The notes under the pieces: generated by a model
The model's input: the letters and a program-made list of their open reading frames with translations, nothing else
Told to the model about the DNA's origin: nothing
The model's database searches: none
Position numbers and translations under genes: made by a program
Assembly (NCBI GenBank): GCA_965224685.1
Contig: CBDDAB010000016.1
Location: 6,426 to 70,425, forward strand
Direction: 5' to 3'
Length of the DNA stretch: 64,000 bases
From: Verrucomicrobiales bacterium
GTDB lineage: Bacteria; Verrucomicrobiota; Verrucomicrobiia; Verrucomicrobiales; DEV007
Shown here: positions 1 to 64,000 of the stretch, in pieces
Layout: the number at the start of each line of letters is the position of its first letter
Position numbering within the stretch: the stretch's first letter is position 1

Positions 1-56
1 ACGGATTTGGTGCGGATGGGCCAAGTGAGGATTGGCTCGTCTCCCCTCCCTTTGAC

Positions 57-776
57 GTGGATTTCTGGGGAATGACCACGTTGTCGTTCGACTTTTATCA
101 GGCGTTCGACGGCCCGCCACTTGAGGTGCTGATTTCTGGGGATATCGATCCCGAGAACCCCGAAAGCCTAACATCCGCTTTCACCGCTCCGATTGAGATC
201 GACTTTGCAGCCATCGAGGAGCGCACTTGGACCCCCGTCCGCGTGGACCTGGCCGGCTTTGCCGGTCGCCAGTGTCGCTTGGCTTTCCGCTACGTGACGG
301 AAGGAACCGAGGGCGGACAGGGCAGGCGGATTGGGATCAATAACGTTCGCGTGCAATCCATTCTCCCGCCACAGCCCGCACCCGAGACCTACACTTTCGA
401 CGAATGGAAGGCCGTTAATGGTTACTTTAAAGCCGGGGATCCTCGAGGTGCCCTCGATCAAGATCCCGATGGTGATGGATTGACCAACAATGTTGAACAT
501 CGTTTTCTGTTAGATCCAACGAAAGTGGGCGGGCTGCAGAATCTCCCGCAAGTGAGCTTGCAAGAAGGCAAGCTTCTCATCCGATTCACGCGCATGCGTG
601 AGGAGGAACCGTGGACGGTTCAGTTGAGCGACGATCTTGAAACTTGGGTCAACGGTGTGGAGGGTCAAGATATTTCGACGACTGCTAGTGAGCAAGACGT
701 CCTGGGAGACGTCACGCAATTTGTGGAAGTGACAGTAATCGGCGACCACCCTTACGCCCGCCTGGTTCTTCCCTAG
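57..776 (+). CDS. C-terminal part of a secreted/cell-surface protein. It probably begins upstream of the window; the frame is open to position 1. It carries a thrombospondin-type-3-like calcium-binding motif DPDGDGLTNN.
   Basis: Long ORF with coding-like composition. The DxDxDG acidic loop is typical of Ca-binding type-3 repeats. There is no start context near 57. The C-terminus ARLVLP is not a PEP-CTERM sorting signal. Confidence 0.4.
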   Translation: MDFWGMTTLSFDFYQAFDGPPLEVLISGDIDPENPESLTSAFTAPIEIDFAAIEERTWTPVRVDLAGFAGRQCRLAFRYVTEGTEGGQGRRIGINNVRVQSILPPQPAPETYTFDEWKAVNGYFKAGDPRGALDQDPDGDGLTNNVEHRFLLDPTKVGGLQNLPQVSLQEGKLLIRFTRMREEEPWTVQLSDDLETWVNGVEGQDISTTASEQDVLGDVTQFVEVTVIGDHPYARLVLP

Positions 777-800
777 CGGGCGACCGGACGTGGTGGAATG

Positions 801-832
801 AAAAAAGGCGGGGTCGTTAGACCACCGCCTTT
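801..832 (-). terminator. Rho-independent terminator serving the minus-strand small lipoprotein gene.
   Basis: Perfect 8-bp inverted repeat aaaggcgg (804-811) / ccgccttt (825-832) with a 13-nt loop. On the minus strand the stem is followed by TTTTTT (reverse complement of 801-806). Confidence 0.5.
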
Positions 833-856
833 CGCTAATTGGTTACAATGCTAAAG

Positions 857-997
857 TTACTTAGCCGTGTAAGTGGTACCAGTGTCCAGAGCTGGAGCAG
901 GTACAGGAGCCACAGGCTCGGGAGCAGAACTGCAAGCTCCGAGAGCGAGAGCACCAATAGCAGTAGCCGCGAGGGCAATTACTTTGATCACTTTCAT
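857..997 (-). CDS. Small putative lipoprotein of 46 aa. It was missed by the ORF track because it is shorter than 60 aa.
   Basis: Hand translation of the reverse complement gives MKVIKVIALAATAIGALALGACSSAPEPVAPVPAPALDTGTTYTAK. This has a signal peptide and an LGAC lipobox. A minus-strand intrinsic terminator lies immediately downstream at 801-832. Confidence 0.4.
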   Translation of the reverse strand: MKVIKVIALAATAIGALALGACSSAPEPVAPVPAPALDTGTTYTAK

Positions 998-1436
998 ATC
1001 TTCTAAACGTAGTTACGGTAGGTTATTTGTGTAGAGAGACCCCAAAGAGCCTTCGTTGGCTATAAGTAGTCACTTGCCCAGAATTGCAATCACTAAATGG
1101 ATGGAACGAAGAGTGGCGGACTCTTTCCAATTCGTTGTAGGCATTCTCATGGTTAGGAAACCCGAAACAACTGCGAGGCGTGAGTCATATCAGACCTCGC
1201 CAGTGCTTCGGATAACTATGGATTCAAGGTCCACTACCTTTAGTCACATTGATACGAAAAGTCCGTAGCGGAACTGATGAAAGTTCCGGGGCGCGGTGTT
1301 CGAGCGCGGAGAAGTCTCACGACCTCTTCCTAACGATGGGGATCGCTCCACTCACAGAATCTGGAGAATTCTCCTTTCCTTTGAGTGAACCACCGTGAAA
1401 GTCTGCCGCTCGAAAGCACTCACCAATTTAGATTTT

Positions 1437-2444
1437 ATGGACAAACCAGTCGTTGCAGTTGTTGGAGCCACCGGTGCCGTCGGCCGGGAGATTCTTCTTT
1501 GCTTGGAACAACGTAAGACTCCCATCTCCAAGTTGGTCCTCCTCGCATCGGCCCGCTCAGCTGGTCGGAGACTACCCTTCGCCGGAGAAGAGATCGCTGT
1601 GGATGAACTCACGCACCATGCCTTCGATGGCGTCGATATCGCGCTCTTCAGCGCCGGATCGGGCATCTCCAAAGACTTCGGGCCCTCAGCAGCGAAAGCG
1701 GGTGCCAAGGTGATTGATAACTCCTCGGCCTTCCGCATGGAACCGGATGTGCCGCTGGTGATCCCGGAGATCAATCCTAACGATGCACTCGAAGCGCCGC
1801 GGGGATTGATTGCCAATCCTAACTGCACCACCATCGTCACTCTCATGGCGCTGCACCCCTTGCATCAGACCTTCGGCGGGGTGCAATCACTGGTTGCCTC
1901 AAGTTACCAGGCTGTTTCAGGAAGCGGCGCTCAAGGCATTGCCGAGCTGGAGAATCAAACGCTCGCCTATGCCAAGAACGAACCCATCGTTCCCAAAGTT
2001 TATCCCCGGCAAATCGCCTTCAACGTCATTCCTCAGGTCGAACCCATCCTGGAAAATGGCTACACCAAGGAGGAAATGAAGATGCAGAATGAAACGCGCA
2101 AGATCCTGCATGCAGACAATGTCAGGGCATCTGCCACCTGTGTGCGCGTGCCGGTTTTCCGGTCGCACTCCGTTTCCGTGACCGCGCAGTTTGCGAATAG
2201 GCCCAACGTCGATGCGGCGCGCGCCGCAATCGACAACGCTCCGGGGATCCAGCTCATGGATGATCGTGAGGCCCCACATTATCCCACGCCGCTCGATGCC
2301 TCCGACGGAGACGATTGCTACATTGGGCGGATCCGTGAGGACCTCGCGCTCGAACGCGCACTCGCCTTCTGGGTCGTCGGCGATCAAGTGCGCAAGGGCG
2401 CCGCCCTCAATGCCGTGCAAATCGCTGAGCTCTTCATCGCCTAA
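1437..2444 (+). CDS. asd: Aspartate-semialdehyde dehydrogenase.
   Basis: N-terminal Rossmann motif VVAVVGATGAVGRE, catalytic-cysteine region NPNCTTI and overall Asd-like length. The start is taken at MDKPVVAVVG (internal Met of the 1395 ORF) on the basis of Asd N-terminus conservation. Confidence 0.9.
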   Translation: MDKPVVAVVGATGAVGREILLCLEQRKTPISKLVLLASARSAGRRLPFAGEEIAVDELTHHAFDGVDIALFSAGSGISKDFGPSAAKAGAKVIDNSSAFRMEPDVPLVIPEINPNDALEAPRGLIANPNCTTIVTLMALHPLHQTFGGVQSLVASSYQAVSGSGAQGIAELENQTLAYAKNEPIVPKVYPRQIAFNVIPQVEPILENGYTKEEMKMQNETRKILHADNVRASATCVRVPVFRSHSVSVTAQFANRPNVDAARAAIDNAPGIQLMDDREAPHYPTPLDASDGDDCYIGRIREDLALERALAFWVVGDQVRKGAALNAVQIAELFIA

Positions 2445-2462
2445 CTAACTAGCAGACGCATC

Positions 2463-3347
2463 ATGAGCGATCTCAAAGGGTACCTCCGTCAACAAGCTCG
2501 CCGCGTGGATGACGCCTTGAAAGCTTCCTTGCCCAAGGGCAATGTCAGGCCCGCCACCTTGCACAAAGCCATGCGCTACAGCGTCTTTGCCGGCGGCAAG
2601 CGTCTGCGCCCCATCCTCACCCTCGCCGCCTGCGAAGCGTGTGGGGGTGATCCGGAGAAGGCCCTTCCCCTCGCTTGTGCTGTCGAGTGCCTCCACACCT
2701 ACTCGCTCATCCATGATGATCTCCCCAGCATGGATGACGATGATCTTCGCCGCGGCCAGCCCACGTGTCACAAAGTTTATGGCGAAGCGGTCGCCGTGTT
2801 GGCGGGCGATGCTCTCCAGGCCTTTAGTTTTGAACTGGTCTCAAGAGCTCAGGAAACGCGCCGCTACCCCATACGCACTTTGTTAGAAGAAATGGCCAAT
2901 GTCGCCGGCAGCCACGCGCTGATCGCCGGCCAAGTCATGGATATGGAGGGAGAAGGCAAGAAACTCACCAAGTCACAAGTCGTCGCCATCCACGAACGAA
3001 AGACCGCTGCCCTCCTAACGACTTCCCTGCGCTTCGGTGCTATGAGCGCCAACGCGCCGGAGGTCAAGCTTGACGCCATCACCCGCTTCGGCCACGCCCT
3101 GGGTCTCGCTTTTCAAGTCATCGACGACATCCTCGACGTCACCCAAACGTCAGAGAAACTCGGCAAAAGCGCGGGCAAAGACGTCGCCGTCGACAAATCC
3201 ACCTTCCCCGCCCTCATCGGCCTCGACCGCTCCCGCAAAGAAGCCGCCCGCCTCACGAGGCAAGCGCACCTTGCCCTGAACGAACTCGGGCCCCGCAAAG
3301 CCCGGCTCAAGGAAATCGCGGATTATCTTCTTAAACGGGATTATTGA
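2463..3347 (+). CDS. ispA: Short-chain (E)-polyprenyl diphosphate synthase (FPP/GGPP synthase family).
   Basis: First aspartate-rich motif LIHDDLPSMDDDDLRRG and second motif FQVIDDILD. Length is 294 aa. Chain-length specificity (FPP versus GGPP) cannot be decided from sequence alone. Confidence 0.8.
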   Translation: MSDLKGYLRQQARRVDDALKASLPKGNVRPATLHKAMRYSVFAGGKRLRPILTLAACEACGGDPEKALPLACAVECLHTYSLIHDDLPSMDDDDLRRGQPTCHKVYGEAVAVLAGDALQAFSFELVSRAQETRRYPIRTLLEEMANVAGSHALIAGQVMDMEGEGKKLTKSQVVAIHERKTAALLTTSLRFGAMSANAPEVKLDAITRFGHALGLAFQVIDDILDVTQTSEKLGKSAGKDVAVDKSTFPALIGLDRSRKEAARLTRQAHLALNELGPRKARLKEIADYLLKRDY

Positions 3348-4009
3348 AGGAAAGCCTCCCCTTGAAGGAGGATGGCGCAGAATTTAGGTGCCTCTGGGAT
3401 CTGCGTTTGACGTCGTCGCAGATCAAGGAGCCGTAGCGTCTCGCCGCAAGTAGCCCCAGACGCGGAGGGACCCCGCGATTCATTAACTCGTCAACAACGG
3501 TAGAACGGTATATCTCCGCTTGTTTTCGTGCTATTCCCCAGTAGGACGGCCATTTCTTACCATCCGAATGCGGGTCGCGGAAGGATTTTCATGAAATTAG
3601 GGCCGCATCATTCTTTCTAAGGAACGCCCTTTAAGTCTTCTGCGTAGTCTACTCAACTAGGAGGACCTTGGAAAAATTGAAATAATACGGATGATTTGTC
3701 GGATCTTCCTCGGCGCATGACGCTTCTCTTAAAACACCCGCATACTAAGATCATTGCAGCCCTGCCTATGAATAGACCCGTTAACTCATCGGACTCTGGC
3801 TCCAGTCAATAATTCTCCCTCTCACCCCAAAGACCGGACATGACTCTGTTCTCTATTAGACACCACAGCCACCTAAAGGAAATGGCTTCTCTATCCAACT
3901 CCTGATCATTCTCAAGAGTTTTCGCTACACGTTGGCCTCGGCATAGCAATTAGAATCGATCACCCTGTATCTCCAACTAAGAGATCACCAGTGCTGTTCA
4001 TTTTAACCA

Positions 4010-4585
4010 ATGTTTAACAAAAACAACAGACCGAAAAAGGACCATTACCTCAATGGGGTATTTCCAATCGAGTTTCACCGAGAATGGTTCACACTTTTGA
4101 AATTCCGGCAGAGAAGTGTGTATTTCGATGCTGTGCAAGATCTCCGGTCTTCTAGCGGTGATAGTACAGCAGACAAATTTGATGAATTAGCAGATCATTA
4201 TCTTCTCAAATTTGGAAAAATCTCTATCGCCACTGTAAGGATCAACCTTGCTAAACGGGGCGAAATGGATTGCGAATCTTATTATCGCACTGTGCTTGAT
4301 AACAGCAAAAGAAATGAAATTGCGTCCGCTTCACGATTAGTGAGGAATCCCAAGGAGCCCGCAAATTTCATGCTTATGCGACGCTTTTTGTCAGTAGTTA
4401 GGGCAGATCAGGCCGCGTCTGGCATTCGGACTGAGATTATCAACGTACAATCCCATATGCTAAAATACTACGAGTATATGGGATATCGAGAGGTTAAAGG
4501 AGTTCACTTCCGCCATCCAAGACTTCGAACTGAGAGTATCGTAATGATTCGTAGAGCAGAGAATGTGAAGAACCATTGTATCTGA
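4010..4585 (+). CDS. Hypothetical protein in a low-GC island. Possibly a GNAT-fold acyltransferase of the autoinducer-synthase / N-acyl-amino-acid-synthase-like type.
   Basis: 191-aa ORF in a ~42% GC segment flanked by ~58% GC genes. Its size and C-terminal region (HMLKYYEYMGYREV) are reminiscent of LuxI/FeeM-like acyltransferases. This is inference only; there is no canonical acetyl-CoA P-loop. Confidence 0.25.
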   Translation: MFNKNNRPKKDHYLNGVFPIEFHREWFTLLKFRQRSVYFDAVQDLRSSSGDSTADKFDELADHYLLKFGKISIATVRINLAKRGEMDCESYYRTVLDNSKRNEIASASRLVRNPKEPANFMLMRRFLSVVRADQAASGIRTEIINVQSHMLKYYEYMGYREVKGVHFRHPRLRTESIVMIRRAENVKNHCI

Positions 4586-4608
4586 ATGTTCGTTAATTAA
4601 TTACAAAG

Positions 4609-5499
4609 ATGCAAAGAATCGCCAGAGGTTCCATTCTATCCTACTCGGCCGGATCCGGAGCAAGTGATCCGGCGAAGTTTCGAATTGTTCAGAATCGAAT
4701 TCATCTAGGTAATGCGGGAGAACTGTTTCCAAACCTGCAAGTAAGGGAGGAGACAACACCGCTCTTTATCAATGCCTATCCTGCAAGTTTTGGATCGTTT
4801 GACGAAGGCATATTTGTTGATACGTACCTTCGAAGATCGCATTTTTCCCGTGCGCTTGAGCTGGCCGGAATGAGACGATCGACAGCTATTTTGATGGCTC
4901 AGCCCCTCGTAGCATGGTCGTTTTTGAGATTTGCCTTAAAGAAAGGTTTGTCAAATAAGCCTAAAGCATTGATTGTGGCGATCGGTGGCTATTGGTGTCC
5001 GTTGTCTCTCGAGTGCGCCTTGAGGAAAGTTGCAAGCCAACTAGCGGATCGAATCGAGGTGATTCATGCGTATGGAACTGCCGAACTGGACTATGGGTGT
5101 TTGATGGGATGTTCGCGTGACGCATTCGGAAGAGTCCTCTATAAGCTTGCGGTTGATGAGCGATTCTGTAGAAGAATTGAGGGCAAATTGCAATTTGTCA
5201 CAGAATGTCAGGAACTGATTGATACAGGCGATGAGATTGAGATTATCGGAAAGGATGAATTTGTTGTGCAGGCTGGAAAAGAGCGGCTTTGCCCTGAGGT
5301 CGCCAGTTTGCTTGAAAGTTGGACGCTAAAGGAATGGGATCGCTACACGGGATATCTGAGAATGACTTCTAGATACTGTTGGAAGCAGGTTCACAAAGAT
5401 GTTGTTGAGAAGAACGAGGATCTGGCTTTCTATGAATTTTGTCATCGATTTGGTATGGACTATTCATGTAAGCCTGATTGGAAGCTGATGGATTGTTAG
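4609..5499 (+). CDS. Hypothetical protein, possibly a diverged adenylate-forming enzyme of the PaaK/LuxE/CapK-like class.
   Basis: N-terminal SYSAGSGASDP resembles the Ser/Gly-rich AMP-binding loop of PaaK/LuxE-type acyl-adenylate enzymes. It is shorter than typical members. It lies in the low-GC island directly after the 4010 ORF with a 23-bp gap. Confidence 0.25.
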   Translation: MQRIARGSILSYSAGSGASDPAKFRIVQNRIHLGNAGELFPNLQVREETTPLFINAYPASFGSFDEGIFVDTYLRRSHFSRALELAGMRRSTAILMAQPLVAWSFLRFALKKGLSNKPKALIVAIGGYWCPLSLECALRKVASQLADRIEVIHAYGTAELDYGCLMGCSRDAFGRVLYKLAVDERFCRRIEGKLQFVTECQELIDTGDEIEIIGKDEFVVQAGKERLCPEVASLLESWTLKEWDRYTGYLRMTSRYCWKQVHKDVVEKNEDLAFYEFCHRFGMDYSCKPDWKLMDC

Positions 5500-5550
5500 T
5501 GGCGAGGATTAATGAGAGTTGATGGGTTCAAGTATAAATAAAAGAAATCG

Positions 5551-7650
5551 ATGCCAAGCAAAGACGATTATAGTGCCGGATCCCCTGCCAACGATTTTGA
5601 GAGTGCTGACTTAGCAGCGTCCTGCCAAAATGAGTTCGCGCTTCCAGATCTGATTGCTCGCTACGGCAGACTAATTTTTTATATTGCCCGGCGACAAGGA
5701 GCCAATGAAGTGCTGGCCCAAGAGATTGTGCAGAATGTCTTTCTCATATATATTAAGAAAAACGGTAGCGTTCCCTTGCGCGATCTTGCTGCGTGGTTTC
5801 ACCGCACCGCATTGCTGGAGTCGAAGAATCTTGTGCGAAAAGAGCAACGGTATCGCGATAAATTGGAACGATTTAGCGATTTCGTGGAATCGGATGTAGG
5901 TAATCTGCCTGCGAGACCTGATGCTGCTGGAGATCAGCTAGGTATCGATGATCAACTAGATGAAGCCTTGAATTCACTGTCGACGAGAGATCGAGAGGTG
6001 GTGATGATGCGTTTCTTTGAGGGTTTGTCGTACAAGGAGATCGGGGGCTGCGTGAACGCGTCAGCGGATTCATGCCAGAAACGCTTGAGCCGAGCGCTGG
6101 GGCGTATGCGAGATGTTCTAACCCCTACTTCGGGTGCGATTATCTTGACGGGAGGAACTCTAGCCAACTCGTTGGATCGTTGCTTTGGCCGTACATTAAC
6201 GGCTGATCAGCTAGACAATGTGATTGCTGGTGTGCTGGCGAATCGATCCTTGGCAGGAACACCACCAGGTGGAGCGTGGGGATCGGTCGGGCCTCTCATT
6301 ACTCTTGCAATTCTGTCGCTGACGTTCGCTTTCCAGGTCTGGGTATATCATGAGAAGAGAAGTGTGGATTCCGCCAGCATTGACTTCGAGGGGCCTAGTC
6401 TTTTGCCCAGCAATAGAACAGTCTCAGATCGTCTATTGCTAGACAGGCTGCAAAGTGCGGTAAAGGCATTTGAGGCGTCCCCTTACCTGTCGAGCAAATT
6501 GTTGGATATTGTTTCAATTGCTAATCAATTGCCATCACCTTTGATGGATGATGCGTATTCGATTCTCTATAGTTCAAGGATAGCATGGAATGATCCCGTC
6601 ATCCCCTTCATATTGGGAAGGCATTGGGCATCTCAAGATTTAGATGGGGTCTTGATAAAAACGGGCCCTAATCTGCACCGGATAGAAGAATTCCTTACAG
6701 GCGTCTTTTCCTGGTGGATTTGTGTTGAACCGTTGGAGGCCTACGGTGCGCTTTCCAAATTGCCTTTATCTCAAAGAATCGTTCGAGCAGTGAAAAGCAA
6801 CTTGATGGAACATCTTGTGCGAGCAGATCTCAATGCAGCGCGGGAAGTTACCGAAGTGTTTCGAGAGTACCCGCACGCCGTAGGAGACTATTGGTCGAAA
6901 ACCGATCCGGATGCCGCGGTGGAGTGGATGATCCAGTTCTTTGAAGATGATCTCATTTCTATTGAAAGTTTTCAGTGGCCTCTCCTTCGAATGATCGAAT
7001 CCGGAAAATACGAACGGACCATTGTCCACGCCGCGAAACTGGGAGGTAGCCACGAAGTATCCAACTATGTTGGAAATGCCTATGCAGGATGGATCAAGAG
7101 CGATCCAGAGAAAGCGTTATACCACTATTTGAATGAATTGCCAGATCGCATTCGGGCTAATGATGGTCATGTCGCAGAGGTTATTGGATGGGCGATGACG
7201 GTCCAGGACATTGAAGGCGCCATTCCGGAGCTTCGGGATCGTTATTTGCTAGGAAGGCATCATGCCTTAATAAAAGCGATGCGATGGGAAGAATCAATGG
7301 AAACGTTTTCGCTGATCACCGGAGAGCAGGAGGCGGCAAGCGCTGCTATCACCACAGTTCGCCATGGCAAGGCACATGAGCCAGAGAAGTTGTATGATTG
7401 GATCATGATGCTTGAAGAATCTGACTTGCGGGACAGGCTCTTGTCTACATTTTGCACATCAAAACCATATGAACCTGTTGAAGAGAATTTAGAGCTAACA
7501 TTCCAAATTAACGATCTTGAGATTCGGAGGAACGCCTCCCGGACGCTCTTCCATTACTGGTACGATTCTGATCCGAGTGCGGCTCGCACCTGGTTAAGGA
7601 ATATCCGCGAAGAAGGCGAAGATCCAGGTAACGTTTTTGTCGGTTTTTGA
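5551..7650 (+). CDS. ECF-type sigma-70 factor fused to a transmembrane segment and a ~450-aa C-terminal helical-repeat domain.
   Basis: The N-terminal ~190 aa carry sigma-70 region 2 (EIVQNVFLIYIKK) and region 4 (EVVMMRFFEGLSYKEIGG...QKRLSRALGRMR). A single hydrophobic helix follows (GPLITLAILSLTFAFQVWVY), then HEAT/ARM-like repeats. Confidence 0.7.
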   Translation: MPSKDDYSAGSPANDFESADLAASCQNEFALPDLIARYGRLIFYIARRQGANEVLAQEIVQNVFLIYIKKNGSVPLRDLAAWFHRTALLESKNLVRKEQRYRDKLERFSDFVESDVGNLPARPDAAGDQLGIDDQLDEALNSLSTRDREVVMMRFFEGLSYKEIGGCVNASADSCQKRLSRALGRMRDVLTPTSGAIILTGGTLANSLDRCFGRTLTADQLDNVIAGVLANRSLAGTPPGGAWGSVGPLITLAILSLTFAFQVWVYHEKRSVDSASIDFEGPSLLPSNRTVSDRLLLDRLQSAVKAFEASPYLSSKLLDIVSIANQLPSPLMDDAYSILYSSRIAWNDPVIPFILGRHWASQDLDGVLIKTGPNLHRIEEFLTGVFSWWICVEPLEAYGALSKLPLSQRIVRAVKSNLMEHLVRADLNAAREVTEVFREYPHAVGDYWSKTDPDAAVEWMIQFFEDDLISIESFQWPLLRMIESGKYERTIVHAAKLGGSHEVSNYVGNAYAGWIKSDPEKALYHYLNELPDRIRANDGHVAEVIGWAMTVQDIEGAIPELRDRYLLGRHHALIKAMRWEESMETFSLITGEQEAASAAITTVRHGKAHEPEKLYDWIMMLEESDLRDRLLSTFCTSKPYEPVEENLELTFQINDLEIRRNASRTLFHYWYDSDPSAARTWLRNIREEGEDPGNVFVGF

Positions 7651-7690
7651 GGTGCCTGGTCCTTTTTGAGGAACAACGAAATACCTAACG

Positions 7691-8917
7691 ATGTCGATCT
7701 GCAAAAAAAGTATGAACGGATTCATTTGGGTAGGATGTGCCGCAATGTTGCTGGCCAATGTTTGGATGTATTTAAGCCTCCGAAAAGAGTCGTCATACAA
7801 CGGAGAGTTCAAGAGAATGCAACGTAAAGATGGCGGGGTTGGTTTCTCATTACAATCTTCTCGACAGAAGCAGCGCGCAGGAAATGAAAAGGATCACGAT
7901 CCGTACAATTTTATTACAGATGTCGCAGAACGAGCGTTTGCATCACCGGACAATCAGTCCCTCACTTGGCGAGAACTTCAAGCTAAGCTTGTTTCCCTTG
8001 AAGTCAGTTCTGCTTGGGATCATTCCCTGAACCTATTGAGTGAACATATTACGCAATCTTTTTTTGAACGCTGGGCTGCAGTTCATTTAGAGGAAACCAT
8101 CCCTGAAGTTGATTCGATGAGGCAGCACCGATTCCGTCAAGCGGCTAGGCGGGGTGTGATTACCCAACTAGCTCATCAAGACGCTGCGGGAGCATTGGAA
8201 ACTGTCATCAAAGAAATATCCACTGGTAGGGCGGCACATTTTGCGATCGACTTGGTTTCTAGGTTCGATGCAAAGTTGGCGCTTGATTTGGCAATCAAAT
8301 ACAAGGAGCAAGTGAAGGATGATTTGGTAAGAACGGCGATCGATGCGTGTATAGTTTTCGATCATGAAGCGGTTCTTGCCTGTATTGATGATTTGAACAT
8401 TCCTCAGTACCGCACGTCAGCGTTGGCTGTTCTAGTTTTGCACGATCGAGAGCTTGCATTGAATCTAGCCCACCGCTTCGATGTTTATTGTGCTGTTCTT
8501 GGTTACTATGCGGTTGACGATTTTGAAGCCGCAATCAAAGCACTCATAGCTCACATAAACGATCTTGCGGACAGTGAGAAAATTGCGGCGGTTAATGATT
8601 TTGTGGATTCCCATCGCCCCCACCCTAAGGAATTTCGTTCGGATCTCGACCTAGATCAAGCATATCGCTTGGTTTCGAGGTTGCCAACTTGTAAGGGCCG
8701 TGATGGTCTATGTTCATGGTTAAGCGGCATATCGCACAGCTTGGTGGAAGGATTGAGGTTCTACGAGCTTGTGGTTGATCCAATACACAAAACCGAGATA
8801 GGGGTGCAGTTGTTAGATAGCTGGGGAACAGAAGGTTTGCCGTCAGAGATGTTACCACTCAAATCGATATACGAGGCTGAACGAGATGTTACCACTCAAA
8901 CCGATATGCGAGGCTGA
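7691..8917 (+). CDS. Membrane-anchored helical-repeat protein, related to the C-terminal domain of the upstream sigma-fusion protein.
   Basis: N-terminal TM helix (FIWVGCAAMLLANVWMYL) followed by an alpha-helical repeat region. It starts 40 bp after the sigma-fusion gene on the same strand. The last codons lie in a 37-bp tandem duplication. Confidence 0.5.
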   Translation: MSICKKSMNGFIWVGCAAMLLANVWMYLSLRKESSYNGEFKRMQRKDGGVGFSLQSSRQKQRAGNEKDHDPYNFITDVAERAFASPDNQSLTWRELQAKLVSLEVSSAWDHSLNLLSEHITQSFFERWAAVHLEETIPEVDSMRQHRFRQAARRGVITQLAHQDAAGALETVIKEISTGRAAHFAIDLVSRFDAKLALDLAIKYKEQVKDDLVRTAIDACIVFDHEAVLACIDDLNIPQYRTSALAVLVLHDRELALNLAHRFDVYCAVLGYYAVDDFEAAIKALIAHINDLADSEKIAAVNDFVDSHRPHPKEFRSDLDLDQAYRLVSRLPTCKGRDGLCSWLSGISHSLVEGLRFYELVVDPIHKTEIGVQLLDSWGTEGLPSEMLPLKSIYEAERDVTTQTDMRG

Positions 8918-8920
8918 ACG
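8847..8920. repeat. Tandem direct duplication of two 37-bp units.
   Basis: agatgttaccactcaaatcgatatacgaggctgaacg (8847-8883) is followed by agatgttaccactcaaaccgatatgcgaggctgaacg (8884-8920), with 2 mismatches. The second unit supplies the stop codon of the 7691 gene in a shifted frame. Confidence 0.85.
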
Positions 8921-9041
8921 GAATTTCTACGATTGAAGATGTTGTTTATTGGCAACGCGATCTGCGTGCTTGCGCTTAGGGTAGGAATAGCTTCCCGAAA
9001 TGACTTGCCGATCCGCAGGCTGAAACCAGAATGCGGGCCAC

Positions 9042-12000
9042 ATGAGCATCAAGCCCCTCCGGAAACTTCTAGTCGCCAACCGTAGCGAGATCGCGACGCG
9101 GGTCTTCCGCGCCGCCAACGAACTCGGCCTGCGCACGGTGGCCATTTACGCCCATGAAGACCGCCTCTCCATGCATCGCTTCAAGGCGGATGAATCCTAT
9201 CAGTTGAATCAAGAGAAAGGGCCGGTTGGCGCTTACCTCGACATTGAAGGCATCGTTGACTTGGCCGTGGAGAAGCAGGTGGACGCCATCCACCCGGGCT
9301 ACGGCTTCTTAGCGGAGAATGCCGAATTTGCCCGCGCGTGCGCCGAGAACGATATCATCTTTGTGGGACCGCGTCCGGAGATCATCGAGCTGATGGGCGA
9401 TAAAATGGCGGCTCGTGGCGCCGCGCAGAAGGCAGGTCTATCCACGCTTCCCGGTACGGATGATCCCATTTCCGACCGCGAGGAAGCGCTCAAGATTGCC
9501 CAGGGAATCGGGTTCCCGCTCATTATTAAGGCGGCCTTCGGAGGTGGCGGACGCGGCATGCGGGTGGTGGAGAAGCCGGAAGATTTAGGATCTATGTTAG
9601 ATGAAGCGCAGCAGGAAGCGCAGCGCGCCTTTGGTAATGACGCCGTCTTCCTCGAACGTTTCGTAGGCCGTGCCAAACACATTGAGGTTCAGGTGTTAGG
9701 CGATCAGCACGGCAATGCCATGCATTTGCACGAACGCGACTGCTCGGTACAAAGGCGGCATCAGAAGGTTGTGGAAATCGCGCCTTCGGTCGGTCTGGAT
9801 GATGCGTTGCGTAAAGAGCTTTGCCAGGCGGCGGTGACCTTGGTCAAAGGCGTGGGTTATGACAATGCGGGGACGGTCGAGTTCCTCGTCGATATGGATG
9901 CCAAGGAATGGTTCTTCATCGAGATGAACCCGCGTATTCAGGTGGAGCACACGGTCACAGAAGAAATCACGAATATCGATATCGTGCGTTCGCAGTTGAT
10001 GATTGCGCGGGGGCATCCGTTGACGGCTCCGGAACTCGAGCTTCCTCCGCAGGAAGACGTCCCGCGATCCGGTTTCGCCATTCAATGCCGGATCACCACG
10101 GAAGATCCGGAGGCGAATTTCCGGCCGGACATTGGCCAAATTCTCACTTACCGTTCGGCCGCTGGCTTAGGAGTGCGGTTAGACGGGGGCTTGGGCACGA
10201 CAGGGAGTGTGGTCACGCCGTTTTATGATTCGCTTCTGGTCAAAGTCACCACACACGGTTCTTCCTTTCCCATCGCGTTACAGCGGATGGATCGCGCGCT
10301 ACGGGAGTTCCGCATTCGTGGCGTCAAAACAAATATCCCCTTCGTAGAGAACGTCATTGCCAATGAAACCTTTCGCGCTGGACAGGCGACGACAAAACTC
10401 ATCGATACCACTCCCAGCCTCTTCCGGTTCAAACCGCGGCGTGACCGCGCGACCAAACTTCTCAATTACCTGGGCGGCGTCATCGTCAATGGAAACCCGC
10501 ACGCGAAAGGCCATACCATTGATAAACCGTTCACTGCCGCACCCGCCGTCCCTTACAATCATGCCGAAACGCCTCAGCCCGGCACCCGCCAGAAATTGTT
10601 AGATTTGGGTCCGGAGAAGTTCTGTGAGTGGATCTTGGACCAGAAACAGCTTCTGCTCACGGACACCACGTTTCGCGATGCCCATCAATCGCTCCTTGCC
10701 ACCCGCGTACGCAGTTTCGACATGCTGGCCGTGGCTGCCGCGGTGGCGAACCGGACGCCGAATCTCTTTTCCATGGAGATGTGGGGTGGCGCCACGTTTG
10801 ATTCCGCGATGCGTTTCCTCCACGAGGACCCGTGGGAACGTCTGACGGATCTGCGCGAACAGATTCCTAACATCTGTTTTCAAATGCTGTTTCGTGGATC
10901 GAATGCCGTGGGCTATTCCAATTACCCTGACAACGTGGTCGCGGGCTTTGTCAGGCAAGCCTCGGAGATGGGGATGGATATCTTCCGCATCTTCGATTCG
11001 CTCAACTACACGCCAAATTTGAAGGCGGCTATGGAGGCCGTTCGGGAAACGCCGTCCATTTGTGAGGGCACGCTGTGTTACACGGGAGATATCCTCGATC
11101 CCAAGCGGAATAAGTACACGCTCCAGTACTACGTGAACCTGGCCAAAGAGCTGGTCGAAATGGGTGCCCACATGCTTTGCATCAAGGACATGGCGGGGCT
11201 TTGCCGTCCTTACGCCGCTTATAAGTTGGTGAAAACGCTCAAGGAAGAGGTGGGCGTCCCCATTCACTTTCACACTCACGACAGCTCTGGGATCAATGCC
11301 TCGTCCATCTTGCAAGCGGCAGACGCGGGCGTTGACATCGCGGATGCGGCGATCGCCTCCATGTCAGGATCGACGAGCCAGCCCAATCTCAATTCCATCG
11401 TTGCCGCACTCAAAAACACAGACCGGGCAACGGGACTCGATCTCAACACGCTCAACGAGTACTCTGATTATTGGGAGCATGTCAGGACATTCTACGAACC
11501 TTTCGATACCTCGCCGCCATTCGGCTCCGCCGAGGTCTATCTTCATGAAATGCCCGGAGGCCAGTTCACGAATCTCAAGGAACAAGCCAATAGCATGGGT
11601 ATCGGTCATCGCTGGCCGGAGATTGCGCAGACTTACGCCGATGTGAATCAACTCTTTGGCGATATTGTGAAGGTCACACCTTCTAGCAAAGTGGTCGGTG
11701 ACCTCACGATGTTTCTTATCACGCGCGGCATCAAAGCTGAAGACGTGGCCAATCTTCCACCCGGAACGCCTTTCCCGGAATCGGTAATCGATATGCTAGC
11801 GGGTGGTCTCGGTCAACCGATGGGCGGCTGGCCCGCCGACGTGCAAGGTGTGGTGCTTGGCGACCGCGAAGCTACCACAGAGCGTCCCGGCGCCCTAGCA
11901 CCGGCCGTCGATCTGCAGGAGATTCGCGAAACAGTGAAGAAGCTCGTCAAACGGGAGCCGACCGAGAATGAGGTCTACAGCTATTTGATGTACCCCCAAG

Positions 12001-12494
12001 TCTTTGAAGAATATGTGCAATTTGTCAGAGACCACAGTGACGTCTCGGTGCTGCCAACCTCGGCTTTCTTTTATGGGCTCTGTCAGGGCGAAGAGATCCA
12101 AGTGCACATCCAGGAAGGCAAGACGCTCTTCATCAAATTCCTTCACCGCACTGCACCAAACAAAGACGGCGAACGCACGCTCATCTTTGAGCTCAATGGC
12201 GTCGCGCGTCACGTGAAAGTGCTTGATAAAAGCATTCGCACCGAGAAGAAAGCCCGCCCCAAAGCGGATACGAACAACGAGAATCACGTGGGCGCTCCCA
12301 TGCCCGGCTTAGTCGCTTCGTTAGCCGGCTCGGTCGGCCACAAGGTCGCGGAAGGCGAAGCCATCCTCACCCTTGAAGCGATGAAGATGTACACCACCAT
12401 CACCGCTCCCAAAGCAGGCGCTATTTCCGAACTCCACGTGGAGAGTGGCGATACGGTGGAAAGCGGTGATTTGTTAGTCGTGCTCTCGGAATAA
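9042..12494 (+). CDS. pyc: Pyruvate carboxylase, single-chain form (biotin carboxylase + carboxyltransferase + biotinyl carrier).
   Basis: N-terminal biotin carboxylase ATP-grasp (KLLVANRSEIATRVFRAA..., GGGGRGMRVV). Central carboxyltransferase TIM barrel (DTTFRDAHQSLLATR). C-terminal biotinylation motif EAMKM. Length 1150 aa. Confidence 0.95.
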   Translation: MSIKPLRKLLVANRSEIATRVFRAANELGLRTVAIYAHEDRLSMHRFKADESYQLNQEKGPVGAYLDIEGIVDLAVEKQVDAIHPGYGFLAENAEFARACAENDIIFVGPRPEIIELMGDKMAARGAAQKAGLSTLPGTDDPISDREEALKIAQGIGFPLIIKAAFGGGGRGMRVVEKPEDLGSMLDEAQQEAQRAFGNDAVFLERFVGRAKHIEVQVLGDQHGNAMHLHERDCSVQRRHQKVVEIAPSVGLDDALRKELCQAAVTLVKGVGYDNAGTVEFLVDMDAKEWFFIEMNPRIQVEHTVTEEITNIDIVRSQLMIARGHPLTAPELELPPQEDVPRSGFAIQCRITTEDPEANFRPDIGQILTYRSAAGLGVRLDGGLGTTGSVVTPFYDSLLVKVTTHGSSFPIALQRMDRALREFRIRGVKTNIPFVENVIANETFRAGQATTKLIDTTPSLFRFKPRRDRATKLLNYLGGVIVNGNPHAKGHTIDKPFTAAPAVPYNHAETPQPGTRQKLLDLGPEKFCEWILDQKQLLLTDTTFRDAHQSLLATRVRSFDMLAVAAAVANRTPNLFSMEMWGGATFDSAMRFLHEDPWERLTDLREQIPNICFQMLFRGSNAVGYSNYPDNVVAGFVRQASEMGMDIFRIFDSLNYTPNLKAAMEAVRETPSICEGTLCYTGDILDPKRNKYTLQYYVNLAKELVEMGAHMLCIKDMAGLCRPYAAYKLVKTLKEEVGVPIHFHTHDSSGINASSILQAADAGVDIADAAIASMSGSTSQPNLNSIVAALKNTDRATGLDLNTLNEYSDYWEHVRTFYEPFDTSPPFGSAEVYLHEMPGGQFTNLKEQANSMGIGHRWPEIAQTYADVNQLFGDIVKVTPSSKVVGDLTMFLITRGIKAEDVANLPPGTPFPESVIDMLAGGLGQPMGGWPADVQGVVLGDREATTERPGALAPAVDLQEIRETVKKLVKREPTENEVYSYLMYPQVFEEYVQFVRDHSDVSVLPTSAFFYGLCQGEEIQVHIQEGKTLFIKFLHRTAPNKDGERTLIFELNGVARHVKVLDKSIRTEKKARPKADTNNENHVGAPMPGLVASLAGSVGHKVAEGEAILTLEAMKMYTTITAPKAGAISELHVESGDTVESGDLLVVLSE

Positions 12495-12581
12495 ATCGAA
12501 AGCGATATTGAGGATTGCAGATGACGAGGTTCAGAAGAGCCACGCCGCAAGTTTTGAGGTTAAACGTCTTCAACGGTAACG

Positions 12582-12947
12582 TCACTCGACCTCGTGAACA
12601 TCGTCGAGGACGCCTCGTGGAATGCAGATGGTGAGAACCGTCATGTCCCCCACAGCTTTGTGCTTCACGCCACGTGGCACGTAGATCACGACGCCCTGGT
12701 GGACCTCGATTTCGTCGTCGTCAAGCACCAGCTTACCCTGGCCCTCGATGATGTAATAAAACTCATCTGTGCGTTTATGATAGTGTAGCTTTGCGTCCTG
12801 AATCTTGACGTAGTGGACTTCGGCTGCTGCCAGGTCTTTCTCTTCGATCAGGCAACGAATGTCTCCACACGTTTCCTTCCAAGGGGCGATATCGGCGGGG
12901 TCGCGCCTTATTGGTGTGCGCGTGTTGGTGGCGGCCATGGTTTCCAT
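12582..12947 (-). CDS. Cupin domain protein.
   Basis: 121-aa ORF with a cupin-like two-His motif region (HYHKRTDEFYYIIEGQG...GVVIYVPRGVKHKA). Confidence 0.55.
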   Translation of the reverse strand: METMAATNTRTPIRRDPADIAPWKETCGDIRCLIEEKDLAAAEVHYVKIQDAKLHYHKRTDEFYYIIEGQGKLVLDDDEIEVHQGVVIYVPRGVKHKAVGDMTVLTICIPRGVLDDVHEVE

Positions 12948-13185
12948 GAAGGGAAGCGTAGCAGGTTCGCTTGCTGTCTCGCAATCATTCCCGTGTCAGG
13001 ATGTTAAAAGGCCAGATCGAAGTGGTGGGGCATCTGATTCGAGCGTGTAGAAGAAGTCGTGAGATTACTCCTTAATTGAAGCGCCACGCCCGGAACTTTC
13101 ATAAGTTCCGCTACGAAAAGTACCCACCACTTTCAGTCACGCCCTTCCTTTTCGATCACATTGACCACATCGACTTAACCGGCGT

Positions 13186-15081
13186 TCAAGGCGCCAAGTG
13201 CTCCAATAGGATGCGCTGGATCTCCGCGATCGCTTCAGGGTGTTTGTGCACACTGTGCCATGCGGGAACCATGACTTCCGAGGCCGCCCCCTCGAGATGG
13301 GAACTTTGATAGCTCACCACACCGTCACTACTCTTGGGCGCATTGCGCAAGCCGCGATCGCCTGCGATGGTGTGATAGGTGACCCGCGCATCAATGGGAA
13401 GATCCACTAACGTACTCAGAATGGGATTATAGTATTGCAAACGCGTGATGCTGTTGGGCGCCAAATCGATCAATGAGAGGCCTGTGTCCGTAAGATCCTG
13501 CGCGATCTGTTTGAAGTCTAGGGTGAGGACATTGCCAGGGAGTTTGATGAGTTTTGAAGCCAGCCGGCCAACCCAGCCATCGGCTAAGGTGCTTCCGCGA
13601 TGAGGTACCGCGCAGAAGATGACTCTTTTGACATAGCCTTCGGGGGCGAACTGCAAGTAGCGCCGGAGTTGATCTCGCTGACCGGCGGGAATGGTCAGCT
13701 GGTCCAGCGGACGTTTGAATAGCGATGCCCAGGCGTCGCCATTCGCACGGCGAATCTGTGCACTGGAAACCAGGCCTCCCATGCTATGACCCACGAGAAC
13801 CATGCGATTGAAATTGGGGGAACGGCTGCCCGGATCATAGCGTTTGCGTACTTCCGATAGGGTTTGTCTGAGTTCGGCCGCAACGTGATAGAAAGGATAA
13901 CCGCTAGGATATTGATAGAGCCAGAACTGATAACGCTCCCGTACTTGAGGGTGGGCGAGAAGGTCATTGATCGTCTGATCCCAGGTAGCACCATTAGAAG
14001 CCAGGCCATGGATAAAGATGACTGGGATCTGATCCGGGCGATACGGTTCCAAGAAGGTAAGGCCGAGCGGCACTTCCACTTTGCCGGGGCGCAAAGTGGC
14101 CAATAAGGGCTTGTTGTTAGGATCGTCTTGCACCTGACGCGCCCAGGGTGCTGTGTAGTCCGCTGCCAGGGGAACTTCCTTGCCGCGCACACGGGTGGCG
14201 GCCCGATCACTCACGTCGTGAAACGTCAACAGGGGACGATTGTTAGGAAACGTCACCAGTGCGGACAAGGGAAAGTAGAGGCCCGGCCGCGGAAGATACG
14301 GCTCTTCTAACAGATTGGCATCACTGGCTTCACGATAGCCGATGACAGCTGCTCCGATCCCGGCTTGTTGCACACGATTCCGAAACCCGTTGACCTGCCA
14401 GTGCTGCGCTAGCGTATACGCTTCCAACCCTCGAGGCGCCTGGACCTGAATAGGACTCGTATGATGCCATTCAGGCGTCAATGTGAGCATGACCAATCGT
14501 GAGACACTCATATTGTAGAGCCGGGTGAATTCCTTGTGCGATGGTGTGAGATGGGGCAAAAGACGTCGCGCCACCATGAGATAGAGTTCGGTCGCCCTCT
14601 TGAGATCCCTTTTCTCCAGACGTTGTGCGGTGAGCAAAGCCTGTTCCGCCACCGCCCGTTTCGCATCCCCATTGCTCGGCCAGGTATCTGCGTGACTCAC
14701 CAACCGGCGCAAGGTCTCTTCCGGCTGCAATCGACCGCGCGCCGGCCCTGTCTTGGCCTTGCGCATCGTCTCCAAGGTCGCCGATGAATAAGTCACCACC
14801 GGCGCCCGGGATGGCGCGTCTTCATAAATGGCACGCCGGTGACTACACGCGGGCACAGACGCGATAACAAAGATCAATGATAGAATCCGGATCACCCAGC
14901 CATCCAGTGACAAAGTCGGGCGGTATGTCAATCGATCAAAGTGAGACTTTCCATCTAGAAGATGGACGACCAATCGATGAGAAAGAGTGAAACGAACAGT
15001 ACAGCGGGGACGAGTAGATACAGAGTCTTCAGCATCATGGAAAGTATGGCCAAGCATGAATGGCTCCGACGATCGGACCAT
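13186..15081 (-). CDS. Alpha/beta-hydrolase fold protein (putative lipase/esterase) with an N-terminal extension. Start codon uncertain.
   Basis: Nucleophile elbow VLVGHSMGGLVS (GxSxG). There is a hydrophobic signal-like stretch (ILSLIFVIASVPAC) about 60 aa into the ORF, so the true start may be downstream or a non-ATG codon. Confidence 0.6.
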   Translation of the reverse strand: MVRSSEPFMLGHTFHDAEDSVSTRPRCTVRFTLSHRLVVHLLDGKSHFDRLTYRPTLSLDGWVIRILSLIFVIASVPACSHRRAIYEDAPSRAPVVTYSSATLETMRKAKTGPARGRLQPEETLRRLVSHADTWPSNGDAKRAVAEQALLTAQRLEKRDLKRATELYLMVARRLLPHLTPSHKEFTRLYNMSVSRLVMLTLTPEWHHTSPIQVQAPRGLEAYTLAQHWQVNGFRNRVQQAGIGAAVIGYREASDANLLEEPYLPRPGLYFPLSALVTFPNNRPLLTFHDVSDRAATRVRGKEVPLAADYTAPWARQVQDDPNNKPLLATLRPGKVEVPLGLTFLEPYRPDQIPVIFIHGLASNGATWDQTINDLLAHPQVRERYQFWLYQYPSGYPFYHVAAELRQTLSEVRKRYDPGSRSPNFNRMVLVGHSMGGLVSSAQIRRANGDAWASLFKRPLDQLTIPAGQRDQLRRYLQFAPEGYVKRVIFCAVPHRGSTLADGWVGRLASKLIKLPGNVLTLDFKQIAQDLTDTGLSLIDLAPNSITRLQYYNPILSTLVDLPIDARVTYHTIAGDRGLRNAPKSSDGVVSYQSSHLEGAASEVMVPAWHSVHKHPEAIAEIQRILLEHLAP

Positions 15082-15318
15082 GGCAAGCGATTGCGCAGGT
15101 GCTTTAGAAATCGATCAGCCAGATAGACGACGATCCAGGCGATCCAGCACATTAACAGAACCGCAAGTTTCGATTCACCGTTTATCTCTCCCCAGCTAGG
15201 AAACAAATCCATGGGGCTTCCTCAAACGGTGCACGACTTGCGGCGAGACGCCGCGGCTCCGTGAATGTTAACGAACATCGCTCCCATGCCATCACCGAAT
15301 CCAACATTGCTCATCCAA

Positions 15319-18300
15319 CTAGTGCTGCTCATTTTCTAACAACACTCTCATCAGTTCTCTTTCTTGTGTCGTGAGTTTCAACGTTGTGGCGATCTCTTCG
15401 ACTGTTGTTCTGCCCATAAGTGATTGCGCTAGGGGCGTGTCATGAAAGAGGGCCAACTCCAGAGCCAGATCGCTGCTGGATCTACCAGACTGATGGACAC
15501 TTACTGCCAACACATTCTTCTTAGACAACGGTGAGGGAATTTCTAAAACCTCTTCCACGAGACGTGTTTCTTTCTCGCGATCGATGATGCTCGAAGCCGG
15601 AGTCGTCGATGTTAGGGAACCGCGCGCGGGCATGTTGTAACGCCACCACTCTTGGCCATTAAGATGGAGAACCATGCCATCATCACAGCGGAATTTCACT
15701 CGCAAGCGTGGTGGACTTTGGCTGTCATGGATCGGCCAATCGAAGTTTATCCGGAAACACGCCATCATGGGTTTGTTAGAAGCAGATTGGCCGAAGCTAA
15801 GAATCGTCGCTTCATTACCATTGCCGTAACCGAGTGGCGCGAGGCCAGTTGACCAATAAGAATCATTGAATTCCGGCTGCTCCCAATCTTTGGGTGGCCG
15901 TCGAGCGGGATCGCCATCCAAGTAGGCCCAATCCGCATCGGATGTGATCAATGGGAGGGCTTCTTCGTGGTCATCGCCTAACCATTGCGACAGCATTTCG
16001 CGCCGTTCCGGCAAAGGATTGCTACAGAGTAGGGCGGCCACGCCGGCATCACGGTAGCGATTCGCCAGGGCTCTTTCGCCCTCTTCTCCAATGCGCTCGG
16101 CAATGAGGAGCGCCACCTCGCCGTGCATGGTCCAATTCCGCGGGCCTGCTGCGACTTCAATCATGGCTTCGCGAGGATTGTCTGAGGTCAGCGCCCTAAG
16201 AACGCTCAAAAATCGAGAGCGTTTATTAGGATAAGTTTTCAAAGCATCGTCGATTATTGCCTGTTTGTTAGCAGGGTAAGCGCTACGGATGCGGTTGATG
16301 GCTTCGTCACAAGCACGGCTCTGCTCCACATCCTGCCCAAAGAGCTTGGACGCTTCTCGATACGCCGCAACGGCTCTCACATGCCAACCCACCTTTTCTA
16401 AGAAACCGGCACAAGCGTGCCAGCATAGGGGATCCTCCGGCCGTGCCAGAAGGGTCGGTGCCAGAGCAAGCAAGGCGCGGCGGTCTTCACCCATCGCTGC
16501 GAGAATGGTGGCATAGGCTAACTGAACTTCCAAATCATCGGGAGCCATCTTGCGGGCGCGTTCAGCGAGAAACTTTCCGAACTGACGGGAACTGACATTG
16601 GCATGATCAGGCGTGGCCAGAGCCACGGCGTAGGCAGCCATGATACCGGCATCGTGTGGGCGATGCCGAAGCGCCTCATGCAGACTCTTCCGGCTTCCCT
16701 CCTTAACCAATTGACTAACATACTGCGTAATGGTCAGATCACTGAAAGGTGAATTCGTGCGCGTGTCCGGATCGGCCGCCAGCCACTGCATCCATCGAAT
16801 CTCCGGCGAATCAGGCTCCAGTGCCAGGATGTGACGACGGCTCTGCTCCAATAGCCCGGCCGGCACTTGTTCGAGCACACCGGCTTCGGTGAATCGGAAT
16901 CCTCCCAAGGCCTCGGCAAAGTCAACAAACTCGTTAGGCAAAGGGTCACTGGGTATCACCAAATCTCTTACATAAGCGCCGTCATACCAGGTGCCTGTGA
17001 CGAAGCGTTGCCCAGTGGAGTCGAAGGCCGCGCTACGAACGTCGGAACCATGCGGCAGAAAGCTTGTTAGAGGCTGACCTTCCTCAAGATCCCATACTCG
17101 AGCACTTCGCGAACCCATCAAGCAGGCTGATGCATCAGGCCTCAGGGCAAAAGCATAGCACATGCTGCCATGCTTCAGAGGTTTGGTCAGCATTTGACTC
17201 GTACGCGGGTCCCACACCCGAGCGGTGTCATCGTGAGAACCCGTGGTGACAAGTTTTCCCGAGTTGACCCACGACAGCATGAGCCCAGCAGAGTTCGAGT
17301 CAATGTGCCGAAGCGGTTCGCCTAGCTGTCGGCCGGTTTCCACCTCCCATAGAAAAGCGGCATTGCTTCGGCCACCGCTGGCCAGGATCTTACCATTGGC
17401 ACTAAAGGCGAGATGAGTGACTTTTTTCTCATTTGGCAACAAGGGACTGAGCGATGGTTGCTTTGTTAGCCGCCAAAGTCTCGCCATGCCATCAATCGAG
17501 CCGCTGGCCAGGGTGTGATCGTCTGGTGACCATGATAGAGTGCTCACTTCAGATTCGTGCATGGCCTGAAGTCCTCGCGATTGGCCTGTTTCGAAATCCC
17601 GGAGTTCGACGGAACCGTCCTCGTATCCCACGGCCACGACCGTGGTGCGCCGATCAAGAGCCAGCGCCGTCACCGGAGCGCGAAGATCGTCGATGGGGTC
17701 CCGAACCTGGGTGCCCGTCATCGTTGACCACACGCGTAGGGCCCCATCTTTACAGCCCGTTACCAAGGTTTCGCCATCATCCGAGACCGCCGCAGCCACA
17801 GGCTCGCCTTCGATGTAAGTCCGCCCTAGCATACTCTGCAAATAGCGATCCTCGTAATAAAAATGATGGTGAAGCCCGTTCCGTAGCGAATGAGGTATGC
17901 CACTGAGTCCAGCCACTTTGTTAGGGCCGTAGGCTTCAGGATCTGAAAGCGGCTCACCAGTTTTTGAGTTCCAGCGTTGTGTGAGTCCGCCATAGGCCGT
18001 GGTGAGCACACTATCGGAATCCCCATCAAAATTCACACGCCACAAGATCTCCTTCGTGCGAATGTGGATCGGCTGTTGAGCGCGAGGTTTGATCTCCCAT
18101 ACCGCTGCCTCATCGTGCCGTGAAGATATGATCAGTTGATTTCCTGAGGGATGGATGGCGGTGATCTGCGCCCCTCTCGGATGGTAGATCGATGTTAGTG
18201 GTTCGGCCGTCCACGCATCCAAGAGGAGGACGGCACTGTCTCCCAACTCGCTAATGGCGGAAGCCACGGCACATTTGGTTCCATCAGCACTGAAAATCAC

Positions 18301-21144
18301 ACGAGACACACCACCCGGCCGGGAGATGGGTTCCCCAATCATGGTTTGAGTTGTCAAATCCCAAAGTCTGGCCACGCCCGGCAAGTAGGGACGTTCCGCG
18401 GTGCCGGTTAACAAACGTGTGCCGTCCGGGCTGATCGTGGCATCGTTCACGGGGCGTTCATGCGTTAGGATCCATTCTGCTTCACCGGTCTTGGTATGCC
18501 ACAGCTTCACCGTCTTGTCCGAAGACCAGGAAAGAAGACGATCGGCAGTGGGATAATCGCTTACGCCTTTGATCGTGCCATCGTGTTGCATCATGGGAGA
18601 CACCGGCCGCCCGCTCTCGATCTCAAACACACGCATGTAGCGGCCGTGCGCAAACAACAGATGCCGGCGATCGTCATCGAAGACGATGGAGCTGTATAGC
18701 GTATCCTGATCCGGTAAGCGGCACTCGGATACCATTTGACCACTATCAATATCCCATATCCTAGCAATACTCTCGCGCCAATACGAACAAGCAACGTAGC
18801 GGTTGTCCGGAGAAATCCGCACATCCTTCGCGTCGACGATCGGCTGCTGCTCCATCTTTCTAATAAGCTTGCCACTAGGCAAATCCCAAAGCATCACTTG
18901 GCCCAGGCCGGTGGACACGGCAATGGTCTTGCCATCCGGGCCGATGACAAAGTCTTCGTGATCGGAATCGAGTTTCAGTTCATGCAATAAGGTGCCGGTG
19001 GAGGAGTCGAATACGCGGAGATAAGGATCCCATAGATGGTCACTGCCGGGTCTCGCATTCCGGGAGAACAGAATCTTGCTGCCGTCTGGGGAATAGGCCA
19101 CGCGTCCATGGTGAGGGATGGTGTAAGCTGGAATGGCCCAATGATGTGACGCCAGGGTATCAAGCAAGCGCGTGGCAGCAGAGCTTTTGTCAGGACGCGT
19201 CCGCAACGCTCGGGCCAAGTGAGCCACGGCCAGTGACGGTTGATTCTCTTTGAGGAGCGAGGTCGCATGGGTGAAATCCGCCCGGCTAAACAACCGTCGA
19301 CCCCGAGCTTCGCTCTCTTCGGTTAAGCGCGCTTGTTTATCTGCCAGGAAGTAAAGAATGCTACTAACAATCGTGCCGGCAATAAGCACGCCGAGGCCCG
19401 CCAAAGCCGCTAGGGTAAACGCCTTATTCCTGCGGTAAAACTTACCGGTAACGTAGGTGAGACTGGGCGGTCTGGCTAAGACTGCTTCGTTTTCCAAATA
19501 ACGCTGCACGTCATCGGCGAACTCACTAACAGAGCCATAGCGTTGCGAAGGTTCTTTGCGCAATGCCTTCATCACAATCCAATCGAGATCGCCTCGCAAG
19601 TCCCCGGCCCGAATCGCGGTGGGCTCCGCTTGCTGACTAAGACGGTCACTGGGTTTGAGCGGATCACGCTCGCGGATCTGCTTGAGCACGTCGTCTAACG
19701 GAGTCGTATCGATTTCATCGCGGTCCACCGGAGTGGTTCCCGTGAGCAATTCGTAGAGGATGCAGCCTAACGAATAGATATCCGACCGCGTATCCGTGGC
19801 GCGGCGGTCGATGCAAGCCTGCTCCGGACTCATGTAATTCGGCGTGCCCAGGATCTGAGCCGCGCGCGTATGTAGTGGTTGATCTGTTAAAAAAGCCTCT
19901 GTCGCTTTGGCGATGCCGAAGTCGATCACCTTCACTTTGGCATTCGCCGGAGACGTATTTTCATCAACCGGCTCCACGAGAATATTGCTCGGTTTGAGAT
20001 CGCGATGAATGATTCCGCGCTGATGCGCGTGCTGGAGCCCCTCACCCACTTCTTTGAAAAGCACCAAACGTTCACGGCAGTCTAACTGATGCGCTTCACA
20101 GTACTCGGTGATGGGTAAGCCATCAGCGAGTTCCATGGCGAAAAATGGCCGGCCTTTCTCGGTCTCGCCCGCATCAAAAATAGTGGCAATGCGCGGATCA
20201 TCTAGCATCGCCAAAGCCTGTCTCTCGGCTTCAAATCGGGAAAACACCTCCCGGCCGTCCATTCCCGGTTTCAGGATCTTAAGTGCCACTTGACGTCTCA
20301 CCGGATGGGTTTGTTTGGCGAGGTAGACGATGCCAAATCCCCCCTCACCAAGTTTTCGAAGAATCTGGTAGCCTGGTACCACATCGTTGAGAGTGGCCAA
20401 GGTGGCCTCGTCAGTGGATGCTTTCTTTCGGGCACCTGCATCGTCTCGGGCTGAACCTGTGAGCAAGGTTTGGACTAACAAGCTCAAACTCGAATGCTCA
20501 CGGGAAACGGTGGACTTGGCCGCGGGCGCCTCTTCCTCCTCTCCTCTTGGCAGGCGATGCGCGCCGAGGTCTTGCAGTTTCGCAACATTCTGATGAGAGA
20601 TGACGATGCCTTCCGCTCGGACCTCGAGATTCACTCCGGAACTCTCCGCATACTCGACGATCTCACAGATATCCCGTACGTAACGAATCGCTTTGCTCGA
20701 ATCGATGGCATTCCGCTGAATCAGATCGGCCAAGCAGGCGCCCGGCACGGCTTCCATGGCCACATAAACGAATCCACCACGCTCCCCGTATTCTAGCATC
20801 GTGGCGATGTTTGAATGGCTAAGCTGGGAGGCGCGTTCTAACTGTGCGAGGATCTTGTCTAACGCGGAATCGAAAAGGCAAAGCGTGAGGAGAATGGCCT
20901 TGCCCTCGGCGTTTGCTTGATAAACAAGGCTTTCACTTTCCCGGCGGTCTAAATGATCGATCTCGTATTCGGGAAAGAGTTCCCGCACTTCATCAAGCGT
21001 GATGCCTTCTGCTAACCAGTCCTCTTGGGTTTCAATGTCGTCGGCCGGAGGCATCATGCCTCCGGCCAAGCAACTCGCACACCAGCCCTCCTCTCCGGTG
21101 GGGAGTTCGCGGTGACATTGGGGACACTTTGAGTTTTCTGCCAA
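15319..21144 (-). CDS. Giant receptor-like Ser/Thr protein kinase of 1941 aa. Domain order: zinc ribbon, degenerate kinase-like domain, active Hanks-type kinase, one TM helix, WD40 beta-propeller repeats, TPR/HEAT-like helical region, C-terminal galactose-binding-like jelly-roll.
   Basis: N-terminal CPQCHRELPTGEEGWCASC. A kinase-like domain at aa ~50-200 lacks a clear catalytic loop. The canonical kinase spans aa ~257-540 (GEGGFGIVY, VALK, HRDLKPSNIL, DFGIA, GTPNYMSPE). TM helix AFTLAALAGLGVLIAGTIVSSILYF. Many WD-like repeats follow. The C-terminus (NDSYW...LHLNGQEWW...VLAVSVHQ) resembles a GH2 N-terminal / galactose-binding-like domain. Confidence 0.85.
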   Translation of the reverse strand: MAENSKCPQCHRELPTGEEGWCASCLAGGMMPPADDIETQEDWLAEGITLDEVRELFPEYEIDHLDRRESESLVYQANAEGKAILLTLCLFDSALDKILAQLERASQLSHSNIATMLEYGERGGFVYVAMEAVPGACLADLIQRNAIDSSKAIRYVRDICEIVEYAESSGVNLEVRAEGIVISHQNVAKLQDLGAHRLPRGEEEEAPAAKSTVSREHSSLSLLVQTLLTGSARDDAGARKKASTDEATLATLNDVVPGYQILRKLGEGGFGIVYLAKQTHPVRRQVALKILKPGMDGREVFSRFEAERQALAMLDDPRIATIFDAGETEKGRPFFAMELADGLPITEYCEAHQLDCRERLVLFKEVGEGLQHAHQRGIIHRDLKPSNILVEPVDENTSPANAKVKVIDFGIAKATEAFLTDQPLHTRAAQILGTPNYMSPEQACIDRRATDTRSDIYSLGCILYELLTGTTPVDRDEIDTTPLDDVLKQIRERDPLKPSDRLSQQAEPTAIRAGDLRGDLDWIVMKALRKEPSQRYGSVSEFADDVQRYLENEAVLARPPSLTYVTGKFYRRNKAFTLAALAGLGVLIAGTIVSSILYFLADKQARLTEESEARGRRLFSRADFTHATSLLKENQPSLAVAHLARALRTRPDKSSAATRLLDTLASHHWAIPAYTIPHHGRVAYSPDGSKILFSRNARPGSDHLWDPYLRVFDSSTGTLLHELKLDSDHEDFVIGPDGKTIAVSTGLGQVMLWDLPSGKLIRKMEQQPIVDAKDVRISPDNRYVACSYWRESIARIWDIDSGQMVSECRLPDQDTLYSSIVFDDDRRHLLFAHGRYMRVFEIESGRPVSPMMQHDGTIKGVSDYPTADRLLSWSSDKTVKLWHTKTGEAEWILTHERPVNDATISPDGTRLLTGTAERPYLPGVARLWDLTTQTMIGEPISRPGGVSRVIFSADGTKCAVASAISELGDSAVLLLDAWTAEPLTSIYHPRGAQITAIHPSGNQLIISSRHDEAAVWEIKPRAQQPIHIRTKEILWRVNFDGDSDSVLTTAYGGLTQRWNSKTGEPLSDPEAYGPNKVAGLSGIPHSLRNGLHHHFYYEDRYLQSMLGRTYIEGEPVAAAVSDDGETLVTGCKDGALRVWSTMTGTQVRDPIDDLRAPVTALALDRRTTVVAVGYEDGSVELRDFETGQSRGLQAMHESEVSTLSWSPDDHTLASGSIDGMARLWRLTKQPSLSPLLPNEKKVTHLAFSANGKILASGGRSNAAFLWEVETGRQLGEPLRHIDSNSAGLMLSWVNSGKLVTTGSHDDTARVWDPRTSQMLTKPLKHGSMCYAFALRPDASACLMGSRSARVWDLEEGQPLTSFLPHGSDVRSAAFDSTGQRFVTGTWYDGAYVRDLVIPSDPLPNEFVDFAEALGGFRFTEAGVLEQVPAGLLEQSRRHILALEPDSPEIRWMQWLAADPDTRTNSPFSDLTITQYVSQLVKEGSRKSLHEALRHRPHDAGIMAAYAVALATPDHANVSSRQFGKFLAERARKMAPDDLEVQLAYATILAAMGEDRRALLALAPTLLARPEDPLCWHACAGFLEKVGWHVRAVAAYREASKLFGQDVEQSRACDEAINRIRSAYPANKQAIIDDALKTYPNKRSRFLSVLRALTSDNPREAMIEVAAGPRNWTMHGEVALLIAERIGEEGERALANRYRDAGVAALLCSNPLPERREMLSQWLGDDHEEALPLITSDADWAYLDGDPARRPPKDWEQPEFNDSYWSTGLAPLGYGNGNEATILSFGQSASNKPMMACFRINFDWPIHDSQSPPRLRVKFRCDDGMVLHLNGQEWWRYNMPARGSLTSTTPASSIIDREKETRLVEEVLEIPSPLSKKNVLAVSVHQSGRSSSDLALELALFHDTPLAQSLMGRTTVEEIATTLKLTTQERELMRVLLENEQH

Positions 21145-21153
21145 TCGTTTGAA

Positions 21154-21984
21154 TTATCGGTCAAACAAGGCTCGCACATGAGCAAGTTCTTCGTCGAGAT
21201 CAGACGTCCCCCCTAGCGTTTGCATCACTTCATGGCGAAAAAGCTCTCCAAAGCGTTTGCGCAGACGATGAACCTGCATCTTGATGGCTGGTTGCGACGT
21301 ACCCATGACCTTGGCAGCCTCTCCATAGGATTGGGCACCCGGGTTCTGCTGAAGGAAAGGTGAAATCGTTTCAAAGAGCTTCTGCATATCACGCTTGGCG
21401 AACTCTTCCCGCAGACGCTCAATGACCCGCTCCATGAGCGAGAGGGCCCAACGCTTCTCAAAAAGCTCGTCCGGTGTGGTCTTCTCTGCCGGTTCCAAGC
21501 CGTACCAATGTTCGGCTTCGGCATGATTGATCGAAATGATCTGGCGTTTCCCGCCACGCTTCTCAGCCGACGCCCGGCGTCGCTTGTCCGCAACGAATCG
21601 GCGTAACAATGCTAGAAAATAGGAGCGAAGTTTGCCTTTGGTAGGATCCACTTCCGCGAGATGATCCTTTTCCACGAACCACGCGATGAAGTCTTGTGTG
21701 ATATCCTCCGCATCCTCCACGCCGAATCCGCTACGGCGCACGAACGCATAAATCGGTTTCCAGTAGGCGCCACACAAAGTCTCTAACGCTTCTGCCGGAT
21801 CCACCGGTTTCGCTTGGGCCGCTTCCCCGCCTTGCGCACTGATGACCAAACTCCAGCGCGTGCGCGGAAAACTGCTGGGCGTGGAAGTTGCAGGTTCTTC
21901 GGCCACGCCGGTGAGGTTAAGCTGCGTGGCCAGTCGGCTCAACGATTTCTGAGCTTGGGTGTTGGCTGGTAGGACGTCGTTCAC
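21154..21984 (-). CDS. ECF-like sigma-70 factor, of the Planctomycete/Verrucomicrobia-type kinase-associated group.
   Basis: Region 2-like DITQDFIAWFVEK and region 4 HTH (SYGEAAKVMGTSQPAIKMQVHRLRKRF). It ends 10 bp before the start of the giant kinase gene on the same strand. Confidence 0.75.
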   Translation of the reverse strand: MNDVLPANTQAQKSLSRLATQLNLTGVAEEPATSTPSSFPRTRWSLVISAQGGEAAQAKPVDPAEALETLCGAYWKPIYAFVRRSGFGVEDAEDITQDFIAWFVEKDHLAEVDPTKGKLRSYFLALLRRFVADKRRRASAEKRGGKRQIISINHAEAEHWYGLEPAEKTTPDELFEKRWALSLMERVIERLREEFAKRDMQKLFETISPFLQQNPGAQSYGEAAKVMGTSQPAIKMQVHRLRKRFGELFRHEVMQTLGGTSDLDEELAHVRALFDR

Positions 21985-22011
21985 ACTTCACAAATGGCGC
22001 TTCCCAGCTCA

Positions 22012-22044
22012 GGGTAACGAAGAAATCGCCCCCCCGTTGAGGAA
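22012..22044 (-). terminator. Putative intrinsic terminator between the secreted hydrolase gene and the sigma gene.
   Basis: Perfect 9-bp inverted repeat gaaatcgcc / ggcgatttc with a 15-nt loop. A moderately T-rich tail follows on the minus strand. Confidence 0.35.
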
Positions 22045-22084
22045 AGGCGATTTCTCACGCGTTTTAGGAGTTGAAAAACGTGGA

Positions 22085-25000
22085 TTACCGGGCCGCCTCC
22101 ATGGCTTCGAGGCGCTCGATGCGCATCGCCCGCACCCGGACGTAGCCTTCCTCTTCCGGCCGATTGATCTGGATCACCTCTGCGGCGTTCAGACCTGATT
22201 CGATAGTCTGCCACTCACGAAGGTTCTGCGAGAATTCCAAACGATAGAGCGTGTTGGCTTCCCCGCCGGTAAGGCGCAATCGCAGCGATTTCGATCCCGC
22301 ATTCAAGAATTCCAGCGCCAGCTCGCCTTCAGCAGGCGCGGGAATGGCTTCGTGCAAAGACTCCATTGGTGTCAATGCCAGTTGAATGCGATTGAAATCG
22401 ATGGAGCGGATCTGCGTGTCACAAGAGCAGTCGTCGTCACTGCTGATATCCGCGCCACCCGTGTCACCAATGATCTCCATTTGACTGACAAGCCCACCGG
22501 TAATCGACGGTGTGTGCACTTCGCCATCGCCACAGCCACCAATCTCAAATCCCGCCGCACGGCTCACAAAATCGACCGAGGATTCTGTCGACGTGAGGAT
22601 TCCCGCGATCTTCATCCCCGCCGGAGCGGTGTAGAGTTCGTTCACCCAAGTGCCGCGTGTCTCCGACCGATCTCCTCCCGTTTCTCTAGCATTGAAGTCG
22701 ATCACGGCATGGAGCCGGGTCTTGCCTTCATTCAGTTGCAAACGCACCGTCGACTGAATGCGAGGGCCGTTCCCACCGAAGTCGCGGTCGCCACGCACCA
22801 GTTCATTGAGACAAAGAACGCCAACCGACGGAGACAAATGCACGGTCCTCTGCGGACGCGACATGTCGTAGGCCCGGCGTTCACACTTTGCCCACATCTG
22901 ACAGAAATATTCTGCTCCGGAGAACAAACGATCATGTTCGGCCTGGGTCATCCCGGCACTCCGCATGCTTTCCACGTAGTCCGGCAAGAGACCATAGTGC
23001 GCAAAGCCTTCCTCATTGAAATCCCACGTCTTGGTTCCCGTGACGCACTTTGTAAGGTTAGAGCCATAACTGATACGCTCATCCCCGGGTGGTGGACCGG
23101 GAAGTGGATAAAGTCCGTTCACATCGGATCCAAAGGCCACTTGACGATTGCCCATGATTTCACTGGCCGCGCGAAATTGTTCCACGAACTGGCCGGCACC
23201 ATCGCCGTGCCCCACGCCAAAGACGCCTCCCAAGGCGCGGATATTGCGCAATTGATCCACCGTGCGGTCATTCTCCGTTCCATCATCACCACGCAATTGA
23301 TTGTGCCCCGAATTCAAAGGATAATCATTGCGGAAAGCGATGTTCATGGTGTCCGCGACCGCTTTCTCAGACATATGATCAATATCGACCATCATGCCGC
23401 GTTTCATCATATAATCCACCGCATAACGGCCACGATCCGTGAGCCCTAGTGAATTGCGATGACCACCACGGATGCCGGGATCGGCATAGAAGGGATAATT
23501 ATCCGGATTATTCGGCATCACGTGCCCGGGAATAACCGTGCCCGTGAAGTTCATGAGAAACGTTCCCACAAGGGGAAACTCCGCATAAGGAGAGAGCATC
23601 TTGTAAGTGATCCCCGTCGTGCGAGCATCCACGACCTCCGGCAGAAATGGGCTTCCCGTGTTATACTTGTTCGCCACATTAAACTCTGTTTGATAAATGG
23701 CCGCGCCGCCAAAGACGTTATTGGTCACATGAACGGGAAACATATAACGAACGCCCAAGTCGTAAAGACGATCAATCTCCGCGCGCATCTCGGCCTCCGA
23801 TGGAATGGGATTATAAACCCCGCCTTTCTTGTCCACTGGATCGTAGAAATTCCCGATATTATCCATCTCCGATCCAAGGATCACTGCTAGACGACCACTT
23901 CGCACAATGCGATCGAGATCATTCGAAGTGTAGGCGATTTCCATGAAATCGTGATGTCTGCCGATGAATTCTTTCAGTTTCTGAATCTGCAGATTCATGG
24001 AACGCAAGTCATCATTGTAACCGCTAGTCTCCGCGCCATCAGCAATGCAGTGATTGCTCACCGCAAGCGCGACCATCACTCTAAGACCACCATCTTTGGC
24101 ACGGCGAATCCATTCATACCACATCAATTGATGCAATACCGAATCGTGCCGCGGCCAAGAACGGAAATGGGGATAACCCGCTTCCTTCGTATGCGGATCC
24201 AAGTCATCGACCATCGCATTGCGAAAAGCGTTCATTTGATCACAGAAAGCTTCATCGACTGGCAGGACAAAGTTATGAATGCAATTACAAGAACCCAAGG
24301 CAATATGGGGATCGCCGTCGTTGCCGCCGTGAAATAATTCTTCTCCGAAGCCATATTGCGCAACGGGGTGCGTGTGCATATCGATCATTCCATAAAGCGG
24401 CTTACGTTCCACCGGCCCGTTATCGAAAGATCCCTCGTCGACCGACAGCACGTGAAACTTGACGCCTCGTGTCATGGCGGCGCGATCTTCATTCAAAATA
24501 CGCCATTCGCCTTGACTATACCAAACGCCCACATCGTGCCGATTGTAAAAACCGGCCCAATGCTGCGACACCAAGACCACGCGATCTGGATGGTTATTAG
24601 TAGAAGCATGATCAATCGCCGTCCAATTTCCAACCGGCGCAGCGGCTTCAACCAAAGTCGCACGGTCATCGAGGATGACATTGAATTTCGCGTTCTCCGG
24701 CATGGCGGCGAGATCTTGGTTGAAGATGCGCCATATCCCGTCACTTGAATAATAGATCCCTATCGGATGATCATTATAAACGCCCTCCCACCGTTGAGTG
24801 ATCAGAGGACGGGCATTGGGGTTCCCATTCAATTTCGGGTGATCCAATTGCGTGACATTTCGCGTGATGTTTTCAGCAGATGCCGTATGCACAAACGCCG
24901 ACTCGCTCGGCGGTACGACCAAGACATTCACATGGAGATTATCTGGGATCGCTGCGCGATCCTGATTAAAAAGCCGCCATTGCCCTTGGACATAATAAAC

Positions 25001-25234
25001 GCCCAAGGAACTGGGATTATAAGGGCCAAGCGTTCCGAAATCGGGTGTGATCATCACGATCTGATTCGGCTTTCCGTTCAGACTCTCGTGATCGATCACT
25101 GCGGTGTGGCCGCTAGGCGACTCCATAACATAGTTGAATGCCGTTTGCCCCATCAGAGGCACCGACATGACAAAGCACATCGCGGCGCCATAGAACAAAT
25201 GGCGTCGCCGTGCAGACAAAGGTTTCGTATTCAT
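22085..25234 (-). CDS. Secreted 1049-aa protein. It has an N-terminal signal peptide, three tandem ~75-aa repeats, a central M19 membrane-dipeptidase-like (amidohydrolase superfamily) domain and a C-terminal beta-rich region.
   Basis: Signal peptide LFYGAAMCFVMSVPLMGQTA. Three repeats share the pattern IDH..LNG.PN...L.TQ.W.G.YN.H.IG.YYS..G.WRIFNQD.AAMPE..FNV. The central segment (MIDMHTHP, LAVILGSEMD, VDIDHMSEKA, VAFGSDVNGLYPLP) resembles M19 dipeptidase metal-binding motifs (VGIGSDFDG-like). Confidence 0.4.
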   Translation of the reverse strand: MNTKPLSARRRHLFYGAAMCFVMSVPLMGQTAFNYVMESPSGHTAVIDHESLNGKPNQIVMITPDFGTLGPYNPSSLGVYYVQGQWRLFNQDRAAIPDNLHVNVLVVPPSESAFVHTASAENITRNVTQLDHPKLNGNPNARPLITQRWEGVYNDHPIGIYYSSDGIWRIFNQDLAAMPENAKFNVILDDRATLVEAAAPVGNWTAIDHASTNNHPDRVVLVSQHWAGFYNRHDVGVWYSQGEWRILNEDRAAMTRGVKFHVLSVDEGSFDNGPVERKPLYGMIDMHTHPVAQYGFGEELFHGGNDGDPHIALGSCNCIHNFVLPVDEAFCDQMNAFRNAMVDDLDPHTKEAGYPHFRSWPRHDSVLHQLMWYEWIRRAKDGGLRVMVALAVSNHCIADGAETSGYNDDLRSMNLQIQKLKEFIGRHHDFMEIAYTSNDLDRIVRSGRLAVILGSEMDNIGNFYDPVDKKGGVYNPIPSEAEMRAEIDRLYDLGVRYMFPVHVTNNVFGGAAIYQTEFNVANKYNTGSPFLPEVVDARTTGITYKMLSPYAEFPLVGTFLMNFTGTVIPGHVMPNNPDNYPFYADPGIRGGHRNSLGLTDRGRYAVDYMMKRGMMVDIDHMSEKAVADTMNIAFRNDYPLNSGHNQLRGDDGTENDRTVDQLRNIRALGGVFGVGHGDGAGQFVEQFRAASEIMGNRQVAFGSDVNGLYPLPGPPPGDERISYGSNLTKCVTGTKTWDFNEEGFAHYGLLPDYVESMRSAGMTQAEHDRLFSGAEYFCQMWAKCERRAYDMSRPQRTVHLSPSVGVLCLNELVRGDRDFGGNGPRIQSTVRLQLNEGKTRLHAVIDFNARETGGDRSETRGTWVNELYTAPAGMKIAGILTSTESSVDFVSRAAGFEIGGCGDGEVHTPSITGGLVSQMEIIGDTGGADISSDDDCSCDTQIRSIDFNRIQLALTPMESLHEAIPAPAEGELALEFLNAGSKSLRLRLTGGEANTLYRLEFSQNLREWQTIESGLNAAEVIQINRPEEEGYVRVRAMRIERLEAMEAAR

Positions 25235-25531
25235 GGTTACTTCGTTTCTGAGTTCATTGATGGCGTTGAGAACGCACTCGTTTCACCTCGCCTAATGGCC
25301 AACGACGCAACGAAGTAACGAACAATGAGGTGTGGCTTGGCCGTGAACTGAGCAGTTAGGGATTGCGGGCGAGAGGAACGGCGTTCGCGGCGATGAGCGC
25401 CCTGCCACTCACGCGAATATGGGAGCAACGAGTTCCTCTACGTTGACCACCATTCTAAGCACACTCCCGAATTCAGGCTCGACCTGCGGGCGGGGCGAGT
25501 TAACCTATGTCCTCGTAACAATGAGTGACTG

Positions 25532-25855
25532 ATGATAACGATTGCGAGATTCCAAGCCCCTGAGGAGGCGCATTTGTTTAGCGGGTACCTTGAGGCGAAC
25601 GAGATTCCGGCTCACGTATTCGATGAACATACAGTGCAGGTTGCATGGTATTTCAGCAACGCCATCGGCGGCGTGAGAGTTGTCGTAGATGAAGGAAATG
25701 CTGAAGAGGCCAAACATTTGTCCCAAGATTACTTTGAATGTTTATTGGCGGAGCCGAGAATAATCACGGTAGCCAGAGCATGGCCGCTAGTTTTCTTGCT
25801 TTCACTTATTGTGGGGATTCCGACACTCCTCTTCGGCAGACGGACTGCGCAATGA
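25532..25855 (+). CDS. DUF2007-like small protein with a C-terminal TM helix.
   Basis: The N-terminus MITIARFQAPEEAHLFSGYLEANEIPAHVFDEH matches the DUF2007 (putative signal-transducing) pattern. C-terminal hydrophobic helix WPLVFLLSLIVGIPTLLF. Confidence 0.5.
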   Translation: MITIARFQAPEEAHLFSGYLEANEIPAHVFDEHTVQVAWYFSNAIGGVRVVVDEGNAEEAKHLSQDYFECLLAEPRIITVARAWPLVFLLSLIVGIPTLLFGRRTAQ

Positions 25856-25935
25856 GTTCGGTTACCGGATGGTCGCCGGCACTACAGGATTACCGATCAG
25901 TCTCTGCGCAAGGGGCTTGAATTCGGTGAATGGCT

Positions 25936-28900
25936 TTACGCCGAATCATCCGTTTTCTGTTTCACCTTTGAGTCAACGGCGACGGGAAGTTCCTGAGTGG
26001 GTTCAGGGGCGTCTTTACCTGCATGAACCGGAACAACTTTGATTTCCACATCAACGGGCACGGAGCGAAGTCCGGCGATGATCTTCTCCAACTGGGAGAC
26101 GGTGTCATCGGCCAGGGTTGCCGGTTGCGAACGGTCCTTGGCCGCTTCGGCGATCGTTTTCTCGATTTGATTGATACCAGTGGTGAAGGCGGAGAGTTGG
26201 CCAACGATCCGGGATACGGGATCGTTGTCTCCAGCGCCGCCAACTAGCAGATTGCGTTGGAAAGTCTCCTTGATGTCTGCCCAGCGGGCGGTTTCTTCTT
26301 CGGTGAGTGCCTCCTCCATTTCTTTGAACTTGAGGAGATTCGCTTCAGCACCGGTAGTGAGAGTTTGGGCTTCGTTCTCGTAGTGATCATGAATGACTCC
26401 TATCACTTCCTCATCAGTCATGATGGGAAGGATCTTTTCTGCAATGCGGTTCATATTGCGGTAGGAACCTTGCAGCTTGAACGGAGGTTCCGTTCGGTAT
26501 TCGTCCGCTTGGGCTGCGGAGCGAATGTATTCGAGATTCACACGGAGAATGGTATCCCGTACGCGGAATAGTTTTTTCATCACCGCAACGAGTTCGGTGA
26601 CTTCTTCGGCACTGTAATTACCCTCGAATTCGGCGCCGTCTCGTCCACCTGTGGTCGCGATCTGCATGATGGCGTAAACGTCTTTCTGACTCTTTGCAGC
26701 AAGCGTATTGAGTACGGCATTACTGGTTAGGCAGTTCTCAATATAGGAGTCTTTAAACGCGTCCGCATGCCCCCCGATGATGTCACCAAGGTTGTACGTG
26801 TCTGCGCGGTTGGCGAGCATGTCCGGAATCTGGAATTTGCCGCCTTGTTCGGTGTAGGGATTGCCCGCCATGACCACCGCCACTTTACGACCTCGAAGAT
26901 CGTAGGTTCTGGCCTTGCCGTTGAAGACACCCTCCATGCGACGTTGGCCGTCACACAATGAAATAAACTTCTGCAAGAACTCCGGGTGACAATGTTGGAT
27001 ATCATCGAGATAAATCATCACGTTATCCCCCATCTCCAACGCGAGATTGAGCTTGTTCACCTCTTCGCGTGCACTGGCGTTCGGAGCTTCGTTGGGATCA
27101 AGCGACGTGACCGTATGACCAATGGCCGGGCCGTTGATCTTCATAAACGTCAATCCTAAACGATCCGCCACGTATTCCATGAGCGTGGTTTTCCCGTAAC
27201 CCGGAGGTGAGATGAGTAATAGCAGCCCCATGCGATCGGCACGCGTCTCTTCTCCGGCAACGCCGATCTGTTTGGCGAGATTATCGCCGATGAGAGGAAG
27301 ATAGACGCGGTCAAGGAGCCGGTTACGCACAAACGAACTCATGACCCGAGGCTTGAATTCATCGAGTCGCATCTTCTCTCGCTGATTTTTCGCTAAGGCA
27401 GCTTTGCCGTGGGTGTAACGTTCATACACTGGAACGACATTCTGACAAAACGCCTGCAAGCGGTTCATGAATCGATTGTAGTGTAAGCTGTATAGTCCTT
27501 CATCAACAACCGAATGGGAACCAAGCATCCCTTTGATATCGCATGAGATAGCCACTTTTCCGGTAGCAGAGACATCGCTACCGCGAAGCAAATGCACGCT
27601 AGCTTCGTTGAGATAGGGATGCCCCGAAGAAAAACCGCTTAGCCAATCGCGAATGACTTCAAAACGATCTAACGGATGTTTCTCCAGTTTCTTTATGATC
27701 TCTTGAAAGCGCGCTTGTTGACGCTTGCCGGTAAGATGCGTTTGAAACTCTTTTATCAACTGAGCCGCTTCCGGGCTCGCGGTGACGTGTTTGGCATTGG
27801 CCAACTCATAAAGAAGATACTCCGCGGCTTGAAGATTGGCGCCGTTCTCAATCACGGGTGGCATCTCGGCCAGCCGTTGATGGAGCACTTCAATATAGTG
27901 CTTTTGTTCATCGCGATCTGGAAACAATTCTTGGACGGCACCGAAGGAAAGCAGCTGATGCTCGAGCACTTTCTTGTCGTCATCCTCCACCCAGGACTCC
28001 CAAAGCAATAGGCCTTTCGCTCTAGCATCCGCGTCATAGCGCAATAAACCGATCGACTCGCGGATGCGGTAAAGTTCCTTTAGTAGTAAGAGCGCATCGT
28101 GATCATGGACACCTTTGGTATAGCCTTCTGCATAGCGAGGCGCCATGAATTGGCGGAGATCATCTTCGTTCTCCGATCGGGACTCATTGGTGAGAAAGAA
28201 TCGGTAGGCTAAATACTCGGAACGATAGATATCGCTGTTCTCAGAGATCAGTTCCTGTTCCCAAACGGACTCCGTCTCAAGAAAATCAGGATCGCTGATC
28301 GCCTCAAAATACCGCGTGCCCGTTAAGTGATAGCACATGGTGTCTTCATGGGGAACGATGGTGAGTTCCAAGTCTTGTTGATTGACGGAAAAGCGGTGAT
28401 TGCCGAATTGGATAATGTTTTGTCCATCAACATAGAGCTCGCGACGGTCTTTAAGTTGACGGACAGCTTCTTCCCGCAAGGTCTTGAGTTGCGTCTGAAT
28501 GCCATCTGCTTTGACTGGATCGTCAAGCTCCTGCAACTGGACGACAATATCCCGCACCTTCTCGATCATCAAATCAGAGGCGAGATAAGCATTGATCTCT
28601 GAGATCTCTTCAAATCCCGCGAGGCGTTTCTGCACACCCTGAAGAATGCGCTCGGCGGATTTTTGAAGGTTATTGGCTCGCTTGTTTCGCGACTCGACTA
28701 AGCTTACTTTTCGCGATTCGAAAGCGTCATAAACTTCGGTGCGTTTATCCGAGAGCTCGGAAACAAAGTCGTCAAACTCCGCATACTTGCTTTCGAGTTC
28801 CTCCAATTGCACCATCACCTTAGTGAGGCTCTCCTCGCATTTCGCGGGTTCATCACAGAGATCGAGGTAATTAACCACGGCTTGATTAAGCAGTTTGATC

Positions 28901-30972
28901 TCGGCGTGAAATTGCGCACTGCCTTCCGCTTTGCCCAACTGAAGGACGCGGTTTTTTAACTCGACTTTGACTTGATTAAGAATCGAATAGAGGTCGGAAA
29001 TACTTTCGATGATCTGCGTGGTCTGCGTCGCATCTTCTATCTTCAAGTTGCCAACGATTTCGATCAATAGCTCAAGCTCGTGACCGGCTTCATTGAGCTG
29101 CTCACCGACTTCTTTTCCCTCCGCGACCTTCGCCACTTTGGCGACCGCAGCTTTCTGTTCCTCGATCGCTTGGCTATATGGGTCTAAGGCTTCCGGTTTA
29201 AGGAGAAAAGCGACACATCGTTGGGAAAGGCGTTCGGTGACCTCTTGAATCTCGGCTTCCAGGGCATCGACGGCTTTGGTATCGGCATATCGCAGGTCTC
29301 TTATAGATATGGTTTCGCCGCGGACAGTGCGTAGTTCAGACAGATGATGAACGAAGCCCATGATGTCATCTGGAGCACTGTGCTCCGCTTGGCTCATGAG
29401 CCTGCGTGCCCTGGTCGTCACGTCCTCAGATTCGCTCGCGGCGGTTTGACGAAGTCGAAGGACTTTATCGAATTCGTCAATAGCCGATTGAGCAGCCGTT
29501 TGTAGCGCTGTTAACGGTTCCTTAAGACGATGGGCCTCGGCATGATCAATCCAGAAATAGCTATTGGCAATATCGGCCGTGCGTTTCGCTAAATCGACGT
29601 AGAGATCCGCATAGGTATCATCTTTATGAAGCAAATTGAGCACTTCATGACACTCCGCCATGCAGCGCACGATTTCCGCATTGCCGAGTTTATAAAGATA
29701 ATGATCGCTCTTCGCGGTGGCAAGTTGGATATCGGGATCGTGATAGGGCGTTTGCCAAACCTGCAGGACGTGATGCTTTTGTGGTTGATCTTCGGTGCGG
29801 AAATAAACGAGTTCACCATTCGGAAAGACACTATATCCGTGGCAAGAAATGGGCGTATCGACCTGACGACCGATCACATTATAGGACATAAGGATATAGT
29901 CCCCCGACGCGCGATTGTAGAAAATATAAAAGTAATCCTCACCGTTCGGTGCCGCAATTCGTCGTTCGAAAAGCATCTTGGAGAGACCGCTCTCGAAAAG
30001 TTTGGTCTCACCGCTTTGTAGATGAAACCCGTTTGAAAAGATCACGCCGTGATCGTCCGGCAGGAGAACGCACGAGTCCTCAATCGAATCCACACGGGTC
30101 ACCGATTGCAGCTTCTCGTTGTAAATGAAATACCGAAAAGCGTCTTCCTGGTAAGGGCGAATTTTAACGAGAATGAGATTGCCAATAAGGGCATAGAAGA
30201 TCTCGGCGTCGTCTAAGGTCTGATCAACTTCCTCGACGGGTTCAGCATAAATGCCCTCACCGGATTCGGTGTTATCCTCAATCTTGATCGTCAGATCGCC
30301 ACCGACGGTTTCGACAAACAAGCGGTCCTCAATGGAAACGTGAGGATGGTCGCCACTTCGTTGCATATCGCGGTGGGCGCGCGTCCATTCAAACTCCTGT
30401 TGTTCAGGAAATTGATATTCGTGATCAAAACGATTTCCTAGATACTCCAGTTGGCCGTTTCCGTGAAGTAGCCATTTGAAAGTCTTGATATCAGTCACAT
30501 CACGCCCCGTGCGAAAAGCCATATAGAGATGTGGTCCAATCAGGAGAAACTTCGCAAATACCGTTTGTTTGTAATACTTGTAGAGATGCCCAAAGTCGTA
30601 GAGGAAATTGTCGTCACGAAGAATCTCTTCGACCGGCAGGGCGCTGAAACGATGGCTTTCTGCATCGTACTGATAGGTGGCAAAGACATCCGCTGGGGCC
30701 GTCGTGGACTTGAGGCCGATATGCACATTGAAGCCAAAGAGAAAACGTCCGCCACCAATGGCCACCATATCCCGGGGAATACAGTTGTTAGGGGTCGTGA
30801 CACGCTCCGTGGCGACAAGCTCCGGTTCCACGGCGCCGAACACCTCTTGGCGTTCGGCGTTGAGTTTGGTTAGCCGGGTCCGGAGATCTTCGCCATGGCT
30901 CGAGAGCCGCTGGCGAATGATCTCATACGTGCCTCCATCCAGGGTATCCGGCGTTGCTGAGTCCTCTGGCAT
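25936..30972 (-). CDS. Giant 1678-aa protein. It has an N-terminal beta-rich region, a central long coiled-coil/helical region and a MoxR/AAA_5-like AAA+ ATPase module at aa ~1230-1420. It is translationally coupled to the upstream flotillin gene.
   Basis: Walker A ISPPGYGKTTLMEY at aa ~1257 (nt ~27185-27200). Walker B VMIYLDDIQH at aa ~1320. A sensor-like VVMAGNP. Heptad-rich E/K/L segments occupy the middle third. The start ATG (30970-30972) is separated from the flotillin stop (30974-30976) by one nucleotide. Confidence 0.6.
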   Translation of the reverse strand: MPEDSATPDTLDGGTYEIIRQRLSSHGEDLRTRLTKLNAERQEVFGAVEPELVATERVTTPNNCIPRDMVAIGGGRFLFGFNVHIGLKSTTAPADVFATYQYDAESHRFSALPVEEILRDDNFLYDFGHLYKYYKQTVFAKFLLIGPHLYMAFRTGRDVTDIKTFKWLLHGNGQLEYLGNRFDHEYQFPEQQEFEWTRAHRDMQRSGDHPHVSIEDRLFVETVGGDLTIKIEDNTESGEGIYAEPVEEVDQTLDDAEIFYALIGNLILVKIRPYQEDAFRYFIYNEKLQSVTRVDSIEDSCVLLPDDHGVIFSNGFHLQSGETKLFESGLSKMLFERRIAAPNGEDYFYIFYNRASGDYILMSYNVIGRQVDTPISCHGYSVFPNGELVYFRTEDQPQKHHVLQVWQTPYHDPDIQLATAKSDHYLYKLGNAEIVRCMAECHEVLNLLHKDDTYADLYVDLAKRTADIANSYFWIDHAEAHRLKEPLTALQTAAQSAIDEFDKVLRLRQTAASESEDVTTRARRLMSQAEHSAPDDIMGFVHHLSELRTVRGETISIRDLRYADTKAVDALEAEIQEVTERLSQRCVAFLLKPEALDPYSQAIEEQKAAVAKVAKVAEGKEVGEQLNEAGHELELLIEIVGNLKIEDATQTTQIIESISDLYSILNQVKVELKNRVLQLGKAEGSAQFHAEIKLLNQAVVNYLDLCDEPAKCEESLTKVMVQLEELESKYAEFDDFVSELSDKRTEVYDAFESRKVSLVESRNKRANNLQKSAERILQGVQKRLAGFEEISEINAYLASDLMIEKVRDIVVQLQELDDPVKADGIQTQLKTLREEAVRQLKDRRELYVDGQNIIQFGNHRFSVNQQDLELTIVPHEDTMCYHLTGTRYFEAISDPDFLETESVWEQELISENSDIYRSEYLAYRFFLTNESRSENEDDLRQFMAPRYAEGYTKGVHDHDALLLLKELYRIRESIGLLRYDADARAKGLLLWESWVEDDDKKVLEHQLLSFGAVQELFPDRDEQKHYIEVLHQRLAEMPPVIENGANLQAAEYLLYELANAKHVTASPEAAQLIKEFQTHLTGKRQQARFQEIIKKLEKHPLDRFEVIRDWLSGFSSGHPYLNEASVHLLRGSDVSATGKVAISCDIKGMLGSHSVVDEGLYSLHYNRFMNRLQAFCQNVVPVYERYTHGKAALAKNQREKMRLDEFKPRVMSSFVRNRLLDRVYLPLIGDNLAKQIGVAGEETRADRMGLLLLISPPGYGKTTLMEYVADRLGLTFMKINGPAIGHTVTSLDPNEAPNASAREEVNKLNLALEMGDNVMIYLDDIQHCHPEFLQKFISLCDGQRRMEGVFNGKARTYDLRGRKVAVVMAGNPYTEQGGKFQIPDMLANRADTYNLGDIIGGHADAFKDSYIENCLTSNAVLNTLAAKSQKDVYAIMQIATTGGRDGAEFEGNYSAEEVTELVAVMKKLFRVRDTILRVNLEYIRSAAQADEYRTEPPFKLQGSYRNMNRIAEKILPIMTDEEVIGVIHDHYENEAQTLTTGAEANLLKFKEMEEALTEEETARWADIKETFQRNLLVGGAGDNDPVSRIVGQLSAFTTGINQIEKTIAEAAKDRSQPATLADDTVSQLEKIIAGLRSVPVDVEIKVVPVHAGKDAPEPTQELPVAVDSKVKQKTDDSA

Positions 30973-30973
30973 C

Positions 30974-33028
30974 TTAACCAGCCAATGACTTCATCACCTT
31001 GTTCGCTTTCTGATCGGCCAAGCCCAGGCGCTTGGCCGCCCCCAAGAGACTTTGCAGCTTCCCTTCAGTGGCTTGATCATCCGTGGTGGCGATCATTTGC
31101 CCTAGCAGACCGGCGATACTGAGATTCTTCAGATCTTCGGATGTGATGCCGAACTGATCTATCCATGTGGAGAGTTGCGATCTGAAGTAATTGGGATCGC
31201 CATTAAAGAAAGTTTCCTTAACGTCTGTTAGAGCACGGCTATTCTCAAGGGCGCGGTCAACGGATTTGCCGGTGGTGATCGCGCCGGCGATTTTATCAAA
31301 GAAGGCGGTTTCGCCGCCGATGATATCGACTCGAGCGTTCTCCAGCGCTGTGGAAACGACTTCCGAATGGCGTGAGGCGATCTCCTTCTGCGCCGTGATA
31401 TCGGCCAGTTCGACCACTTTCTGTTTCTCAAGCTGCAAGCGGAACTCCTCGTGATCTTTGCCTTCGCCATCGAACTGCTTCATGGCATCGGCTTTCTCGG
31501 TGATTCCCTTGGCTTCTGCGAGGGCCTTCAGTTCGGTGACCTTCGCTTCAGCGGCACCTTGTTTCTGCGTGGCAATGGCGGTCGCTTCAAGCACTTGCAC
31601 TTCACCCAAACCAGGTGCAGCGGTTTCGGCGGCGGTGGCATCAGCCAAGGTCTTCTTCGCTTCGGCAGTCTTGAGGGCGGCGGCTTGTTCGGCCTCGGCG
31701 GCTATGAGGATTTCCTCCGCATGCAATTCGGCCGATTCCTTCTGCGCTTCGGCAGCCTTGACGGTTTGATAGAGTTCTTCATCGGCTTTCAACTGAGCCG
31801 CTTCTTTGGCCGCTTCGGCTTCCTTGATCTTCTTCACCAGTGACTCTTGGGCCTCCATTTCTGCTAGAGTGACCTTCACTTGCTTCTCACGATCGGCACC
31901 GGCGAAGGCCTCAGTGTCTTTGATCTTTTCTTGTTCAATGACAACCGTTTTCTCGACGGCGACACGTTCTTTGATCACGTCTTGAATATTCTTCTTCTCC
32001 ACCTCTACGGCTTTGTCGCGCTCGATGCCCTTCAGGGCGGTAACGCGGTCGCGCTCGATGACCTCTAACATCCGGTCACGTTCCACGCGTTCGCCTTCCA
32101 CGGCATCGGTCCGCTCTTTATTCCGCTGGGCCACGATCACTTGACGGTTCTTATTCTCTTCGGCGATCTGCACCTCTTCTTCGGTGGCGATTCTTGCGCG
32201 TTCGGATTTCAGACGCTCCTCTTCGCGCACTTTCTCTGCTTCAGCATGTTCGCGGGCCTGAACGGATTCTACTTCGCGTTTCTGTTTCGCCTCGGTTTCA
32301 GCGAGCTGTCGGTTGAGTTCGAGGATCGCTTCTTCTGCTTCGACATCTTGTTGGCGAATAACACGTTCTTTATCGCGTTCGATCTGGTTGGCGAGCTTGC
32401 GTTGTTCCGCGGTGAGATCGGTGATCTTTTTAATACCCTCGGCATCGAGAATATTGTCAGGATTAAGCATTTCTAAGGAGGTCTGCTCCAAGTGATCAAT
32501 GGCGCAATCATCGAGGACGAATCCGTTCAGATCCGTGCCGATAATCTTGAGGATTTCTTCGCGGAAGGTGTCGCGTTCTTCATAGAGTTCGGCGAAATCG
32601 AAACGTTTGCCGACTGTCTTCAGAGCTTCCGAGAATTTCGCATCAAAGAGATCTTGAATCTCCTTCTGGCTGGAGGCGCGATCACATCCCACGGCCGCGG
32701 CGACGCGTTTGACGTCTTGTTCTTCGTTATTAACCCTGACAAAGAACACAACTTTAATGTCAGCGCGGAGATTATCTTTACAGATTAGACCTTCTTTGGC
32801 CATGCGTTGGATCTCGATGCGTTTCACGGAGATATCCATGATCTCCGAGCGATGAAGAACGGGGATGACGAGCATCCCGGAGAAGGAGACGCGCGTGCCG
32901 CCTTTGCCGTTCCGAACCAAGGCCTGACCTTGCTCGACCTTGCGATAGCATTTGATGATGAGGACGGCCAGACCCAAGCCAATGATGATGGCGGCCGCGA
33001 TAAGGAAGTAGAGGAGTGCTTGTGGCAT
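30974..33028 (-). CDS. yqiK: Flotillin-like SPFH/band-7 domain protein (YqiK-like) with a long EA-rich coiled coil.
   Basis: N-terminal TM (LYFLIAAAIIIGLGLAVLII). SPFH domain (GQALVRNGKGG...VIPVLHRSEIMDISVKRIEI...). ~350 aa of E/A/K-rich coiled coil and a flotillin-type C-terminal region. Confidence 0.85.
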   Translation of the reverse strand: MPQALLYFLIAAAIIIGLGLAVLIIKCYRKVEQGQALVRNGKGGTRVSFSGMLVIPVLHRSEIMDISVKRIEIQRMAKEGLICKDNLRADIKVVFFVRVNNEEQDVKRVAAAVGCDRASSQKEIQDLFDAKFSEALKTVGKRFDFAELYEERDTFREEILKIIGTDLNGFVLDDCAIDHLEQTSLEMLNPDNILDAEGIKKITDLTAEQRKLANQIERDKERVIRQQDVEAEEAILELNRQLAETEAKQKREVESVQAREHAEAEKVREEERLKSERARIATEEEVQIAEENKNRQVIVAQRNKERTDAVEGERVERDRMLEVIERDRVTALKGIERDKAVEVEKKNIQDVIKERVAVEKTVVIEQEKIKDTEAFAGADREKQVKVTLAEMEAQESLVKKIKEAEAAKEAAQLKADEELYQTVKAAEAQKESAELHAEEILIAAEAEQAAALKTAEAKKTLADATAAETAAPGLGEVQVLEATAIATQKQGAAEAKVTELKALAEAKGITEKADAMKQFDGEGKDHEEFRLQLEKQKVVELADITAQKEIASRHSEVVSTALENARVDIIGGETAFFDKIAGAITTGKSVDRALENSRALTDVKETFFNGDPNYFRSQLSTWIDQFGITSEDLKNLSIAGLLGQMIATTDDQATEGKLQSLLGAAKRLGLADQKANKVMKSLAG

Positions 33029-33049
33029 AATGGTGTGGTTAAATCGGGT

Positions 33050-33766
33050 TTATTCTGATGCTGTTATGAGTGAGGAATCGAGTTTGCGAACGAGGTAAGT
33101 TTGAGGTGATTCGTGTAGATCGACGACTAAAGCCTGATCGCCTTTGGATAGGGGCGGCTGCCCATCAGAGATCCTCACATTGATGAGAATCGGAGCACCT
33201 TGATCATCCTCAGCCTCGGCCTGGCCGAACTCGGTCGTGACCTCGCTGGTCTTGATCACGCAGGTGCGGCCAACGACCGGGCGGTGCTTTTCACCGGCCT
33301 TCAAGGAGCGCATCATGGGCTTAAGAGGCGCTGTGAGGAATTTGGTTAGGAAAAGACCGCCGATAAAACTCAGGCAGAGAAATCCGAAGGCGACGCCCAA
33401 TGACTGGCCTGGATTGTAGTAGTAATTGAGCAGAAGACAGGCCGCCCACATCAAGGTGATGAGAACCGAAACGAGGACCATGAGGGGAATCTCTCCGAGA
33501 TTGAAGAACCGGAACAGTCCAAGGCTGCCCGCATCGTGAGAATGATGCGCATGCGCGTCAGCATCGAGATCGGCGTCGGCATCCATATCAACATCCACAT
33601 CGGCGTCGACATCGATATCGGGTTCCAAGCTATCCGTGTCCACAGCTCCAAATATCGTCAGAATCCAGAATAGCAGGACTAATCCAAAGAGTACGGTAAG
33701 AGGAAAGTTATAAATCCTCAGTGCTTCCTGCAACAATTCGCTCATGGGTGCCAAGACAGTTTCCAA
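33050..33766 (-). CDS. yqiJ: NfeD-like membrane protein (YqiJ-like partner of flotillin).
   Basis: TM helices. An acidic/His-rich loop (DIDVDADVDVDMDADADLDADAHAHHSHD) as in YqiJ. A C-terminal soluble OB-like domain. It ends 21 bp upstream of the flotillin gene on the same strand. Confidence 0.7.
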   Translation of the reverse strand: METVLAPMSELLQEALRIYNFPLTVLFGLVLLFWILTIFGAVDTDSLEPDIDVDADVDVDMDADADLDADAHAHHSHDAGSLGLFRFFNLGEIPLMVLVSVLITLMWAACLLLNYYYNPGQSLGVAFGFLCLSFIGGLFLTKFLTAPLKPMMRSLKAGEKHRPVVGRTCVIKTSEVTTEFGQAEAEDDQGAPILINVRISDGQPPLSKGDQALVVDLHESPQTYLVRKLDSSLITASE

Positions 33767-33872
33767 TGGTGGCCACGTTATCGGTCACCGATGGCTTAGC
33801 GATTATAATGCCTTGAAGGCTTTGTAAAGAATGTGAAGCAGATTAACTGTTCGCGATCGTATCTAGACAAAT

Positions 33873-34595
33873 GTGAGAAAGGGCGGTTGCGACAAGGAGT
33901 TTTCCCGACAAACGATCTGGAGCCAACCAACTCCGATACCCTCGGGGCCGACACCTCCGCCCGCAGCGCCCCCATCATTGTTGCCGGCAGCGAAAACGTC
34001 GCGAGCTGCCATTCTCTCATTACTACTGGGCGTGCCCGCGCTCTTTATCGGCTTGCCACTTGGCATTCTCGCGCTTCTGCTAGGCTTTATCGCGCTGGCT
34101 CGGATCCGCGGTTCGAAAGGCCTCAAGAAGGGAAAAGGTTTGGCCATCGCCGGCATGGCTTTGGGCGCTATTGGATTGGCCATTTCGGCTTATCTGATCG
34201 TTCTCACCACCAAACACGGAATCGCTAATCAATCGGCCCTATCCAAAGCAGAAAGTCATATCATCTCCAGTAGAGAGGGTGTGTTCTACGGAAACACGGC
34301 GGAGGCCAAGATCGCCGCCAAGCGTTTTTCCGAGACCATGAAAACCCTGCGCGAATCCTTCTTTGAGGCGAGTGATGAGGAACGCTTCCTCACGAAAGAT
34401 GAGTTCGTGACACACTGTGAGATTCACGATGACACCTGGGGGCGTTCTTGGTTCACGTGCCGCAATGGCGCCGGTTTACGAAAGATGCGAAGGATTCGCT
34501 CTGCGATCTTGGTTGGTCCACGGCGCAACGCATCATTGAAGAGAGCGGCAGCTCTCCGACCCGGTTGGCGTCAAGGGCGTCTTGCTCTATCATAA
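33873..34595 (+). CDS. Hypothetical membrane protein with a DUF4190-like two-helix segment. The 3' region may be degenerate.
   Basis: Pro-rich N-terminus then LLGVPALFIGLPLGILALLLGFIALARI...AIAGMALGAIGLAISAYLIVL. All three + frames stay open over 34.4-34.75 kb, suggesting decay or a frameshift. Divergent from yqiJ. Confidence 0.3.
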   Translation: MRKGGCDKEFSRQTIWSQPTPIPSGPTPPPAAPPSLLPAAKTSRAAILSLLLGVPALFIGLPLGILALLLGFIALARIRGSKGLKKGKGLAIAGMALGAIGLAISAYLIVLTTKHGIANQSALSKAESHIISSREGVFYGNTAEAKIAAKRFSETMKTLRESFFEASDEERFLTKDEFVTHCEIHDDTWGRSWFTCRNGAGLRKMRRIRSAILVGPRRNASLKRAAALRPGWRQGRLALS

Positions 34596-34771
34596 CATCT
34601 ATGTGGGTAGATTTGATCCCACGAAAGAGAATGTTCGCACGCTTGTTCAAGAGAGGAGCAAGGACTCAGAGATTCTCGAGACGTTCTTTCCTGAACCGGA
34701 GGTCGTTTCCGACCCAGCATCCGCAGAAACGCCGTCGTAAAAGTGGGACGGGCGTGTTTGGCCGTCGGATC

Positions 34772-35539
34772 CTAGCGTCGACGTTTGAAAGGGTGCCAGA
34801 GTTGACCGAGGTAGGATCGGGGAATGGGTTCTTTAATCCCGAAGGCTTCTGGTTCGTGGCCGGGATGGCGATAGGTGCCGAAGAAGATATCCATCAAAGG
34901 CGATAGATTGGCGTAGTTCCCGGCATCGCGATCGCGGTCGTGATGCCAATGATGCAGTTCCGGCGCGCCTAGCAACATTCGCAATGGACCTAACGGAAGC
35001 TTGACATTGGAATGGATGTAGACGGCCCAGAGACCGCGGAAGGCAAAGAACCCCGCGAGCATTTCTAACGGAAAACCTAAGAGGAATGCCGGCAGATTGA
35101 TAATGGTGACGGTGTAAATGGTGTCTAACGGATGTTCGCGATGCGAAGCCAGCCAGTCGAGGTGTTCCGCGCTGTGGTGTACGGCATGGAATCGCCAAAG
35201 AAAGCCCACGCGGTGTTGTAGCCGATGGCCCCAGTAAATGAACAGATCGCTGAGAAAGATCAGCTCAATCACTTGCAACCAGAAAGGTTGCGCAGCCACC
35301 GCCGATCTGAAAGACGTCGGAATGAGGGCGGTGAGCCAATTGCCAAAAGCCGCGATAGCGGTGAAGACGAGACCTGACCAAAGGAGGTATTGTCCTAACA
35401 AGAAGAACAAATCGGTCCACCATTCCGGTCTAAAGAACTTCTGGTCTTTGGCAGGAAAGCATTTCTCCAAAGGCCGGAAGACCGCGACAAGCGCCAGGAT
35501 GCTGGCACCGGTCATGAGGATGGTGAGCGGCCAAGTCAT
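34772..35539 (-). CDS. Fatty acid hydroxylase / sterol desaturase family membrane protein.
   Basis: Histidine boxes HRLQHR, HAVHHS, HHWHHD. Multiple TM helices. Confidence 0.75.
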   Translation of the reverse strand: MTWPLTILMTGASILALVAVFRPLEKCFPAKDQKFFRPEWWTDLFFLLGQYLLWSGLVFTAIAAFGNWLTALIPTSFRSAVAAQPFWLQVIELIFLSDLFIYWGHRLQHRVGFLWRFHAVHHSAEHLDWLASHREHPLDTIYTVTIINLPAFLLGFPLEMLAGFFAFRGLWAVYIHSNVKLPLGPLRMLLGAPELHHWHHDRDRDAGNYANLSPLMDIFFGTYRHPGHEPEAFGIKEPIPRSYLGQLWHPFKRRR

Positions 35540-35546
35540 CGGGATG

Positions 35547-36140
35547 TTAGTCTTCTTCCGATGGCGTTGTTGAGTCGCTAATGCGTGGATCGATTACCGG
35601 AAACTTGATTGGCGGAAGAGGGATATCGAGGCCGCGATTGGGAGACTTTGAACCCACCATGAGATCAGCTTCAGATGGCAGCGTGGGCTTCGGCGCGAGT
35701 TCAATGGGAACCATTATGGCACTTTTCGAACTTGGGCTCAACATCTGCGGTGAAAAGGGAACGTCTTTAGCAACGTTGGCCCACGACTTCGAACCTGAGA
35801 TGAGTTCGGAGCTCTGGAATTGAGGTTCTTCTGGAACGGTCTCCTCAACTGCCTCCGCGATTCTTCTAGTAGAAAAGATGGGATTCGAAATGGACTTCGA
35901 ACTGAGAGCCAGGCCATCGGCAGTGGTGATCGGACCACCCATATCGATGAATTCCACAGGCTCGTCTTCGGGTGCGGCGGGTGTTTCAACGTTCTGCTCA
36001 ATTCTCGCTTCTCGCTTGGTGTCCGCCTTGTGTTGCGTCCACCACACGTAGCTTGCAGTGAGCGTGACCGCCGAACAAACGGCGGTGATTCCTAGCAATC
36101 GTGCGGCAAGAGATCGTGGCTGGGTGGAGGAATTGTTCAT
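35547..36140 (-). CDS. Hypothetical membrane-anchored protein. The start is taken at an internal Met because the upstream part would overlap priA.
   Basis: MNNSSTQPRSLAARLLGITAVCSAVTLTASYVWW is a TM helix, followed by a low-complexity Pro/Ser-rich periplasmic region. It lies 8 bp upstream of the hydroxylase gene. Confidence 0.4.
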   Translation of the reverse strand: MNNSSTQPRSLAARLLGITAVCSAVTLTASYVWWTQHKADTKREARIEQNVETPAAPEDEPVEFIDMGGPITTADGLALSSKSISNPIFSTRRIAEAVEETVPEEPQFQSSELISGSKSWANVAKDVPFSPQMLSPSSKSAIMVPIELAPKPTLPSEADLMVGSKSPNRGLDIPLPPIKFPVIDPRISDSTTPSEED

Positions 36141-36270
36141 GACATGGGCGTGAAGGTGAACCCATAGCAAAGGTGCCAGACGTGCGCCCTCAGAAAGTTG
36201 TAAGAAAGCCGTCATCCATCCCCCCAATAAAAGGACAGTCCTTTTAAAGAAAAAGGATTGCGCGCGTAGG

Positions 36271-38484
36271 TCAGCAGAGTTGAAAGGGATCGACATCGAC
36301 GATGACCACGACTTCCTCGGGGAAAGTCATGGCGTGGAGGGCCTTTTTGATGGGACGCATCATGGTTCCCGTATGGGGGGCGCGGAGCATGACTTGGAAG
36401 CGGTACATCCCTTGAGCGCGTTCGAGAGGGGAAGGATTCGGTTGGCCCATGATGACACTATCAGGGAGATCTTTGCGCAATCGCTGACAGAAGTTCTCAA
36501 GGGTGAATTCGGCGAGACGCTCGTTTGGAGAACGCGTGTGGATCAACACCGCGTGGGTGAAAGGCGGGAGGCGAAATTGTTGGCGAATCTCCAACTCTTG
36601 GTCGGTGTAGCCTTCGTAGTCGTGATGCCGGGCGAACTGGATGGAGGGGCTGTGCGGGGTGTAACTTTGAATGACGACTTCGCCCTCGAGTTCACCACGC
36701 CCGGCGCGTCCGGCGACTTGCAAGAGGAGCTGAAAGGTGCGTTCACCGGCGCGGAAGTCCGGCAAGTGAAGACCGAGATCGGCATTGAGAATGCCTACCA
36801 ACGTCACACTGGGAAAGTGTAAGCCTTTGGCGATCATTTGCGTGCCGATCAGCAGATCCAGCTTGCGGCTCTTGAAGGCGCGGAGCGTGTCTTTGAGCCG
36901 GTTCTTGCGTTGCATGATATCGGCATCGATGCGGGCCATCCGCAGTTTAGGAAAGACTTTGGCGATGATTTCTTCGGCGCGTTCCGTGCCGAAACCCGAA
37001 TAGAGGACCGAGGCGGATTTGCATTTGGGACATCGGCGGGGTGCGACTTGTTTGTAACCACAGATATGGCAAACGAGCCGTTGTTCGGCTAAATGATAGG
37101 TTAAGGACGTGCTGCAATGCGTGCAGCCGCAAACGTGTCCGCATTCCAGGCATTGCATGGAATTGGAATAGCCGCGCCGATTGAGAAAGAGGATGACCTG
37201 CTCGCGGCGTTCGATGCGTTGCTCAATGGCTTGGCGGAGTGGTTCTGATAGAATGGCCGGTCCCCCTTTGTGTTTGCGGCTTTCTAACTTCATGTCGATC
37301 ACGCGGACGAGTGGTAGGGCGCAATCGTCGACGCGTTCGTTCAAATGCACAATTTGGTATTTGCCACGCTTGACATTTTGAAAGGATTCGAGCGAAGGGG
37401 TGGCACTCCCTAACACCACCGCACATTTCTCCAAGCGGGACCGCATGACGGCGATATCGCGTCCGTGATAGCGTGGGTTGGTATCTTGTTTATAAGAACT
37501 CTCGTGCTCTTCATCGACGATGATGAGGCCGAGACTATCGAGCGGCGCGAAGATGGCACTTCTTGCGCCGATAACGATGCGGGCATCGCCGCGATGAATC
37601 TTGTGCCACTCATCGAATCGCTCGCCGTCGGAAAGGTGACTGTGTAAGACCGCCACCTCTCGTTGCCGGTTGGCAAACCGCGATTTGAAACGCTCCACGG
37701 TTTGCGGGGTGAGCGAGATTTCGGGAACAAGCACGATGGCGGCTTGATCATTGTCTAACACTCTTGCCGCGGCTTGCAGATAGACTTCCGTTTTTCCACT
37801 GCCGGTAACGCCGTGAAGGAGAATAGGCGGTGAGTCGGGCTGGGCGATGGCGGATTCGATAGCAGTCAAGGCCGCGCTCTGTTCCTCTGTGAGGGGGAGT
37901 GGTTCGGAGGGCAGAAACTCCTCATCCTGATGCGGGTCCCGCTCCACGCGCTGCTCGTCGACCGTGATCCAACCTTTGATCTCAAGGGCCTTGGCGGCGC
38001 TTGGATGTCGAAGCTGTGTTAGGAGCAGCGGCGCGCTGGCCACCTGGAGCTGCTCAAGCACCTCCGCTTGGCGGGGCGCACGTTTCTTCAGCGTCTCCCA
38101 TTCCTCCGGGGCGGGTGACTTGATCATCTTGGCGGCTTTCTGCAGGCGGAAGGGCGGTTCTTCGGAGCGCACGGACTCTGGGAGCATGGCGCGGAGAACG
38201 CACTCCCGGCTGGCCCCGTAATAGCCCGCCATCCACTGGGACAGCTCCAAGAGCTTTTCTGTTAGAATAGGCCGGTCGTGAATCAGTGATTGCACGTCTC
38301 GCAAACCTTTGTGAGCAACGGCGTGATCGATCAAGGCGACGACGGTGCCCTTGGCTTGCCGGCTGCGCAGGGGAATGGTGACGCGAGAACCGATGCTTAA
38401 TTTATCCGTTAGGCTCTTCGGAATACGATAGTCGAATTCAAGATCGGAAGCCCCGTCGATGGCGACGCGTGCGCAGGCGATCAC
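36271..38484 (-). CDS. priA: Primosomal protein N' (replication restart helicase PriA).
   Basis: Walker A LLHGVTGSGKTEVY, DEEH box, and a C-terminal Cys-rich zinc-binding region (CLECGHVCGCTHC...CHICGY...CPKC). Confidence 0.9.
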   Translation of the reverse strand: MIACARVAIDGASDLEFDYRIPKSLTDKLSIGSRVTIPLRSRQAKGTVVALIDHAVAHKGLRDVQSLIHDRPILTEKLLELSQWMAGYYGASRECVLRAMLPESVRSEEPPFRLQKAAKMIKSPAPEEWETLKKRAPRQAEVLEQLQVASAPLLLTQLRHPSAAKALEIKGWITVDEQRVERDPHQDEEFLPSEPLPLTEEQSAALTAIESAIAQPDSPPILLHGVTGSGKTEVYLQAAARVLDNDQAAIVLVPEISLTPQTVERFKSRFANRQREVAVLHSHLSDGERFDEWHKIHRGDARIVIGARSAIFAPLDSLGLIIVDEEHESSYKQDTNPRYHGRDIAVMRSRLEKCAVVLGSATPSLESFQNVKRGKYQIVHLNERVDDCALPLVRVIDMKLESRKHKGGPAILSEPLRQAIEQRIERREQVILFLNRRGYSNSMQCLECGHVCGCTHCSTSLTYHLAEQRLVCHICGYKQVAPRRCPKCKSASVLYSGFGTERAEEIIAKVFPKLRMARIDADIMQRKNRLKDTLRAFKSRKLDLLIGTQMIAKGLHFPSVTLVGILNADLGLHLPDFRAGERTFQLLLQVAGRAGRGELEGEVVIQSYTPHSPSIQFARHHDYEGYTDQELEIRQQFRLPPFTHAVLIHTRSPNERLAEFTLENFCQRLRKDLPDSVIMGQPNPSPLERAQGMYRFQVMLRAPHTGTMMRPIKKALHAMTFPEEVVVIVDVDPFQLC

Positions 38485-38505
38485 GGATGGTTGGGCGTAA
38501 TGAGA

Positions 38506-38943
38506 TTACGCTGGTGCGGACTCGCGCCGAACATACTGTTTGAAGAGACTCACCATGCTGAAGGTCATTTCGTGAGCGAGGTCGATGTCCGTCGTTTCCA
38601 TGGGTTCATCGAGGATATTGGAAAAGCCCTCACTGTTTTCTAGCGCCGCTTTGTCCACCAAATGAAACCCCATGCTCCAGTCCCCAAAGTTCCGTTTATC
38701 AATTGGTTGATCATAAAGCTTGTTGAGATCGGTGTGTCGGGGATCCTTGGAAATGCGGTCGTAGAGTTCGGTTACCGGTTGGGCCTCGCCTTCTAACGCT
38801 TGCAAAAAACAACCAGCTTGATAGAGTAGCAGGCCCGTGATATTCACCTGTTCATTGTTCCGGCGGGACTGATCAAGCAGTTGTTGCAGGTCTTCGGCGT
38901 TCATGGGCTGGGTGGCCCGGCTGAGGTAGATGAGCATCTTCAT
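38506..38943 (-). CDS. Short BLUF-domain blue-light photoreceptor (FAD-binding).
   Basis: BLUF signature in order: IYLSRA (conserved Tyr), ITGLLLY, FLQALEG (conserved Gln), LYDRISKDPRH, FGDWSM (Trp/Met). Size is 145 aa, like BlrB/PixD-type short BLUF proteins. Confidence 0.8.
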   Translation of the reverse strand: MKMLIYLSRATQPMNAEDLQQLLDQSRRNNEQVNITGLLLYQAGCFLQALEGEAQPVTELYDRISKDPRHTDLNKLYDQPIDKRNFGDWSMGFHLVDKAALENSEGFSNILDEPMETTDIDLAHEMTFSMVSLFKQYVRRESAPA

Positions 38944-39944
38944 GATGACGGCGGCGAGACGTTTACAGAGGATGGTTGAACGGGCTTGCGGCTCAAATCA
39001 ATCCAAAGGCTGGCGAACGCACCCGTGATGATTACGACGGTCAGCGGAATGAGGCCTGTCTTAAGATCGAGCCCCACCCAGGGCGACCATTCACGAAGGA
39101 GGGCGGCATTTTTGTCCGTGACTTCGTTGAAAAGCTTGTAGCCCAGAACCCAACCGGCATGCAAGCCGATCGGCAACCAGAGTGAGCGTGTGCGCAACCG
39201 CACCACCGCGAGGACGATGCCGATCATGAGCAAGGTGAGAAACTCGGCAATGAAGAGATTCCACTGGCCAAACATGCTGAGCGCACGGCCAAGCATCTCG
39301 AAACCAGTGTGCCAGTGGACATCCGCTTCGAGGATCTCGGGTTTCTTGGGCGCTTTGATGAAGTGGACCACCGCATAGATGATCGAAGTGATCAAAACAG
39401 CGGAGACCATTCGCAAGCGCCGCAGACAGACACCGAGAATGGCGCCGCGAAAGAAGACTTCTTCAATGATCCCGACGGCGATAGCGGAAGCCATAAACTT
39501 GGGAGCATCACCCCACTCGGGTTCGGCTTCCGGCATAAAAAGATCCATGTAGAGAAAGGCGGCTCCCATGAACAGGAGAAAGCCGGCGCCCAAGAGAAAA
39601 CCTGCTAAGAGGTCCATACCTGCGCACGGATTCTTGTGAATGCGCAGATCACGCCAGCCGCGAAAGCGAAGGGATCGAATCAAGGGAATCAAGCCTAGCA
39701 ACGCCACGATCATGACGGCCCGGTTGAAGTAACGGGCAAAGGAAGCCCGGTCGAGAGCGCCGTGGATGTAGCCGGTGACGCCGGTATCGAGCCAACCTTG
39801 GCGATGGACCGTCTTCCCCAAATGATAGAGCCACGGAGCTAATAACGCCGCGAGTATCAGGGTGAGAACGATGTAGATGACGATGTTACGCCATTCATGA
39901 CCGCCACGTTCATTCACGATCTCATGTTGGCGGGTTGAGTCCAC
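38940..39944 (-). CDS. CPBP family intramembrane glutamic endopeptidase (CAAX protease/Abi family).
   Basis: Multiple TM helices. Motif 1 EEVFFRG and a downstream His motif (AVVHF). It overlaps the BLUF gene by 4 nt. Confidence 0.75.
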   Translation of the reverse strand: MDSTRQHEIVNERGGHEWRNIVIYIVLTLILAALLAPWLYHLGKTVHRQGWLDTGVTGYIHGALDRASFARYFNRAVMIVALLGLIPLIRSLRFRGWRDLRIHKNPCAGMDLLAGFLLGAGFLLFMGAAFLYMDLFMPEAEPEWGDAPKFMASAIAVGIIEEVFFRGAILGVCLRRLRMVSAVLITSIIYAVVHFIKAPKKPEILEADVHWHTGFEMLGRALSMFGQWNLFIAEFLTLLMIGIVLAVVRLRTRSLWLPIGLHAGWVLGYKLFNEVTDKNAALLREWSPWVGLDLKTGLIPLTVVIITGAFASLWIDLSRKPVQPSSVNVSPPSS

Positions 39945-40105
39945 CGGGCAAGGACGAAACGGTGAAAGTCAAAGTGATGGGTAGGTTCTTAGCGGAACGG
40001 AACTTGCCCGCAAATATCCGCTTGAGGGGACGTCCTCTGACAGAATTACCTTCGGTGGTCCATGAACGCGCGCCCGAGCGCACCGAGCGCACCTGACAAT
40101 CCTGT

Positions 40106-40615
40106 CTACAGCTCGAGATCGAGTTGCGACCGGATGTCGTTGAGATCCGGGTCCTTGGCCGCCCAGGTCTGCAACTTGGGATCCAGCCGAAGGGCTTTGT
40201 TGATCCAGAAGACGGCTTCGGCGTGTCGCCCAAGACAGGCCAGATAACAGCCGCGATTGTAGACGGCGGTGGGCTCCACGGCGACAACAAGGTGAGCCTT
40301 TTCCAGGATCTCTAGGGCGGCCTGCGTGTGGCCCAATTCGTGCTCCGCGTAAGCGTGATTCACGAAGCCAAAGGGCATCTTGGGGTAGAGTTCAATCGCT
40401 TCCAAACAGATCTGGATCGCGTCACGCCACTCCTTCTGATCGAGACAGAGGAGGATCTGAAGTTCTAGCGTTTCAGGGCGTGTACGGTCGTCTACTGGCA
40501 GGCGTTGGAGCGCGGCTTGGCTCTCAGCTACCATACCGAGTTCGTAGTAGCCTTGGGCAGAACGCAACGACGCTAGGTCTTCGAATTCGACCTCTCGTGG
40601 ATTAATGGTCATCAA
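40106..40615 (-). CDS. TPR repeat protein.
   Basis: 169 aa with 34-residue TPR-like repeats (AQGYYELGMVAESQAALQRL..., GFVNHAYAEHELGHTQAALEILEKA). Confidence 0.55.
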   Translation of the reverse strand: MMTINPREVEFEDLASLRSAQGYYELGMVAESQAALQRLPVDDRTRPETLELQILLCLDQKEWRDAIQICLEAIELYPKMPFGFVNHAYAEHELGHTQAALEILEKAHLVVAVEPTAVYNRGCYLACLGRHAEAVFWINKALRLDPKLQTWAAKDPDLNDIRSQLDLEL

Positions 40616-40783
40616 AGGTGGGAGGATTTCAGGAGTGGAGGTGCAAGGGTAGAGATTTCAAATACCCATCTCAACTGGAAATATCAGAAATTGCTGGTGG
40701 AATTGGATAAGAGAACAAACTACTAGGCGACCGCATAGAAGCGGAGTAGAGGTGAAAAAGCGATCACGTAGATTCTAACGCCG

Positions 40784-41431
40784 ATGAGCAACAATCATTT
40801 CAGACTTTCTTTAGTGGGATTCATAATCTTGGGAGTGCTGGCCTTCAGATTCATCGCAATCGAACAAAGTCACTTCATGAATATCGCGCCCGTCGCAGCG
40901 TTGGCCGTTTGTCTTGGGATGTTCATTCCGAGAGTTTGGATCAGCGTGGCTGTCGCCATGGGATTCTTAATCCTAAGTGACTTATTCGTGAACGCTTATG
41001 TTGCGGTAAACCACTCTGAAATCGGTTTCTTCGAGCTGATTTTCTCATGGACGGTTCTTTGCCGATACATCGTTTACGGATTGATTCTCGCCGTTGCGCT
41101 TGGCCTGCGATCGCGCGGTTCAGCAGGGTTGGCTTTGGTGACCACTTTGGGCGCGAGTTTGTTCTTTTACGTGGTGATGAATACCATCGCGTGGGCGAGT
41201 TCCCCAGCGCCGCTTGCTTATGCCAAAACGCTGGGTGGCTGGTGGCAGGCCCAGACGGTGGGGCTGCCCATTCCTGGGGCGCCTCCAAGTTGGTTCTTTC
41301 TGCGTAATGCCATGATAGGTGACCTGGTTTTCACGACCCTCTTCCTCACGGCGACTCTTTGGTTGCCGGCTTGGATGCAGCGACGCGCTCTTGGCGATTC
41401 TCGCTTGAATCCTAGCGAAGACGCCGTCTAA
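40784..41431 (+). CDS. Hypothetical polytopic membrane protein.
   Basis: 215 aa with 5-6 predicted hydrophobic helices. No recognisable motif. Confidence 0.45.
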   Translation: MSNNHFRLSLVGFIILGVLAFRFIAIEQSHFMNIAPVAALAVCLGMFIPRVWISVAVAMGFLILSDLFVNAYVAVNHSEIGFFELIFSWTVLCRYIVYGLILAVALGLRSRGSAGLALVTTLGASLFFYVVMNTIAWASSPAPLAYAKTLGGWWQAQTVGLPIPGAPPSWFFLRNAMIGDLVFTTLFLTATLWLPAWMQRRALGDSRLNPSEDAV

Positions 41432-41465
41432 TCCGGTCCTTCCACCACCTAGCTAGCTCTCAATC

Positions 41466-42539
41466 ATGGCGACTACTTTGTCTCGTAGCGAATTGGCTTC
41501 CGCTGCCATCAATCAAAAGCTGACGACGGAAGAGAAGATCGGTTTTCTCCGCGATATGATGCGCATCCGCCGATTCGAACAGGCCGCACTCAAACAATAC
41601 CAAGGCGGCAAGATGGGAGGCTTTCTCCATCTTTACATCGGGCAGGAATCCGTCGCCGTGGCAACGGTTTCGTTGATGGGGGACAACGATCACGTGATCA
41701 CCGCCTACCGCGATCACGGCCACGCCCTCGCCGTGGGAATGGGGATGAACGAATGCATGGCTGAGCTTTATGGGAAGGCCACGGGATGTTCCAAAGGGAA
41801 AGGCGGTTCCATGCATTACTTCGCGCCCGACAAGAATTATTGGGGAGGCCATGGGATCGTTGCGGGGCAGACGCCTCTGGGTGCCGGTCTTGCTTATGGG
41901 TTGAAATACCAAGGGCTCACCGGCTGTTGCCTCTGTTTTCTAGGTGACGGCGCCGTGAATCAAGGAGCCTACCACGAGTCGCTCAATCTCGCCGCGCTCT
42001 TTGAGCTCCCCGTGATCTACGTCATCGAGAATAACGGCTACTCCATGGGCACGAGTCAGCAACGTTCGTCCTCTTACAAAGGCTCTCTCGCCCAACGAGC
42101 AGAGGGATATGACATGGCTTGGGATCTGGTAAACGGTGAGGATCTTTATGAATTGCGGGCCAAGACGCAGGTGGCGATTGATCGCGCGCATCAGGAATCG
42201 AAACCCACCGTTCTTGAAGTTGCGACCTATCGCTATTACGGCCATTCCGTCGCCGACGCCAATGCCAAGAAATACCGATCGCCGGAGGAAATCGAGCGTT
42301 ACAAGACCCATCACGATCCCATTAATCTCTGGCAACAAACGCTGATTGACGAAGGAGTCATCACCGAAGACAAGGCCAAAGCCATCAGTAAAGAGGCCAA
42401 GCAGGAAGCCGATGCCGCGGTGAAGTTTGCCGAAGAAAGTCCTTTTCCTGAAGTAGAGGCCATCACAGAGGACGTTTATCACGAGGTGGATCACCAGACA
42501 CCTAGCGGCCAAAGCGGCCGGCATTTCTTCCATGACTAA
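41466..42539 (+). CDS. pdhA: Pyruvate dehydrogenase E1 component alpha subunit (TPP-dependent).
   Basis: TPP-binding region GDGAVNQGAYHESLNLAALFELPVIYVIENNGY and the conserved YRYYGHS segment. Confidence 0.9.
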   Translation: MATTLSRSELASAAINQKLTTEEKIGFLRDMMRIRRFEQAALKQYQGGKMGGFLHLYIGQESVAVATVSLMGDNDHVITAYRDHGHALAVGMGMNECMAELYGKATGCSKGKGGSMHYFAPDKNYWGGHGIVAGQTPLGAGLAYGLKYQGLTGCCLCFLGDGAVNQGAYHESLNLAALFELPVIYVIENNGYSMGTSQQRSSSYKGSLAQRAEGYDMAWDLVNGEDLYELRAKTQVAIDRAHQESKPTVLEVATYRYYGHSVADANAKKYRSPEEIERYKTHHDPINLWQQTLIDEGVITEDKAKAISKEAKQEADAAVKFAEESPFPEVEAITEDVYHEVDHQTPSGQSGRHFFHD

Positions 42540-42573
42540 TCTCCAGCCTGGCAACGCTTAATTTATCGAGACC

Positions 42574-43551
42574 ATGCGCACTATCACTTATCGTGACGCC
42601 CTCAACGAGGCCCTGGCGGAAGAGATCGAACGCGATCCTAACGTCGTCATCATGGGCGAAGAAGTTGCTGAATATAACGGCGCTTACAAAGTCACTCAGG
42701 GTTTGTTAGACCGCTACGGTCCCAAGCGCGTGGTGGACACGCCCATCAGTGAGGCCGGCTTTATCGGCATGGGCATCGGCGCATCGATGTTAGGCGTACG
42801 GCCGGTCATGGAGCTCATGTTCTGGAGCTTTGCCTACGTGGCTTTTGATCAAATGATCAACAACGCGGGCTGCGTGCGCTACATGTCCGGCGGACTGATC
42901 CATTGCCCCATCGTCGTCCGCGGCCCGGCTAACGGTGGCACCAATGTGGGGGCTACCCATTCGCACACCCCGGAGAATTTTATCGGAAACACCCCCGGTC
43001 TCAAAGTCGTCTGTCCCGCCACCGCCTATGACGCCAAGGGCCTAATGAAGTCCGCGATCCGCGACAACGATCCGGTCTATGTGATGGAGAATACCATGCT
43101 CTACGGCGAACCCGGCGAAGTGCCGGAGGAAACGTATACGATTCCGTTAGGCGTAGCCGATATCAAGCGCGAGGGAACGGATGTGTCGCTCATCGCCCAT
43201 GGCCGCGCCGTGATCACCGCCTTGAAGGCGGCTGAACTCCTCGAAGCGGAGCACGATATCCAGGCGGAGGTCGTCGATATCCGTTCGGTGCGTCCGTTAG
43301 ACGAAGAGACGATTCTCAATTCCGTACGCAAGACCAATCGCGCCGTCTTGGTGGATGAAAACAAGCCATTCTGTGGCGTGAGTTCACAGATCGCCACCAC
43401 CATCCAGGAGAAAGCGTTCGATTATTTGGATGCGCCCATCATGCGCGTGTGCTCGATTGATGCCCCTGCTATTTACAGTCCTCCGTTAGAGAAATTGCAG
43501 CTTCCTCATCCTCAAGCCGTCATTGAAAAAGTCCGCGCCGTTTGTAGTTAG
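42574..43551 (+). CDS. pdhB: Pyruvate dehydrogenase E1 component beta subunit.
   Basis: Transketolase-like pyrimidine-binding and C-terminal domains (EEVAEYNGAYKVTQGLLDRYG...). 325 aa, immediately after pdhA. Confidence 0.9.
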   Translation: MRTITYRDALNEALAEEIERDPNVVIMGEEVAEYNGAYKVTQGLLDRYGPKRVVDTPISEAGFIGMGIGASMLGVRPVMELMFWSFAYVAFDQMINNAGCVRYMSGGLIHCPIVVRGPANGGTNVGATHSHTPENFIGNTPGLKVVCPATAYDAKGLMKSAIRDNDPVYVMENTMLYGEPGEVPEETYTIPLGVADIKREGTDVSLIAHGRAVITALKAAELLEAEHDIQAEVVDIRSVRPLDEETILNSVRKTNRAVLVDENKPFCGVSSQIATTIQEKAFDYLDAPIMRVCSIDAPAIYSPPLEKLQLPHPQAVIEKVRAVCS

Positions 43552-43574
43552 TTAGGTAACCCTCATTCCTCCCC

Positions 43575-44840
43575 ATGGCCACGATTATTGAAATGCCCAA
43601 GCTGAGCGATACCATGACGGAAGGTACGCTCATCAAGTGGTTGAAAAACGAAGGCGATACCATCGAAGTCGGTGACGAGATCGCCGAGATCGAGACGGAC
43701 AAAGCGACCATGAGCATGGAAGCGTTCGACGAAGGCATCCTGCACAAAGTCTACGTCAAGGAAGGCGATAAAGTGCCCTTGGGCGCCAAGCTCGCCGTGT
43801 TGTTAGAGGAAGGCGAGGATCCTTCCGAGGCAGCCAATGCGACGGCGCCCGCTGCCGCCTCCAACACCGGGACGGCTGAGGCCGAACCCCCTGCAGCCGC
43901 CACGACGCCAAGCCGCGCGCCGGTGCCCACAACGAACGCCGGCGGCAGAATCAAAGCGTCGCCTCTGGCCAGGCGTCTCGCTGCGGAGAAAGGGATCGAT
44001 CTAGCGACTGTGGGTGGCACGGGGCCGGGCGGACGCATTGTTAGTAAAGATATCGAGAACGCGCTGGTTTCTCCAGCCGCCGCACCGGCGCCCTCAGCAC
44101 CGCCACCTTCGGCTGCTCCGGCCATTCGCGCCACCGCCGGTGCGGAAGATCAGCGGATTCCTCTATCAAACATGCGCGCCATCATTGCGGAGCGTCTGTT
44201 AGCCAGCAAGACCCAGATCCCCCACTTCTACCTCAACATCGAAGTGGATGCCGCCCCGTTGATGGCCTTCCGCAAGCAGGTCAATGAGGCGGCTGAGAAG
44301 AGCGATACGCCTAACAAGTACACGATTAATGATTTCATTCTCAAGGCGGTGACCAATGCCGCGGTAGCCGTCCCTGAGGTCAACGCCTCGTTTGACGGAA
44401 ACGCCATCATCCAATTTGGCTCAGTTAATGTCAGTGTGGCCATCGCGGTCGAGGACGGTTTGGTCACGCCCGTCATGCGCGACGCCCAAGACAAGTCCTT
44501 GCTCGAGATCAGCCAGACCGTGAAGGACTTCGCTCAGCGTGCTCGCGCCAAGAAACTGCTTCCCGATGAGTTCTCAGGCGGCACCCTCACCGTTTCCAAT
44601 CTGGGGGCTTATGGCATTGATAGTTTCGACGCCATCATCAACCCGCCTCAGGCCTTCATCATTTCAGTCAGTGCTATTCGCAACGTTCCCGTGGTCGATG
44701 CCGGCAATCAAATCGTGCCTGGTCAGCGCATGAACCTTGGCATGAGTTGCGATCATCGCGTGATCGATGGCGCCGTAGGCGCGAACTACATGGCCGAGCT
44801 GCGCCGGCTCATTGAGAATCCCGCGCTCATGCTACTCTAA
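43575..44840 (+). CDS. pdhC: Dihydrolipoamide acetyltransferase E2 component.
   Basis: Lipoyl domain (EIETDKATM), Ala/Pro-rich linkers, peripheral subunit-binding domain, and catalytic motif DHRVIDGA. Confidence 0.9.
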   Translation: MATIIEMPKLSDTMTEGTLIKWLKNEGDTIEVGDEIAEIETDKATMSMEAFDEGILHKVYVKEGDKVPLGAKLAVLLEEGEDPSEAANATAPAAASNTGTAEAEPPAAATTPSRAPVPTTNAGGRIKASPLARRLAAEKGIDLATVGGTGPGGRIVSKDIENALVSPAAAPAPSAPPPSAAPAIRATAGAEDQRIPLSNMRAIIAERLLASKTQIPHFYLNIEVDAAPLMAFRKQVNEAAEKSDTPNKYTINDFILKAVTNAAVAVPEVNASFDGNAIIQFGSVNVSVAIAVEDGLVTPVMRDAQDKSLLEISQTVKDFAQRARAKKLLPDEFSGGTLTVSNLGAYGIDSFDAIINPPQAFIISVSAIRNVPVVDAGNQIVPGQRMNLGMSCDHRVIDGAVGANYMAELRRLIENPALMLL

Positions 44841-44864
44841 TTCTCTCAGTCACCTCATCAAGTC

Positions 44865-46244
44865 ATGCCTTACGATCTCATTGTCATTGGCGGTGGACCC
44901 GCCGGCTACGTCGGCGCGATTCGTGCCGCTCAGTTAGGAAAGAAAGTCGCCTGTGTGGAGATGGATCGCGCCGGTGGCACCTGTCTCAACTGGGGCTGCA
45001 TTCCCACCAAGTCGCTTCTCAAAAACGCTGAACTCTATCACACCCTCAAACATCGCTCCGCCGAGTTTGGCCTCAGTTTTGATAACCTCGGCTATGATTG
45101 GGACAAAGTCATTGGCCGCAGCCGCAAGATTTCCGATCGCCTAGCCGGCGGAATTGAATTTCTCTTCAAGAAGAACAAGGTCGACTATCTGAAAGGCGAA
45201 GCATCGTTAGAAAGTCCTGGCAAAGTCACCGTCACAGGCGCCGACGGCAGCCAGGCCGTTCACGAAACCAAGGACATCCTCATCGCCACGGGTTGCGTTT
45301 CCCGGCCGTTTCCGGATTTCCCGTTTAATGGCAAGACGGTCATCGGCAGCAAGGAAGCCATGGTTCTCGCCGAACAACCCAAGGAGATGATCATCATCGG
45401 CGCCGGTGCCATCGGCGTGGAGTTCGCCTATTTCTTCAATGCCTTCGGCACCAAAGTGACCCTTGTTGAAATGATGCCTAACATCCTTCCCGTGGAGGAT
45501 GATGAGGTGAGCAAGGCGTTAGAGAAAAGTTTCACCAAAGCCGGCATTAAAATCCTAACAAACACCAAAGTAACCGGCACCGTGGATACCGGATCGGGTG
45601 TGGAGATCACCGTTGAAGGCCAAGAGACGGAAACGCTCACGGCTGATACGGCTCTAATCGCCATCGGCGTGGCGCCGGTTCTCCCGAAGGGCGCGGATCT
45701 TGCCGTCGATCGCGGGTACCTCGTCACCGATAGCACGTATCAAACCAGCGCCGATCACATCTACGCCGCCGGCGACATCATCGGGCCGCCGTGGCTGGCG
45801 CACGTCGCCTCTTGGGAAGCCATTCAATGCGTGGACGGCCTTTATGCGGGGAACACACCGCGCAAGGTCGAGGTCTTTCCTGGTTGCACCTACTGTCACC
45901 CGCAAGTCGCCAGCGTCGGCCTCACCGAGCGTGCCGCTAAAGAGAAAGGCATCGATTACAAGGTGGGCAAGTTCCCTTTCCAGGCCAGCGGCAAAGCGTT
46001 GGCCGTTGGCGAATCGGAAGGCTTCGTGAAACTACTCTTCGGTGCCAAGCATGGCGAAGTCATCGGCGCCCACATCATTGGTGCCGAGGCCACTGAGATG
46101 ATCGCGGAGATGGGCTTAGCCATCACGTTAGAAGCCACCAAAGATGATTTGGAGGCCACCATCCACGCCCATCCCACGATGGCAGAGGCCATACATGAAG
46201 CCACGGGACAGGCCTACGGCCACGCCATTCATATTCCTAACTAA
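44865..46244 (+). CDS. lpdA: Dihydrolipoyl dehydrogenase E3.
   Basis: FAD-binding GGGPAGY, redox disulfide GGTCLNWGCIPTK, and C-terminal dimerisation His/Glu region (HAHPTMAE). Confidence 0.9.
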   Translation: MPYDLIVIGGGPAGYVGAIRAAQLGKKVACVEMDRAGGTCLNWGCIPTKSLLKNAELYHTLKHRSAEFGLSFDNLGYDWDKVIGRSRKISDRLAGGIEFLFKKNKVDYLKGEASLESPGKVTVTGADGSQAVHETKDILIATGCVSRPFPDFPFNGKTVIGSKEAMVLAEQPKEMIIIGAGAIGVEFAYFFNAFGTKVTLVEMMPNILPVEDDEVSKALEKSFTKAGIKILTNTKVTGTVDTGSGVEITVEGQETETLTADTALIAIGVAPVLPKGADLAVDRGYLVTDSTYQTSADHIYAAGDIIGPPWLAHVASWEAIQCVDGLYAGNTPRKVEVFPGCTYCHPQVASVGLTERAAKEKGIDYKVGKFPFQASGKALAVGESEGFVKLLFGAKHGEVIGAHIIGAEATEMIAEMGLAITLEATKDDLEATIHAHPTMAEAIHEATGQAYGHAIHIPN

Positions 46245-46282
46245 ACCACAATCCGTTTCCGGCCGCTGCGGCGTTCCTTCCA

Positions 46283-47233
46283 ATGCATCAAACACGCATG
46301 ACACCGCAGCAGATCTACACCGACATTCGGGAGAATGTCTCCAAGGTCATTCAGGGCCAGGAGAGCCTTGTTAGGAAACTTCTCGCGGCTTTTGTTAGCG
46401 GGGGACACGTCTTGTTAGAAGATTACCCCGGCACGGGAAAAACCACCTTGGCCAAAGCCATCGCCAACTCGATCAGTGACGCCGATTTCAAGCGTCTTCA
46501 GTTCACCCCCGACTTATTACCCTCAGACATCCTCGGCGTCTCCATCTTCGATCCGCGCAATCAAGACTTCAAATTTCATCCCGGGCCCATCTTCACCCAT
46601 CTCTTGTTAGCCGATGAGATCAACCGCGCCTCCCCACGCACCCAATCCGCTTTGTTAGAAGCCATGGGTGAACAACAGGTCACGGTTGAAGGTCAGGAAC
46701 ATCAGTTAGCCAGTCCTTTCTTCGTCATCGCCACCCAGAACCCCGTCGAGTTCCGCGGCACCTACCCGCTCCCCGAAGCTCAGATGGACCGTTTCGCCAT
46801 GCAACTAGCACTTGGCTATGTGGATCGCCGGGACGAAGTCTCCATCCTCGCCGCGCAACAAGGCACCCATCCCGTGGATCTCCTAGCACCCTGTGCCAAT
46901 CTCACTGATCTCCGCAATCTGATCCAAGCCGCAGAAGACGTGCGCGTAAGCGAAGAAATCATGGGTTACATCGTCGACCTCGTGGCCGCCACCCGCGGCG
47001 TCCCCGAAGTCCAACTCGCAGCTAGTTCCCGCGCCGCCCTCACCCTCATGAAAGCCGCCCGCTCCCTAGCGCTCTTCGAGGGCCGCGAATTCGTCTCCCC
47101 AGACGACGTGCAAGAACTCGCCGTCGACGTCATCGCCCATCGCCTCGTCTTGGACCCCCAAGCCAAATACTCGGGTGTCACGACTCGTCACATCGTCGAC
47201 GACATCGTTGAACAAACCGAGGTGCCTGCTTGA
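46283..47233 (+). CDS. MoxR-family AAA+ ATPase.
   Basis: Walker A LLEDYPGTGKTTLAKA, Walker B LLADEINRASP. Typical MoxR length of 316 aa. Confidence 0.85.
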   Translation: MHQTRMTPQQIYTDIRENVSKVIQGQESLVRKLLAAFVSGGHVLLEDYPGTGKTTLAKAIANSISDADFKRLQFTPDLLPSDILGVSIFDPRNQDFKFHPGPIFTHLLLADEINRASPRTQSALLEAMGEQQVTVEGQEHQLASPFFVIATQNPVEFRGTYPLPEAQMDRFAMQLALGYVDRRDEVSILAAQQGTHPVDLLAPCANLTDLRNLIQAAEDVRVSEEIMGYIVDLVAATRGVPEVQLAASSRAALTLMKAARSLALFEGREFVSPDDVQELAVDVIAHRLVLDPQAKYSGVTTRHIVDDIVEQTEVPA

Positions 47234-48478
47234 GTAAGCTTGATCAGCCCTCTCCAGCTGTGAGTTGACGCATAACTTAACATGATTTCAAAAGTATAGA
47301 ATTCCTGGATATCTGCTATGGCCGCCCCTACGATACCGGAATGTGCCTCAAACTCGCTCTGACTATCGCTTCAGTTGTCGCGGTTGCACCGTTTCCAGCG
47401 AAATCGCAAGTAAGAATCGACGAAGTGATGGTGCTGAACAAGGGAGATCTTAAAGATCTCTATGGCAATGCCAGTGCATGGCTAGAGCTTCGTAATGATG
47501 GAGAAATTGCTGCTACCTTAACGGGCTGGCACCTTTCGGATCGCACGAAAAAACCTCGCAAATGGGTCTTCCCTGACACCATTCTGGCTCCTCAACAAAG
47601 GCGACTGGTATTCCTTTCAGATTCCGCATCTAAGGAGGGCGAACTCCACACGTCCTTTAAACTTTCCCCTAACGATCCCTGCCTGCTTCTATCCAATTCT
47701 AAGGGCCAAATCATCCAGCGAGTTTCGCTGCCTTCTGAGTTGCCTGTTGGTTATTCGTTTCATCCCCATCGTGAAAAGGGTAATCTCTTCTTAAAAGAAG
47801 CTACGCCTGGCAAACCTAACTCTCAATCGTTTGTGCAACTCGTTTCTAGGCCCTCCGCAAATCTGACCGGAGGTTTCTACCCAACGCATCCTTCTATTAC
47901 TCTTTCCTCCTCTACGGCTGATGCGAAAATTCATTACACACTCGACGGCACGATCCCCACAACTGCTAGCCCCCTTTATAACTACCCTCCCGATTTATCT
48001 GCAAACGTTTCTCTTCGTGCACGAGCGTTCAAGAAGGGTTCACTTCCTAGCCTTGTAACGACCCATACCTATATTGTTCCTCGCAAGGCCCTGAATCCCT
48101 ATCTCACGGGAGCGGCTTCCGACCCGAGTCCAACGTTGATTGAGGATAGTTTAAGAAGCGTTCCGTCTGTGTCCATCAGCTTCGACCCGAACGTAGAATT
48201 TCAAGACGCTATTGAAACACCTGTTTCAATCGAATTGATCAACTTCGACGACTCTCCTTACCATCAGATCAATGCTGGTCTGACCCTGTTTGGAGGCAAA
48301 GTAACTAACTTTCCAAAGAAGAGTTTTCGATTGCATTTCCGCAAGCGTTACGGGGACGGTAAGCTTCGGTATCCACTCTTCAACGATACAAAGATCACCG
48401 AATTCGATGCATTAGATCTCCGTTCTGGCTCTCACGATATGGCCCAAATTGGCGCTTACTTATCCAATTTGTATTTTA

Positions 48479-50125
48479 GGGGATGTCCATCAGATCGTTA
48501 GAAATCGTGGATGGAGGTTAGAGTTAGGCACTGGTTGGTTAGTTTGTCAAGTTAAAGACTTGTGTTAGTTTTAGTTGATTTCGCTCCACTCTTTGGTAAG
48601 CCGATCGCGTCGCCGCAGGAGGATAGGGCAATGCTGGGAAGCAACCCGAGCGCCGCGCGGCTGACCTTATACGCAGGAGGAGTGGAGAGACGGCACGTCT
48701 CTCCCTTCTTTTCTGCCATACTCCTGCGGTAAGTGGGGAATGCGGTAAATCCCGGGGGTCGAGGGGGCTGGCCCCTTGCTTGTAGCCATGGTTGAAGGCT
48801 TTCATTGAGGGGCAGTGTTAGTCTTGGTCGAGAACTTCTCGCAGGTGTGCCATATCCCGCCAACCCGTGATGCGTCGAAACGTGCTCTCGGCGTAGAGTA
48901 GACCGCTTGCTAGGTAGCGATCAGCCATCGTCTTCCGCCCCTCTCGCGTTGCTGTTCGCCAACGATTCACTTTGCTCATCCGACGCCGGATGTTGAGGAT
49001 GGCATTTTCGATGATATTGGTGCTCAGAAGACTGCGGTGAAGACTAGCGTGAACACCTAAATCCTGTAGTGCTGTGATTTGATTCCCAGCTTCTTGTAGG
49101 CTTGATAGAGCAGCGCTGTTATGTCGCTTCAAAAATTCACTGAGTTCATCATACGCTTCTCGTGCCGCTTCTTTCCCTTCAGCACGCCGCAACCGGTTGA
49201 GCAAACGCGCCAGTTCACTGTGTTGCCGTTTAGAGAGATAACTGCGTAGATTGCGCTCTTTATGCACTAAACAGCGCTGGATTACGGCGTTCGGATAGTG
49301 CGTGAGAACGGCTTTCTCCAGGGAATTAGAGCCGTCTAGGAGCGTTAGGAACCGTTTGGCGATGCTTTTAAGGCCTCGCTTTTTGAGGTTTTTGAGCAAA
49401 TCGTTAGCAACTTCGAAACTCTCACTGCTGCCAACACGGAAATCGAGCATCTCTTTGCTACCATCGGCTCGGATGCCCAAGGCGACAATTGCGGTTTGAT
49501 CGCGACTAAGATGCACGCCATCTAACATCAAGACCAGATAGCCTTCTTCGTGCAATGGGCGGGAACGGAACGCTTCGAGTTTCTCAGCTGAGTGCTCTGC
49601 CCATTGCTCGGAGATGGTGCTTTTACTAACGCTGTCATTACTGAGGCGACTGACCCCACGCGTGCTTACTCCCTCAAGCAACAAGCGCATCACTGCCTGA
49701 CTGATGTTGTTGACATCCTTAGCCGCTTCGTAGGACTTGAGGCTGACTTCTTGCTCACTGCCGTCTTCCTGCCGTTGACGGACGCGAGGGCGCTTGATGT
49801 TTTCCTTGCCCCCATCGATATAGCAAATGCCTTGTTCACTTCCCGCGCGGCGAAAAGTGGTAGGGGGCCGGTCCCGGTCGTGGGAACGGCCGCAGAGATC
49901 GTGCACTTCTTGCTGCATGAGCTCGAAGAGGGCGAGGCGCACGGAACTGCGCAGAAATTGGTTGAAAATCTCGGCGCTCTGGCCGGATTCGGACTGGAGA
50001 AACTGTTCTTGGAGTGTTTGAGTATTCATGGATGGTTGGTTTTTTCTTAAATTTTGGTGCCCTTCCCTGTAGGCAGGGCGCCAACCATCCACCATTCCTA
50101 TTTTAACGATCCACTGGACGTCTCC
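48479..50125 (-). mobile_element. IS256-family insertion sequence (copy A, ~1647 bp) inserted in the CotH gene.
   Basis: Imperfect ~28-bp terminal inverted repeats: ggggatgtccatcagatcgttagaaat (48479-) versus the reverse complement of 50098-50125 (cggagacgtccagtggatcgttaaaat). These are flanked by an 8-bp direct repeat GTATTTTA (48471-48478 and 50126-50133). The transposase lies inside on the minus strand. Confidence 0.8.
48818..50029 (-). CDS. IS256-family (Mutator-like) transposase of element A.
   Basis: Signature QRCLVHKERNLRSYL (the Mutator/IS256 'RCxVHKxRN' motif). The start is taken at MNTQTLQEQF, because the longer ORF start (50143) lies outside the element's right end. Confidence 0.8.
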   Translation of the reverse strand: MNTQTLQEQFLQSESGQSAEIFNQFLRSSVRLALFELMQQEVHDLCGRSHDRDRPPTTFRRAGSEQGICYIDGGKENIKRPRVRQRQEDGSEQEVSLKSYEAAKDVNNISQAVMRLLLEGVSTRGVSRLSNDSVSKSTISEQWAEHSAEKLEAFRSRPLHEEGYLVLMLDGVHLSRDQTAIVALGIRADGSKEMLDFRVGSSESFEVANDLLKNLKKRGLKSIAKRFLTLLDGSNSLEKAVLTHYPNAVIQRCLVHKERNLRSYLSKRQHSELARLLNRLRRAEGKEAAREAYDELSEFLKRHNSAALSSLQEAGNQITALQDLGVHASLHRSLLSTNIIENAILNIRRRMSKVNRWRTATREGRKTMADRYLASGLLYAESTFRRITGWRDMAHLREVLDQD

Positions 50126-50683
50126 GTATTTTACTCGAACCATGCTTGACCTAGGCCACGTTGCTCCGCATGGACGATTCGTGCACGTATTCCTTAATGG
50201 AAAGTATTGGGGTCAATATCATCTCCGTGAGAAATGGAACGGGGCGATGTTTTCTTCCTATTTCGGCCATGACGAGGATGACTACGAAGCTATTGATGGA
50301 GATAATCAGGGCGCCGATTTTGGTGATGGCACAATGTTTCAAGGCTCTGGGAAATATTGGCAGCAAGCGCTTGCTATCGCAAAAAACTCAAAAACACCAT
50401 GGCATGATTTACAACCCCTGATTGACCTTCCCAATTACCTCGACTTCCTTCTGCTTTGGTCCACAGGATGTGCAGAACCGGAATTCCAAGCGGTAGGCGC
50501 CCCGGAATTAGGGATTGGCTTTAGGTTTCATCTTAAAGACGCTGATGGTTTTCTGCGTCGCCCTCTACATCGATTAAAGAGCCGCGGGCCAGGTGGTTTA
50601 TTTCACGCATTAAAGCAAGAGAACCACCCCAAGTTCAATGCACTACTACGTGATCGCATCAAGCAGCTCTACCAAGAACCCGG

Positions 50684-52086
50684 GAGAAATGACCGGAAGT
50701 TGTGGATGAGGGCGGTCGGGGCATCATGAAGAGTTCACCTGAAACCAAACAAGTGAACTCCAATGAAAGCCACCAACCACCCTACCAAATCAGCATCGAT
50801 CCATGATCAGCAAGGAGCAAGCCCGGTCTGCCAAAGCGCTCTCGAAAGGGCCCTTCGTCAAGGAGCCCAAACGCTCTTACAGGCCGCCATCGAGAACGAA
50901 GTTGCCGATTACATCCAAGCGCATCAACACCTCTGTGATGACCAAGGTCACCGCAATGTTGTTCGCAACGGCCACCTTCCTGAACGCAACCTTCAGACAG
51001 GAATCGGCAACATACCCATCCGGCAACCCAGGATCGACGATCGCCGACCCGATCAGCGGTTCACCAGTGCCATCCTCCCACCATACCTGCGTCGAGTAGC
51101 CTCACTGGACAATCTCATTCCAGCACTCTACCTGCGAGGAATCTCAACCTCCGAGATGAGTGCAGCGTTAGAGCCGATCCTCGGCGAGAACGCCGCAGGC
51201 CTCTCTCCAGCCAACGTCGTTCGGCTCAAGGAACAGTGGGAGAAAGAGCGCGAACAATGGAACAAACGGGATCTCAGTGACAAGGAATACGTCTACCTCT
51301 GGGCCGATGGAATCTACTTTAATGTCAGGCTCAACGACGATCGACCATGTGTTTTAGTGATAGTGGGTTCGTTGCCCGATGGAACCAAGGAATTGGTAGC
51401 CATCAACGATGGAGAAAGAGAGAGCAAATTGTCCTGGAAGAACCTGCTCTGTGACCTCAAGAAACGGGGACTAAAGATCCCTCCAAAACTGAGCATCGCC
51501 GATGGAGCGCTTGGATTCTGGAGCGCCCTCGAAGAGGAGTATCCCACGAGTAAACAACAACGCTGCTGGGTGCACAAGACAGCCAACATCCTCGATAAGC
51601 TGCCTAAGAAAGCGCAACCGCTAGCCAAGGAACGCATCCATGAAATCTACATGGCAGAAACAAAGAAAGCCGCGCTGGAAGCGTATGACGAATTCCTCAA
51701 GCTCTACGAAGCCAAGTATCCCAAAGCATGCGCCTGCTTGAAGAAAGACAAAGATACATTGCTAACATTCTACGACTTTCCAGCCGAACACTGGCGGCAC
51801 ATTCGCACAACCAACCCAATAGAATCGACGTTTGCAACCGTGCGCCATCGAACTCGTCAGACCAAAGGATGTGGATCAAGGAAAGCCACCCTATCAATGG
51901 TCTACAAGCTAGGCTTGGAGGCCGAGAAAGGCTGGCGTCGACTCAACGGGTATCGACAGCTTGACAAAGTCGTCCAAGGAATCACCTTTGTTGACGGTAT
52001 TGAGCAGCGAGCCGCCGCCTAACCAATCACAGGACTCGATTGGTGTTCCGGCAGCCGCTCTCATCCACAACTTCCGGTCATTTCTC
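50684..52086 (+). mobile_element. IS256-family insertion sequence (copy B, ~1403 bp; a different family member from copy A), inserted in the 3' part of the CotH gene.
   Basis: Terminal inverted repeats gagaaatgaccggaagttgtggatgagggcgg (50684-) and reverse complement of 52052-52086 (gagaaatgaccggaagttgtggatgagagcgg), 31/32 identical. Flanked by a 9-bp direct repeat AGAACCCGG (50675-50683 and 52087-52095). The current CotH stop codon lies inside the left repeat. Confidence 0.85.
50763..52022 (+). CDS. IS256-family transposase of element B.
   Basis: Signature QRCWVHKTANILDKLPKK plus a DDE-like region. 419 aa. Confidence 0.8.
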   Translation: MKATNHPTKSASIHDQQGASPVCQSALERALRQGAQTLLQAAIENEVADYIQAHQHLCDDQGHRNVVRNGHLPERNLQTGIGNIPIRQPRIDDRRPDQRFTSAILPPYLRRVASLDNLIPALYLRGISTSEMSAALEPILGENAAGLSPANVVRLKEQWEKEREQWNKRDLSDKEYVYLWADGIYFNVRLNDDRPCVLVIVGSLPDGTKELVAINDGERESKLSWKNLLCDLKKRGLKIPPKLSIADGALGFWSALEEEYPTSKQQRCWVHKTANILDKLPKKAQPLAKERIHEIYMAETKKAALEAYDEFLKLYEAKYPKACACLKKDKDTLLTFYDFPAEHWRHIRTTNPIESTFATVRHRTRQTKGCGSRKATLSMVYKLGLEAEKGWRRLNGYRQLDKVVQGITFVDGIEQRAAA

Positions 52087-52474
52087 AGAACCCGGATCAG
52101 TTAAGCCTATACTAAATATTGAGCGGTTCTCTGCTATCGTTTCGCAGTCAAAGTTATCAATTACTGCGGAGTGTGTTCGTTGGAAGTTTCGTTCCAGTCA
52201 ATCTTGGCTACGATACAATAGGTACATTCTTGAACACTATCTTACCGTAACTCCATTCTTACCGTGAGAGAAACAAAATTCGGGTACAGACTACAGACCA
52301 TCTTTGAAATTGTATCACTAAGGCATGTACTGGTTCACTGGTTCAGCGAAAAACGGGGTTTTGTGATCTGAGTTTAAGAGACTCTTGTGGGCTCTCTAGG
52401 TTCTGGCCGCTTGCACGCCGATTTACAAATTGCCGAGCGTTAGTCCTCGCGCAGTAAGAGGTATCCACTTACTG

Positions 52475-52837
52475 CTAGCTCTTCCTCCTTACACGAATAT
52501 TCTTACCTAAAAGATTGTCATGTGCAAGATGAAGATTGGCGACCCTTCCCTCCAAATAGCTAATTCTAAGATACCACGCCCCACCAAACGTCTTGTAATG
52601 CCAATGTTCCTCCAACTCTATATTCCGAGTTACTCTTGCAAGAACAAATCCGGAATTGCTCTCGAGAATCTCCTTTGCCTCTCTCTTTGTTAGCCCAGGC
52701 TGCAACTCATCCCACCAGTGAGGCAATTTCATACCTACACAAAATAGCATTAGCGGAGCCGCAATGGTAATTATGCCAGCCACAATGATCACCCAATGTC
52801 GTTGACTTAAGGTCATGAAGGTGGGACGCTTCGACAC
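52475..52837 (-). CDS. Hypothetical small membrane-anchored protein (AT-rich gene).
   Basis: 120 aa with an N-terminal TM helix (HWVIIVAGIITIAAPLMLFCV). It lies between IS elements and its GC is lower than the surroundings. Confidence 0.3.
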   Translation of the reverse strand: MSKRPTFMTLSQRHWVIIVAGIITIAAPLMLFCVGMKLPHWWDELQPGLTKREAKEILESNSGFVLARVTRNIELEEHWHYKTFGGAWYLRISYLEGRVANLHLAHDNLLGKNIRVRRKS

Positions 52838-52856
52838 TAACGTTAGTGTTGCGCGT

Positions 52857-54152
52857 CTAGGAGATTGGTTTATTGGGCGGCGAGTAGGGGCGGCGGGGAC
52901 GCACCTTGCGTGGGTAACTTCGTTCGGGTCTCACTAGGCTCAGCGCCTTGAGCAATCGGTTGCCGAGCAGTTCCAGCAGTTTCTTACTTCGGCTAGCGCT
53001 AGCCACAAAGAGGGCTGCCATCCGGTCCCGCACTAAGGCGAGGCCGCGTTTCACATTGATCTTGTAGGCGTGTTTGCTCTCTTCGCTTGCTTGGTCCACT
53101 TCCGGCCTTTTGAAGAAGGCCAAGGTCTGAACGATGTTCATAAGCAGGATCGCAGCATGGAAGTCTTGTTCGACCGAATGCACCGTTTTCCCCGTCCAAT
53201 TTTCAATCTCTACCTTACATTTGAGCGTTTTGTAGCCTTCCTCGACGCTCCATCGTTTATGATAAATTCCGTCGAATTCTTCGGCAGGATAGGCTACCGG
53301 ATCAATCAAATCGGTGAGTAAGACTTCGACCTCCCCGCTGGATAGTTCCACTCGAATCAGCCGTGCCTCAATGACTTCAGGCAAATCGATACCTTCTTCT
53401 TTCCATTCTTCTTTAACCCAAAGCGGGACTTTGAACTTTACCCGGCATTCCTTGGCTTTGGAGTCCGCAAAAGCCCTAGCTTCTTGCCATTGTCCCACCC
53501 CAACACGCATCACGAAGTGCCCACCTTTGGCCGCAATCAAGGCCGGCAGGAGTTGATCGAAATAACCTCGGTCAAGAATCAGACAATCTCCGGCACGGAC
53601 ATGCTCATCGAGAAAACCTTCTAGGTGAAATTCTTCGCCATGGCCGTAGGGGGTGATGGCACCAGCTACCACCACTTCTGTGAGAACATCGTAGAGCAAT
53701 GATAGGCGTGCCATGGACACAAAGGCTCCTTTGGCTGGCTGCATCCCGCCGAAATGATCGACGATCTCTTCTGAATTGGGCAATCGCACGGTGGAACCGT
53801 CAACCGCTCTCAAGCGCAATCCACGCCAATGGGTGCGTTGAGTATGTCCGGTCGTATGATCCGCGAAGACACGTTGCAGGGTTTGGTTGAGGGCAATGAA
53901 AGCCGAGGCCTTGAGTTTCTTGCGCGCCTTGGTAAAGGCGCTGCCAACCGGAACGTTGTCAGCTTGACCGTCTGCTAGGCGATCAAAGAAGCGTTCGAGT
54001 TCGAGTTGCATAGCTGAGCGCAGTTGCATGATGATAAACCAACAAAGCAAAGGAAATGGCAGTTTGCGCTCCCGAGTAAAGGCCTTTGGAGACTCTTTGT
54101 GAGAAGAAACAAAATGAGGATCGGCTAGCTCACCCCGCAGCGACTCTAGCAA
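52857..54152 (-). CDS. IS4-family DDE transposase.
   Basis: DDE region with LILDRGY and the IS4 hallmark Y-x2-R-x3-E-x6-K (YHKRWSVEEGYKTLK). 431 aa. Element ends not defined. Confidence 0.7.
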   Translation of the reverse strand: MLESLRGELADPHFVSSHKESPKAFTRERKLPFPLLCWFIIMQLRSAMQLELERFFDRLADGQADNVPVGSAFTKARKKLKASAFIALNQTLQRVFADHTTGHTQRTHWRGLRLRAVDGSTVRLPNSEEIVDHFGGMQPAKGAFVSMARLSLLYDVLTEVVVAGAITPYGHGEEFHLEGFLDEHVRAGDCLILDRGYFDQLLPALIAAKGGHFVMRVGVGQWQEARAFADSKAKECRVKFKVPLWVKEEWKEEGIDLPEVIEARLIRVELSSGEVEVLLTDLIDPVAYPAEEFDGIYHKRWSVEEGYKTLKCKVEIENWTGKTVHSVEQDFHAAILLMNIVQTLAFFKRPEVDQASEESKHAYKINVKRGLALVRDRMAALFVASASRSKKLLELLGNRLLKALSLVRPERSYPRKVRPRRPYSPPNKPIS

Positions 54153-54455
54153 AGTTGCGCTATAGGAAATATAGTTATTTTCACGCCATGGTAATTATAA
54201 CGTGAATAGTGTTAAGAGATGATCCCAGTTGGGATGTTCCTCTGTTAGCATCGCTCCACCAGCTTTTCAAGCTTAAGTCAACGACATTGAATAGTAAGAG
54301 ACTCGGAGTTTGGGTCCGTAGCCCCACGAGACGCATCCTCGTAGCGGAAATCAAGTTTACCTACTGTGCCATGTCCAAAATATGTAAATCTGGAAATTTT
54401 ACTATTGCTACAACGGGCGGCACCACTAGGCGCTGTGTTATGTTGGCCAAAAACT

Positions 54456-55783
54456 GTTCTTCTGTCAGAAAAAGTGGTCCTCCGTCAGGTTTGCTGGATG
54501 GATAGCTGCCGAAATTTGAGCCACGCATAGTTAATGTCGGTAATGCCACATGCTCTGTGGATGACCCGAGAGACAAGGTTGTTGAATCCTTCAATAGGGC
54601 CGGAAGTAATGCGGTGTTTGCAATAGGCCACGATCTTATCGGCTTGTTCGCGAAAGCTTTTCGCTAGTCGTTCAAAGGCAGGCAGCTCACTCGCCGCTGC
54701 AAGCTCACACCATTGCATGAGCGCCTTCTTGGCCCAGCCAGGGTGGCGATAGACATGAATGGTGCGAAACTGTTCTTTGAGTAAATAGGCCGTGGAAATG
54801 GCCTCGTTGGTGTCCTGAAGTTTTGAGAGGCGGACACTACCTTTCTCATCGAGATTTTCTTCATTGGCTAACAAGATATACCGGCTGCCTTTGATCAATG
54901 TCTTCTGTTCCTTCTTCGCTTTGCGCCACTCCTGCCTCCGCACTTCATCTACGGCAGCGTTGAGATTCAGCCGCAGATGGAAATGATCGTAGACCACGGC
55001 TGCTTGAGGTATTTGATCGTTGACGACGCTTTGGTAGGCACCTGCACGATCTATACATACCGCTTCAATCGAAACTCTTTGCGTGTGCGTTAGTTTCTCG
55101 AAGAAGCTCTCCAGACTCGCTTTCTTCTTACCTTCGGCCATGTGCAGTAGCTCACCGGTATCGCCATTGATCACAAAGGTGACATAGCCATGCCTTTTGC
55201 GAATGGATTTCTCGTCAATGAGTAAGACACGAAGATCATCGAAGTTTGGTGCCGGCAGATCTTTCTCAAGCACCGCCTTGTCGTAACGCCTCACTGTCGA
55301 CTCACTGATCTCCATCATCTCGGCGATGGCGGTTGCAGGGGTGTGCCGAGCCATCTCGCTGATACGCCGCATGAGACGCCACGTGGCATCTTTGGTCGGA
55401 TGAACTTCCTTAGGACGAGTGGTGAAGAAGAATTGGCAACGGCGGCAGAGGCCTTGCACCACTGGGAAGGTGAGATAAACGACGAGGCCACTGGCTATAG
55501 GGAGGTCAGCGACACACTGCTTGCCACAGCGGTGCCGAGGAAGACGATTGCCGCAGTTGGGACATCGAGGACCGCAACGCTTATCGAATTCAAGGTCGAC
55601 TTGCGCACCGATCTTTCGACAGGTAATCTTGCTCACGACATACCCGTCGAAATCATATAAGGCTTTGATATTCAGGATCTTCATCAACCCGAATCTCAAG
55701 CTGATTACGGCGGGTTTGTCACGCCTCTTGCTAGAATCTCATCCAGCAAACCTGACGGAGAGCCGAAAAAGTCTTGGAAGAAC
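54456..55783 (-). mobile_element. ISL3-family insertion sequence (~1.33 kb) inserted into the 3' end of an orphan Rhs toxin cassette.
   Basis: ~44-bp terminal inverted repeats: 54456-54499 (gttcttctgtcagaaaaagtggtcctccgtcaggtttgctggat) versus the reverse complement of 55741-55783 (gttcttccaagactttttcggctctccgtcaggtttgctggat). They share an identical 20-mer core. The left repeat overlaps the transposase stop. Confidence 0.75.
54485..55699 (-). CDS. ISL3-family transposase.
   Basis: N-terminal zinc-finger Cys cluster (CPNCGNRLPRH...CRRCQ), HTH, and C-terminal GPIEGFNNLVSRVIHRACG as in the IS204/IS1001/IS1096/IS1165 (ISL3) family. Confidence 0.8.
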   Translation of the reverse strand: MRFGLMKILNIKALYDFDGYVVSKITCRKIGAQVDLEFDKRCGPRCPNCGNRLPRHRCGKQCVADLPIASGLVVYLTFPVVQGLCRRCQFFFTTRPKEVHPTKDATWRLMRRISEMARHTPATAIAEMMEISESTVRRYDKAVLEKDLPAPNFDDLRVLLIDEKSIRKRHGYVTFVINGDTGELLHMAEGKKKASLESFFEKLTHTQRVSIEAVCIDRAGAYQSVVNDQIPQAAVVYDHFHLRLNLNAAVDEVRRQEWRKAKKEQKTLIKGSRYILLANEENLDEKGSVRLSKLQDTNEAISTAYLLKEQFRTIHVYRHPGWAKKALMQWCELAAASELPAFERLAKSFREQADKIVAYCKHRITSGPIEGFNNLVSRVIHRACGITDINYAWLKFRQLSIQQT

Positions 55784-56190
55784 TTTATTTTCTTTCGCGA
55801 CCTTAAAAATCTCCGTTATATAACTTTTCGCTTCATCGGAAAGCATTCTATCTCGATAAGATCCAATCTCAATATGCCACTCGATTATTTCTCCCTTTTT
55901 TAGTTTTGGCTTTCTTTTGGCATATTCTGCCTTTGCCGCTTCAACGAAGTTCATCAAGTTTCGATCATGATATCCTGCAAGCCCTAGACGCCTGGCTTCC
56001 CTCACCGATACGCCATAATCTTTGCCGTGCTTCTTGGTATTACACCCCCCACTCACAACAATTTCGTTGAGTCCTAAGTAGTCCAAGCGATTTACAGGAT
56101 CATTTCCAACAGACCTGCACAAGTTCGATCCGCCGATTTCTCCAACGGGATCGCGAGATAGCCACTTAGACGACAGTATCAGCTACCGCG
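55739..56190 (-). CDS. Orphan Rhs C-terminal toxin cassette #2. It retains the Rhs core tail WLSRDPVGEIGGSNL...VGNDPVNRLDYLGL plus a ~110-aa toxin domain. Its 3' end is replaced by ISL3 repeat sequence.
   Basis: The in-frame translation upstream of the annotated Met gives ...KWLSRDPVGEIGGSNLCRSVGNDPVNRLDYLGL, the conserved end of the Rhs core. The last 14 codons (VLPRLFRLSVRFAG*) are encoded by the ISL3 terminal repeat. Confidence 0.65.
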
Positions 56191-56404
56191 AGAAAAAGAC
56201 CAATTCCCATGAAAAAAAAAGCGTCAAAAATGAAACCACAGCCAAACCTAGACTCACCACTGCGCATATAACCCATTTTACTCTTTTTGCAACAGGCCAA
56301 AACCAGAGCAACACCCAGATCAATATCAGGCAAAGGACACACAGTAAGCTTTGGTCCCAGATTACTATTTTGGGAATTTCAGAAAAACTCGGGAACAGAT
56401 CCAT
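56183..56404 (-). CDS. Small two-TM membrane protein, candidate immunity protein for orphan toxin #1.
   Basis: 73 aa with two hydrophobic helices. It lies directly downstream of the orphan CT #1 coding region on the same strand. AT-rich. Confidence 0.35.
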   Translation of the reverse strand: MDLFPSFSEIPKIVIWDQSLLCVLCLILIWVLLWFWPVAKRVKWVICAVVSLGLAVVSFLTLFFSWELVFFSR

Positions 56405-56433
56405 ATTCTATTTCTCACACTCTATTTCAAATT

Positions 56434-57308
56434 CTATCTCATGACGAAACGTCGGATAGCGATATCCCGTCTGTAGGTTGCCATATCGTAGGCATAACTG
56501 AAAACACGGCTGATTGTTTCTTTCCAACGTTCATCGGGTTTAGCCCATTCGTAAAGGTCGGCCAATTTCACCTTAAAAACACCTTTGCCATTCGCATTAT
56601 AACAACCAGACGCGGTCAATCGAGCCCCACCATATGCATATAACATGTTCTTATTATGTCCGCGATAGAGCCAGCGAATATTGGAATCATCTTTCACAGG
56701 CACAATATTTACAGTTCCATTTGGTTTAGAGCTTATCGCAATTTCCTTGCATATCTTTTCGCCACCATGTTTTATAACTTCTGCAATATCTATATCCGTG
56801 GGTTTATATGTCTGCTTTCTCAAATAAGCTTTCATCAAGTTTGCAGCGAACAAATATCCTCTTCGCTCCCATCTTCTGATAGTTATCAGGAGAACTTTAC
56901 GAGCCTTCTGTTCACTTGGCGGCGTACCCAAATGACCCCCAGGAGTACCCCTGGGCCCAATCCCGAGCACCTGATCCATTATAAAATCAGGTTTCATCCC
57001 TAGATAATCCCACCGATTCACCAGATCATTTCCAACGAACCATACAGATTCAACCCGCCTTCTTCGCCTATGGGATCTCTGGATAGCCAACATGGGATAC
57101 CCGACACGATCACCGTAACCGTTAGGCTGGTTTCCGGGCATGATTGCTGGGCTTCGAGGCCTTCTTGGCTAGCGGCTATGCTAGGAAGGCTTAAATTTTC
57201 GCTAGACGCGGTTTTTGAGATGGGAGCGAACTTGGCAGACAGCGGCCCGGCGGTTGCGAACAGGGCAACCGCTAGGGTGATCAAGACGTTGATCGGCCTC
57301 CAAGACAT
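56434..57308 (-). pseudogene. Orphan Rhs C-terminal toxin cassette #1, inactivated by a 1-nt deletion inside the conserved Rhs core tail.
   Basis: The frame of ORF 57018-57308 gives ...WLSRDPIGEEGGLNLYGSLEMIW*. The -1 frame continues FVGNDLVNRWDYLGM followed by a ~215-aa toxin domain (ORF 56434-57141). An intact junction would read GGLNLYGFVGNDLVN. The forward sequence ttccaacgaacc (~57043-57054) appears to have lost one A/T of a homopolymer. Confidence 0.7.
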
Positions 57309-57360
57309 GAGGTTACGCTAGCAGCCGGAAGCGGCTAAGGAAAGAAGCAACTGCGGCTTC

Positions 57361-57675
57361 TCAGAGGGCCAGCCAGAGCCGAACGACGTCCTCTACGTTG
57401 CTCAGGACCTCGGCGGGTGCTATGGCAAGGCGGCGGATGAAGTAGGAGACGTCGTCAGTGCTGATGGATTGGCCATCAAAGACGCCGGGCTTGAAGTTGC
57501 GGGCGCGGTGCTCGACTTCGAAGCGGGTTCCCCGAACGCTCGTCGTGCGCACGACGTAGGTCACGATGGCTTTCTCGTGATCCTCGTAATCGATGCTCAA
57601 GGCGAGCACTGGCCGCACTTTGCGGGCCATCCCGAGGTCGACGAGCCAGATTTCACCACGCTTAACATACTTCAT
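57361..57675 (-). CDS. PemK/MazF-family type II toxin (endoribonuclease).
   Basis: N-terminal KRGEIWLVDLG...RPVLALS, typical of the Kid/PemK/MazF fold. 104 aa. Confidence 0.7.
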   Translation of the reverse strand: MKYVKRGEIWLVDLGMARKVRPVLALSIDYEDHEKAIVTYVVRTTSVRGTRFEVEHRARNFKPGVFDGQSISTDDVSYFIRRLAIAPAEVLSNVEDVVRLWLAL

Positions 57676-57881
57676 GAAGCGGCTCGCTCCCCTTCCTCAT
57701 CGTCTCCGAGCCATTGGCTGCCTTCATCGCCTGCGGCGGCCTCTTCTTCGTCGTACATTTGGAAGAGCCGAACTGAGGAAGCTCTCTGGAAGGCCTGTTC
57801 TGATAGCCTTTCCAGCAGTTCGTCTCGCTGATCGTCCGGAAGTTTGGCAATCGCGGCTTCGATTTCGGTCACGGTGCTCAT
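57672..57881 (-). CDS. Putative antitoxin (addiction-module component), overlapping the toxin gene by 4 nt.
   Basis: Start taken at MSTVTEIEAAIAKLPDDQRDELLERL... It is small, with an acidic C-terminus. There is a 4-nt overlap with the toxin start. Confidence 0.45.
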   Translation of the reverse strand: MSTVTEIEAAIAKLPDDQRDELLERLSEQAFQRASSVRLFQMYDEEEAAAGDEGSQWLGDDEEGERAAS

Positions 57882-57954
57882 GCTTCTAAGGTATCGCTTG
57901 TCGGCTCGCTGTCGAGTGGCTTGCGAGGCTGCTCGGCGGGGAGCAGGCACCGGC

Positions 57955-58137
57955 GAGCGCAGCGCCATCATCTATTCGGTCATCGAAAGCTGTCGTCGTC
58001 GAGGGATCGATCCCCATACCTATCTAGCCGAGGTCCTAAAGCGGATCCCCGACGCCACGACCGGCGATATCAAAGAGCTGACCCCAGCCGGCTGGGCCAA
58101 AGCGCAGCAGGCCTCGCGTCTGCCAGCAGCCGCGTAA
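57955..58137 (+). pseudogene. IS66-family transposase (TnpC) C-terminal remnant.
   Basis: ...ERSAIIYSVIESCRRRGIDPHTYLAEVLKRIPDATTGDIKELTPAGW matches the conserved C-terminal tail of IS66 TnpC. There is no upstream transposase body. Confidence 0.6.
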
Positions 58138-58653
58138 CCAACCTCTGCACATCCCGTGCCACACCGCGGATTATCACTGGGGTGCTTCATAGACCGCTTA
58201 CGGCATGGCCGGCGCGGGTGGGCTGGCTGTTCCGGTAGGACAGACAGGCTGCCAGGCAGCGGCGGCGATGCGGGCGGTTGGGAGGTCGGTTAGGGCGCAA
58301 AGCCTGACTAAGCGCTGGCGCGCCTCCTCATAACTTGACACAACTCGCGGTAAGGTAACGTGGACGCCCGGCTGGGAGGGGCCCTCTGGGGGGGAACCAG
58401 ACGAGTAGGCGGCCACTTTGCCTTACCGCCGTTGTGTCATGGCTATGAAGCAGGGGGCGTGACAGCGCGTCGGGCGGGTGGTTGGAAGCGGTTGGAGAGC
58501 AGCGAACGTGACAGGTGTTAGACCGTTCCCGAGCTTGCGAGGGACGGGCTGCACCTAGCGCGGGCGCTGCGGGTTGGGGGTGGTTGGTGCGGAGCAGCTT
58601 TCTGGCATTTTGGTTACACCCAATCTCACTATCACCTCGTTTTCAATGTTCTG

Positions 58654-59079
58654 TCATAGCGAAGTCTTAGCGGCAATCACATCAACGTCCTTTAATTGTC
58701 CGTCCTCGACCTTGTAGAACGCCAGCACTTGAATCATCGCAAACTCGCCAGCCACATTCCCACCAACAACTTCGACCTCGTACACTCTATCGCAGTCATC
58801 TTGAGGGAAACCGTCCCGTGCGTTCACCTTTTTTCCATAAGTTGATTCAATATGCCGAACAATGCTCTCTTCGTCACTACTTCCGATCGCCAACTCTTTC
58901 AAAATTAGCTCCTTGAGTTCTTCCTGTAGTCGTTCAGACGGGCCTCCATTATATGTCTTCGCCAACGCCACGATCTCCGAGTTCACGGGTTTTTCCTTCT
59001 CTGAGCAGGAAAGGGATATAACACCAATATAAATTCCCACGAGTATTCTTCTGAGAGCGCTCATCATGGACAAAGTCAT
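58654..59079 (-). CDS. Putative lipoprotein of unknown function.
   Basis: Signal peptide with Cys (ILVGIYIGVISLSCSEKEK). 141 aa. It lies within the toxin/immunity locus, so it could be an immunity-type protein. Confidence 0.35.
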   Translation of the reverse strand: MTLSMMSALRRILVGIYIGVISLSCSEKEKPVNSEIVALAKTYNGGPSERLQEELKELILKELAIGSSDEESIVRHIESTYGKKVNARDGFPQDDCDRVYEVEVVGGNVAGEFAMIQVLAFYKVEDGQLKDVDVIAAKTSL

Positions 59080-59332
59080 CTTCTAGATTTGTATGCCATT
59101 TAGAATAACGTTATTCTGCCGACTGCTTTTTTATCGAGCGCTCCAACGGTAAGAGGTTGGAAAATCTTGACGAGGCTTCCGTCTCCCAGGATAATCACTG
59201 CTATTGATTTTTGAAGTATCATAACCGTTTTGATCAAGAATACTGATCACAAACGTGTTACCAAAACAATACAGGGACACGCATATTATATTAAAAAGCG
59301 TTGCAAACGCTAGAGTCAACGATTCGTTGGCG

Positions 59333-60352
59333 CTAACTCTCGCCGATCACTTCTTTTCGAAGATCTCTCATCACGCGGAGCTCTCCCCAATCTCCCCCTC
59401 TCATTCGTTTCGCCCCGCGCTTCCGTTTCCTTCCGAATAAGACGCGTTTCTGTTCGTAGATCCCCTCCACAAACCGCTCGCTCCCATAGACCAGACCATC
59501 CGTGAAATAACGCACCCGGCAGCGCAACAAAGTTGGCAAGCTCAGTTCCCCGCCCCGTTCGTTGACCTCTTGCAATGCTTTCTCACTCAGTTGGCGTTTC
59601 GGCCGCCCTTGCGTATCCACCGCACCTTCCGATCCCATTCCATAGAGCAGTTTGCGGTACTCGCGCGATACCACTCGCCAGTCACTTTCGCCAATCGCCA
59701 CTTTCAACCCAGCGCGCGCCCGTTGCCTCCCCGCCATCGCTTCGCCGTAGCCGCTCCAACGATAGTCTTTCGGGTCTTTCACGATCCCAGCACGCACTGC
59801 ATTCAAGTCGATGTAGGCCGCCACAGTTCGCAAAGCTTCGGGCGTGTTCTCTACTAACACGCTCTTAAACCTGTCCGCCCAGAACCGGCCAAAGGTTTGC
59901 CGCTGCTTGTTCCAGATCATGGCAAAGCGTTGTTTCACGATCTTCACATACTCCGAAACATCATGCATCCGCCGCTCATGCCGCGCACGCTCTTCAGCAT
60001 AGCGCGCTTCGGCCTTCTCCCGAATTTCCGCTTCATCATGCTTGCGTGCTGCTAACAAACTCCTCAAGTAACCCACCTCTTCTTTCCCATAGAGCGCGGC
60101 GACGCGTTTGAGAAAGTCTTCGTCGCTCAGTTCGGTGGGCGAATCCCCTGGGACCAAGAGTAAGGTATGCATGTGATTATCCAGCACCGTGTAGGTGAGG
60201 ACCTCACAACCGGAATAAAGAGCGGCCTGGCGCATGATCTCCACGAGACGTTCTTTGTCCTTGGCATTGAGATCGAACCGCCCGCGTCAGCAGCGATCGA
60301 TGATATGATAAACGGCGTTTTCCCCTGAGATCTTGATTCGTGATTCTCGCAT
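59333..60352 (-). pseudogene. IS200/IS605-like Y1 tyrosine transposase (RAYT-like) with an in-frame TGA stop near the N-terminus.
   Basis: Conserved HuH-like DNHMHTLLLVP, GRFWADRFKSVLVEN and AYIDLNAVRAGIVKDPKDYRWSGY. Upstream in frame: MRESRIKISGENAVYHIIDRC-TGA-RGRFDLNAKDKERLVEIMRQ... The stop is at 60287-60289. Confidence 0.7.
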
Positions 60353-60660
60353 AGTGGCTACCCGACCAGAGAAGGTGAAGACTGACAAGTTTTTTCTCTT
60401 ATAATCGGTCTGGCCCTATTAAATACTATTATAATTGGTCTGTCCCTATTAGATACTCCACGAGACGTTCTTTGTCCTTGGCATTGAGATCGAACCGCCC
60501 GCGTCAGCAGCGATCGATGATATGATAAACGGCGTTTTCCCCTGAGATCTTGATTCGTGATTCTCGCATAGTGGCTACCCGACCAGAGAAGGTGAAGACT
60601 GACAAGTTCTTTCTCTTATATTTGGTCTGTCCCTACTAAATAGTTCGAACTTCCTCGGTC
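60244..60660. repeat. Tandem duplication of a ~208-bp unit (two copies). It contains the 5' end of the RAYT-like gene plus three copies of a ~30-bp motif.
   Basis: 60244-60393 and 60452-60601 are near-identical (ccacgagacgttctttgtccttggcattgag...ctgacaagtt). The linker motif ttctcttataNtNggtctgNccctaNtaaatac occurs three times (about 60394-60430, 60431-60451, 60602-60640). Confidence 0.8.
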
Positions 60661-60679
60661 TCATGTCTACACAGTGTAG

Positions 60680-61333
60680 TTACCTTCGCCGCTGCCCTCG
60701 AACCACTTTCTTCTTTCTTTCCAAACCCTCTAAAACACTAGCATATTTTCTTTTTAAGATCTCGATTCCATCTTGCTTCTGTAATGGGATATTCCCGATC
60801 GCCTCCCAGTTTGCAGATTCAACATTTATTTCGTATAGTTTTTCCCGCCCTTTTCGCGCACCTATTTTTCTATCATACAGTTCCACAAATATGTCAGAAA
60901 ACATTTCTGGTGCCGGTTCTTCCAACTCAGAAACCTCGGCCATATAATTTGCGTCACTAAGAATGCTCTCAAACAATTCACTTGGTATTATCGCTACTTT
61001 ATCGGTGAACTCTAAAAAACCATCATTACCTAATGCCCCTCCCATCACCAAATAAGCACCATTATAGATTGGGTCTGTGAAAAGTTTGGAAACCCGTGTG
61101 TTATAGATCTTCCAGTATCCGACAAGCTCCTTCTTGCTTGCCTCCCCGAACCGCAAGTGTAAGCGGCGCCAGTGTTTATCCCAAGATCCATTAGAACTTG
61201 CCCAACTATCTTTTAATATATCATTGAATGACGAAACGTAAGACATTTCTTGCTGTAATCGTTGTTTTTCACCAGAACAACCAAATAGAATTGCGATCAC
61301 CAAAAAAATAACCATTCTTGACACTGATCTCAT
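60680..61333 (-). CDS. Lipoprotein, candidate cognate immunity protein of the main Rhs toxin (low-GC cassette).
   Basis: Lipobox MVIFLVIAILFGCSGEKQ. 217 aa. It starts 7 bp after the Rhs stop on the same strand. The cassette is ~40% GC. Confidence 0.45.
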   Translation of the reverse strand: MRSVSRMVIFLVIAILFGCSGEKQRLQQEMSYVSSFNDILKDSWASSNGSWDKHWRRLHLRFGEASKKELVGYWKIYNTRVSKLFTDPIYNGAYLVMGGALGNDGFLEFTDKVAIIPSELFESILSDANYMAEVSELEEPAPEMFSDIFVELYDRKIGARKGREKLYEINVESANWEAIGNIPLQKQDGIEILKRKYASVLEGLERKKKVVRGQRRR

Positions 61334-61339
61334 ATTTGG

Positions 61340-64000
61340 TTATTGTCCCCATTGGTCTACATTGTCCGCTAGATCCACAACAGCCCCCGCAGCCCCCGCT
61401 TCCCCAAAAGGCAGTTCCAAAGAATCAACAAAGGCTGCACCATCGCCGAGCACCTGATCACCATTTCCCGATTCAACGGAATCTACAAGATCGTCTAAAT
61501 CCTTTTTAGCCGCTTTAGAAATATTTTTGGTGTTCACATACAGAAGTAGTATGCCTAGAAATTGGTTTGCACCACCCCGGCGGATTTGATTAACTGCTGT
61601 ACTATTGCTGCTTTTCACCAGACGGTTTCTCCTCCACCAGCTGCGCTTCACGCTATAAACTTCAACGACTCCCGTCAATTTAAATTTGTTATGCCTCTTG
61701 GCGATTTCATAATTTTCATCCGAGAGAATTTTTTGTATTTTTTCATCAACACTTTTCCCATCATTGATAAACTTAAGAGTTGGGAATTGATCTATGCGGT
61801 CCGCAAGTTCATCGCTCTCCGCGGCTCTCACAAGCTTGTTAAGTATCGAATCCTTGGTATCACATGACCATTCTTTGTTTTTACGACCGCGCTTAAACCA
61901 ATCGCGGTCCAATTCTATATTTTTAACAAAAACAAGCGTATCTCTATGTGTGCGCCACCCTTTAGTTGGATGATTTCCCTTGATTCTATTAATTGCCTTA
62001 GATTTTGCGCCGCGCGTTGAACCTACATACCCTTTCTCCAACGTGGGATTAAAAACGAAATAAGCCTGCGTGGCTAAACCAAGATAGTCAATACTATTTA
62101 CAGGATCGTTACCAACGAAGCCATAAAGGTTCAAGCCTCCTCTCTCCCCGATAGGATCTCTAGATAGCCAACGCCCCGTATTGGGCTCATAGTAACGATA
62201 GCCATAGTAATTTAATCCACTTTCTTCGTCAGTGAATTTCGTGCTGAACTGAAAGGGATTCTTCTTCGCCATGGGGCCCGTGCGGCGATGCACTTCGCCG
62301 AAGGCGCCATAGTCATATTCCGCTGTAATATCCATGGGCAAGGCAGGGCTTGCTAGCAATATTACGTTACCGCGGAGATCATGGACGACGGCATGGGTAT
62401 CGCTGATAGCGCGATTGCTATCGAGCTCTTCAATCACATGAAGCGCTCCAATTCCTCCGGTCGCAGAAATACTGTCGGCCACATCCAATCCCCATACATA
62501 GCTTTGCCCGTGATCGGTCCCGCTTGCTTCATCAATCCAGCGATGCATGAGGTTCCATCCGTCATACACATAAAACTCTTTACGGAGTTCGGTCCATTGG
62601 CTCATATTGAGAGCAGGTAATCCATCGGGGGTATTTGTGTTCGCTTTATATACGATCTTCTGGATTCTTCTGCCTTGCCAATCATAGGTAAACTCTATCA
62701 AGCGATGGGTATCGGCAGTCATTCCGGAAAAAGACTTACTCATCATTTTCTGAAGCCGGTTCTCCGCATCCCATTTGTAATACCACCTCCAGTCCTCGAT
62801 TAAGTTACCGTCGCCGTCATAGTTGGGAGCAAAGGAACCATTTGGGAAATAACATTCACCAGTTTCCACAGTTGTGCCGTTTACCTTGACATCAATATCG
62901 CGACGTTTGGGCCCGGTATCTGACAATTCTTTTCTCCAAAAGGGATGCTGACGATCATTGCTGGCGATGGATAGCCCATCAACGAGCACCGTATCGGAGG
63001 CGTTGGCAGCGGTTCCGAAAACATTGCACTTTCCGGGATCGGTGATGCTTGTGTACTCATTCACTGCATTCCGGGAATAATACTTTGCTGGGACTGCATA
63101 CGGATTGAACACGCCTTGTGAATCTGGATTACCACCCGTGCGGGTGGACGATCGATTGCCTGCATTGTCATAGTAGTAAAGATACTGTTGGCCCGCCAAG
63201 TCAATCACATTACTACCGGGTGTGGCTGGCGGCGTGCAGCGGAACGCCTCGACAACCTGGCCCTTGGAGTCGTATTCATAGAGCCAGAAGGGCCCGCCCT
63301 CTTTTCCTACCCGCTCCCGTTGCCTTAACCCATTCCGTCGCTCAACGTAACGGCTTACATTGACGCTGCCATCATGAGAAGTTGTGCTAATGCTCGTCAA
63401 CTCTGCATCGCCGTAACGCCCCGCAGCATACAACCTGTTGATCGTTAGATAAGCTGATGTCCCGGGCGAATCGTAAAAATCAACCGATTCCCTTCTCCCA
63501 AAGGCATCAACCCCATAGGAAACGAGATTGCTAGGGGTGCTCCCAGCCACACCTGAGGGCATACCGTATTGGACTCTCCAGTCAAAGTCTTGATACGATA
63601 CGGTTTTGCCTGACGACGTGTGATCAATGCTGATGAGATCTGGCCGGGTTTCGTCGTAGGTTTTATTCAACACAAACCCATCTAAAGGTCCCGTTCCCCA
63701 ATCCTCTTGTGTGAGCTGCCCGCTACCAGGATCGTAGCCGAGTGTGGCTTCTTGGCCACCGCCAATGACTTCATCCACTCTTCCTTGAGCATCATAGCGA
63801 AAGGTCCTCACTGGGATACTCCCGTCCGAATAGGTAACAGTTTCTACCTGTCCCGCCGGCGTGTAGGTATAGGTGGTGGTGACGTTTCTGGCCCAAGTGC
63901 GGCTGTGCAGTAAGCCATTGGCGTCATACTTGTATTCGACCTCTTGGCCTGATGCGTCTTTCTTTTTCAACAACACTCCAGTTGGCACATCCCTGATCCA
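61340..64000 (-). CDS. Rhs/YD-repeat protein, 5'-truncated by the window edge, with a C-terminal polymorphic toxin domain that may be GIY-YIG-like.
   Basis: Numerous YD repeats (YKYDANGLL, TFRYDAQGRV, YYYDNAGNRS, ...). Conserved core end YYEPNTGRWLSRDPIGERGGLNLYGFVGNDPVNSIDYLGL. A ~300-aa C-terminal domain follows, beginning AYFVFNPTLEKGYVGSTRGAKSKAINRIKGNH (GIY...YIG...R...H-like spacing). The frame is open from 63988 to 64000. Confidence 0.9.
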   Translation of the reverse strand, partial: WIRDVPTGVLLKKKDASGQEVEYKYDANGLLHSRTWARNVTTTYTYTPAGQVETVTYSDGSIPVRTFRYDAQGRVDEVIGGGQEATLGYDPGSGQLTQEDWGTGPLDGFVLNKTYDETRPDLISIDHTSSGKTVSYQDFDWRVQYGMPSGVAGSTPSNLVSYGVDAFGRRESVDFYDSPGTSAYLTINRLYAAGRYGDAELTSISTTSHDGSVNVSRYVERRNGLRQRERVGKEGGPFWLYEYDSKGQVVEAFRCTPPATPGSNVIDLAGQQYLYYYDNAGNRSSTRTGGNPDSQGVFNPYAVPAKYYSRNAVNEYTSITDPGKCNVFGTAANASDTVLVDGLSIASNDRQHPFWRKELSDTGPKRRDIDVKVNGTTVETGECYFPNGSFAPNYDGDGNLIEDWRWYYKWDAENRLQKMMSKSFSGMTADTHRLIEFTYDWQGRRIQKIVYKANTNTPDGLPALNMSQWTELRKEFYVYDGWNLMHRWIDEASGTDHGQSYVWGLDVADSISATGGIGALHVIEELDSNRAISDTHAVVHDLRGNVILLASPALPMDITAEYDYGAFGEVHRRTGPMAKKNPFQFSTKFTDEESGLNYYGYRYYEPNTGRWLSRDPIGERGGLNLYGFVGNDPVNSIDYLGLATQAYFVFNPTLEKGYVGSTRGAKSKAINRIKGNHPTKGWRTHRDTLVFVKNIELDRDWFKRGRKNKEWSCDTKDSILNKLVRAAESDELADRIDQFPTLKFINDGKSVDEKIQKILSDENYEIAKRHNKFKLTGVVEVYSVKRSWWRRNRLVKSSNSTAVNQIRRGGANQFLGILLLYVNTKNISKAAKKDLDDLVDSVESGNGDQVLGDGAAFVDSLELPFGEAGAAGAVVDLADNVDQWGQ

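Follow-up and report, generated by a model that had tools for sequence, protein, structure and literature searches.

What flotillins do in bacteria is not yet clear, and their deletion often has little phenotypic effect (PMC13086221, PMC2636767). SPFH proteins assemble into cages attached to membranes and have AAA+ machines as partners (PMC11260169, PMC12048511, PMC13220708). In the yqiJ-yqiK pair of E. coli and the yuaF-floT pair of B. subtilis, the gene of a small TM/OB protein precedes the flotillin gene with tight spacing, as it does in the locus described here. In E. coli, however, there is no third gene, and yqiK is followed by sibD/ibsD and hldE. The closest described system is an operon type that Ravi et al. 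2024 (mSystems, PMC11237479) reported in silico as a PspA-associated membrane-stress module. It resembles our locus in combining a flotillin, a YqiJ/YuaF 3TM protein and an AAA+ protein with an N-terminal propeller and a coiled coil. The same paper noted that abbreviated operons without PspA are widely distributed, interpreted the operon as a system of sub-membrane remodelling and drew an analogy with ESCRT-III/Vps4. The novelty that the original prediction had implied for the operon therefore does not hold. On the other hand, the accessible sections of PMC11237479 do not give the ATPase a DUF3686/DUF7902 identity, its supplement text is silent on DUF3686 and the propeller, and these sections report neither a dedicated one-to-one flotillin subfamily nor motif invariance.

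The window analyzed in this study, a stretch of Verrucomicrobiales DNA of 64,000 nucleotides, carries three intact ORFs packed head-to-tail on the minus strand (33050-33766, 30974-33028 and 25936-30972; all features of the operon given below lie on this strand). Direct reading confirmed this arrangement and its spacings as originally predicted: the stop codon TAA of the yqiJ-like gene (33052-33050) is located 21 nt upstream of the flotillin ATG at 33028, and at the next junction the flotillin TAA (30976-30974) and the ATG of the giant gene (30972-30970) are separated by a 1-nt spacer (g, 30973). Related loci have gaps of -11 to 2360 nt between the flotillin and giant genes; the single-nucleotide spacer is a local trait. 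Both of these genes start with ATG, while the yqiJ-like ORF opens with TTG (238 aa) and its start was placed by alignment with 11 homologues at ATG 33745, which is Met8 of the TTG ORF. A divergent intergenic region is present upstream of the operon as predicted; its extent, previously given as 33767-33872, is therefore corrected to 33746-33872. Inside it, a promoter-like element, TTTACA-15 nt-TATAAT (33828-33802), was read by eye and shows consensus resemblance only. The consensus promoter scanner demands a spacer of 16-18 nt, and the element is therefore unlisted; the sites in the promoter and terminator scan did not exceed the shuffled expectation, and a terminator 3' of the giant gene was not detected. 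The convergent DUF2007 gene (25532-25855) proved genuine (Pfam, 27.6 bits; cutoff, 25.7). The other neighbors of the trio in the window have housekeeping or unrelated roles (PriA, a fatty-acid hydroxylase and a dipeptidase), and neither a PspA nor a CesT gene was found in the 64-kb window. By its gene content, the locus is the 'abbreviated' form of the operon of Ravi et al., from which it differs in lacking the adjacent CesT/Tir-PspA dyad.

The giant gene (25936..30972) encodes a soluble AAA+ ATPase (1678 aa plus stop) that databases auto-name 'DNA repair ATPase' and for which hydropathy predicts no TM segment. The ATPase had been thought to be the only recognizable module of this protein, but the HMM search refuted this view: Pfam matches were obtained for DUF3686, DUF7902, AAA and AAA_5. 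DUF3686 (PF12458) covers aa 29-473 (E 2.4e-183, model positions 1-448 of 448) and DUF7902 (PF25472) covers aa 594-675 (E 1.2e-26). At least 4477 homologues were found at E<=1e-10, and those of 1640-1800 aa align over 97-100% of the giant with 57-68% identity. The giant is thus neither a chance ORF nor a frameshifted one, and the homologues do not constitute a well-characterized family with an established unrelated function. The literature search yielded no relevant publication on DUF3686, PF12458, DUF7902 or flotillin together with a DNA repair ATPase, and no experimental work on any family member. Complete members of the DUF3686-AAA+ family span 1550-2036 aa and, judged by domain matches and alignment, the giant is a member of this 'DNA repair ATPase' family (PF12458) with the full architecture.

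Outside the motor, the AlphaFold2 (AF2) models suggest a series of large domains. An N-terminal helix and a beta-propeller are predicted at aa 13-407 (29752..30936; model med1346886b45). The best-conserved N-terminal stretch, aa 203-254, lies within this part, yet its pLDDT is below 50. Foldseek matched the N-terminal model to generic WD40-like propellers such as Elp1, Sec12, DCAF1 and the clathrin terminal domain (E about 1e-5). A 'membrane-coat-like' reading was dropped because the clathrin heavy chain, with its propeller and helical linker, gave TM-scores of just 0.13-0.2 in Foldseek. The propeller is followed by a long-helix bundle or coiled coil that includes DUF7902 (aa 425-846, 28435..29700; AF2 secondary structure and Pfam PF25472), with predicted helices of up to 58 residues, and then by two further domains, a small one of beta type (aa about 853-891) and a helical one (aa about 917-1130), which together occupy 27373..28416. 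The least conserved part of the protein is aa 1001-1200. The C-terminal tail (aa 1561-1678, 25939..26292; model ma39adb0a9b56), which is predicted to be helical and then continues at low confidence, also shows lower conservation.

Translations, conservation and structure matches place the AAA+ module with its lid at aa about 1205-1560 (26293..27360), with a mean column identity of 80-88%. The translation contains a Walker A motif, GYGKT (27187-27201), and a Walker B motif, IYLDDIQH (26992-27015). K1261, T1262, D1323, D1324, N1371, R1344 and R1389 are invariant in all 86 full-length homologues, and R1505 is kept in 83 of them. Given the invariant Walker A, Walker B, sensor-1 and arginine residues, the motor is likely to be active. 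The acidic pair of Walker B is Asp-Asp in 86/86, in place of the usual Asp-Glu, and this may favor slow, switch-like hydrolysis instead of the action of a processive remodeller. The structural neighbors of the AAA+ part in Foldseek were AAA+ proteins alone. RuvB was the top match (E 5e-4) and CbbQ and NorQ were among the top ones, but RuvB, dynein, midasin and Hsp100 match equally well. The search against PDB sequences returned only generic AAA+ P-loop regions. A partial match to RuvB_N at aa 1235-1286 (22.9 bits; cutoff, 27) is confined to the P-loop region, and the NCBIfam RuvB models scored 22.5 and 19.8 bits against cutoffs of 282 and 299. AAA_5 is above its Pfam cutoff, with PF00004 scoring slightly higher. 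The AAA_5 match and the structural similarity to CbbQ and NorQ are features shared with the MoxR family (CbbQ, NorQ, RavA). However, MoxR proteins are about 300-500 aa long and typically have a VWA-domain partner, and neither the giant nor the ORFs scanned around the operon in the window contained a VWA domain. MoxR, dynein and Hsp100/RuvB are all candidate clades by sequence and modelled structure, and the kind of substrate handling depends on which of them applies.

The other two genes were identified as originally predicted. The yqiJ/NfeD-like gene (33050..33745, 231 aa from the ATG) encodes a protein with three TM helices predicted by hydropathy and, in the alignment, an acidic D-x-D repeat loop followed by a beta-rich C-terminal domain, predicted to be OB-like. 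Its family profile matched E. coli YqiJ over the full length (hhalign; 95.8% probability, E 6.7e-9, 175 aligned columns), whereas the match of the protein to Pfam YqiJ_N was weak (E 6.7e-4, 20.3 bits, under the cutoff of 23). A weak match of the profile to the YuaF NMR structure 2k14 was also obtained (E 0.59). The comparison with YqiJ identifies the small protein as a homologue of E. coli YqiJ (DUF1449) across the TM region and the C-terminal domain.

The flotillin gene (30974..33028) starts with ATG and encodes 684 aa, compared with 553 aa in E. coli YqiK. The protein consists of an N-terminal membrane anchor, which is a single hydrophobic segment at aa 1-31 by hydropathy, a divergent SPFH domain, a Glu/Ala-rich coiled coil and a subfamily-specific C-terminal part. 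It shares 30% identity with YqiK across 470 aa (BLASTP, E 1e-43; hhalign, 99.95% probability), and from this similarity it is a divergent flotillin of the YqiK/FloT type. E. coli YqiK and YqiJ are thus homologous to its N-terminal about 465 aa and to the entire YqiJ-like protein, respectively. The Pfam Band_7 and NCBIfam models did not match the window flotillin, BLASTP detected nothing significant between its last 234 aa and the C-terminus of YqiK, and the flotillin alone had no match among PDB sequences, although its profile gave a single weak match, to QmcA (8z5g). The 13 best flotillin matches in the plasmid database were precisely the 13 giant-bearing records. The remaining 304 matches had at most 31% identity and covered only about the N-terminal 54% (about aa 26-398), and their records were absent among the matches of the giant. 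The lack of YqiK similarity in the C-terminal region and the N-terminal-only plasmid matches argue for a separate subfamily and not for a YqiK orthologue. The giant-linked flotillins are a distinct subfamily with a C-terminal half of their own, in one-to-one correspondence with the giant in the plasmid database. Band_7 recognizes just 2 of the 13 members of this subfamily and some of the records are annotated as 'hypothetical'; the module is therefore hidden from automated surveys.

The linkage of the three genes extends far beyond this window. A same-strand flotillin gene lies directly upstream of the giant in 61 of the 64 closest species-level loci that have enough upstream DNA, and a YqiJ-like homologue lies upstream of the flotillin in 54/60 related loci. 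The recurrence of the giant beside yqiJ-yqiK pairs, the check suggested with the original prediction, is thus strongly positive and supports its view that the three genes form a unit. Three loci with ample upstream DNA have no adjacent flotillin (L037, L048 and L058), and so do L025, L047 and L083, but with little upstream DNA. The trio was present in all 13 giant-bearing plasmid-database records, in which Bacteroidota, Pseudomonadota, Actinomycetota and Deinococcota are represented, and in each of the five remotest members of the family that were checked, whose identity in the propeller is 29-33%. Its distribution takes in ten bacterial phyla or more, and many Verrucomicrobial genera have retained it. 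Identity to the window covaries between giant and flotillin (r = 0.80, 72 loci), to which shared phylogeny can contribute partly. The association of flotillin and giant is not due to chance. A PspA gene is found upstream of the trio in 17/60 loci, mostly Bacteroidota, together with CesT/Tir in 16 of these. Thus, the full form of the operon of Ravi et al. (CesT/Tir-PspA-YqiJ-flotillin-giant) was recovered here in 16-17 loci. On pQBR103, a PspA/yjf-type stress cluster lies upstream. Inserts between flotillin and giant were dismissed as components of the system, since they are heterogeneous and only a small PDDEXK_3-like ORF recurs (5 loci). Culturable carriers of the trio include Proteus mirabilis, Vibrio campbellii, P. 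fluorescens SBW25 pQBR103, Hymenobacter, Streptomyces and Deinococcus.

These results establish the gene identities and the domain architecture, and they show that the catalytic motifs are intact and that linkage to a dedicated flotillin subfamily is nearly obligate. On this basis, we favor the reading that the trio is one conserved operon for a membrane-associated, ATP-driven machine that probably remodels its scaffold, its clients or PspA-type polymers. The membrane context would be provided by the single N-terminal segment of the flotillin and the three segments of the YqiJ-like protein, the giant having none. The YqiJ/NfeD-like protein, with its three TM helices and its OB-like domain on the cytoplasmic side, would pair with the flotillin, and the two would form a scaffold or cage of the SPFH kind at the inner membrane, facing the cytoplasm, by analogy with the solved SPFH/NfeD complexes. 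The soluble giant would probably oligomerize into a ring through its AAA+ module and may dock, via the beta-propeller and the long helical region, on the flotillin-specific C-terminal part or on scaffold-held clients. Its use of ATP might then assemble, disassemble or remodel the scaffold, or PspA-type polymers encoded elsewhere, under envelope stress. We infer the physical interaction, the ring formation, the remodelled target and the stress context of this scheme, and its putative interaction surfaces are suggested by conservation. Points that weigh against it are the Asp-Asp pair of Walker B, the three loci with ample upstream DNA but no adjacent flotillin, and the lack of PspA and CesT genes in the window. 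It is also possible, although rather doubtful, that the trio is a self-contained, horizontally mobile machine, in which a cytoplasmic-face cage of the dedicated flotillin, as distinct from an ordinary YqiK, is assembled or dismantled by a megadalton-scale ring of the giant, propellers included. If true, no SPFH scaffold before it would have had a non-proteolytic ATP motor of its own; the giant would do for flotillin cages what Vps4 does for ESCRT-III or NSF for SNAREs, and it would give experiments direct access to the role of bacterial flotillins.

Among the alternative explanations, the best surviving one is protein quality control, in which the cage would corral membrane or membrane-proximal clients and the giant would act as an unfoldase or extractase on these clients and not on the scaffold. 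Such a system would resemble HflK/C-FtsH, prohibitin-m-AAA, SLP2-YME1L or erlin-p97 but have no protease. We consider it unlikely. No protease domain was found in the trio by Pfam and no protease gene is conserved alongside. Threading AAA+ proteins typically carry an aromatic-hydrophobic-Gly pore loop, and the segment past the second strand (INGPAIGHTVTSL), read by eye, is without this motif. The DD pair of Walker B also speaks against this alternative, and the dedicated C-terminal part of the flotillin better suits the scaffold itself as the partner of the giant.

Anti-phage activity is improbable. In this case the trio would be a mobile defence module, the AAA+ protein sensing infection and the membrane proteins carrying out abortive infection. 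The trio is indeed carried on plasmids and megaplasmids of several phyla, and its cross-phylum identity is unusually high (40-54%) while the flanking genes vary; this identity suggests horizontal transfer. In Oceaniferula the trio lies beside ubiquitin-like conjugation genes (Multi_ubiq/E2/JAB/ThiF/BubE) and deaminase genes, and the small PDDEXK_3 ORFs are inserted at five loci. However, none of the three proteins had a PADLOC-DB 2.0 match at E<=0.01 and no homologue was found among 50,697 phage records, and the defence and phage readings were downgraded on these two results. Pfam detected no nuclease, TIR, protease or other effector domain in the three proteins. The recurrent neighbors of the trio are the envelope-stress genes (PspA, CesT/Tir and the yjf cluster) and not defence genes, the genes next to the trio in the window are the housekeeping or unrelated ones mentioned above, and retention of the trio across many Verrucomicrobial genera also argues against a defence module. 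Least probable is a role in DNA repair or recombination, with the giant as a RuvB- or SMC-like ATPase and the flotillin adjacency reflecting membrane-tethered DNA processing, to which the RuvB matches of the AAA+ part and the NCBI and Pfam names ('DNA repair ATPase', 'ATPase involved in DNA repair') would point, but this database name is unsupported and misleading.

Flotillin function should be easier to approach through a subfamily whose genes nearly always accompany that of a large ATPase of high conservation, and the ATPase is open to trapping, to mutation (K1261; D1323/D1324) and to use as bait. The favored reading, an ATP-driven machine at the membrane, has parallels in two known kinds of system. 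In HflK/C-FtsH, an SPFH scaffold is coupled to a ring AAA+ protein at the membrane (PMC12048511, PMC13220708), and here the coupling is a genetic one; by extension, the likeness of SPFH and AAA+ partners also applies to prohibitin-m-AAA, SLP2-YME1L and erlin-p97. The giant differs from the HflK/C-FtsH type in having neither its TM segment nor its protease domain and in having a propeller and helical domains of about 800 aa in their place. In addition, the cage of the window flotillin is predicted, by analogy with YqiK and QmcA, to face the cytoplasm and not the periplasm as in HflK/C. The second parallel is with the ESCRT-III/PspA polymers and Vps4, where a membrane-bound helical polymer is linked in operons to an AAA+ ATPase, and the PspA genes that adjoin the trio in mostly Bacteroidota loci and on pQBR103 are part of this likeness.

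The yqiJ-like gene, the flotillin gene and the giant gene form a real, strongly conserved three-gene unit. As originally predicted, they are minus-strand ORFs encoding 238 aa (33050-33766), 684 aa (30974-33028) and 1678 aa (25936-30972), respectively. The flotillin ATG lies 21 nt past the yqiJ-like stop, and a single base lies between the flotillin stop TAA (30976-30974) and the giant ATG at 30972. The yqiJ-like start was shifted to the ATG at 33745 because of the alignment with homologues. The unit is flanked by the convergent DUF2007 gene (25532-25855), already proposed as its boundary, and a divergent DUF4190 gene (33873-34595). On the coding strand of the operon, TTTACA-15 nt-TATAAT at 33828-33802 resembles the promoter consensus in sequence only; an automatic scan detected no promoter above background and no terminator 3' of the giant gene. 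The giant ORF is intact and is covered 97-100% by homologues of 1640-1800 aa (57-68% identity) from Verrucomicrobiales, Akkermansiaceae and Rubritalea, which assigns the window to Verrucomicrobiales.

The original prediction named recurrent adjacency of giant homologues to flotillin and YqiJ genes as its own test, and this adjacency was found. When one genome per GTDB species was scanned, at least 594 genomes contained a relative. The ORFs at the best 80 of these loci, which come from Verrucomicrobiota, Planctomycetota, Kiritimatiellota, Omnitrophota, Desulfobacterota, Bacteroidota and Clostridia, were searched with HMMs based on the window sequences plus those of four homologues in other phyla. 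Among these 80 closest loci listed, a same-strand flotillin gene lies upstream in 61 of the 64 with more than 2.3 kb of upstream DNA, and a YqiJ-like gene is also present in 54 of the 60 with more than 3.2 kb. The trio was retained in all five most distant representatives (29-33% identity in the propeller). It is carried by plasmids or chromids of Hymenobacter, P. fluorescens SBW25 (pQBR103), Streptomyces, Nonomuraea, Deinococcus, Proteus mirabilis, Halomonas, Photobacterium and Vibrio campbellii; it was present in all six such records read gene by gene, and the other seven were added via the flotillin search. The genes flanking the trio vary between loci. The flotillin-giant gap ranges from -11 to 2360 nt, so that the 1-nt junction is not conserved, and the ORFs inserted there are heterogeneous.

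Several individual loci deserve description. Three giant homologues (L037, L048 and L058) have 7-9 kb of upstream DNA and no adjacent flotillin or YqiJ gene. In Oceaniferula spumae AP026866 (L001, 14938-19092), the trio adjoins Multi_ubiq, Prok-E2, Prok-JAB, ThiF and BubE genes as well as a large deaminase gene, and a PDDEXK_3 ORF lies between flotillin and giant. Small PDDEXK_3-like ORFs occupy this gap also at L008, L011, L024 and L056. In two distant loci, L091 (11001-12221) and L094 (13176-14303), a TelA (toxic anion resistance) gene occurs near the giant, immediately 3' of it in one and no more than 3 kb away in the other, and may be a further stress-related neighbour.

The flotillins linked to the giant are a dedicated subfamily whose linkage is near-obligate, and in the plasmid database the two pair one-to-one. 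A tblastn search of 72,556 plasmid records with the window flotillin matched 317 records. The 13 best matches (33-54% identity, 71-95% coverage) were exactly the 13 giant-bearing records. The other 304, for the most part conjugative plasmids of E. coli and Shigella, matched at 31% identity or less over about aa 26-398 only, and none was on the match list of the giant. The C-terminal 234 aa of this flotillin from the window show no similarity to YqiK and contain positions invariant across 13 members from several phyla. Giant and flotillin identities to the window covary across 72 loci (r = 0.80), to which shared phylogeny contributes.

The window flotillin had no Pfam or NCBIfam match, and Band_7 was matched by only 2 of 13 relatives. 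It aligns with E. coli K-12 YqiK at 30% identity over 470 residues (E 1e-43; 99.95% probability by profile), and a single N-terminal hydrophobic anchor is predicted. Profile comparison matched the small protein to E. coli YqiJ over its full length (95.8% probability). Three TM helices are predicted in it, with an acidic D-x-D repeat loop, DIDVDADVDVDMDADADLDADAHAHHSHD, between TM1 and TM2 (aa 42-70, 33536-33622). Similar D-x-D runs occur in most aligned homologues of other phyla, and the corresponding position of E. coli YqiJ is rich in Asp and His. The loop may bind cations.

The original prediction regarded the ATPase as the only recognisable module of the giant. This was refuted by Pfam matches to DUF3686 ('ATPase involved in DNA repair'; aa 29-473, E 2.4e-183) and DUF7902 (aa 594-675), in addition to AAA (PF00004) and AAA_5 (aa 1251-1376); what the prediction said of the domains and of the AAA+ type was wrong or unproven. 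No TM segment is predicted. In AlphaFold2 models (pLDDT 77-78), an N-terminal helix is followed by a beta-propeller (aa 51-407), long helices spanning about 420 residues, a small beta domain, a helical domain and the AAA+ module with its lid. Among 86 full-length homologues, Walker A K1261/T1262, Walker B D1323-D1324, N1371, R1344 and R1389 are invariant, R1505 is retained in 83, and mean column identity in the AAA+ core is 80-88%. The Walker B pair is Asp-Asp, not Asp-Glu; Asp-Asp also occurs in DnaA-type switch ATPases and may be a lead towards switch-like hydrolysis. The best conserved propeller stretch, aa 203-254 (30211-30366; mean column identity 0.75 in the 86 sequences), has a pLDDT below 50 and is a candidate partner-binding loop.

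The giant is soluble and encoded beside two membrane proteins, and envelope-stress genes are recurrent neighbours of the trio. We consider it reasonably probable that the giant works as an ATP-driven machine on an SPFH scaffold, and we infer its physical steps as follows. The flotillin and YqiJ proteins would assemble into a scaffold at the cytoplasmic side of the membrane, by analogy with solved SPFH complexes (PMC11260169; QmcA-YbbJ, PDB 8z5g). The giant would form a ring via its AAA+ module and dock by its propeller or helical region, with the aa 203-254 loop and the subfamily-specific flotillin tail as candidate docking sites. ATP would be used to assemble, disassemble or remodel the scaffold, PspA polymers or client proteins; any particular substrate is much less probable than the general picture. 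That the giant is a protease-less quality-control extractase acting on client proteins appears rather unlikely. A defence module is highly improbable, since PADLOC gave no match, Pfam found no effector domain, the phage database contained no homologue and the window neighbours are housekeeping genes. Least credible is a true DNA-repair ATPase: RuvB models scored far under their cutoffs, no DNA-binding domain was detected and repair genes are not linked. The name 'DNA repair ATPase' used in databases thus lacks support.

Elsewhere in the window, four transposase ORFs cluster at 48818-55699, where GC is slightly lower: two of the Mutator family (48818-50143, minus; 50763-52022, plus), one DDE_Tnp_1 (52857-54152, minus) and one ISL3 (54485-55699, minus). 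A minus-strand RHS-repeat ORF (61340-63988), whose start lies 12 nt inside the window end, is followed by an ORF of 217 aa without Pfam match (together 60680-63988), where GC is the lowest of the window (0.44); the two may represent the tip of a polymorphic toxin and the cognate immunity gene. The gene at 15319-21144 (minus) encodes a 1941-aa fusion of a Ser/Thr protein kinase with several WD40 propellers, and an ECF-sigma-like gene (21154-21984) lies immediately before it. The product of 22085-25234, 1049 aa long, contains three DUF7452 repeats and an M19 membrane-dipeptidase domain.

The association of the trio has already been published in silico (Ravi et al., mSystems 2024, PMC11237479), and it is of an experimentally uncharacterised kind; we found no experimental work on any trio member in the literature. 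Our results add to this a Pfam assignment for the ATPase, a dedicated flotillin subfamily that pairs one-to-one with the giant among plasmid-database records, the invariance of the motifs (the DD Walker B among them), and the lack of support for the name 'DNA repair ATPase'. E. coli yqiJK, unlike the window trio, is without a third gene. In PMC11237479, the operon comprises CesT/Tir-PspA and three further genes, including a 3TM YqiJ/YuaF protein. This long form was found again in 16-17 loci, mostly Bacteroidota, among the best 80 listed, and a PspA/yjf-type cluster lies upstream of the trio in pQBR103. No PspA or CesT gene was found in the 64-kb window, whose operon is the short form.

Follow-up and report, generated by a model that had tools for sequence, protein, structure and literature searches.

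A family of bacterial ATPases is defined by the Pfam domains DUF3686 (PF12458) and DUF7902 (PF25472) followed by a C-terminal AAA+ module, and carries the NCBI product name 'DNA repair ATPase'. The operon and the architecture of these proteins were set out by comparative genomics in 2024 (mSystems; PMC11237479). That study assigned the operon a chaperone-like or membrane-remodeling role and found an 'abbreviated' operon without PspA to be widespread. In literature searches on DUF3686, PF12458 and 'DNA repair ATPase' combined with flotillin, this analysis of PSP genomics was the only work mentioning the family, and the literature searched contained no experiment, structure or interaction data for any DUF3686–DUF7902–AAA+ member. 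As for the partner proteins, the SPFH protein YdjI ties PspA to the membrane in B. subtilis, according to the passages citing that result in PMC7619361 and PMC10936438.

Here we describe a member of this family encoded in a 64,000-nucleotide stretch of a Verrucomicrobiales contig (hereafter the window). The ORF list and translation recovered a single uninterrupted ORF of 1678 codons at 25936–30972 on the minus strand, just as the original prediction had it, and Pfam matches identify the product as a genuine, intact DUF3686–DUF7902–AAA+ protein. One database protein (P0001) is 100% identical to it, and its closest database relative is 68% identical. The window protein and the published family have in common the domain set, the domain order, the length class of 1600–1900 residues and the gene order; the locus matches the 'abbreviated' operon without PspA and differs in nothing essential.

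The family is large: clustered at 90% identity, it still counts over 4,400 protein clusters from many phyla, and residues 1–700 of the window protein matched 972 clusters at 50% identity. Among the matches listed, all 120 homologs have the identical Pfam set. Identity of the ATPase to members from other phyla is 47–60%. We also collected 70 divergent full-length homologs; all are at least 1480 residues long, most fall between 1600 and 1900, and they share one layout. The architecture, which had appeared unusual in the original prediction, is thus normal within its own family. Nor is the protein a new kind of membrane-tethered motor, as had been proposed, since its domains are already in Pfam and the operon has been published. 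The window protein is the Verrucomicrobiales ortholog of a computationally known family and represents no new class of system. The expectation that homologs would be found under the name 'ATPase involved in DNA repair' was borne out by both the NCBI name and the Pfam description of DUF3686.

The operon and its conservation

The ATPase gene is the third and last gene of an operon transcribed from the minus strand. The first gene (33050–33766) encodes a 238-residue YqiJ/NfeD-like membrane protein. Its match to YqiJ_N (E = 6.7e-4) is below the curated cut-off; among its orthologs, 15 of 29 match YqiJ_N (best E = 3.5e-8) and 2 of 29 match NfeD. The second gene (30974–33028) encodes a YqiK-like flotillin of 684 residues with a transmembrane segment, an SPFH/band-7 domain and a long coiled coil. 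The full-length flotillin gave no match in the Pfam search, and Band_7 was detected with the N-terminal fragment, residues 1–223 (E = 3.7e-15). A single nucleotide separates the flotillin stop codon from the ATPase start codon (TAA-G-ATG). A promoter and terminator scan of positions 25300–34800 gave signals at or below shuffle expectation.

We then asked how typical this arrangement is. It turned out that 59 of 61 informative loci have a flotillin gene upstream of the ATPase gene and in the same orientation, and that a YqiJ-like gene precedes the flotillin gene in 57 of the 61. The linkage spans at least ten phyla. Moreover, loci whose ATPase is more similar to that of the window tend also to have a more similar flotillin (r = 0.77 between the two identities). 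The genetic tie to flotillin, which the original prediction had read from this one locus, thus holds in nearly all of this set, and the homologs do share the flotillin neighborhood, a point that the prediction had put forward as a check. The further proposal, that the ATPase is physically attached to flotillin and acts as a motor, would be an inference from this gene order.

Of 80 loci, 17 have PspA as a neighbor. The PspA-linked loci belong to Bacteroidota, where the gene (PF04012, E ~1e-40) lies directly upstream, to one Phycisphaerae locus and to a Pseudomonas megaplasmid; on megaplasmid pQBR103 the gene cluster reads YjfI-PspA-...-SPFH-ATPase. There is no PspA gene within the 64-kb window, and the operon has the short three-gene form. 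One ORF (35547–36296) gave a marginal match to PspA (E = 0.015) but on inspection proved to be a low-complexity membrane protein.

Domain architecture of the ATPase

The protein was modeled with AlphaFold2 as two halves, residues 1–840 (mean pLDDT 84) and 841–1678 (mean pLDDT 79). From the N- to the C-terminus, the models consist of a helix, a β-propeller, a set of long helices, a small β-domain, a second helical domain, the AAA+ core and an enlarged lid. The original prediction of a β/helical/AAA+ protein in three parts therefore stands in its broad plan, and the limits of the middle part and of the AAA+ module have been redrawn. All feature coordinates below refer to the minus strand.

The N-terminal helix (residues 13–45; 30838–30936) leads into the DUF3686 domain (residues 29–473; 29554–30888), for which the Pfam match covers the complete profile (positions 1–448 of 448; E = 2.4e-183, 610 bits). 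According to DSSP, the core of this domain in the model is a β-propeller with some 26–27 strands between residues 51 and 407, corresponding to about 6–7 blades. Foldseek searches with the propeller returned generic propellers only, such as the DCAF1 WD40 domain, prolyl oligopeptidase and paraoxonase. The N-terminus had been noted as rich in Tyr and Phe and β-like; indeed, aromatic residues (F+Y+W) make up 14% of residues 50–420 versus 5% of residues 420–840, and the N-terminal part, with the propeller, is predicted to be all-β.

Next comes the long-helix region (residues 425–840; 28453–29700), which encloses DUF7902 (residues 594–675; 28948–29193; PF25472, E = 1e-26). Within this region the heptad pattern exceeds the 99th percentile of sequence shuffles only in residues 458–532, 620–689 and 701–794. 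The model of residues 1–840 shows several helices of 20–58 residues joined by short loops, and no single long arm, so the likeness to an SMC or dynein stalk put forward earlier is not borne out. The predicted coiled-coil middle of about 600 residues fared better in part: long helices with heptad-like periodicity are present, but they extend over about 415 residues and are followed by two domains of another kind. These are a small six-stranded β-domain (residues 845–892; 28297–28440) and a second helical domain with shorter helices (residues 917–1130; 27583–28224), neither of which had a match in the Pfam search. From about residue 1000 onward lies the least conserved stretch before the AAA+ module, with conservation of 0.25–0.37 across residues 1001–1200. 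A β-hairpin and a long linker helix (residues 1143–1201; 27370–27546), the latter with a heptad-like signal in residues 1159–1196, connect to the AAA+ module in the model.

The AAA+ module and its relatives

The α/β core of the AAA+ module (residues 1205–1397; 26782–27360) shows the highest conservation in the whole protein, and Pfam AAA and AAA_5 matches fall within it, at residues 1251–1376. We assessed conservation in an alignment of 71 sequences, namely the 70 divergent homologs and the window protein. The Walker A motif GYGKTT (residues 1258–1263; 27184–27201) and the Walker B motif IYLDDIQH (residues 1320–1327; 26992–27015) share one C-terminal AAA+ domain at a distance of 60 residues; these verified coordinates agree within 3 nt with those given earlier (about 27185–27200 and 26995–27018). 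The two glycines and the lysine of Walker A are kept in 70–71 of the 71 sequences, and Walker B residues Asp 1323, Asp 1324, Gln 1326 and His 1327 in 70 each, so that both motifs are conserved in orthologs. Walker B has Asp-Asp in place of the usual Asp-Glu. Sensor-1 Asn 1371, in the motif MAGNPYTE (26860–26862), is likewise kept in 70 of 71 sequences. Two arginines are present in all 71: Arg 1389 in IPDMLANRAD (26806–26808), a candidate arginine finger judging by its position in the AAA+ fold, and Arg 1505 in LQGSYRNMN (26458–26460), whose position in the lid makes it a candidate sensor-2 arginine. The module thus carries a complete, family-invariant set of nucleotide-binding and hydrolysis motifs and is apparently active. 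The original picture holds in that the protein has just one AAA+ module, placed C-terminally behind a long series of β and helical parts.

An enlarged helical lid with a C-terminal helical extension (residues 1398–1635; 26068–26781) follows the core in the model, and a heptad-like segment (residues 1573–1653) falls in this region. The tail (residues 1636–1678; 25939–26067) is poorly conserved (0.11–0.14) and modeled with low confidence (pLDDT 40–60). The module had been correctly located but placed at residues ~1230–1420. Because it starts at about residue 1205 and includes the sensor-2-like Arg 1505, it is larger than that range and reaches at least residue ~1510, with the helical extension continuing to ~1635.

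Which AAA+ clade does the module belong to? The label 'MoxR-like' can be upheld in part. The match to AAA_3 (PF07726) reaches only 12 bits (E = 0.2) and is confined to the P-loop, and AAA_lid_2 (PF17863) is not matched in the Pfam search. A genuine MoxR protein encoded in the same window (46283–47233) scores 209 bits with AAA_3 and 79 bits with AAA_lid_2; BLASTP aligned it with the ATPase over the P-loop alone, and hhalign gave the pair a probability of 50%. Neither a vWA nor a DUF58 partner was found by Pfam in the operon or the flanking genes. The ATPase also differs from MoxR-class and AAA_5 proteins (CbbQ, NorQ, midasin and the dynein AAA units) in having about 1200 residues of N-terminal domains fused to the module. 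The helix-2 β-hairpin of the MoxR class is not predicted in the conserved 20-residue loop after strand β2 of the monomer model (pLDDT 86–92), yet hhalign pairs this loop with the MoxR insert.

The hairpin pattern, as predicted, would fit the Hsp100 D2/HCLR clade (ClpA, ClpB, Skd3/CLPB, RuvB, HslU and ClpX). A pre-sensor-1 β-hairpin is predicted between helix α3 and strand β4 (residues 1345–1358; 26899–26940), with DSSP assigning strands to residues 505–510 and 513–518 of the 841–1678 model (pLDDT ~80–88). Foldseek searches with the AAA+ model ranked ClpA, ClpB, Skd3 and RuvB on top. These proteins are ring-forming remodelers or translocases. However, the ATPase differs from this clade too, having a single AAA+ module, a very different N-terminal region, Asp-Asp versus Asp-Glu in Walker B and no conserved aromatic pore loop. 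In Clp-type unfoldases, the aromatic pore loop follows strand β2; the corresponding loop of the ATPase has the consensus NGPxLGHxVTSLDP in the homolog alignment, with no conserved aromatic residue. In Pfam searches, neither AAA_2 nor ClpB_D2-small matched the ATPase, AAA_2 being absent even at E values up to 10; an NCBIfam search yielded only sub-threshold RuvB matches. PDB sequence searches, which used both the protein and a profile of 39 sequences as queries, produced P-loop-level matches only (19–26 bits) and found no solved structure of any DUF3686–DUF7902–AAA+ relative.

Possible roles of the ATPase

We consider it probable that the protein, like other members of its family, uses ATP to remodel membrane assemblies of flotillin (SPFH) or PspA, because its gene almost always directly follows those for flotillin and the YqiJ/NfeD-like protein. 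Two kinds of evidence underlie this proposal, gene order and fold class. The AAA+ module would oligomerize, probably into a ring, like its structural neighbors CbbQ/NorQ/midasin and ClpA/ClpB/RuvB. ATP would then drive remodeling or disassembly of a protein assembly at the cytoplasmic face of the inner membrane. The likeliest target would be the flotillin oligomer itself or the PspA (ESCRT-III-like) polymers recruited there, and the propeller and helical region may serve as a substrate- or partner-binding spacing arm. A threading mechanism is not assured, given the missing aromatic residue in the loop after β2. The Asp-Asp of Walker B and the lack of a PspA gene in the window also count against the proposal.

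As a functional analogy only, Vps4 acting on ESCRT-III and FtsH in the HflK/C SPFH cage are also AAA+ machines tied, genetically or physically, to a polymer that scaffolds a membrane; for the ATPase, the tie consists of the conserved operon it forms with flotillin and, in many cases, PspA. One could tentatively go further and see in the family a bacterial functional counterpart of Vps4, non-homologous and docked on flotillin, whose propeller and helical arm would grip flotillin cages or PspA polymers and whose ATPase would disassemble or recycle them in membrane repair. According to a 2025 review (PMC7619361), a Vps4-like ATPase 'appears absent in bacteria'; if true, this possible role would fill that gap.

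Alternatively, ATP binding and slow hydrolysis might gate flotillin/YqiJ assembly or recruit partners, with the protein acting as a nucleotide-dependent switch or scaffold and doing no unfolding or pulling. The Asp-Asp of Walker B suggests that hydrolysis may be slow and switch-like, and the invariant Asp-Asp-Ile-Gln-His resembles the DDIQF of the ATP switch DnaA, a point in favor of this alternative. The absent pore-loop aromatic points the same way, and some 1200 residues of non-catalytic propeller and helical domains would suit a scaffold. On the other hand, an invariant sensor-1 Asn, candidate arginine finger and candidate sensor-2 arginine are typical of working hydrolases, and the closest folds are active remodelers. 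On balance, we regard a pure switch or scaffold as rather unlikely.

Some anti-phage or conflict systems pair MoxR-type ATPases with β-propellers, and flotillin could be the membrane effector of such a system. The fusion of a β-propeller to an AAA_5-like module fits this idea, as do the patchy phyletic spread, the signs of horizontal transfer (including pQBR103) and defense-type neighbors of the ATPase at two loci, a STAND NTPase with TPR at one and an NgoBV restriction endonuclease with a C5 methylase at the other. Yet at these two exceptional loci the defense genes seem to have been inserted in place of the partner genes. Searches of PADLOC-DB v2 at E <= 0.01 matched none of the three operon proteins, and the vWA partner is absent. 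In addition, the high cross-phylum conservation of the ATPase and its fixed order alongside membrane-homeostasis genes (flotillin, YqiJ, PspA) are unlike what fast-evolving defense genes show. A role in defense is therefore improbable.

That the protein is an SMC/Rad50-like DNA repair ATPase, as its database name has it, seems very improbable. The idea draws on inherited names (Pfam DUF3686 'ATPase involved in DNA repair' and the NCBI product name) and on weak RuvB_N matches of ~19–25 bits, restricted to the Walker A region. No SMC, Rad50 or ABC match was obtained; the P-loop lies in a single C-terminal AAA+ domain and not in an ABC-type head split by a coiled coil. Pfam detected no DNA-binding, nuclease or SMC-hinge domain, and the neighboring genes encode membrane proteins, not repair proteins. 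Finally, action as a track motor or a membrane-fission machine of the dynein or dynamin kind can be dismissed as the least probable role, the sole P-loop being of AAA+ type and neither Pfam nor NCBIfam revealing a dynamin or GTPase family, in keeping with the early remark that the protein has no GTPase motif and is not a dynamin.

The database name 'DNA repair ATPase' is misleading. The window offers a clean example of the three-gene operon, and with it come a revised domain map and a set of invariant catalytic residues that could be mutated. SPFH proteins, flotillins among them, and PspA/ESCRT-III polymers hold a central place in the organization and repair of bacterial membranes, and a very large, highly conserved ATPase that is operon-locked with flotillin in many phyla is an obvious candidate for the turnover of flotillin/PspA assemblies.

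Domain architecture and conserved catalytic residues

The ATPase gene is a single unbroken open reading frame of 1678 codons on the minus strand (25936-30972), as seen in the ORF list and the translation, and a public protein collection contains an identical protein (P0001). Pfam assigned DUF3686 (PF12458), described as 'ATPase involved in DNA repair', to residues 29-473 (E 2.4e-183), DUF7902 (PF25472) to residues 594-675 (E 1e-26), and both AAA (PF00004, 32.7 bits) and AAA_5 (PF07728, 32.4 bits) to residues 1251-1376. The protein is almost certainly a member of this family.

We modeled the structure with AlphaFold2 as two halves, each from an alignment with 37 homologues, and obtained mean pLDDT values of 84 (residues 1-840) and 79 (residues 841-1678). 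The model starts with a helix (13-45), followed by an all-β region of about 26-27 strands (51-407), long helices of 20-58 residues each connected by short loops (425-840), a small six-stranded β domain (845-892), a second helical domain (917-1130), a hairpin with a long linker helix (1143-1201), and the AAA+ α/β core (about 1205-1397), in which a pre-sensor-1 β-hairpin (1345-1358) lies between α3 and β4. An enlarged helical lid with an extension reaches to about residue 1635, beyond which the C-terminal tail is of low confidence. A heptad test, comparing hydrophobic a/d occupancy with that of shuffled sequences, flagged residues 458-532, 620-689, 701-794, 1159-1196 and 1573-1653. The original prediction of a β-rich N-terminus, a helical middle and a C-terminal AAA module thus holds in outline according to Pfam and AlphaFold2, but its 600-aa coiled coil shrinks to a heptad-rich part of about 340 aa. 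Nor does the helical middle run straight into the ATPase, as two further domains are modeled between this part and the ATPase.

The aromatic richness noted for the N-terminus is real: F, Y and W make up 14% of the first 420 residues versus 5% of the following 420. Foldseek matched the all-β region to generic β-propellers only, such as the DCAF1 WD40 domain, prolyl-oligopeptidase propellers and paraoxonase. Within the propeller stretches at residues 68, 276, 343-346, 364 and 399-401 (about 29770-30771 of the window, minus strand), D68, E276, G344-E345-D346, Y364 and H401 are invariant among homologues that share only 30-52% identity with the window protein. This acidic/His cluster could be a ligand-, metal- or peptide-binding site.

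Walker A (GYGKTT, residues 1258-1263, nt 27184-27201, minus strand) and Walker B (IYLDDIQH, residues 1320-1327, nt 26992-27015, minus strand) lie essentially where they had been placed. We aligned the window protein with 70 divergent full-length homologues (26-52% identity over residues 1-700). The Walker motifs proved conserved in orthologues: G-x-G-K of Walker A and D-D-I-Q-H of Walker B are each kept in 70-71 of the 71 sequences, as are sensor-1 Asn1371, the candidate arginine finger Arg1389 (IPDMLANRAD) and the candidate sensor 2, Arg1505 (LQGSYRNMN). Column conservation is highest in the AAA+ core (0.70-0.80, versus 0.25-0.58 elsewhere).

Relationship to MoxR and other AAA+ proteins

The window also encodes a genuine MoxR (46283-47233, plus strand), which matches AAA_3, the family of MoxR proper (PF07726), with 209 bits (2e-62) and carries AAA_lid_2. 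In contrast, the AAA+ module of the ATPase scores only 12 bits against AAA_3, and we rejected membership in the MoxR family. BLASTP aligned the two proteins only around the P-loop (E 0.007), and hhalign gave 50% probability over residues 1249-1443. In a Foldseek search of PDB the top matches of the module were ClpA D2, CLPB/Skd3, ClpB NBD2 and RuvB, with NorQ merely at ranks 41-42, while sequence and profile searches of PDB returned nothing beyond P-loop-level matches. On this evidence we place the module, a deeply divergent AAA+, no more closely than in the pre-sensor-1-hairpin group. The label 'MoxR/AAA_5-like' is defensible at the fold level, but not as a family assignment. Downstream of this MoxR gene, in place of the usual DUF58/vWA partner, lies a gene for a protein carrying Lamin-tail, CHB_HEX_C and Fn3_assoc domains (46283-48501 for both, plus strand).

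A conserved gene order with flotillin

The gene upstream of the ATPase is, as originally proposed, a flotillin (30974-33028, minus strand), with a TM, SPFH/band-7 and coiled-coil layout. The full-length protein had no matches in Pfam or NCBIfam, and residues 1-223 alone matched Band_7 (E 3.7e-15); probably, the long charged coiled coil sets off HMMER filters. Automated annotation may overlook SPFH proteins of this kind. Its stop codon is one base from the ATPase start (TAA-G-ATG). 5' of flotillin lies a YqiJ/NfeD-like membrane protein gene (33050-33766, minus strand; YqiJ_N, E 6.7e-4), 15 of whose 29 orthologues match YqiJ_N (best E 3.5e-8) and two NfeD. With a divergent neighbor on one flank (DUF4190, 33873-34595, plus strand) and a convergent neighbor on the opposite flank (DUF2007, 25532-25855, plus strand), the unit is a three-gene operon.

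The ATPase family exceeds 4,477 clusters at 90% identity (E <= 1e-10), and 972 clusters at 50% match residues 1-700. Among the matches listed, the nearest relatives are Verrucomicrobiales proteins sharing 57-68% identity, most of which carry the name 'DNA repair ATPase', the type of annotation anticipated. Scanning one genome per species yielded 80 loci in Verrucomicrobiota, Planctomycetota, Bacteroidota, Desulfobacterota, Kiritimatiellota, Omnitrophota, Fibrobacterota-like Chitinispirillaceae and Clostridia; a plasmid collection added Pseudomonas, Proteus, Vibrio, Photobacterium, Halomonas, Streptomyces, Nonomuraea and Deinococcus.

The flotillin neighborhood is indeed shared. Where at least 5.5 kb upstream of the ATPase was available (61 loci), flotillin lies upstream on the same strand in 59 and the YqiJ-like gene in 57. 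Across 61 loci, the ATPase is 47-60% identical to its counterpart in the window, flotillin 46-69% and YqiJ 25-39%. The values for the ATPase and flotillin are correlated (r = 0.77), compatible with the two genes moving together, although shared phylogeny alone would also yield a correlation. Only two of these loci (L009, 1414-4978; L069, 668-3774) lack both flotillin and YqiJ upstream. Next to the ATPase, one of the two has a STAND NTPase plus a TPR protein and the other an NgoBV restriction endonuclease plus a C5 methylase; these may be defence islands inserted into the operon or replacing part of it.

PspA (PF04012, about E 1e-40) is present in 17 of the 80 loci and absent from the 64-kb window. 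In Bacteroidota and one Phycisphaerae locus, its gene immediately precedes the YqiJ-like one. The Pseudomonas fluorescens SBW25 megaplasmid pQBR103 (NC_009444.1, 84437-97641) carries a ten-gene cluster with YjfI(CesT)-PspA, in the annotated order YjfI, PspA, rhomboid, DUF2491, DUF350, DUF1190, glutathionylspermidine synthase, a hypothetical protein, SPFH and 'DNA repair ATPase', and so offers a tractable experimental system.

Elsewhere in the window, a 276-aa ECF-like sigma factor (21154-21984, minus strand) immediately precedes, on the same strand, a 1941-aa protein that combines a Ser/Thr kinase domain with several WD40 β-propellers (15319-21144). A 1049-aa protein (22085-25234, minus strand) fuses three DUF7452 repeats to a membrane-dipeptidase (Peptidase_M19) domain, and PriA helicase, a 145-aa BLUF blue-light sensor and a Rce1-like CAAX protease are consecutive at 36271-39944 (minus strand). 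G+C is 0.44-0.48 at 4001-8000 and 60001-62000 versus about 0.54 elsewhere; these stretches may be acquired segments.

Proposed function

Operons combining CesT/Tir-PspA, a YqiJ/YuaF-type membrane protein and further genes have been described, abbreviated versions without PspA being widespread, and a chaperone-like or membrane-dynamics role was proposed (Ravi et al. 2024, PMC11237479). The window operon is this system. Our literature search found no mention of DUF3686 or PF12458 and no experiment on the ATPase family. According to a 2025 review (PMC7619361), bacteria appear to lack a Vps4-like ATPase. For B. subtilis, the SPFH protein YdjI is cited as the link between PspA and the membrane (PMC7619361, PMC10936438).

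The data show the domain layout, the conservation of the catalytic residues and that of the gene order; the mechanism is inferred. We tentatively propose that the AAA+ module, by analogy with its structural neighbors, would form a ring and spend ATP on remodeling or taking apart a protein assembly associated with the membrane, most likely the flotillin oligomer or PspA polymers, with the propeller and helical region serving as a docking arm.

The main rival, that the protein is an ATP switch or scaffold performing no mechanical work, we consider rather unlikely. In its favor, Walker B is Asp-Asp throughout the family instead of the usual Asp-Glu (hhhhDE), and in the 71-sequence alignment no aromatic pore-loop residue is conserved in the loop after β2 (NGPxLGHxVTSLDP). 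DnaA, an ATP switch, has a similar Walker B (DDIQF). The family's Walker B may indicate slow or regulated hydrolysis. Action in a defence system is improbable, and a part in DNA repair very much so, the 'DNA repair ATPase' label being unsupported by domain content or context. That the ATPase is a motor moving along a track is scarcely credible.

The new kind of membrane-tethered motor originally envisaged gives way to a described system with thousands of family members. The window reveals no new class of system: its ATPase adds a new member to a family known from computation and untouched by experiment, and the role of this conserved flotillin-operon ATPase is a worthwhile and directly testable question.
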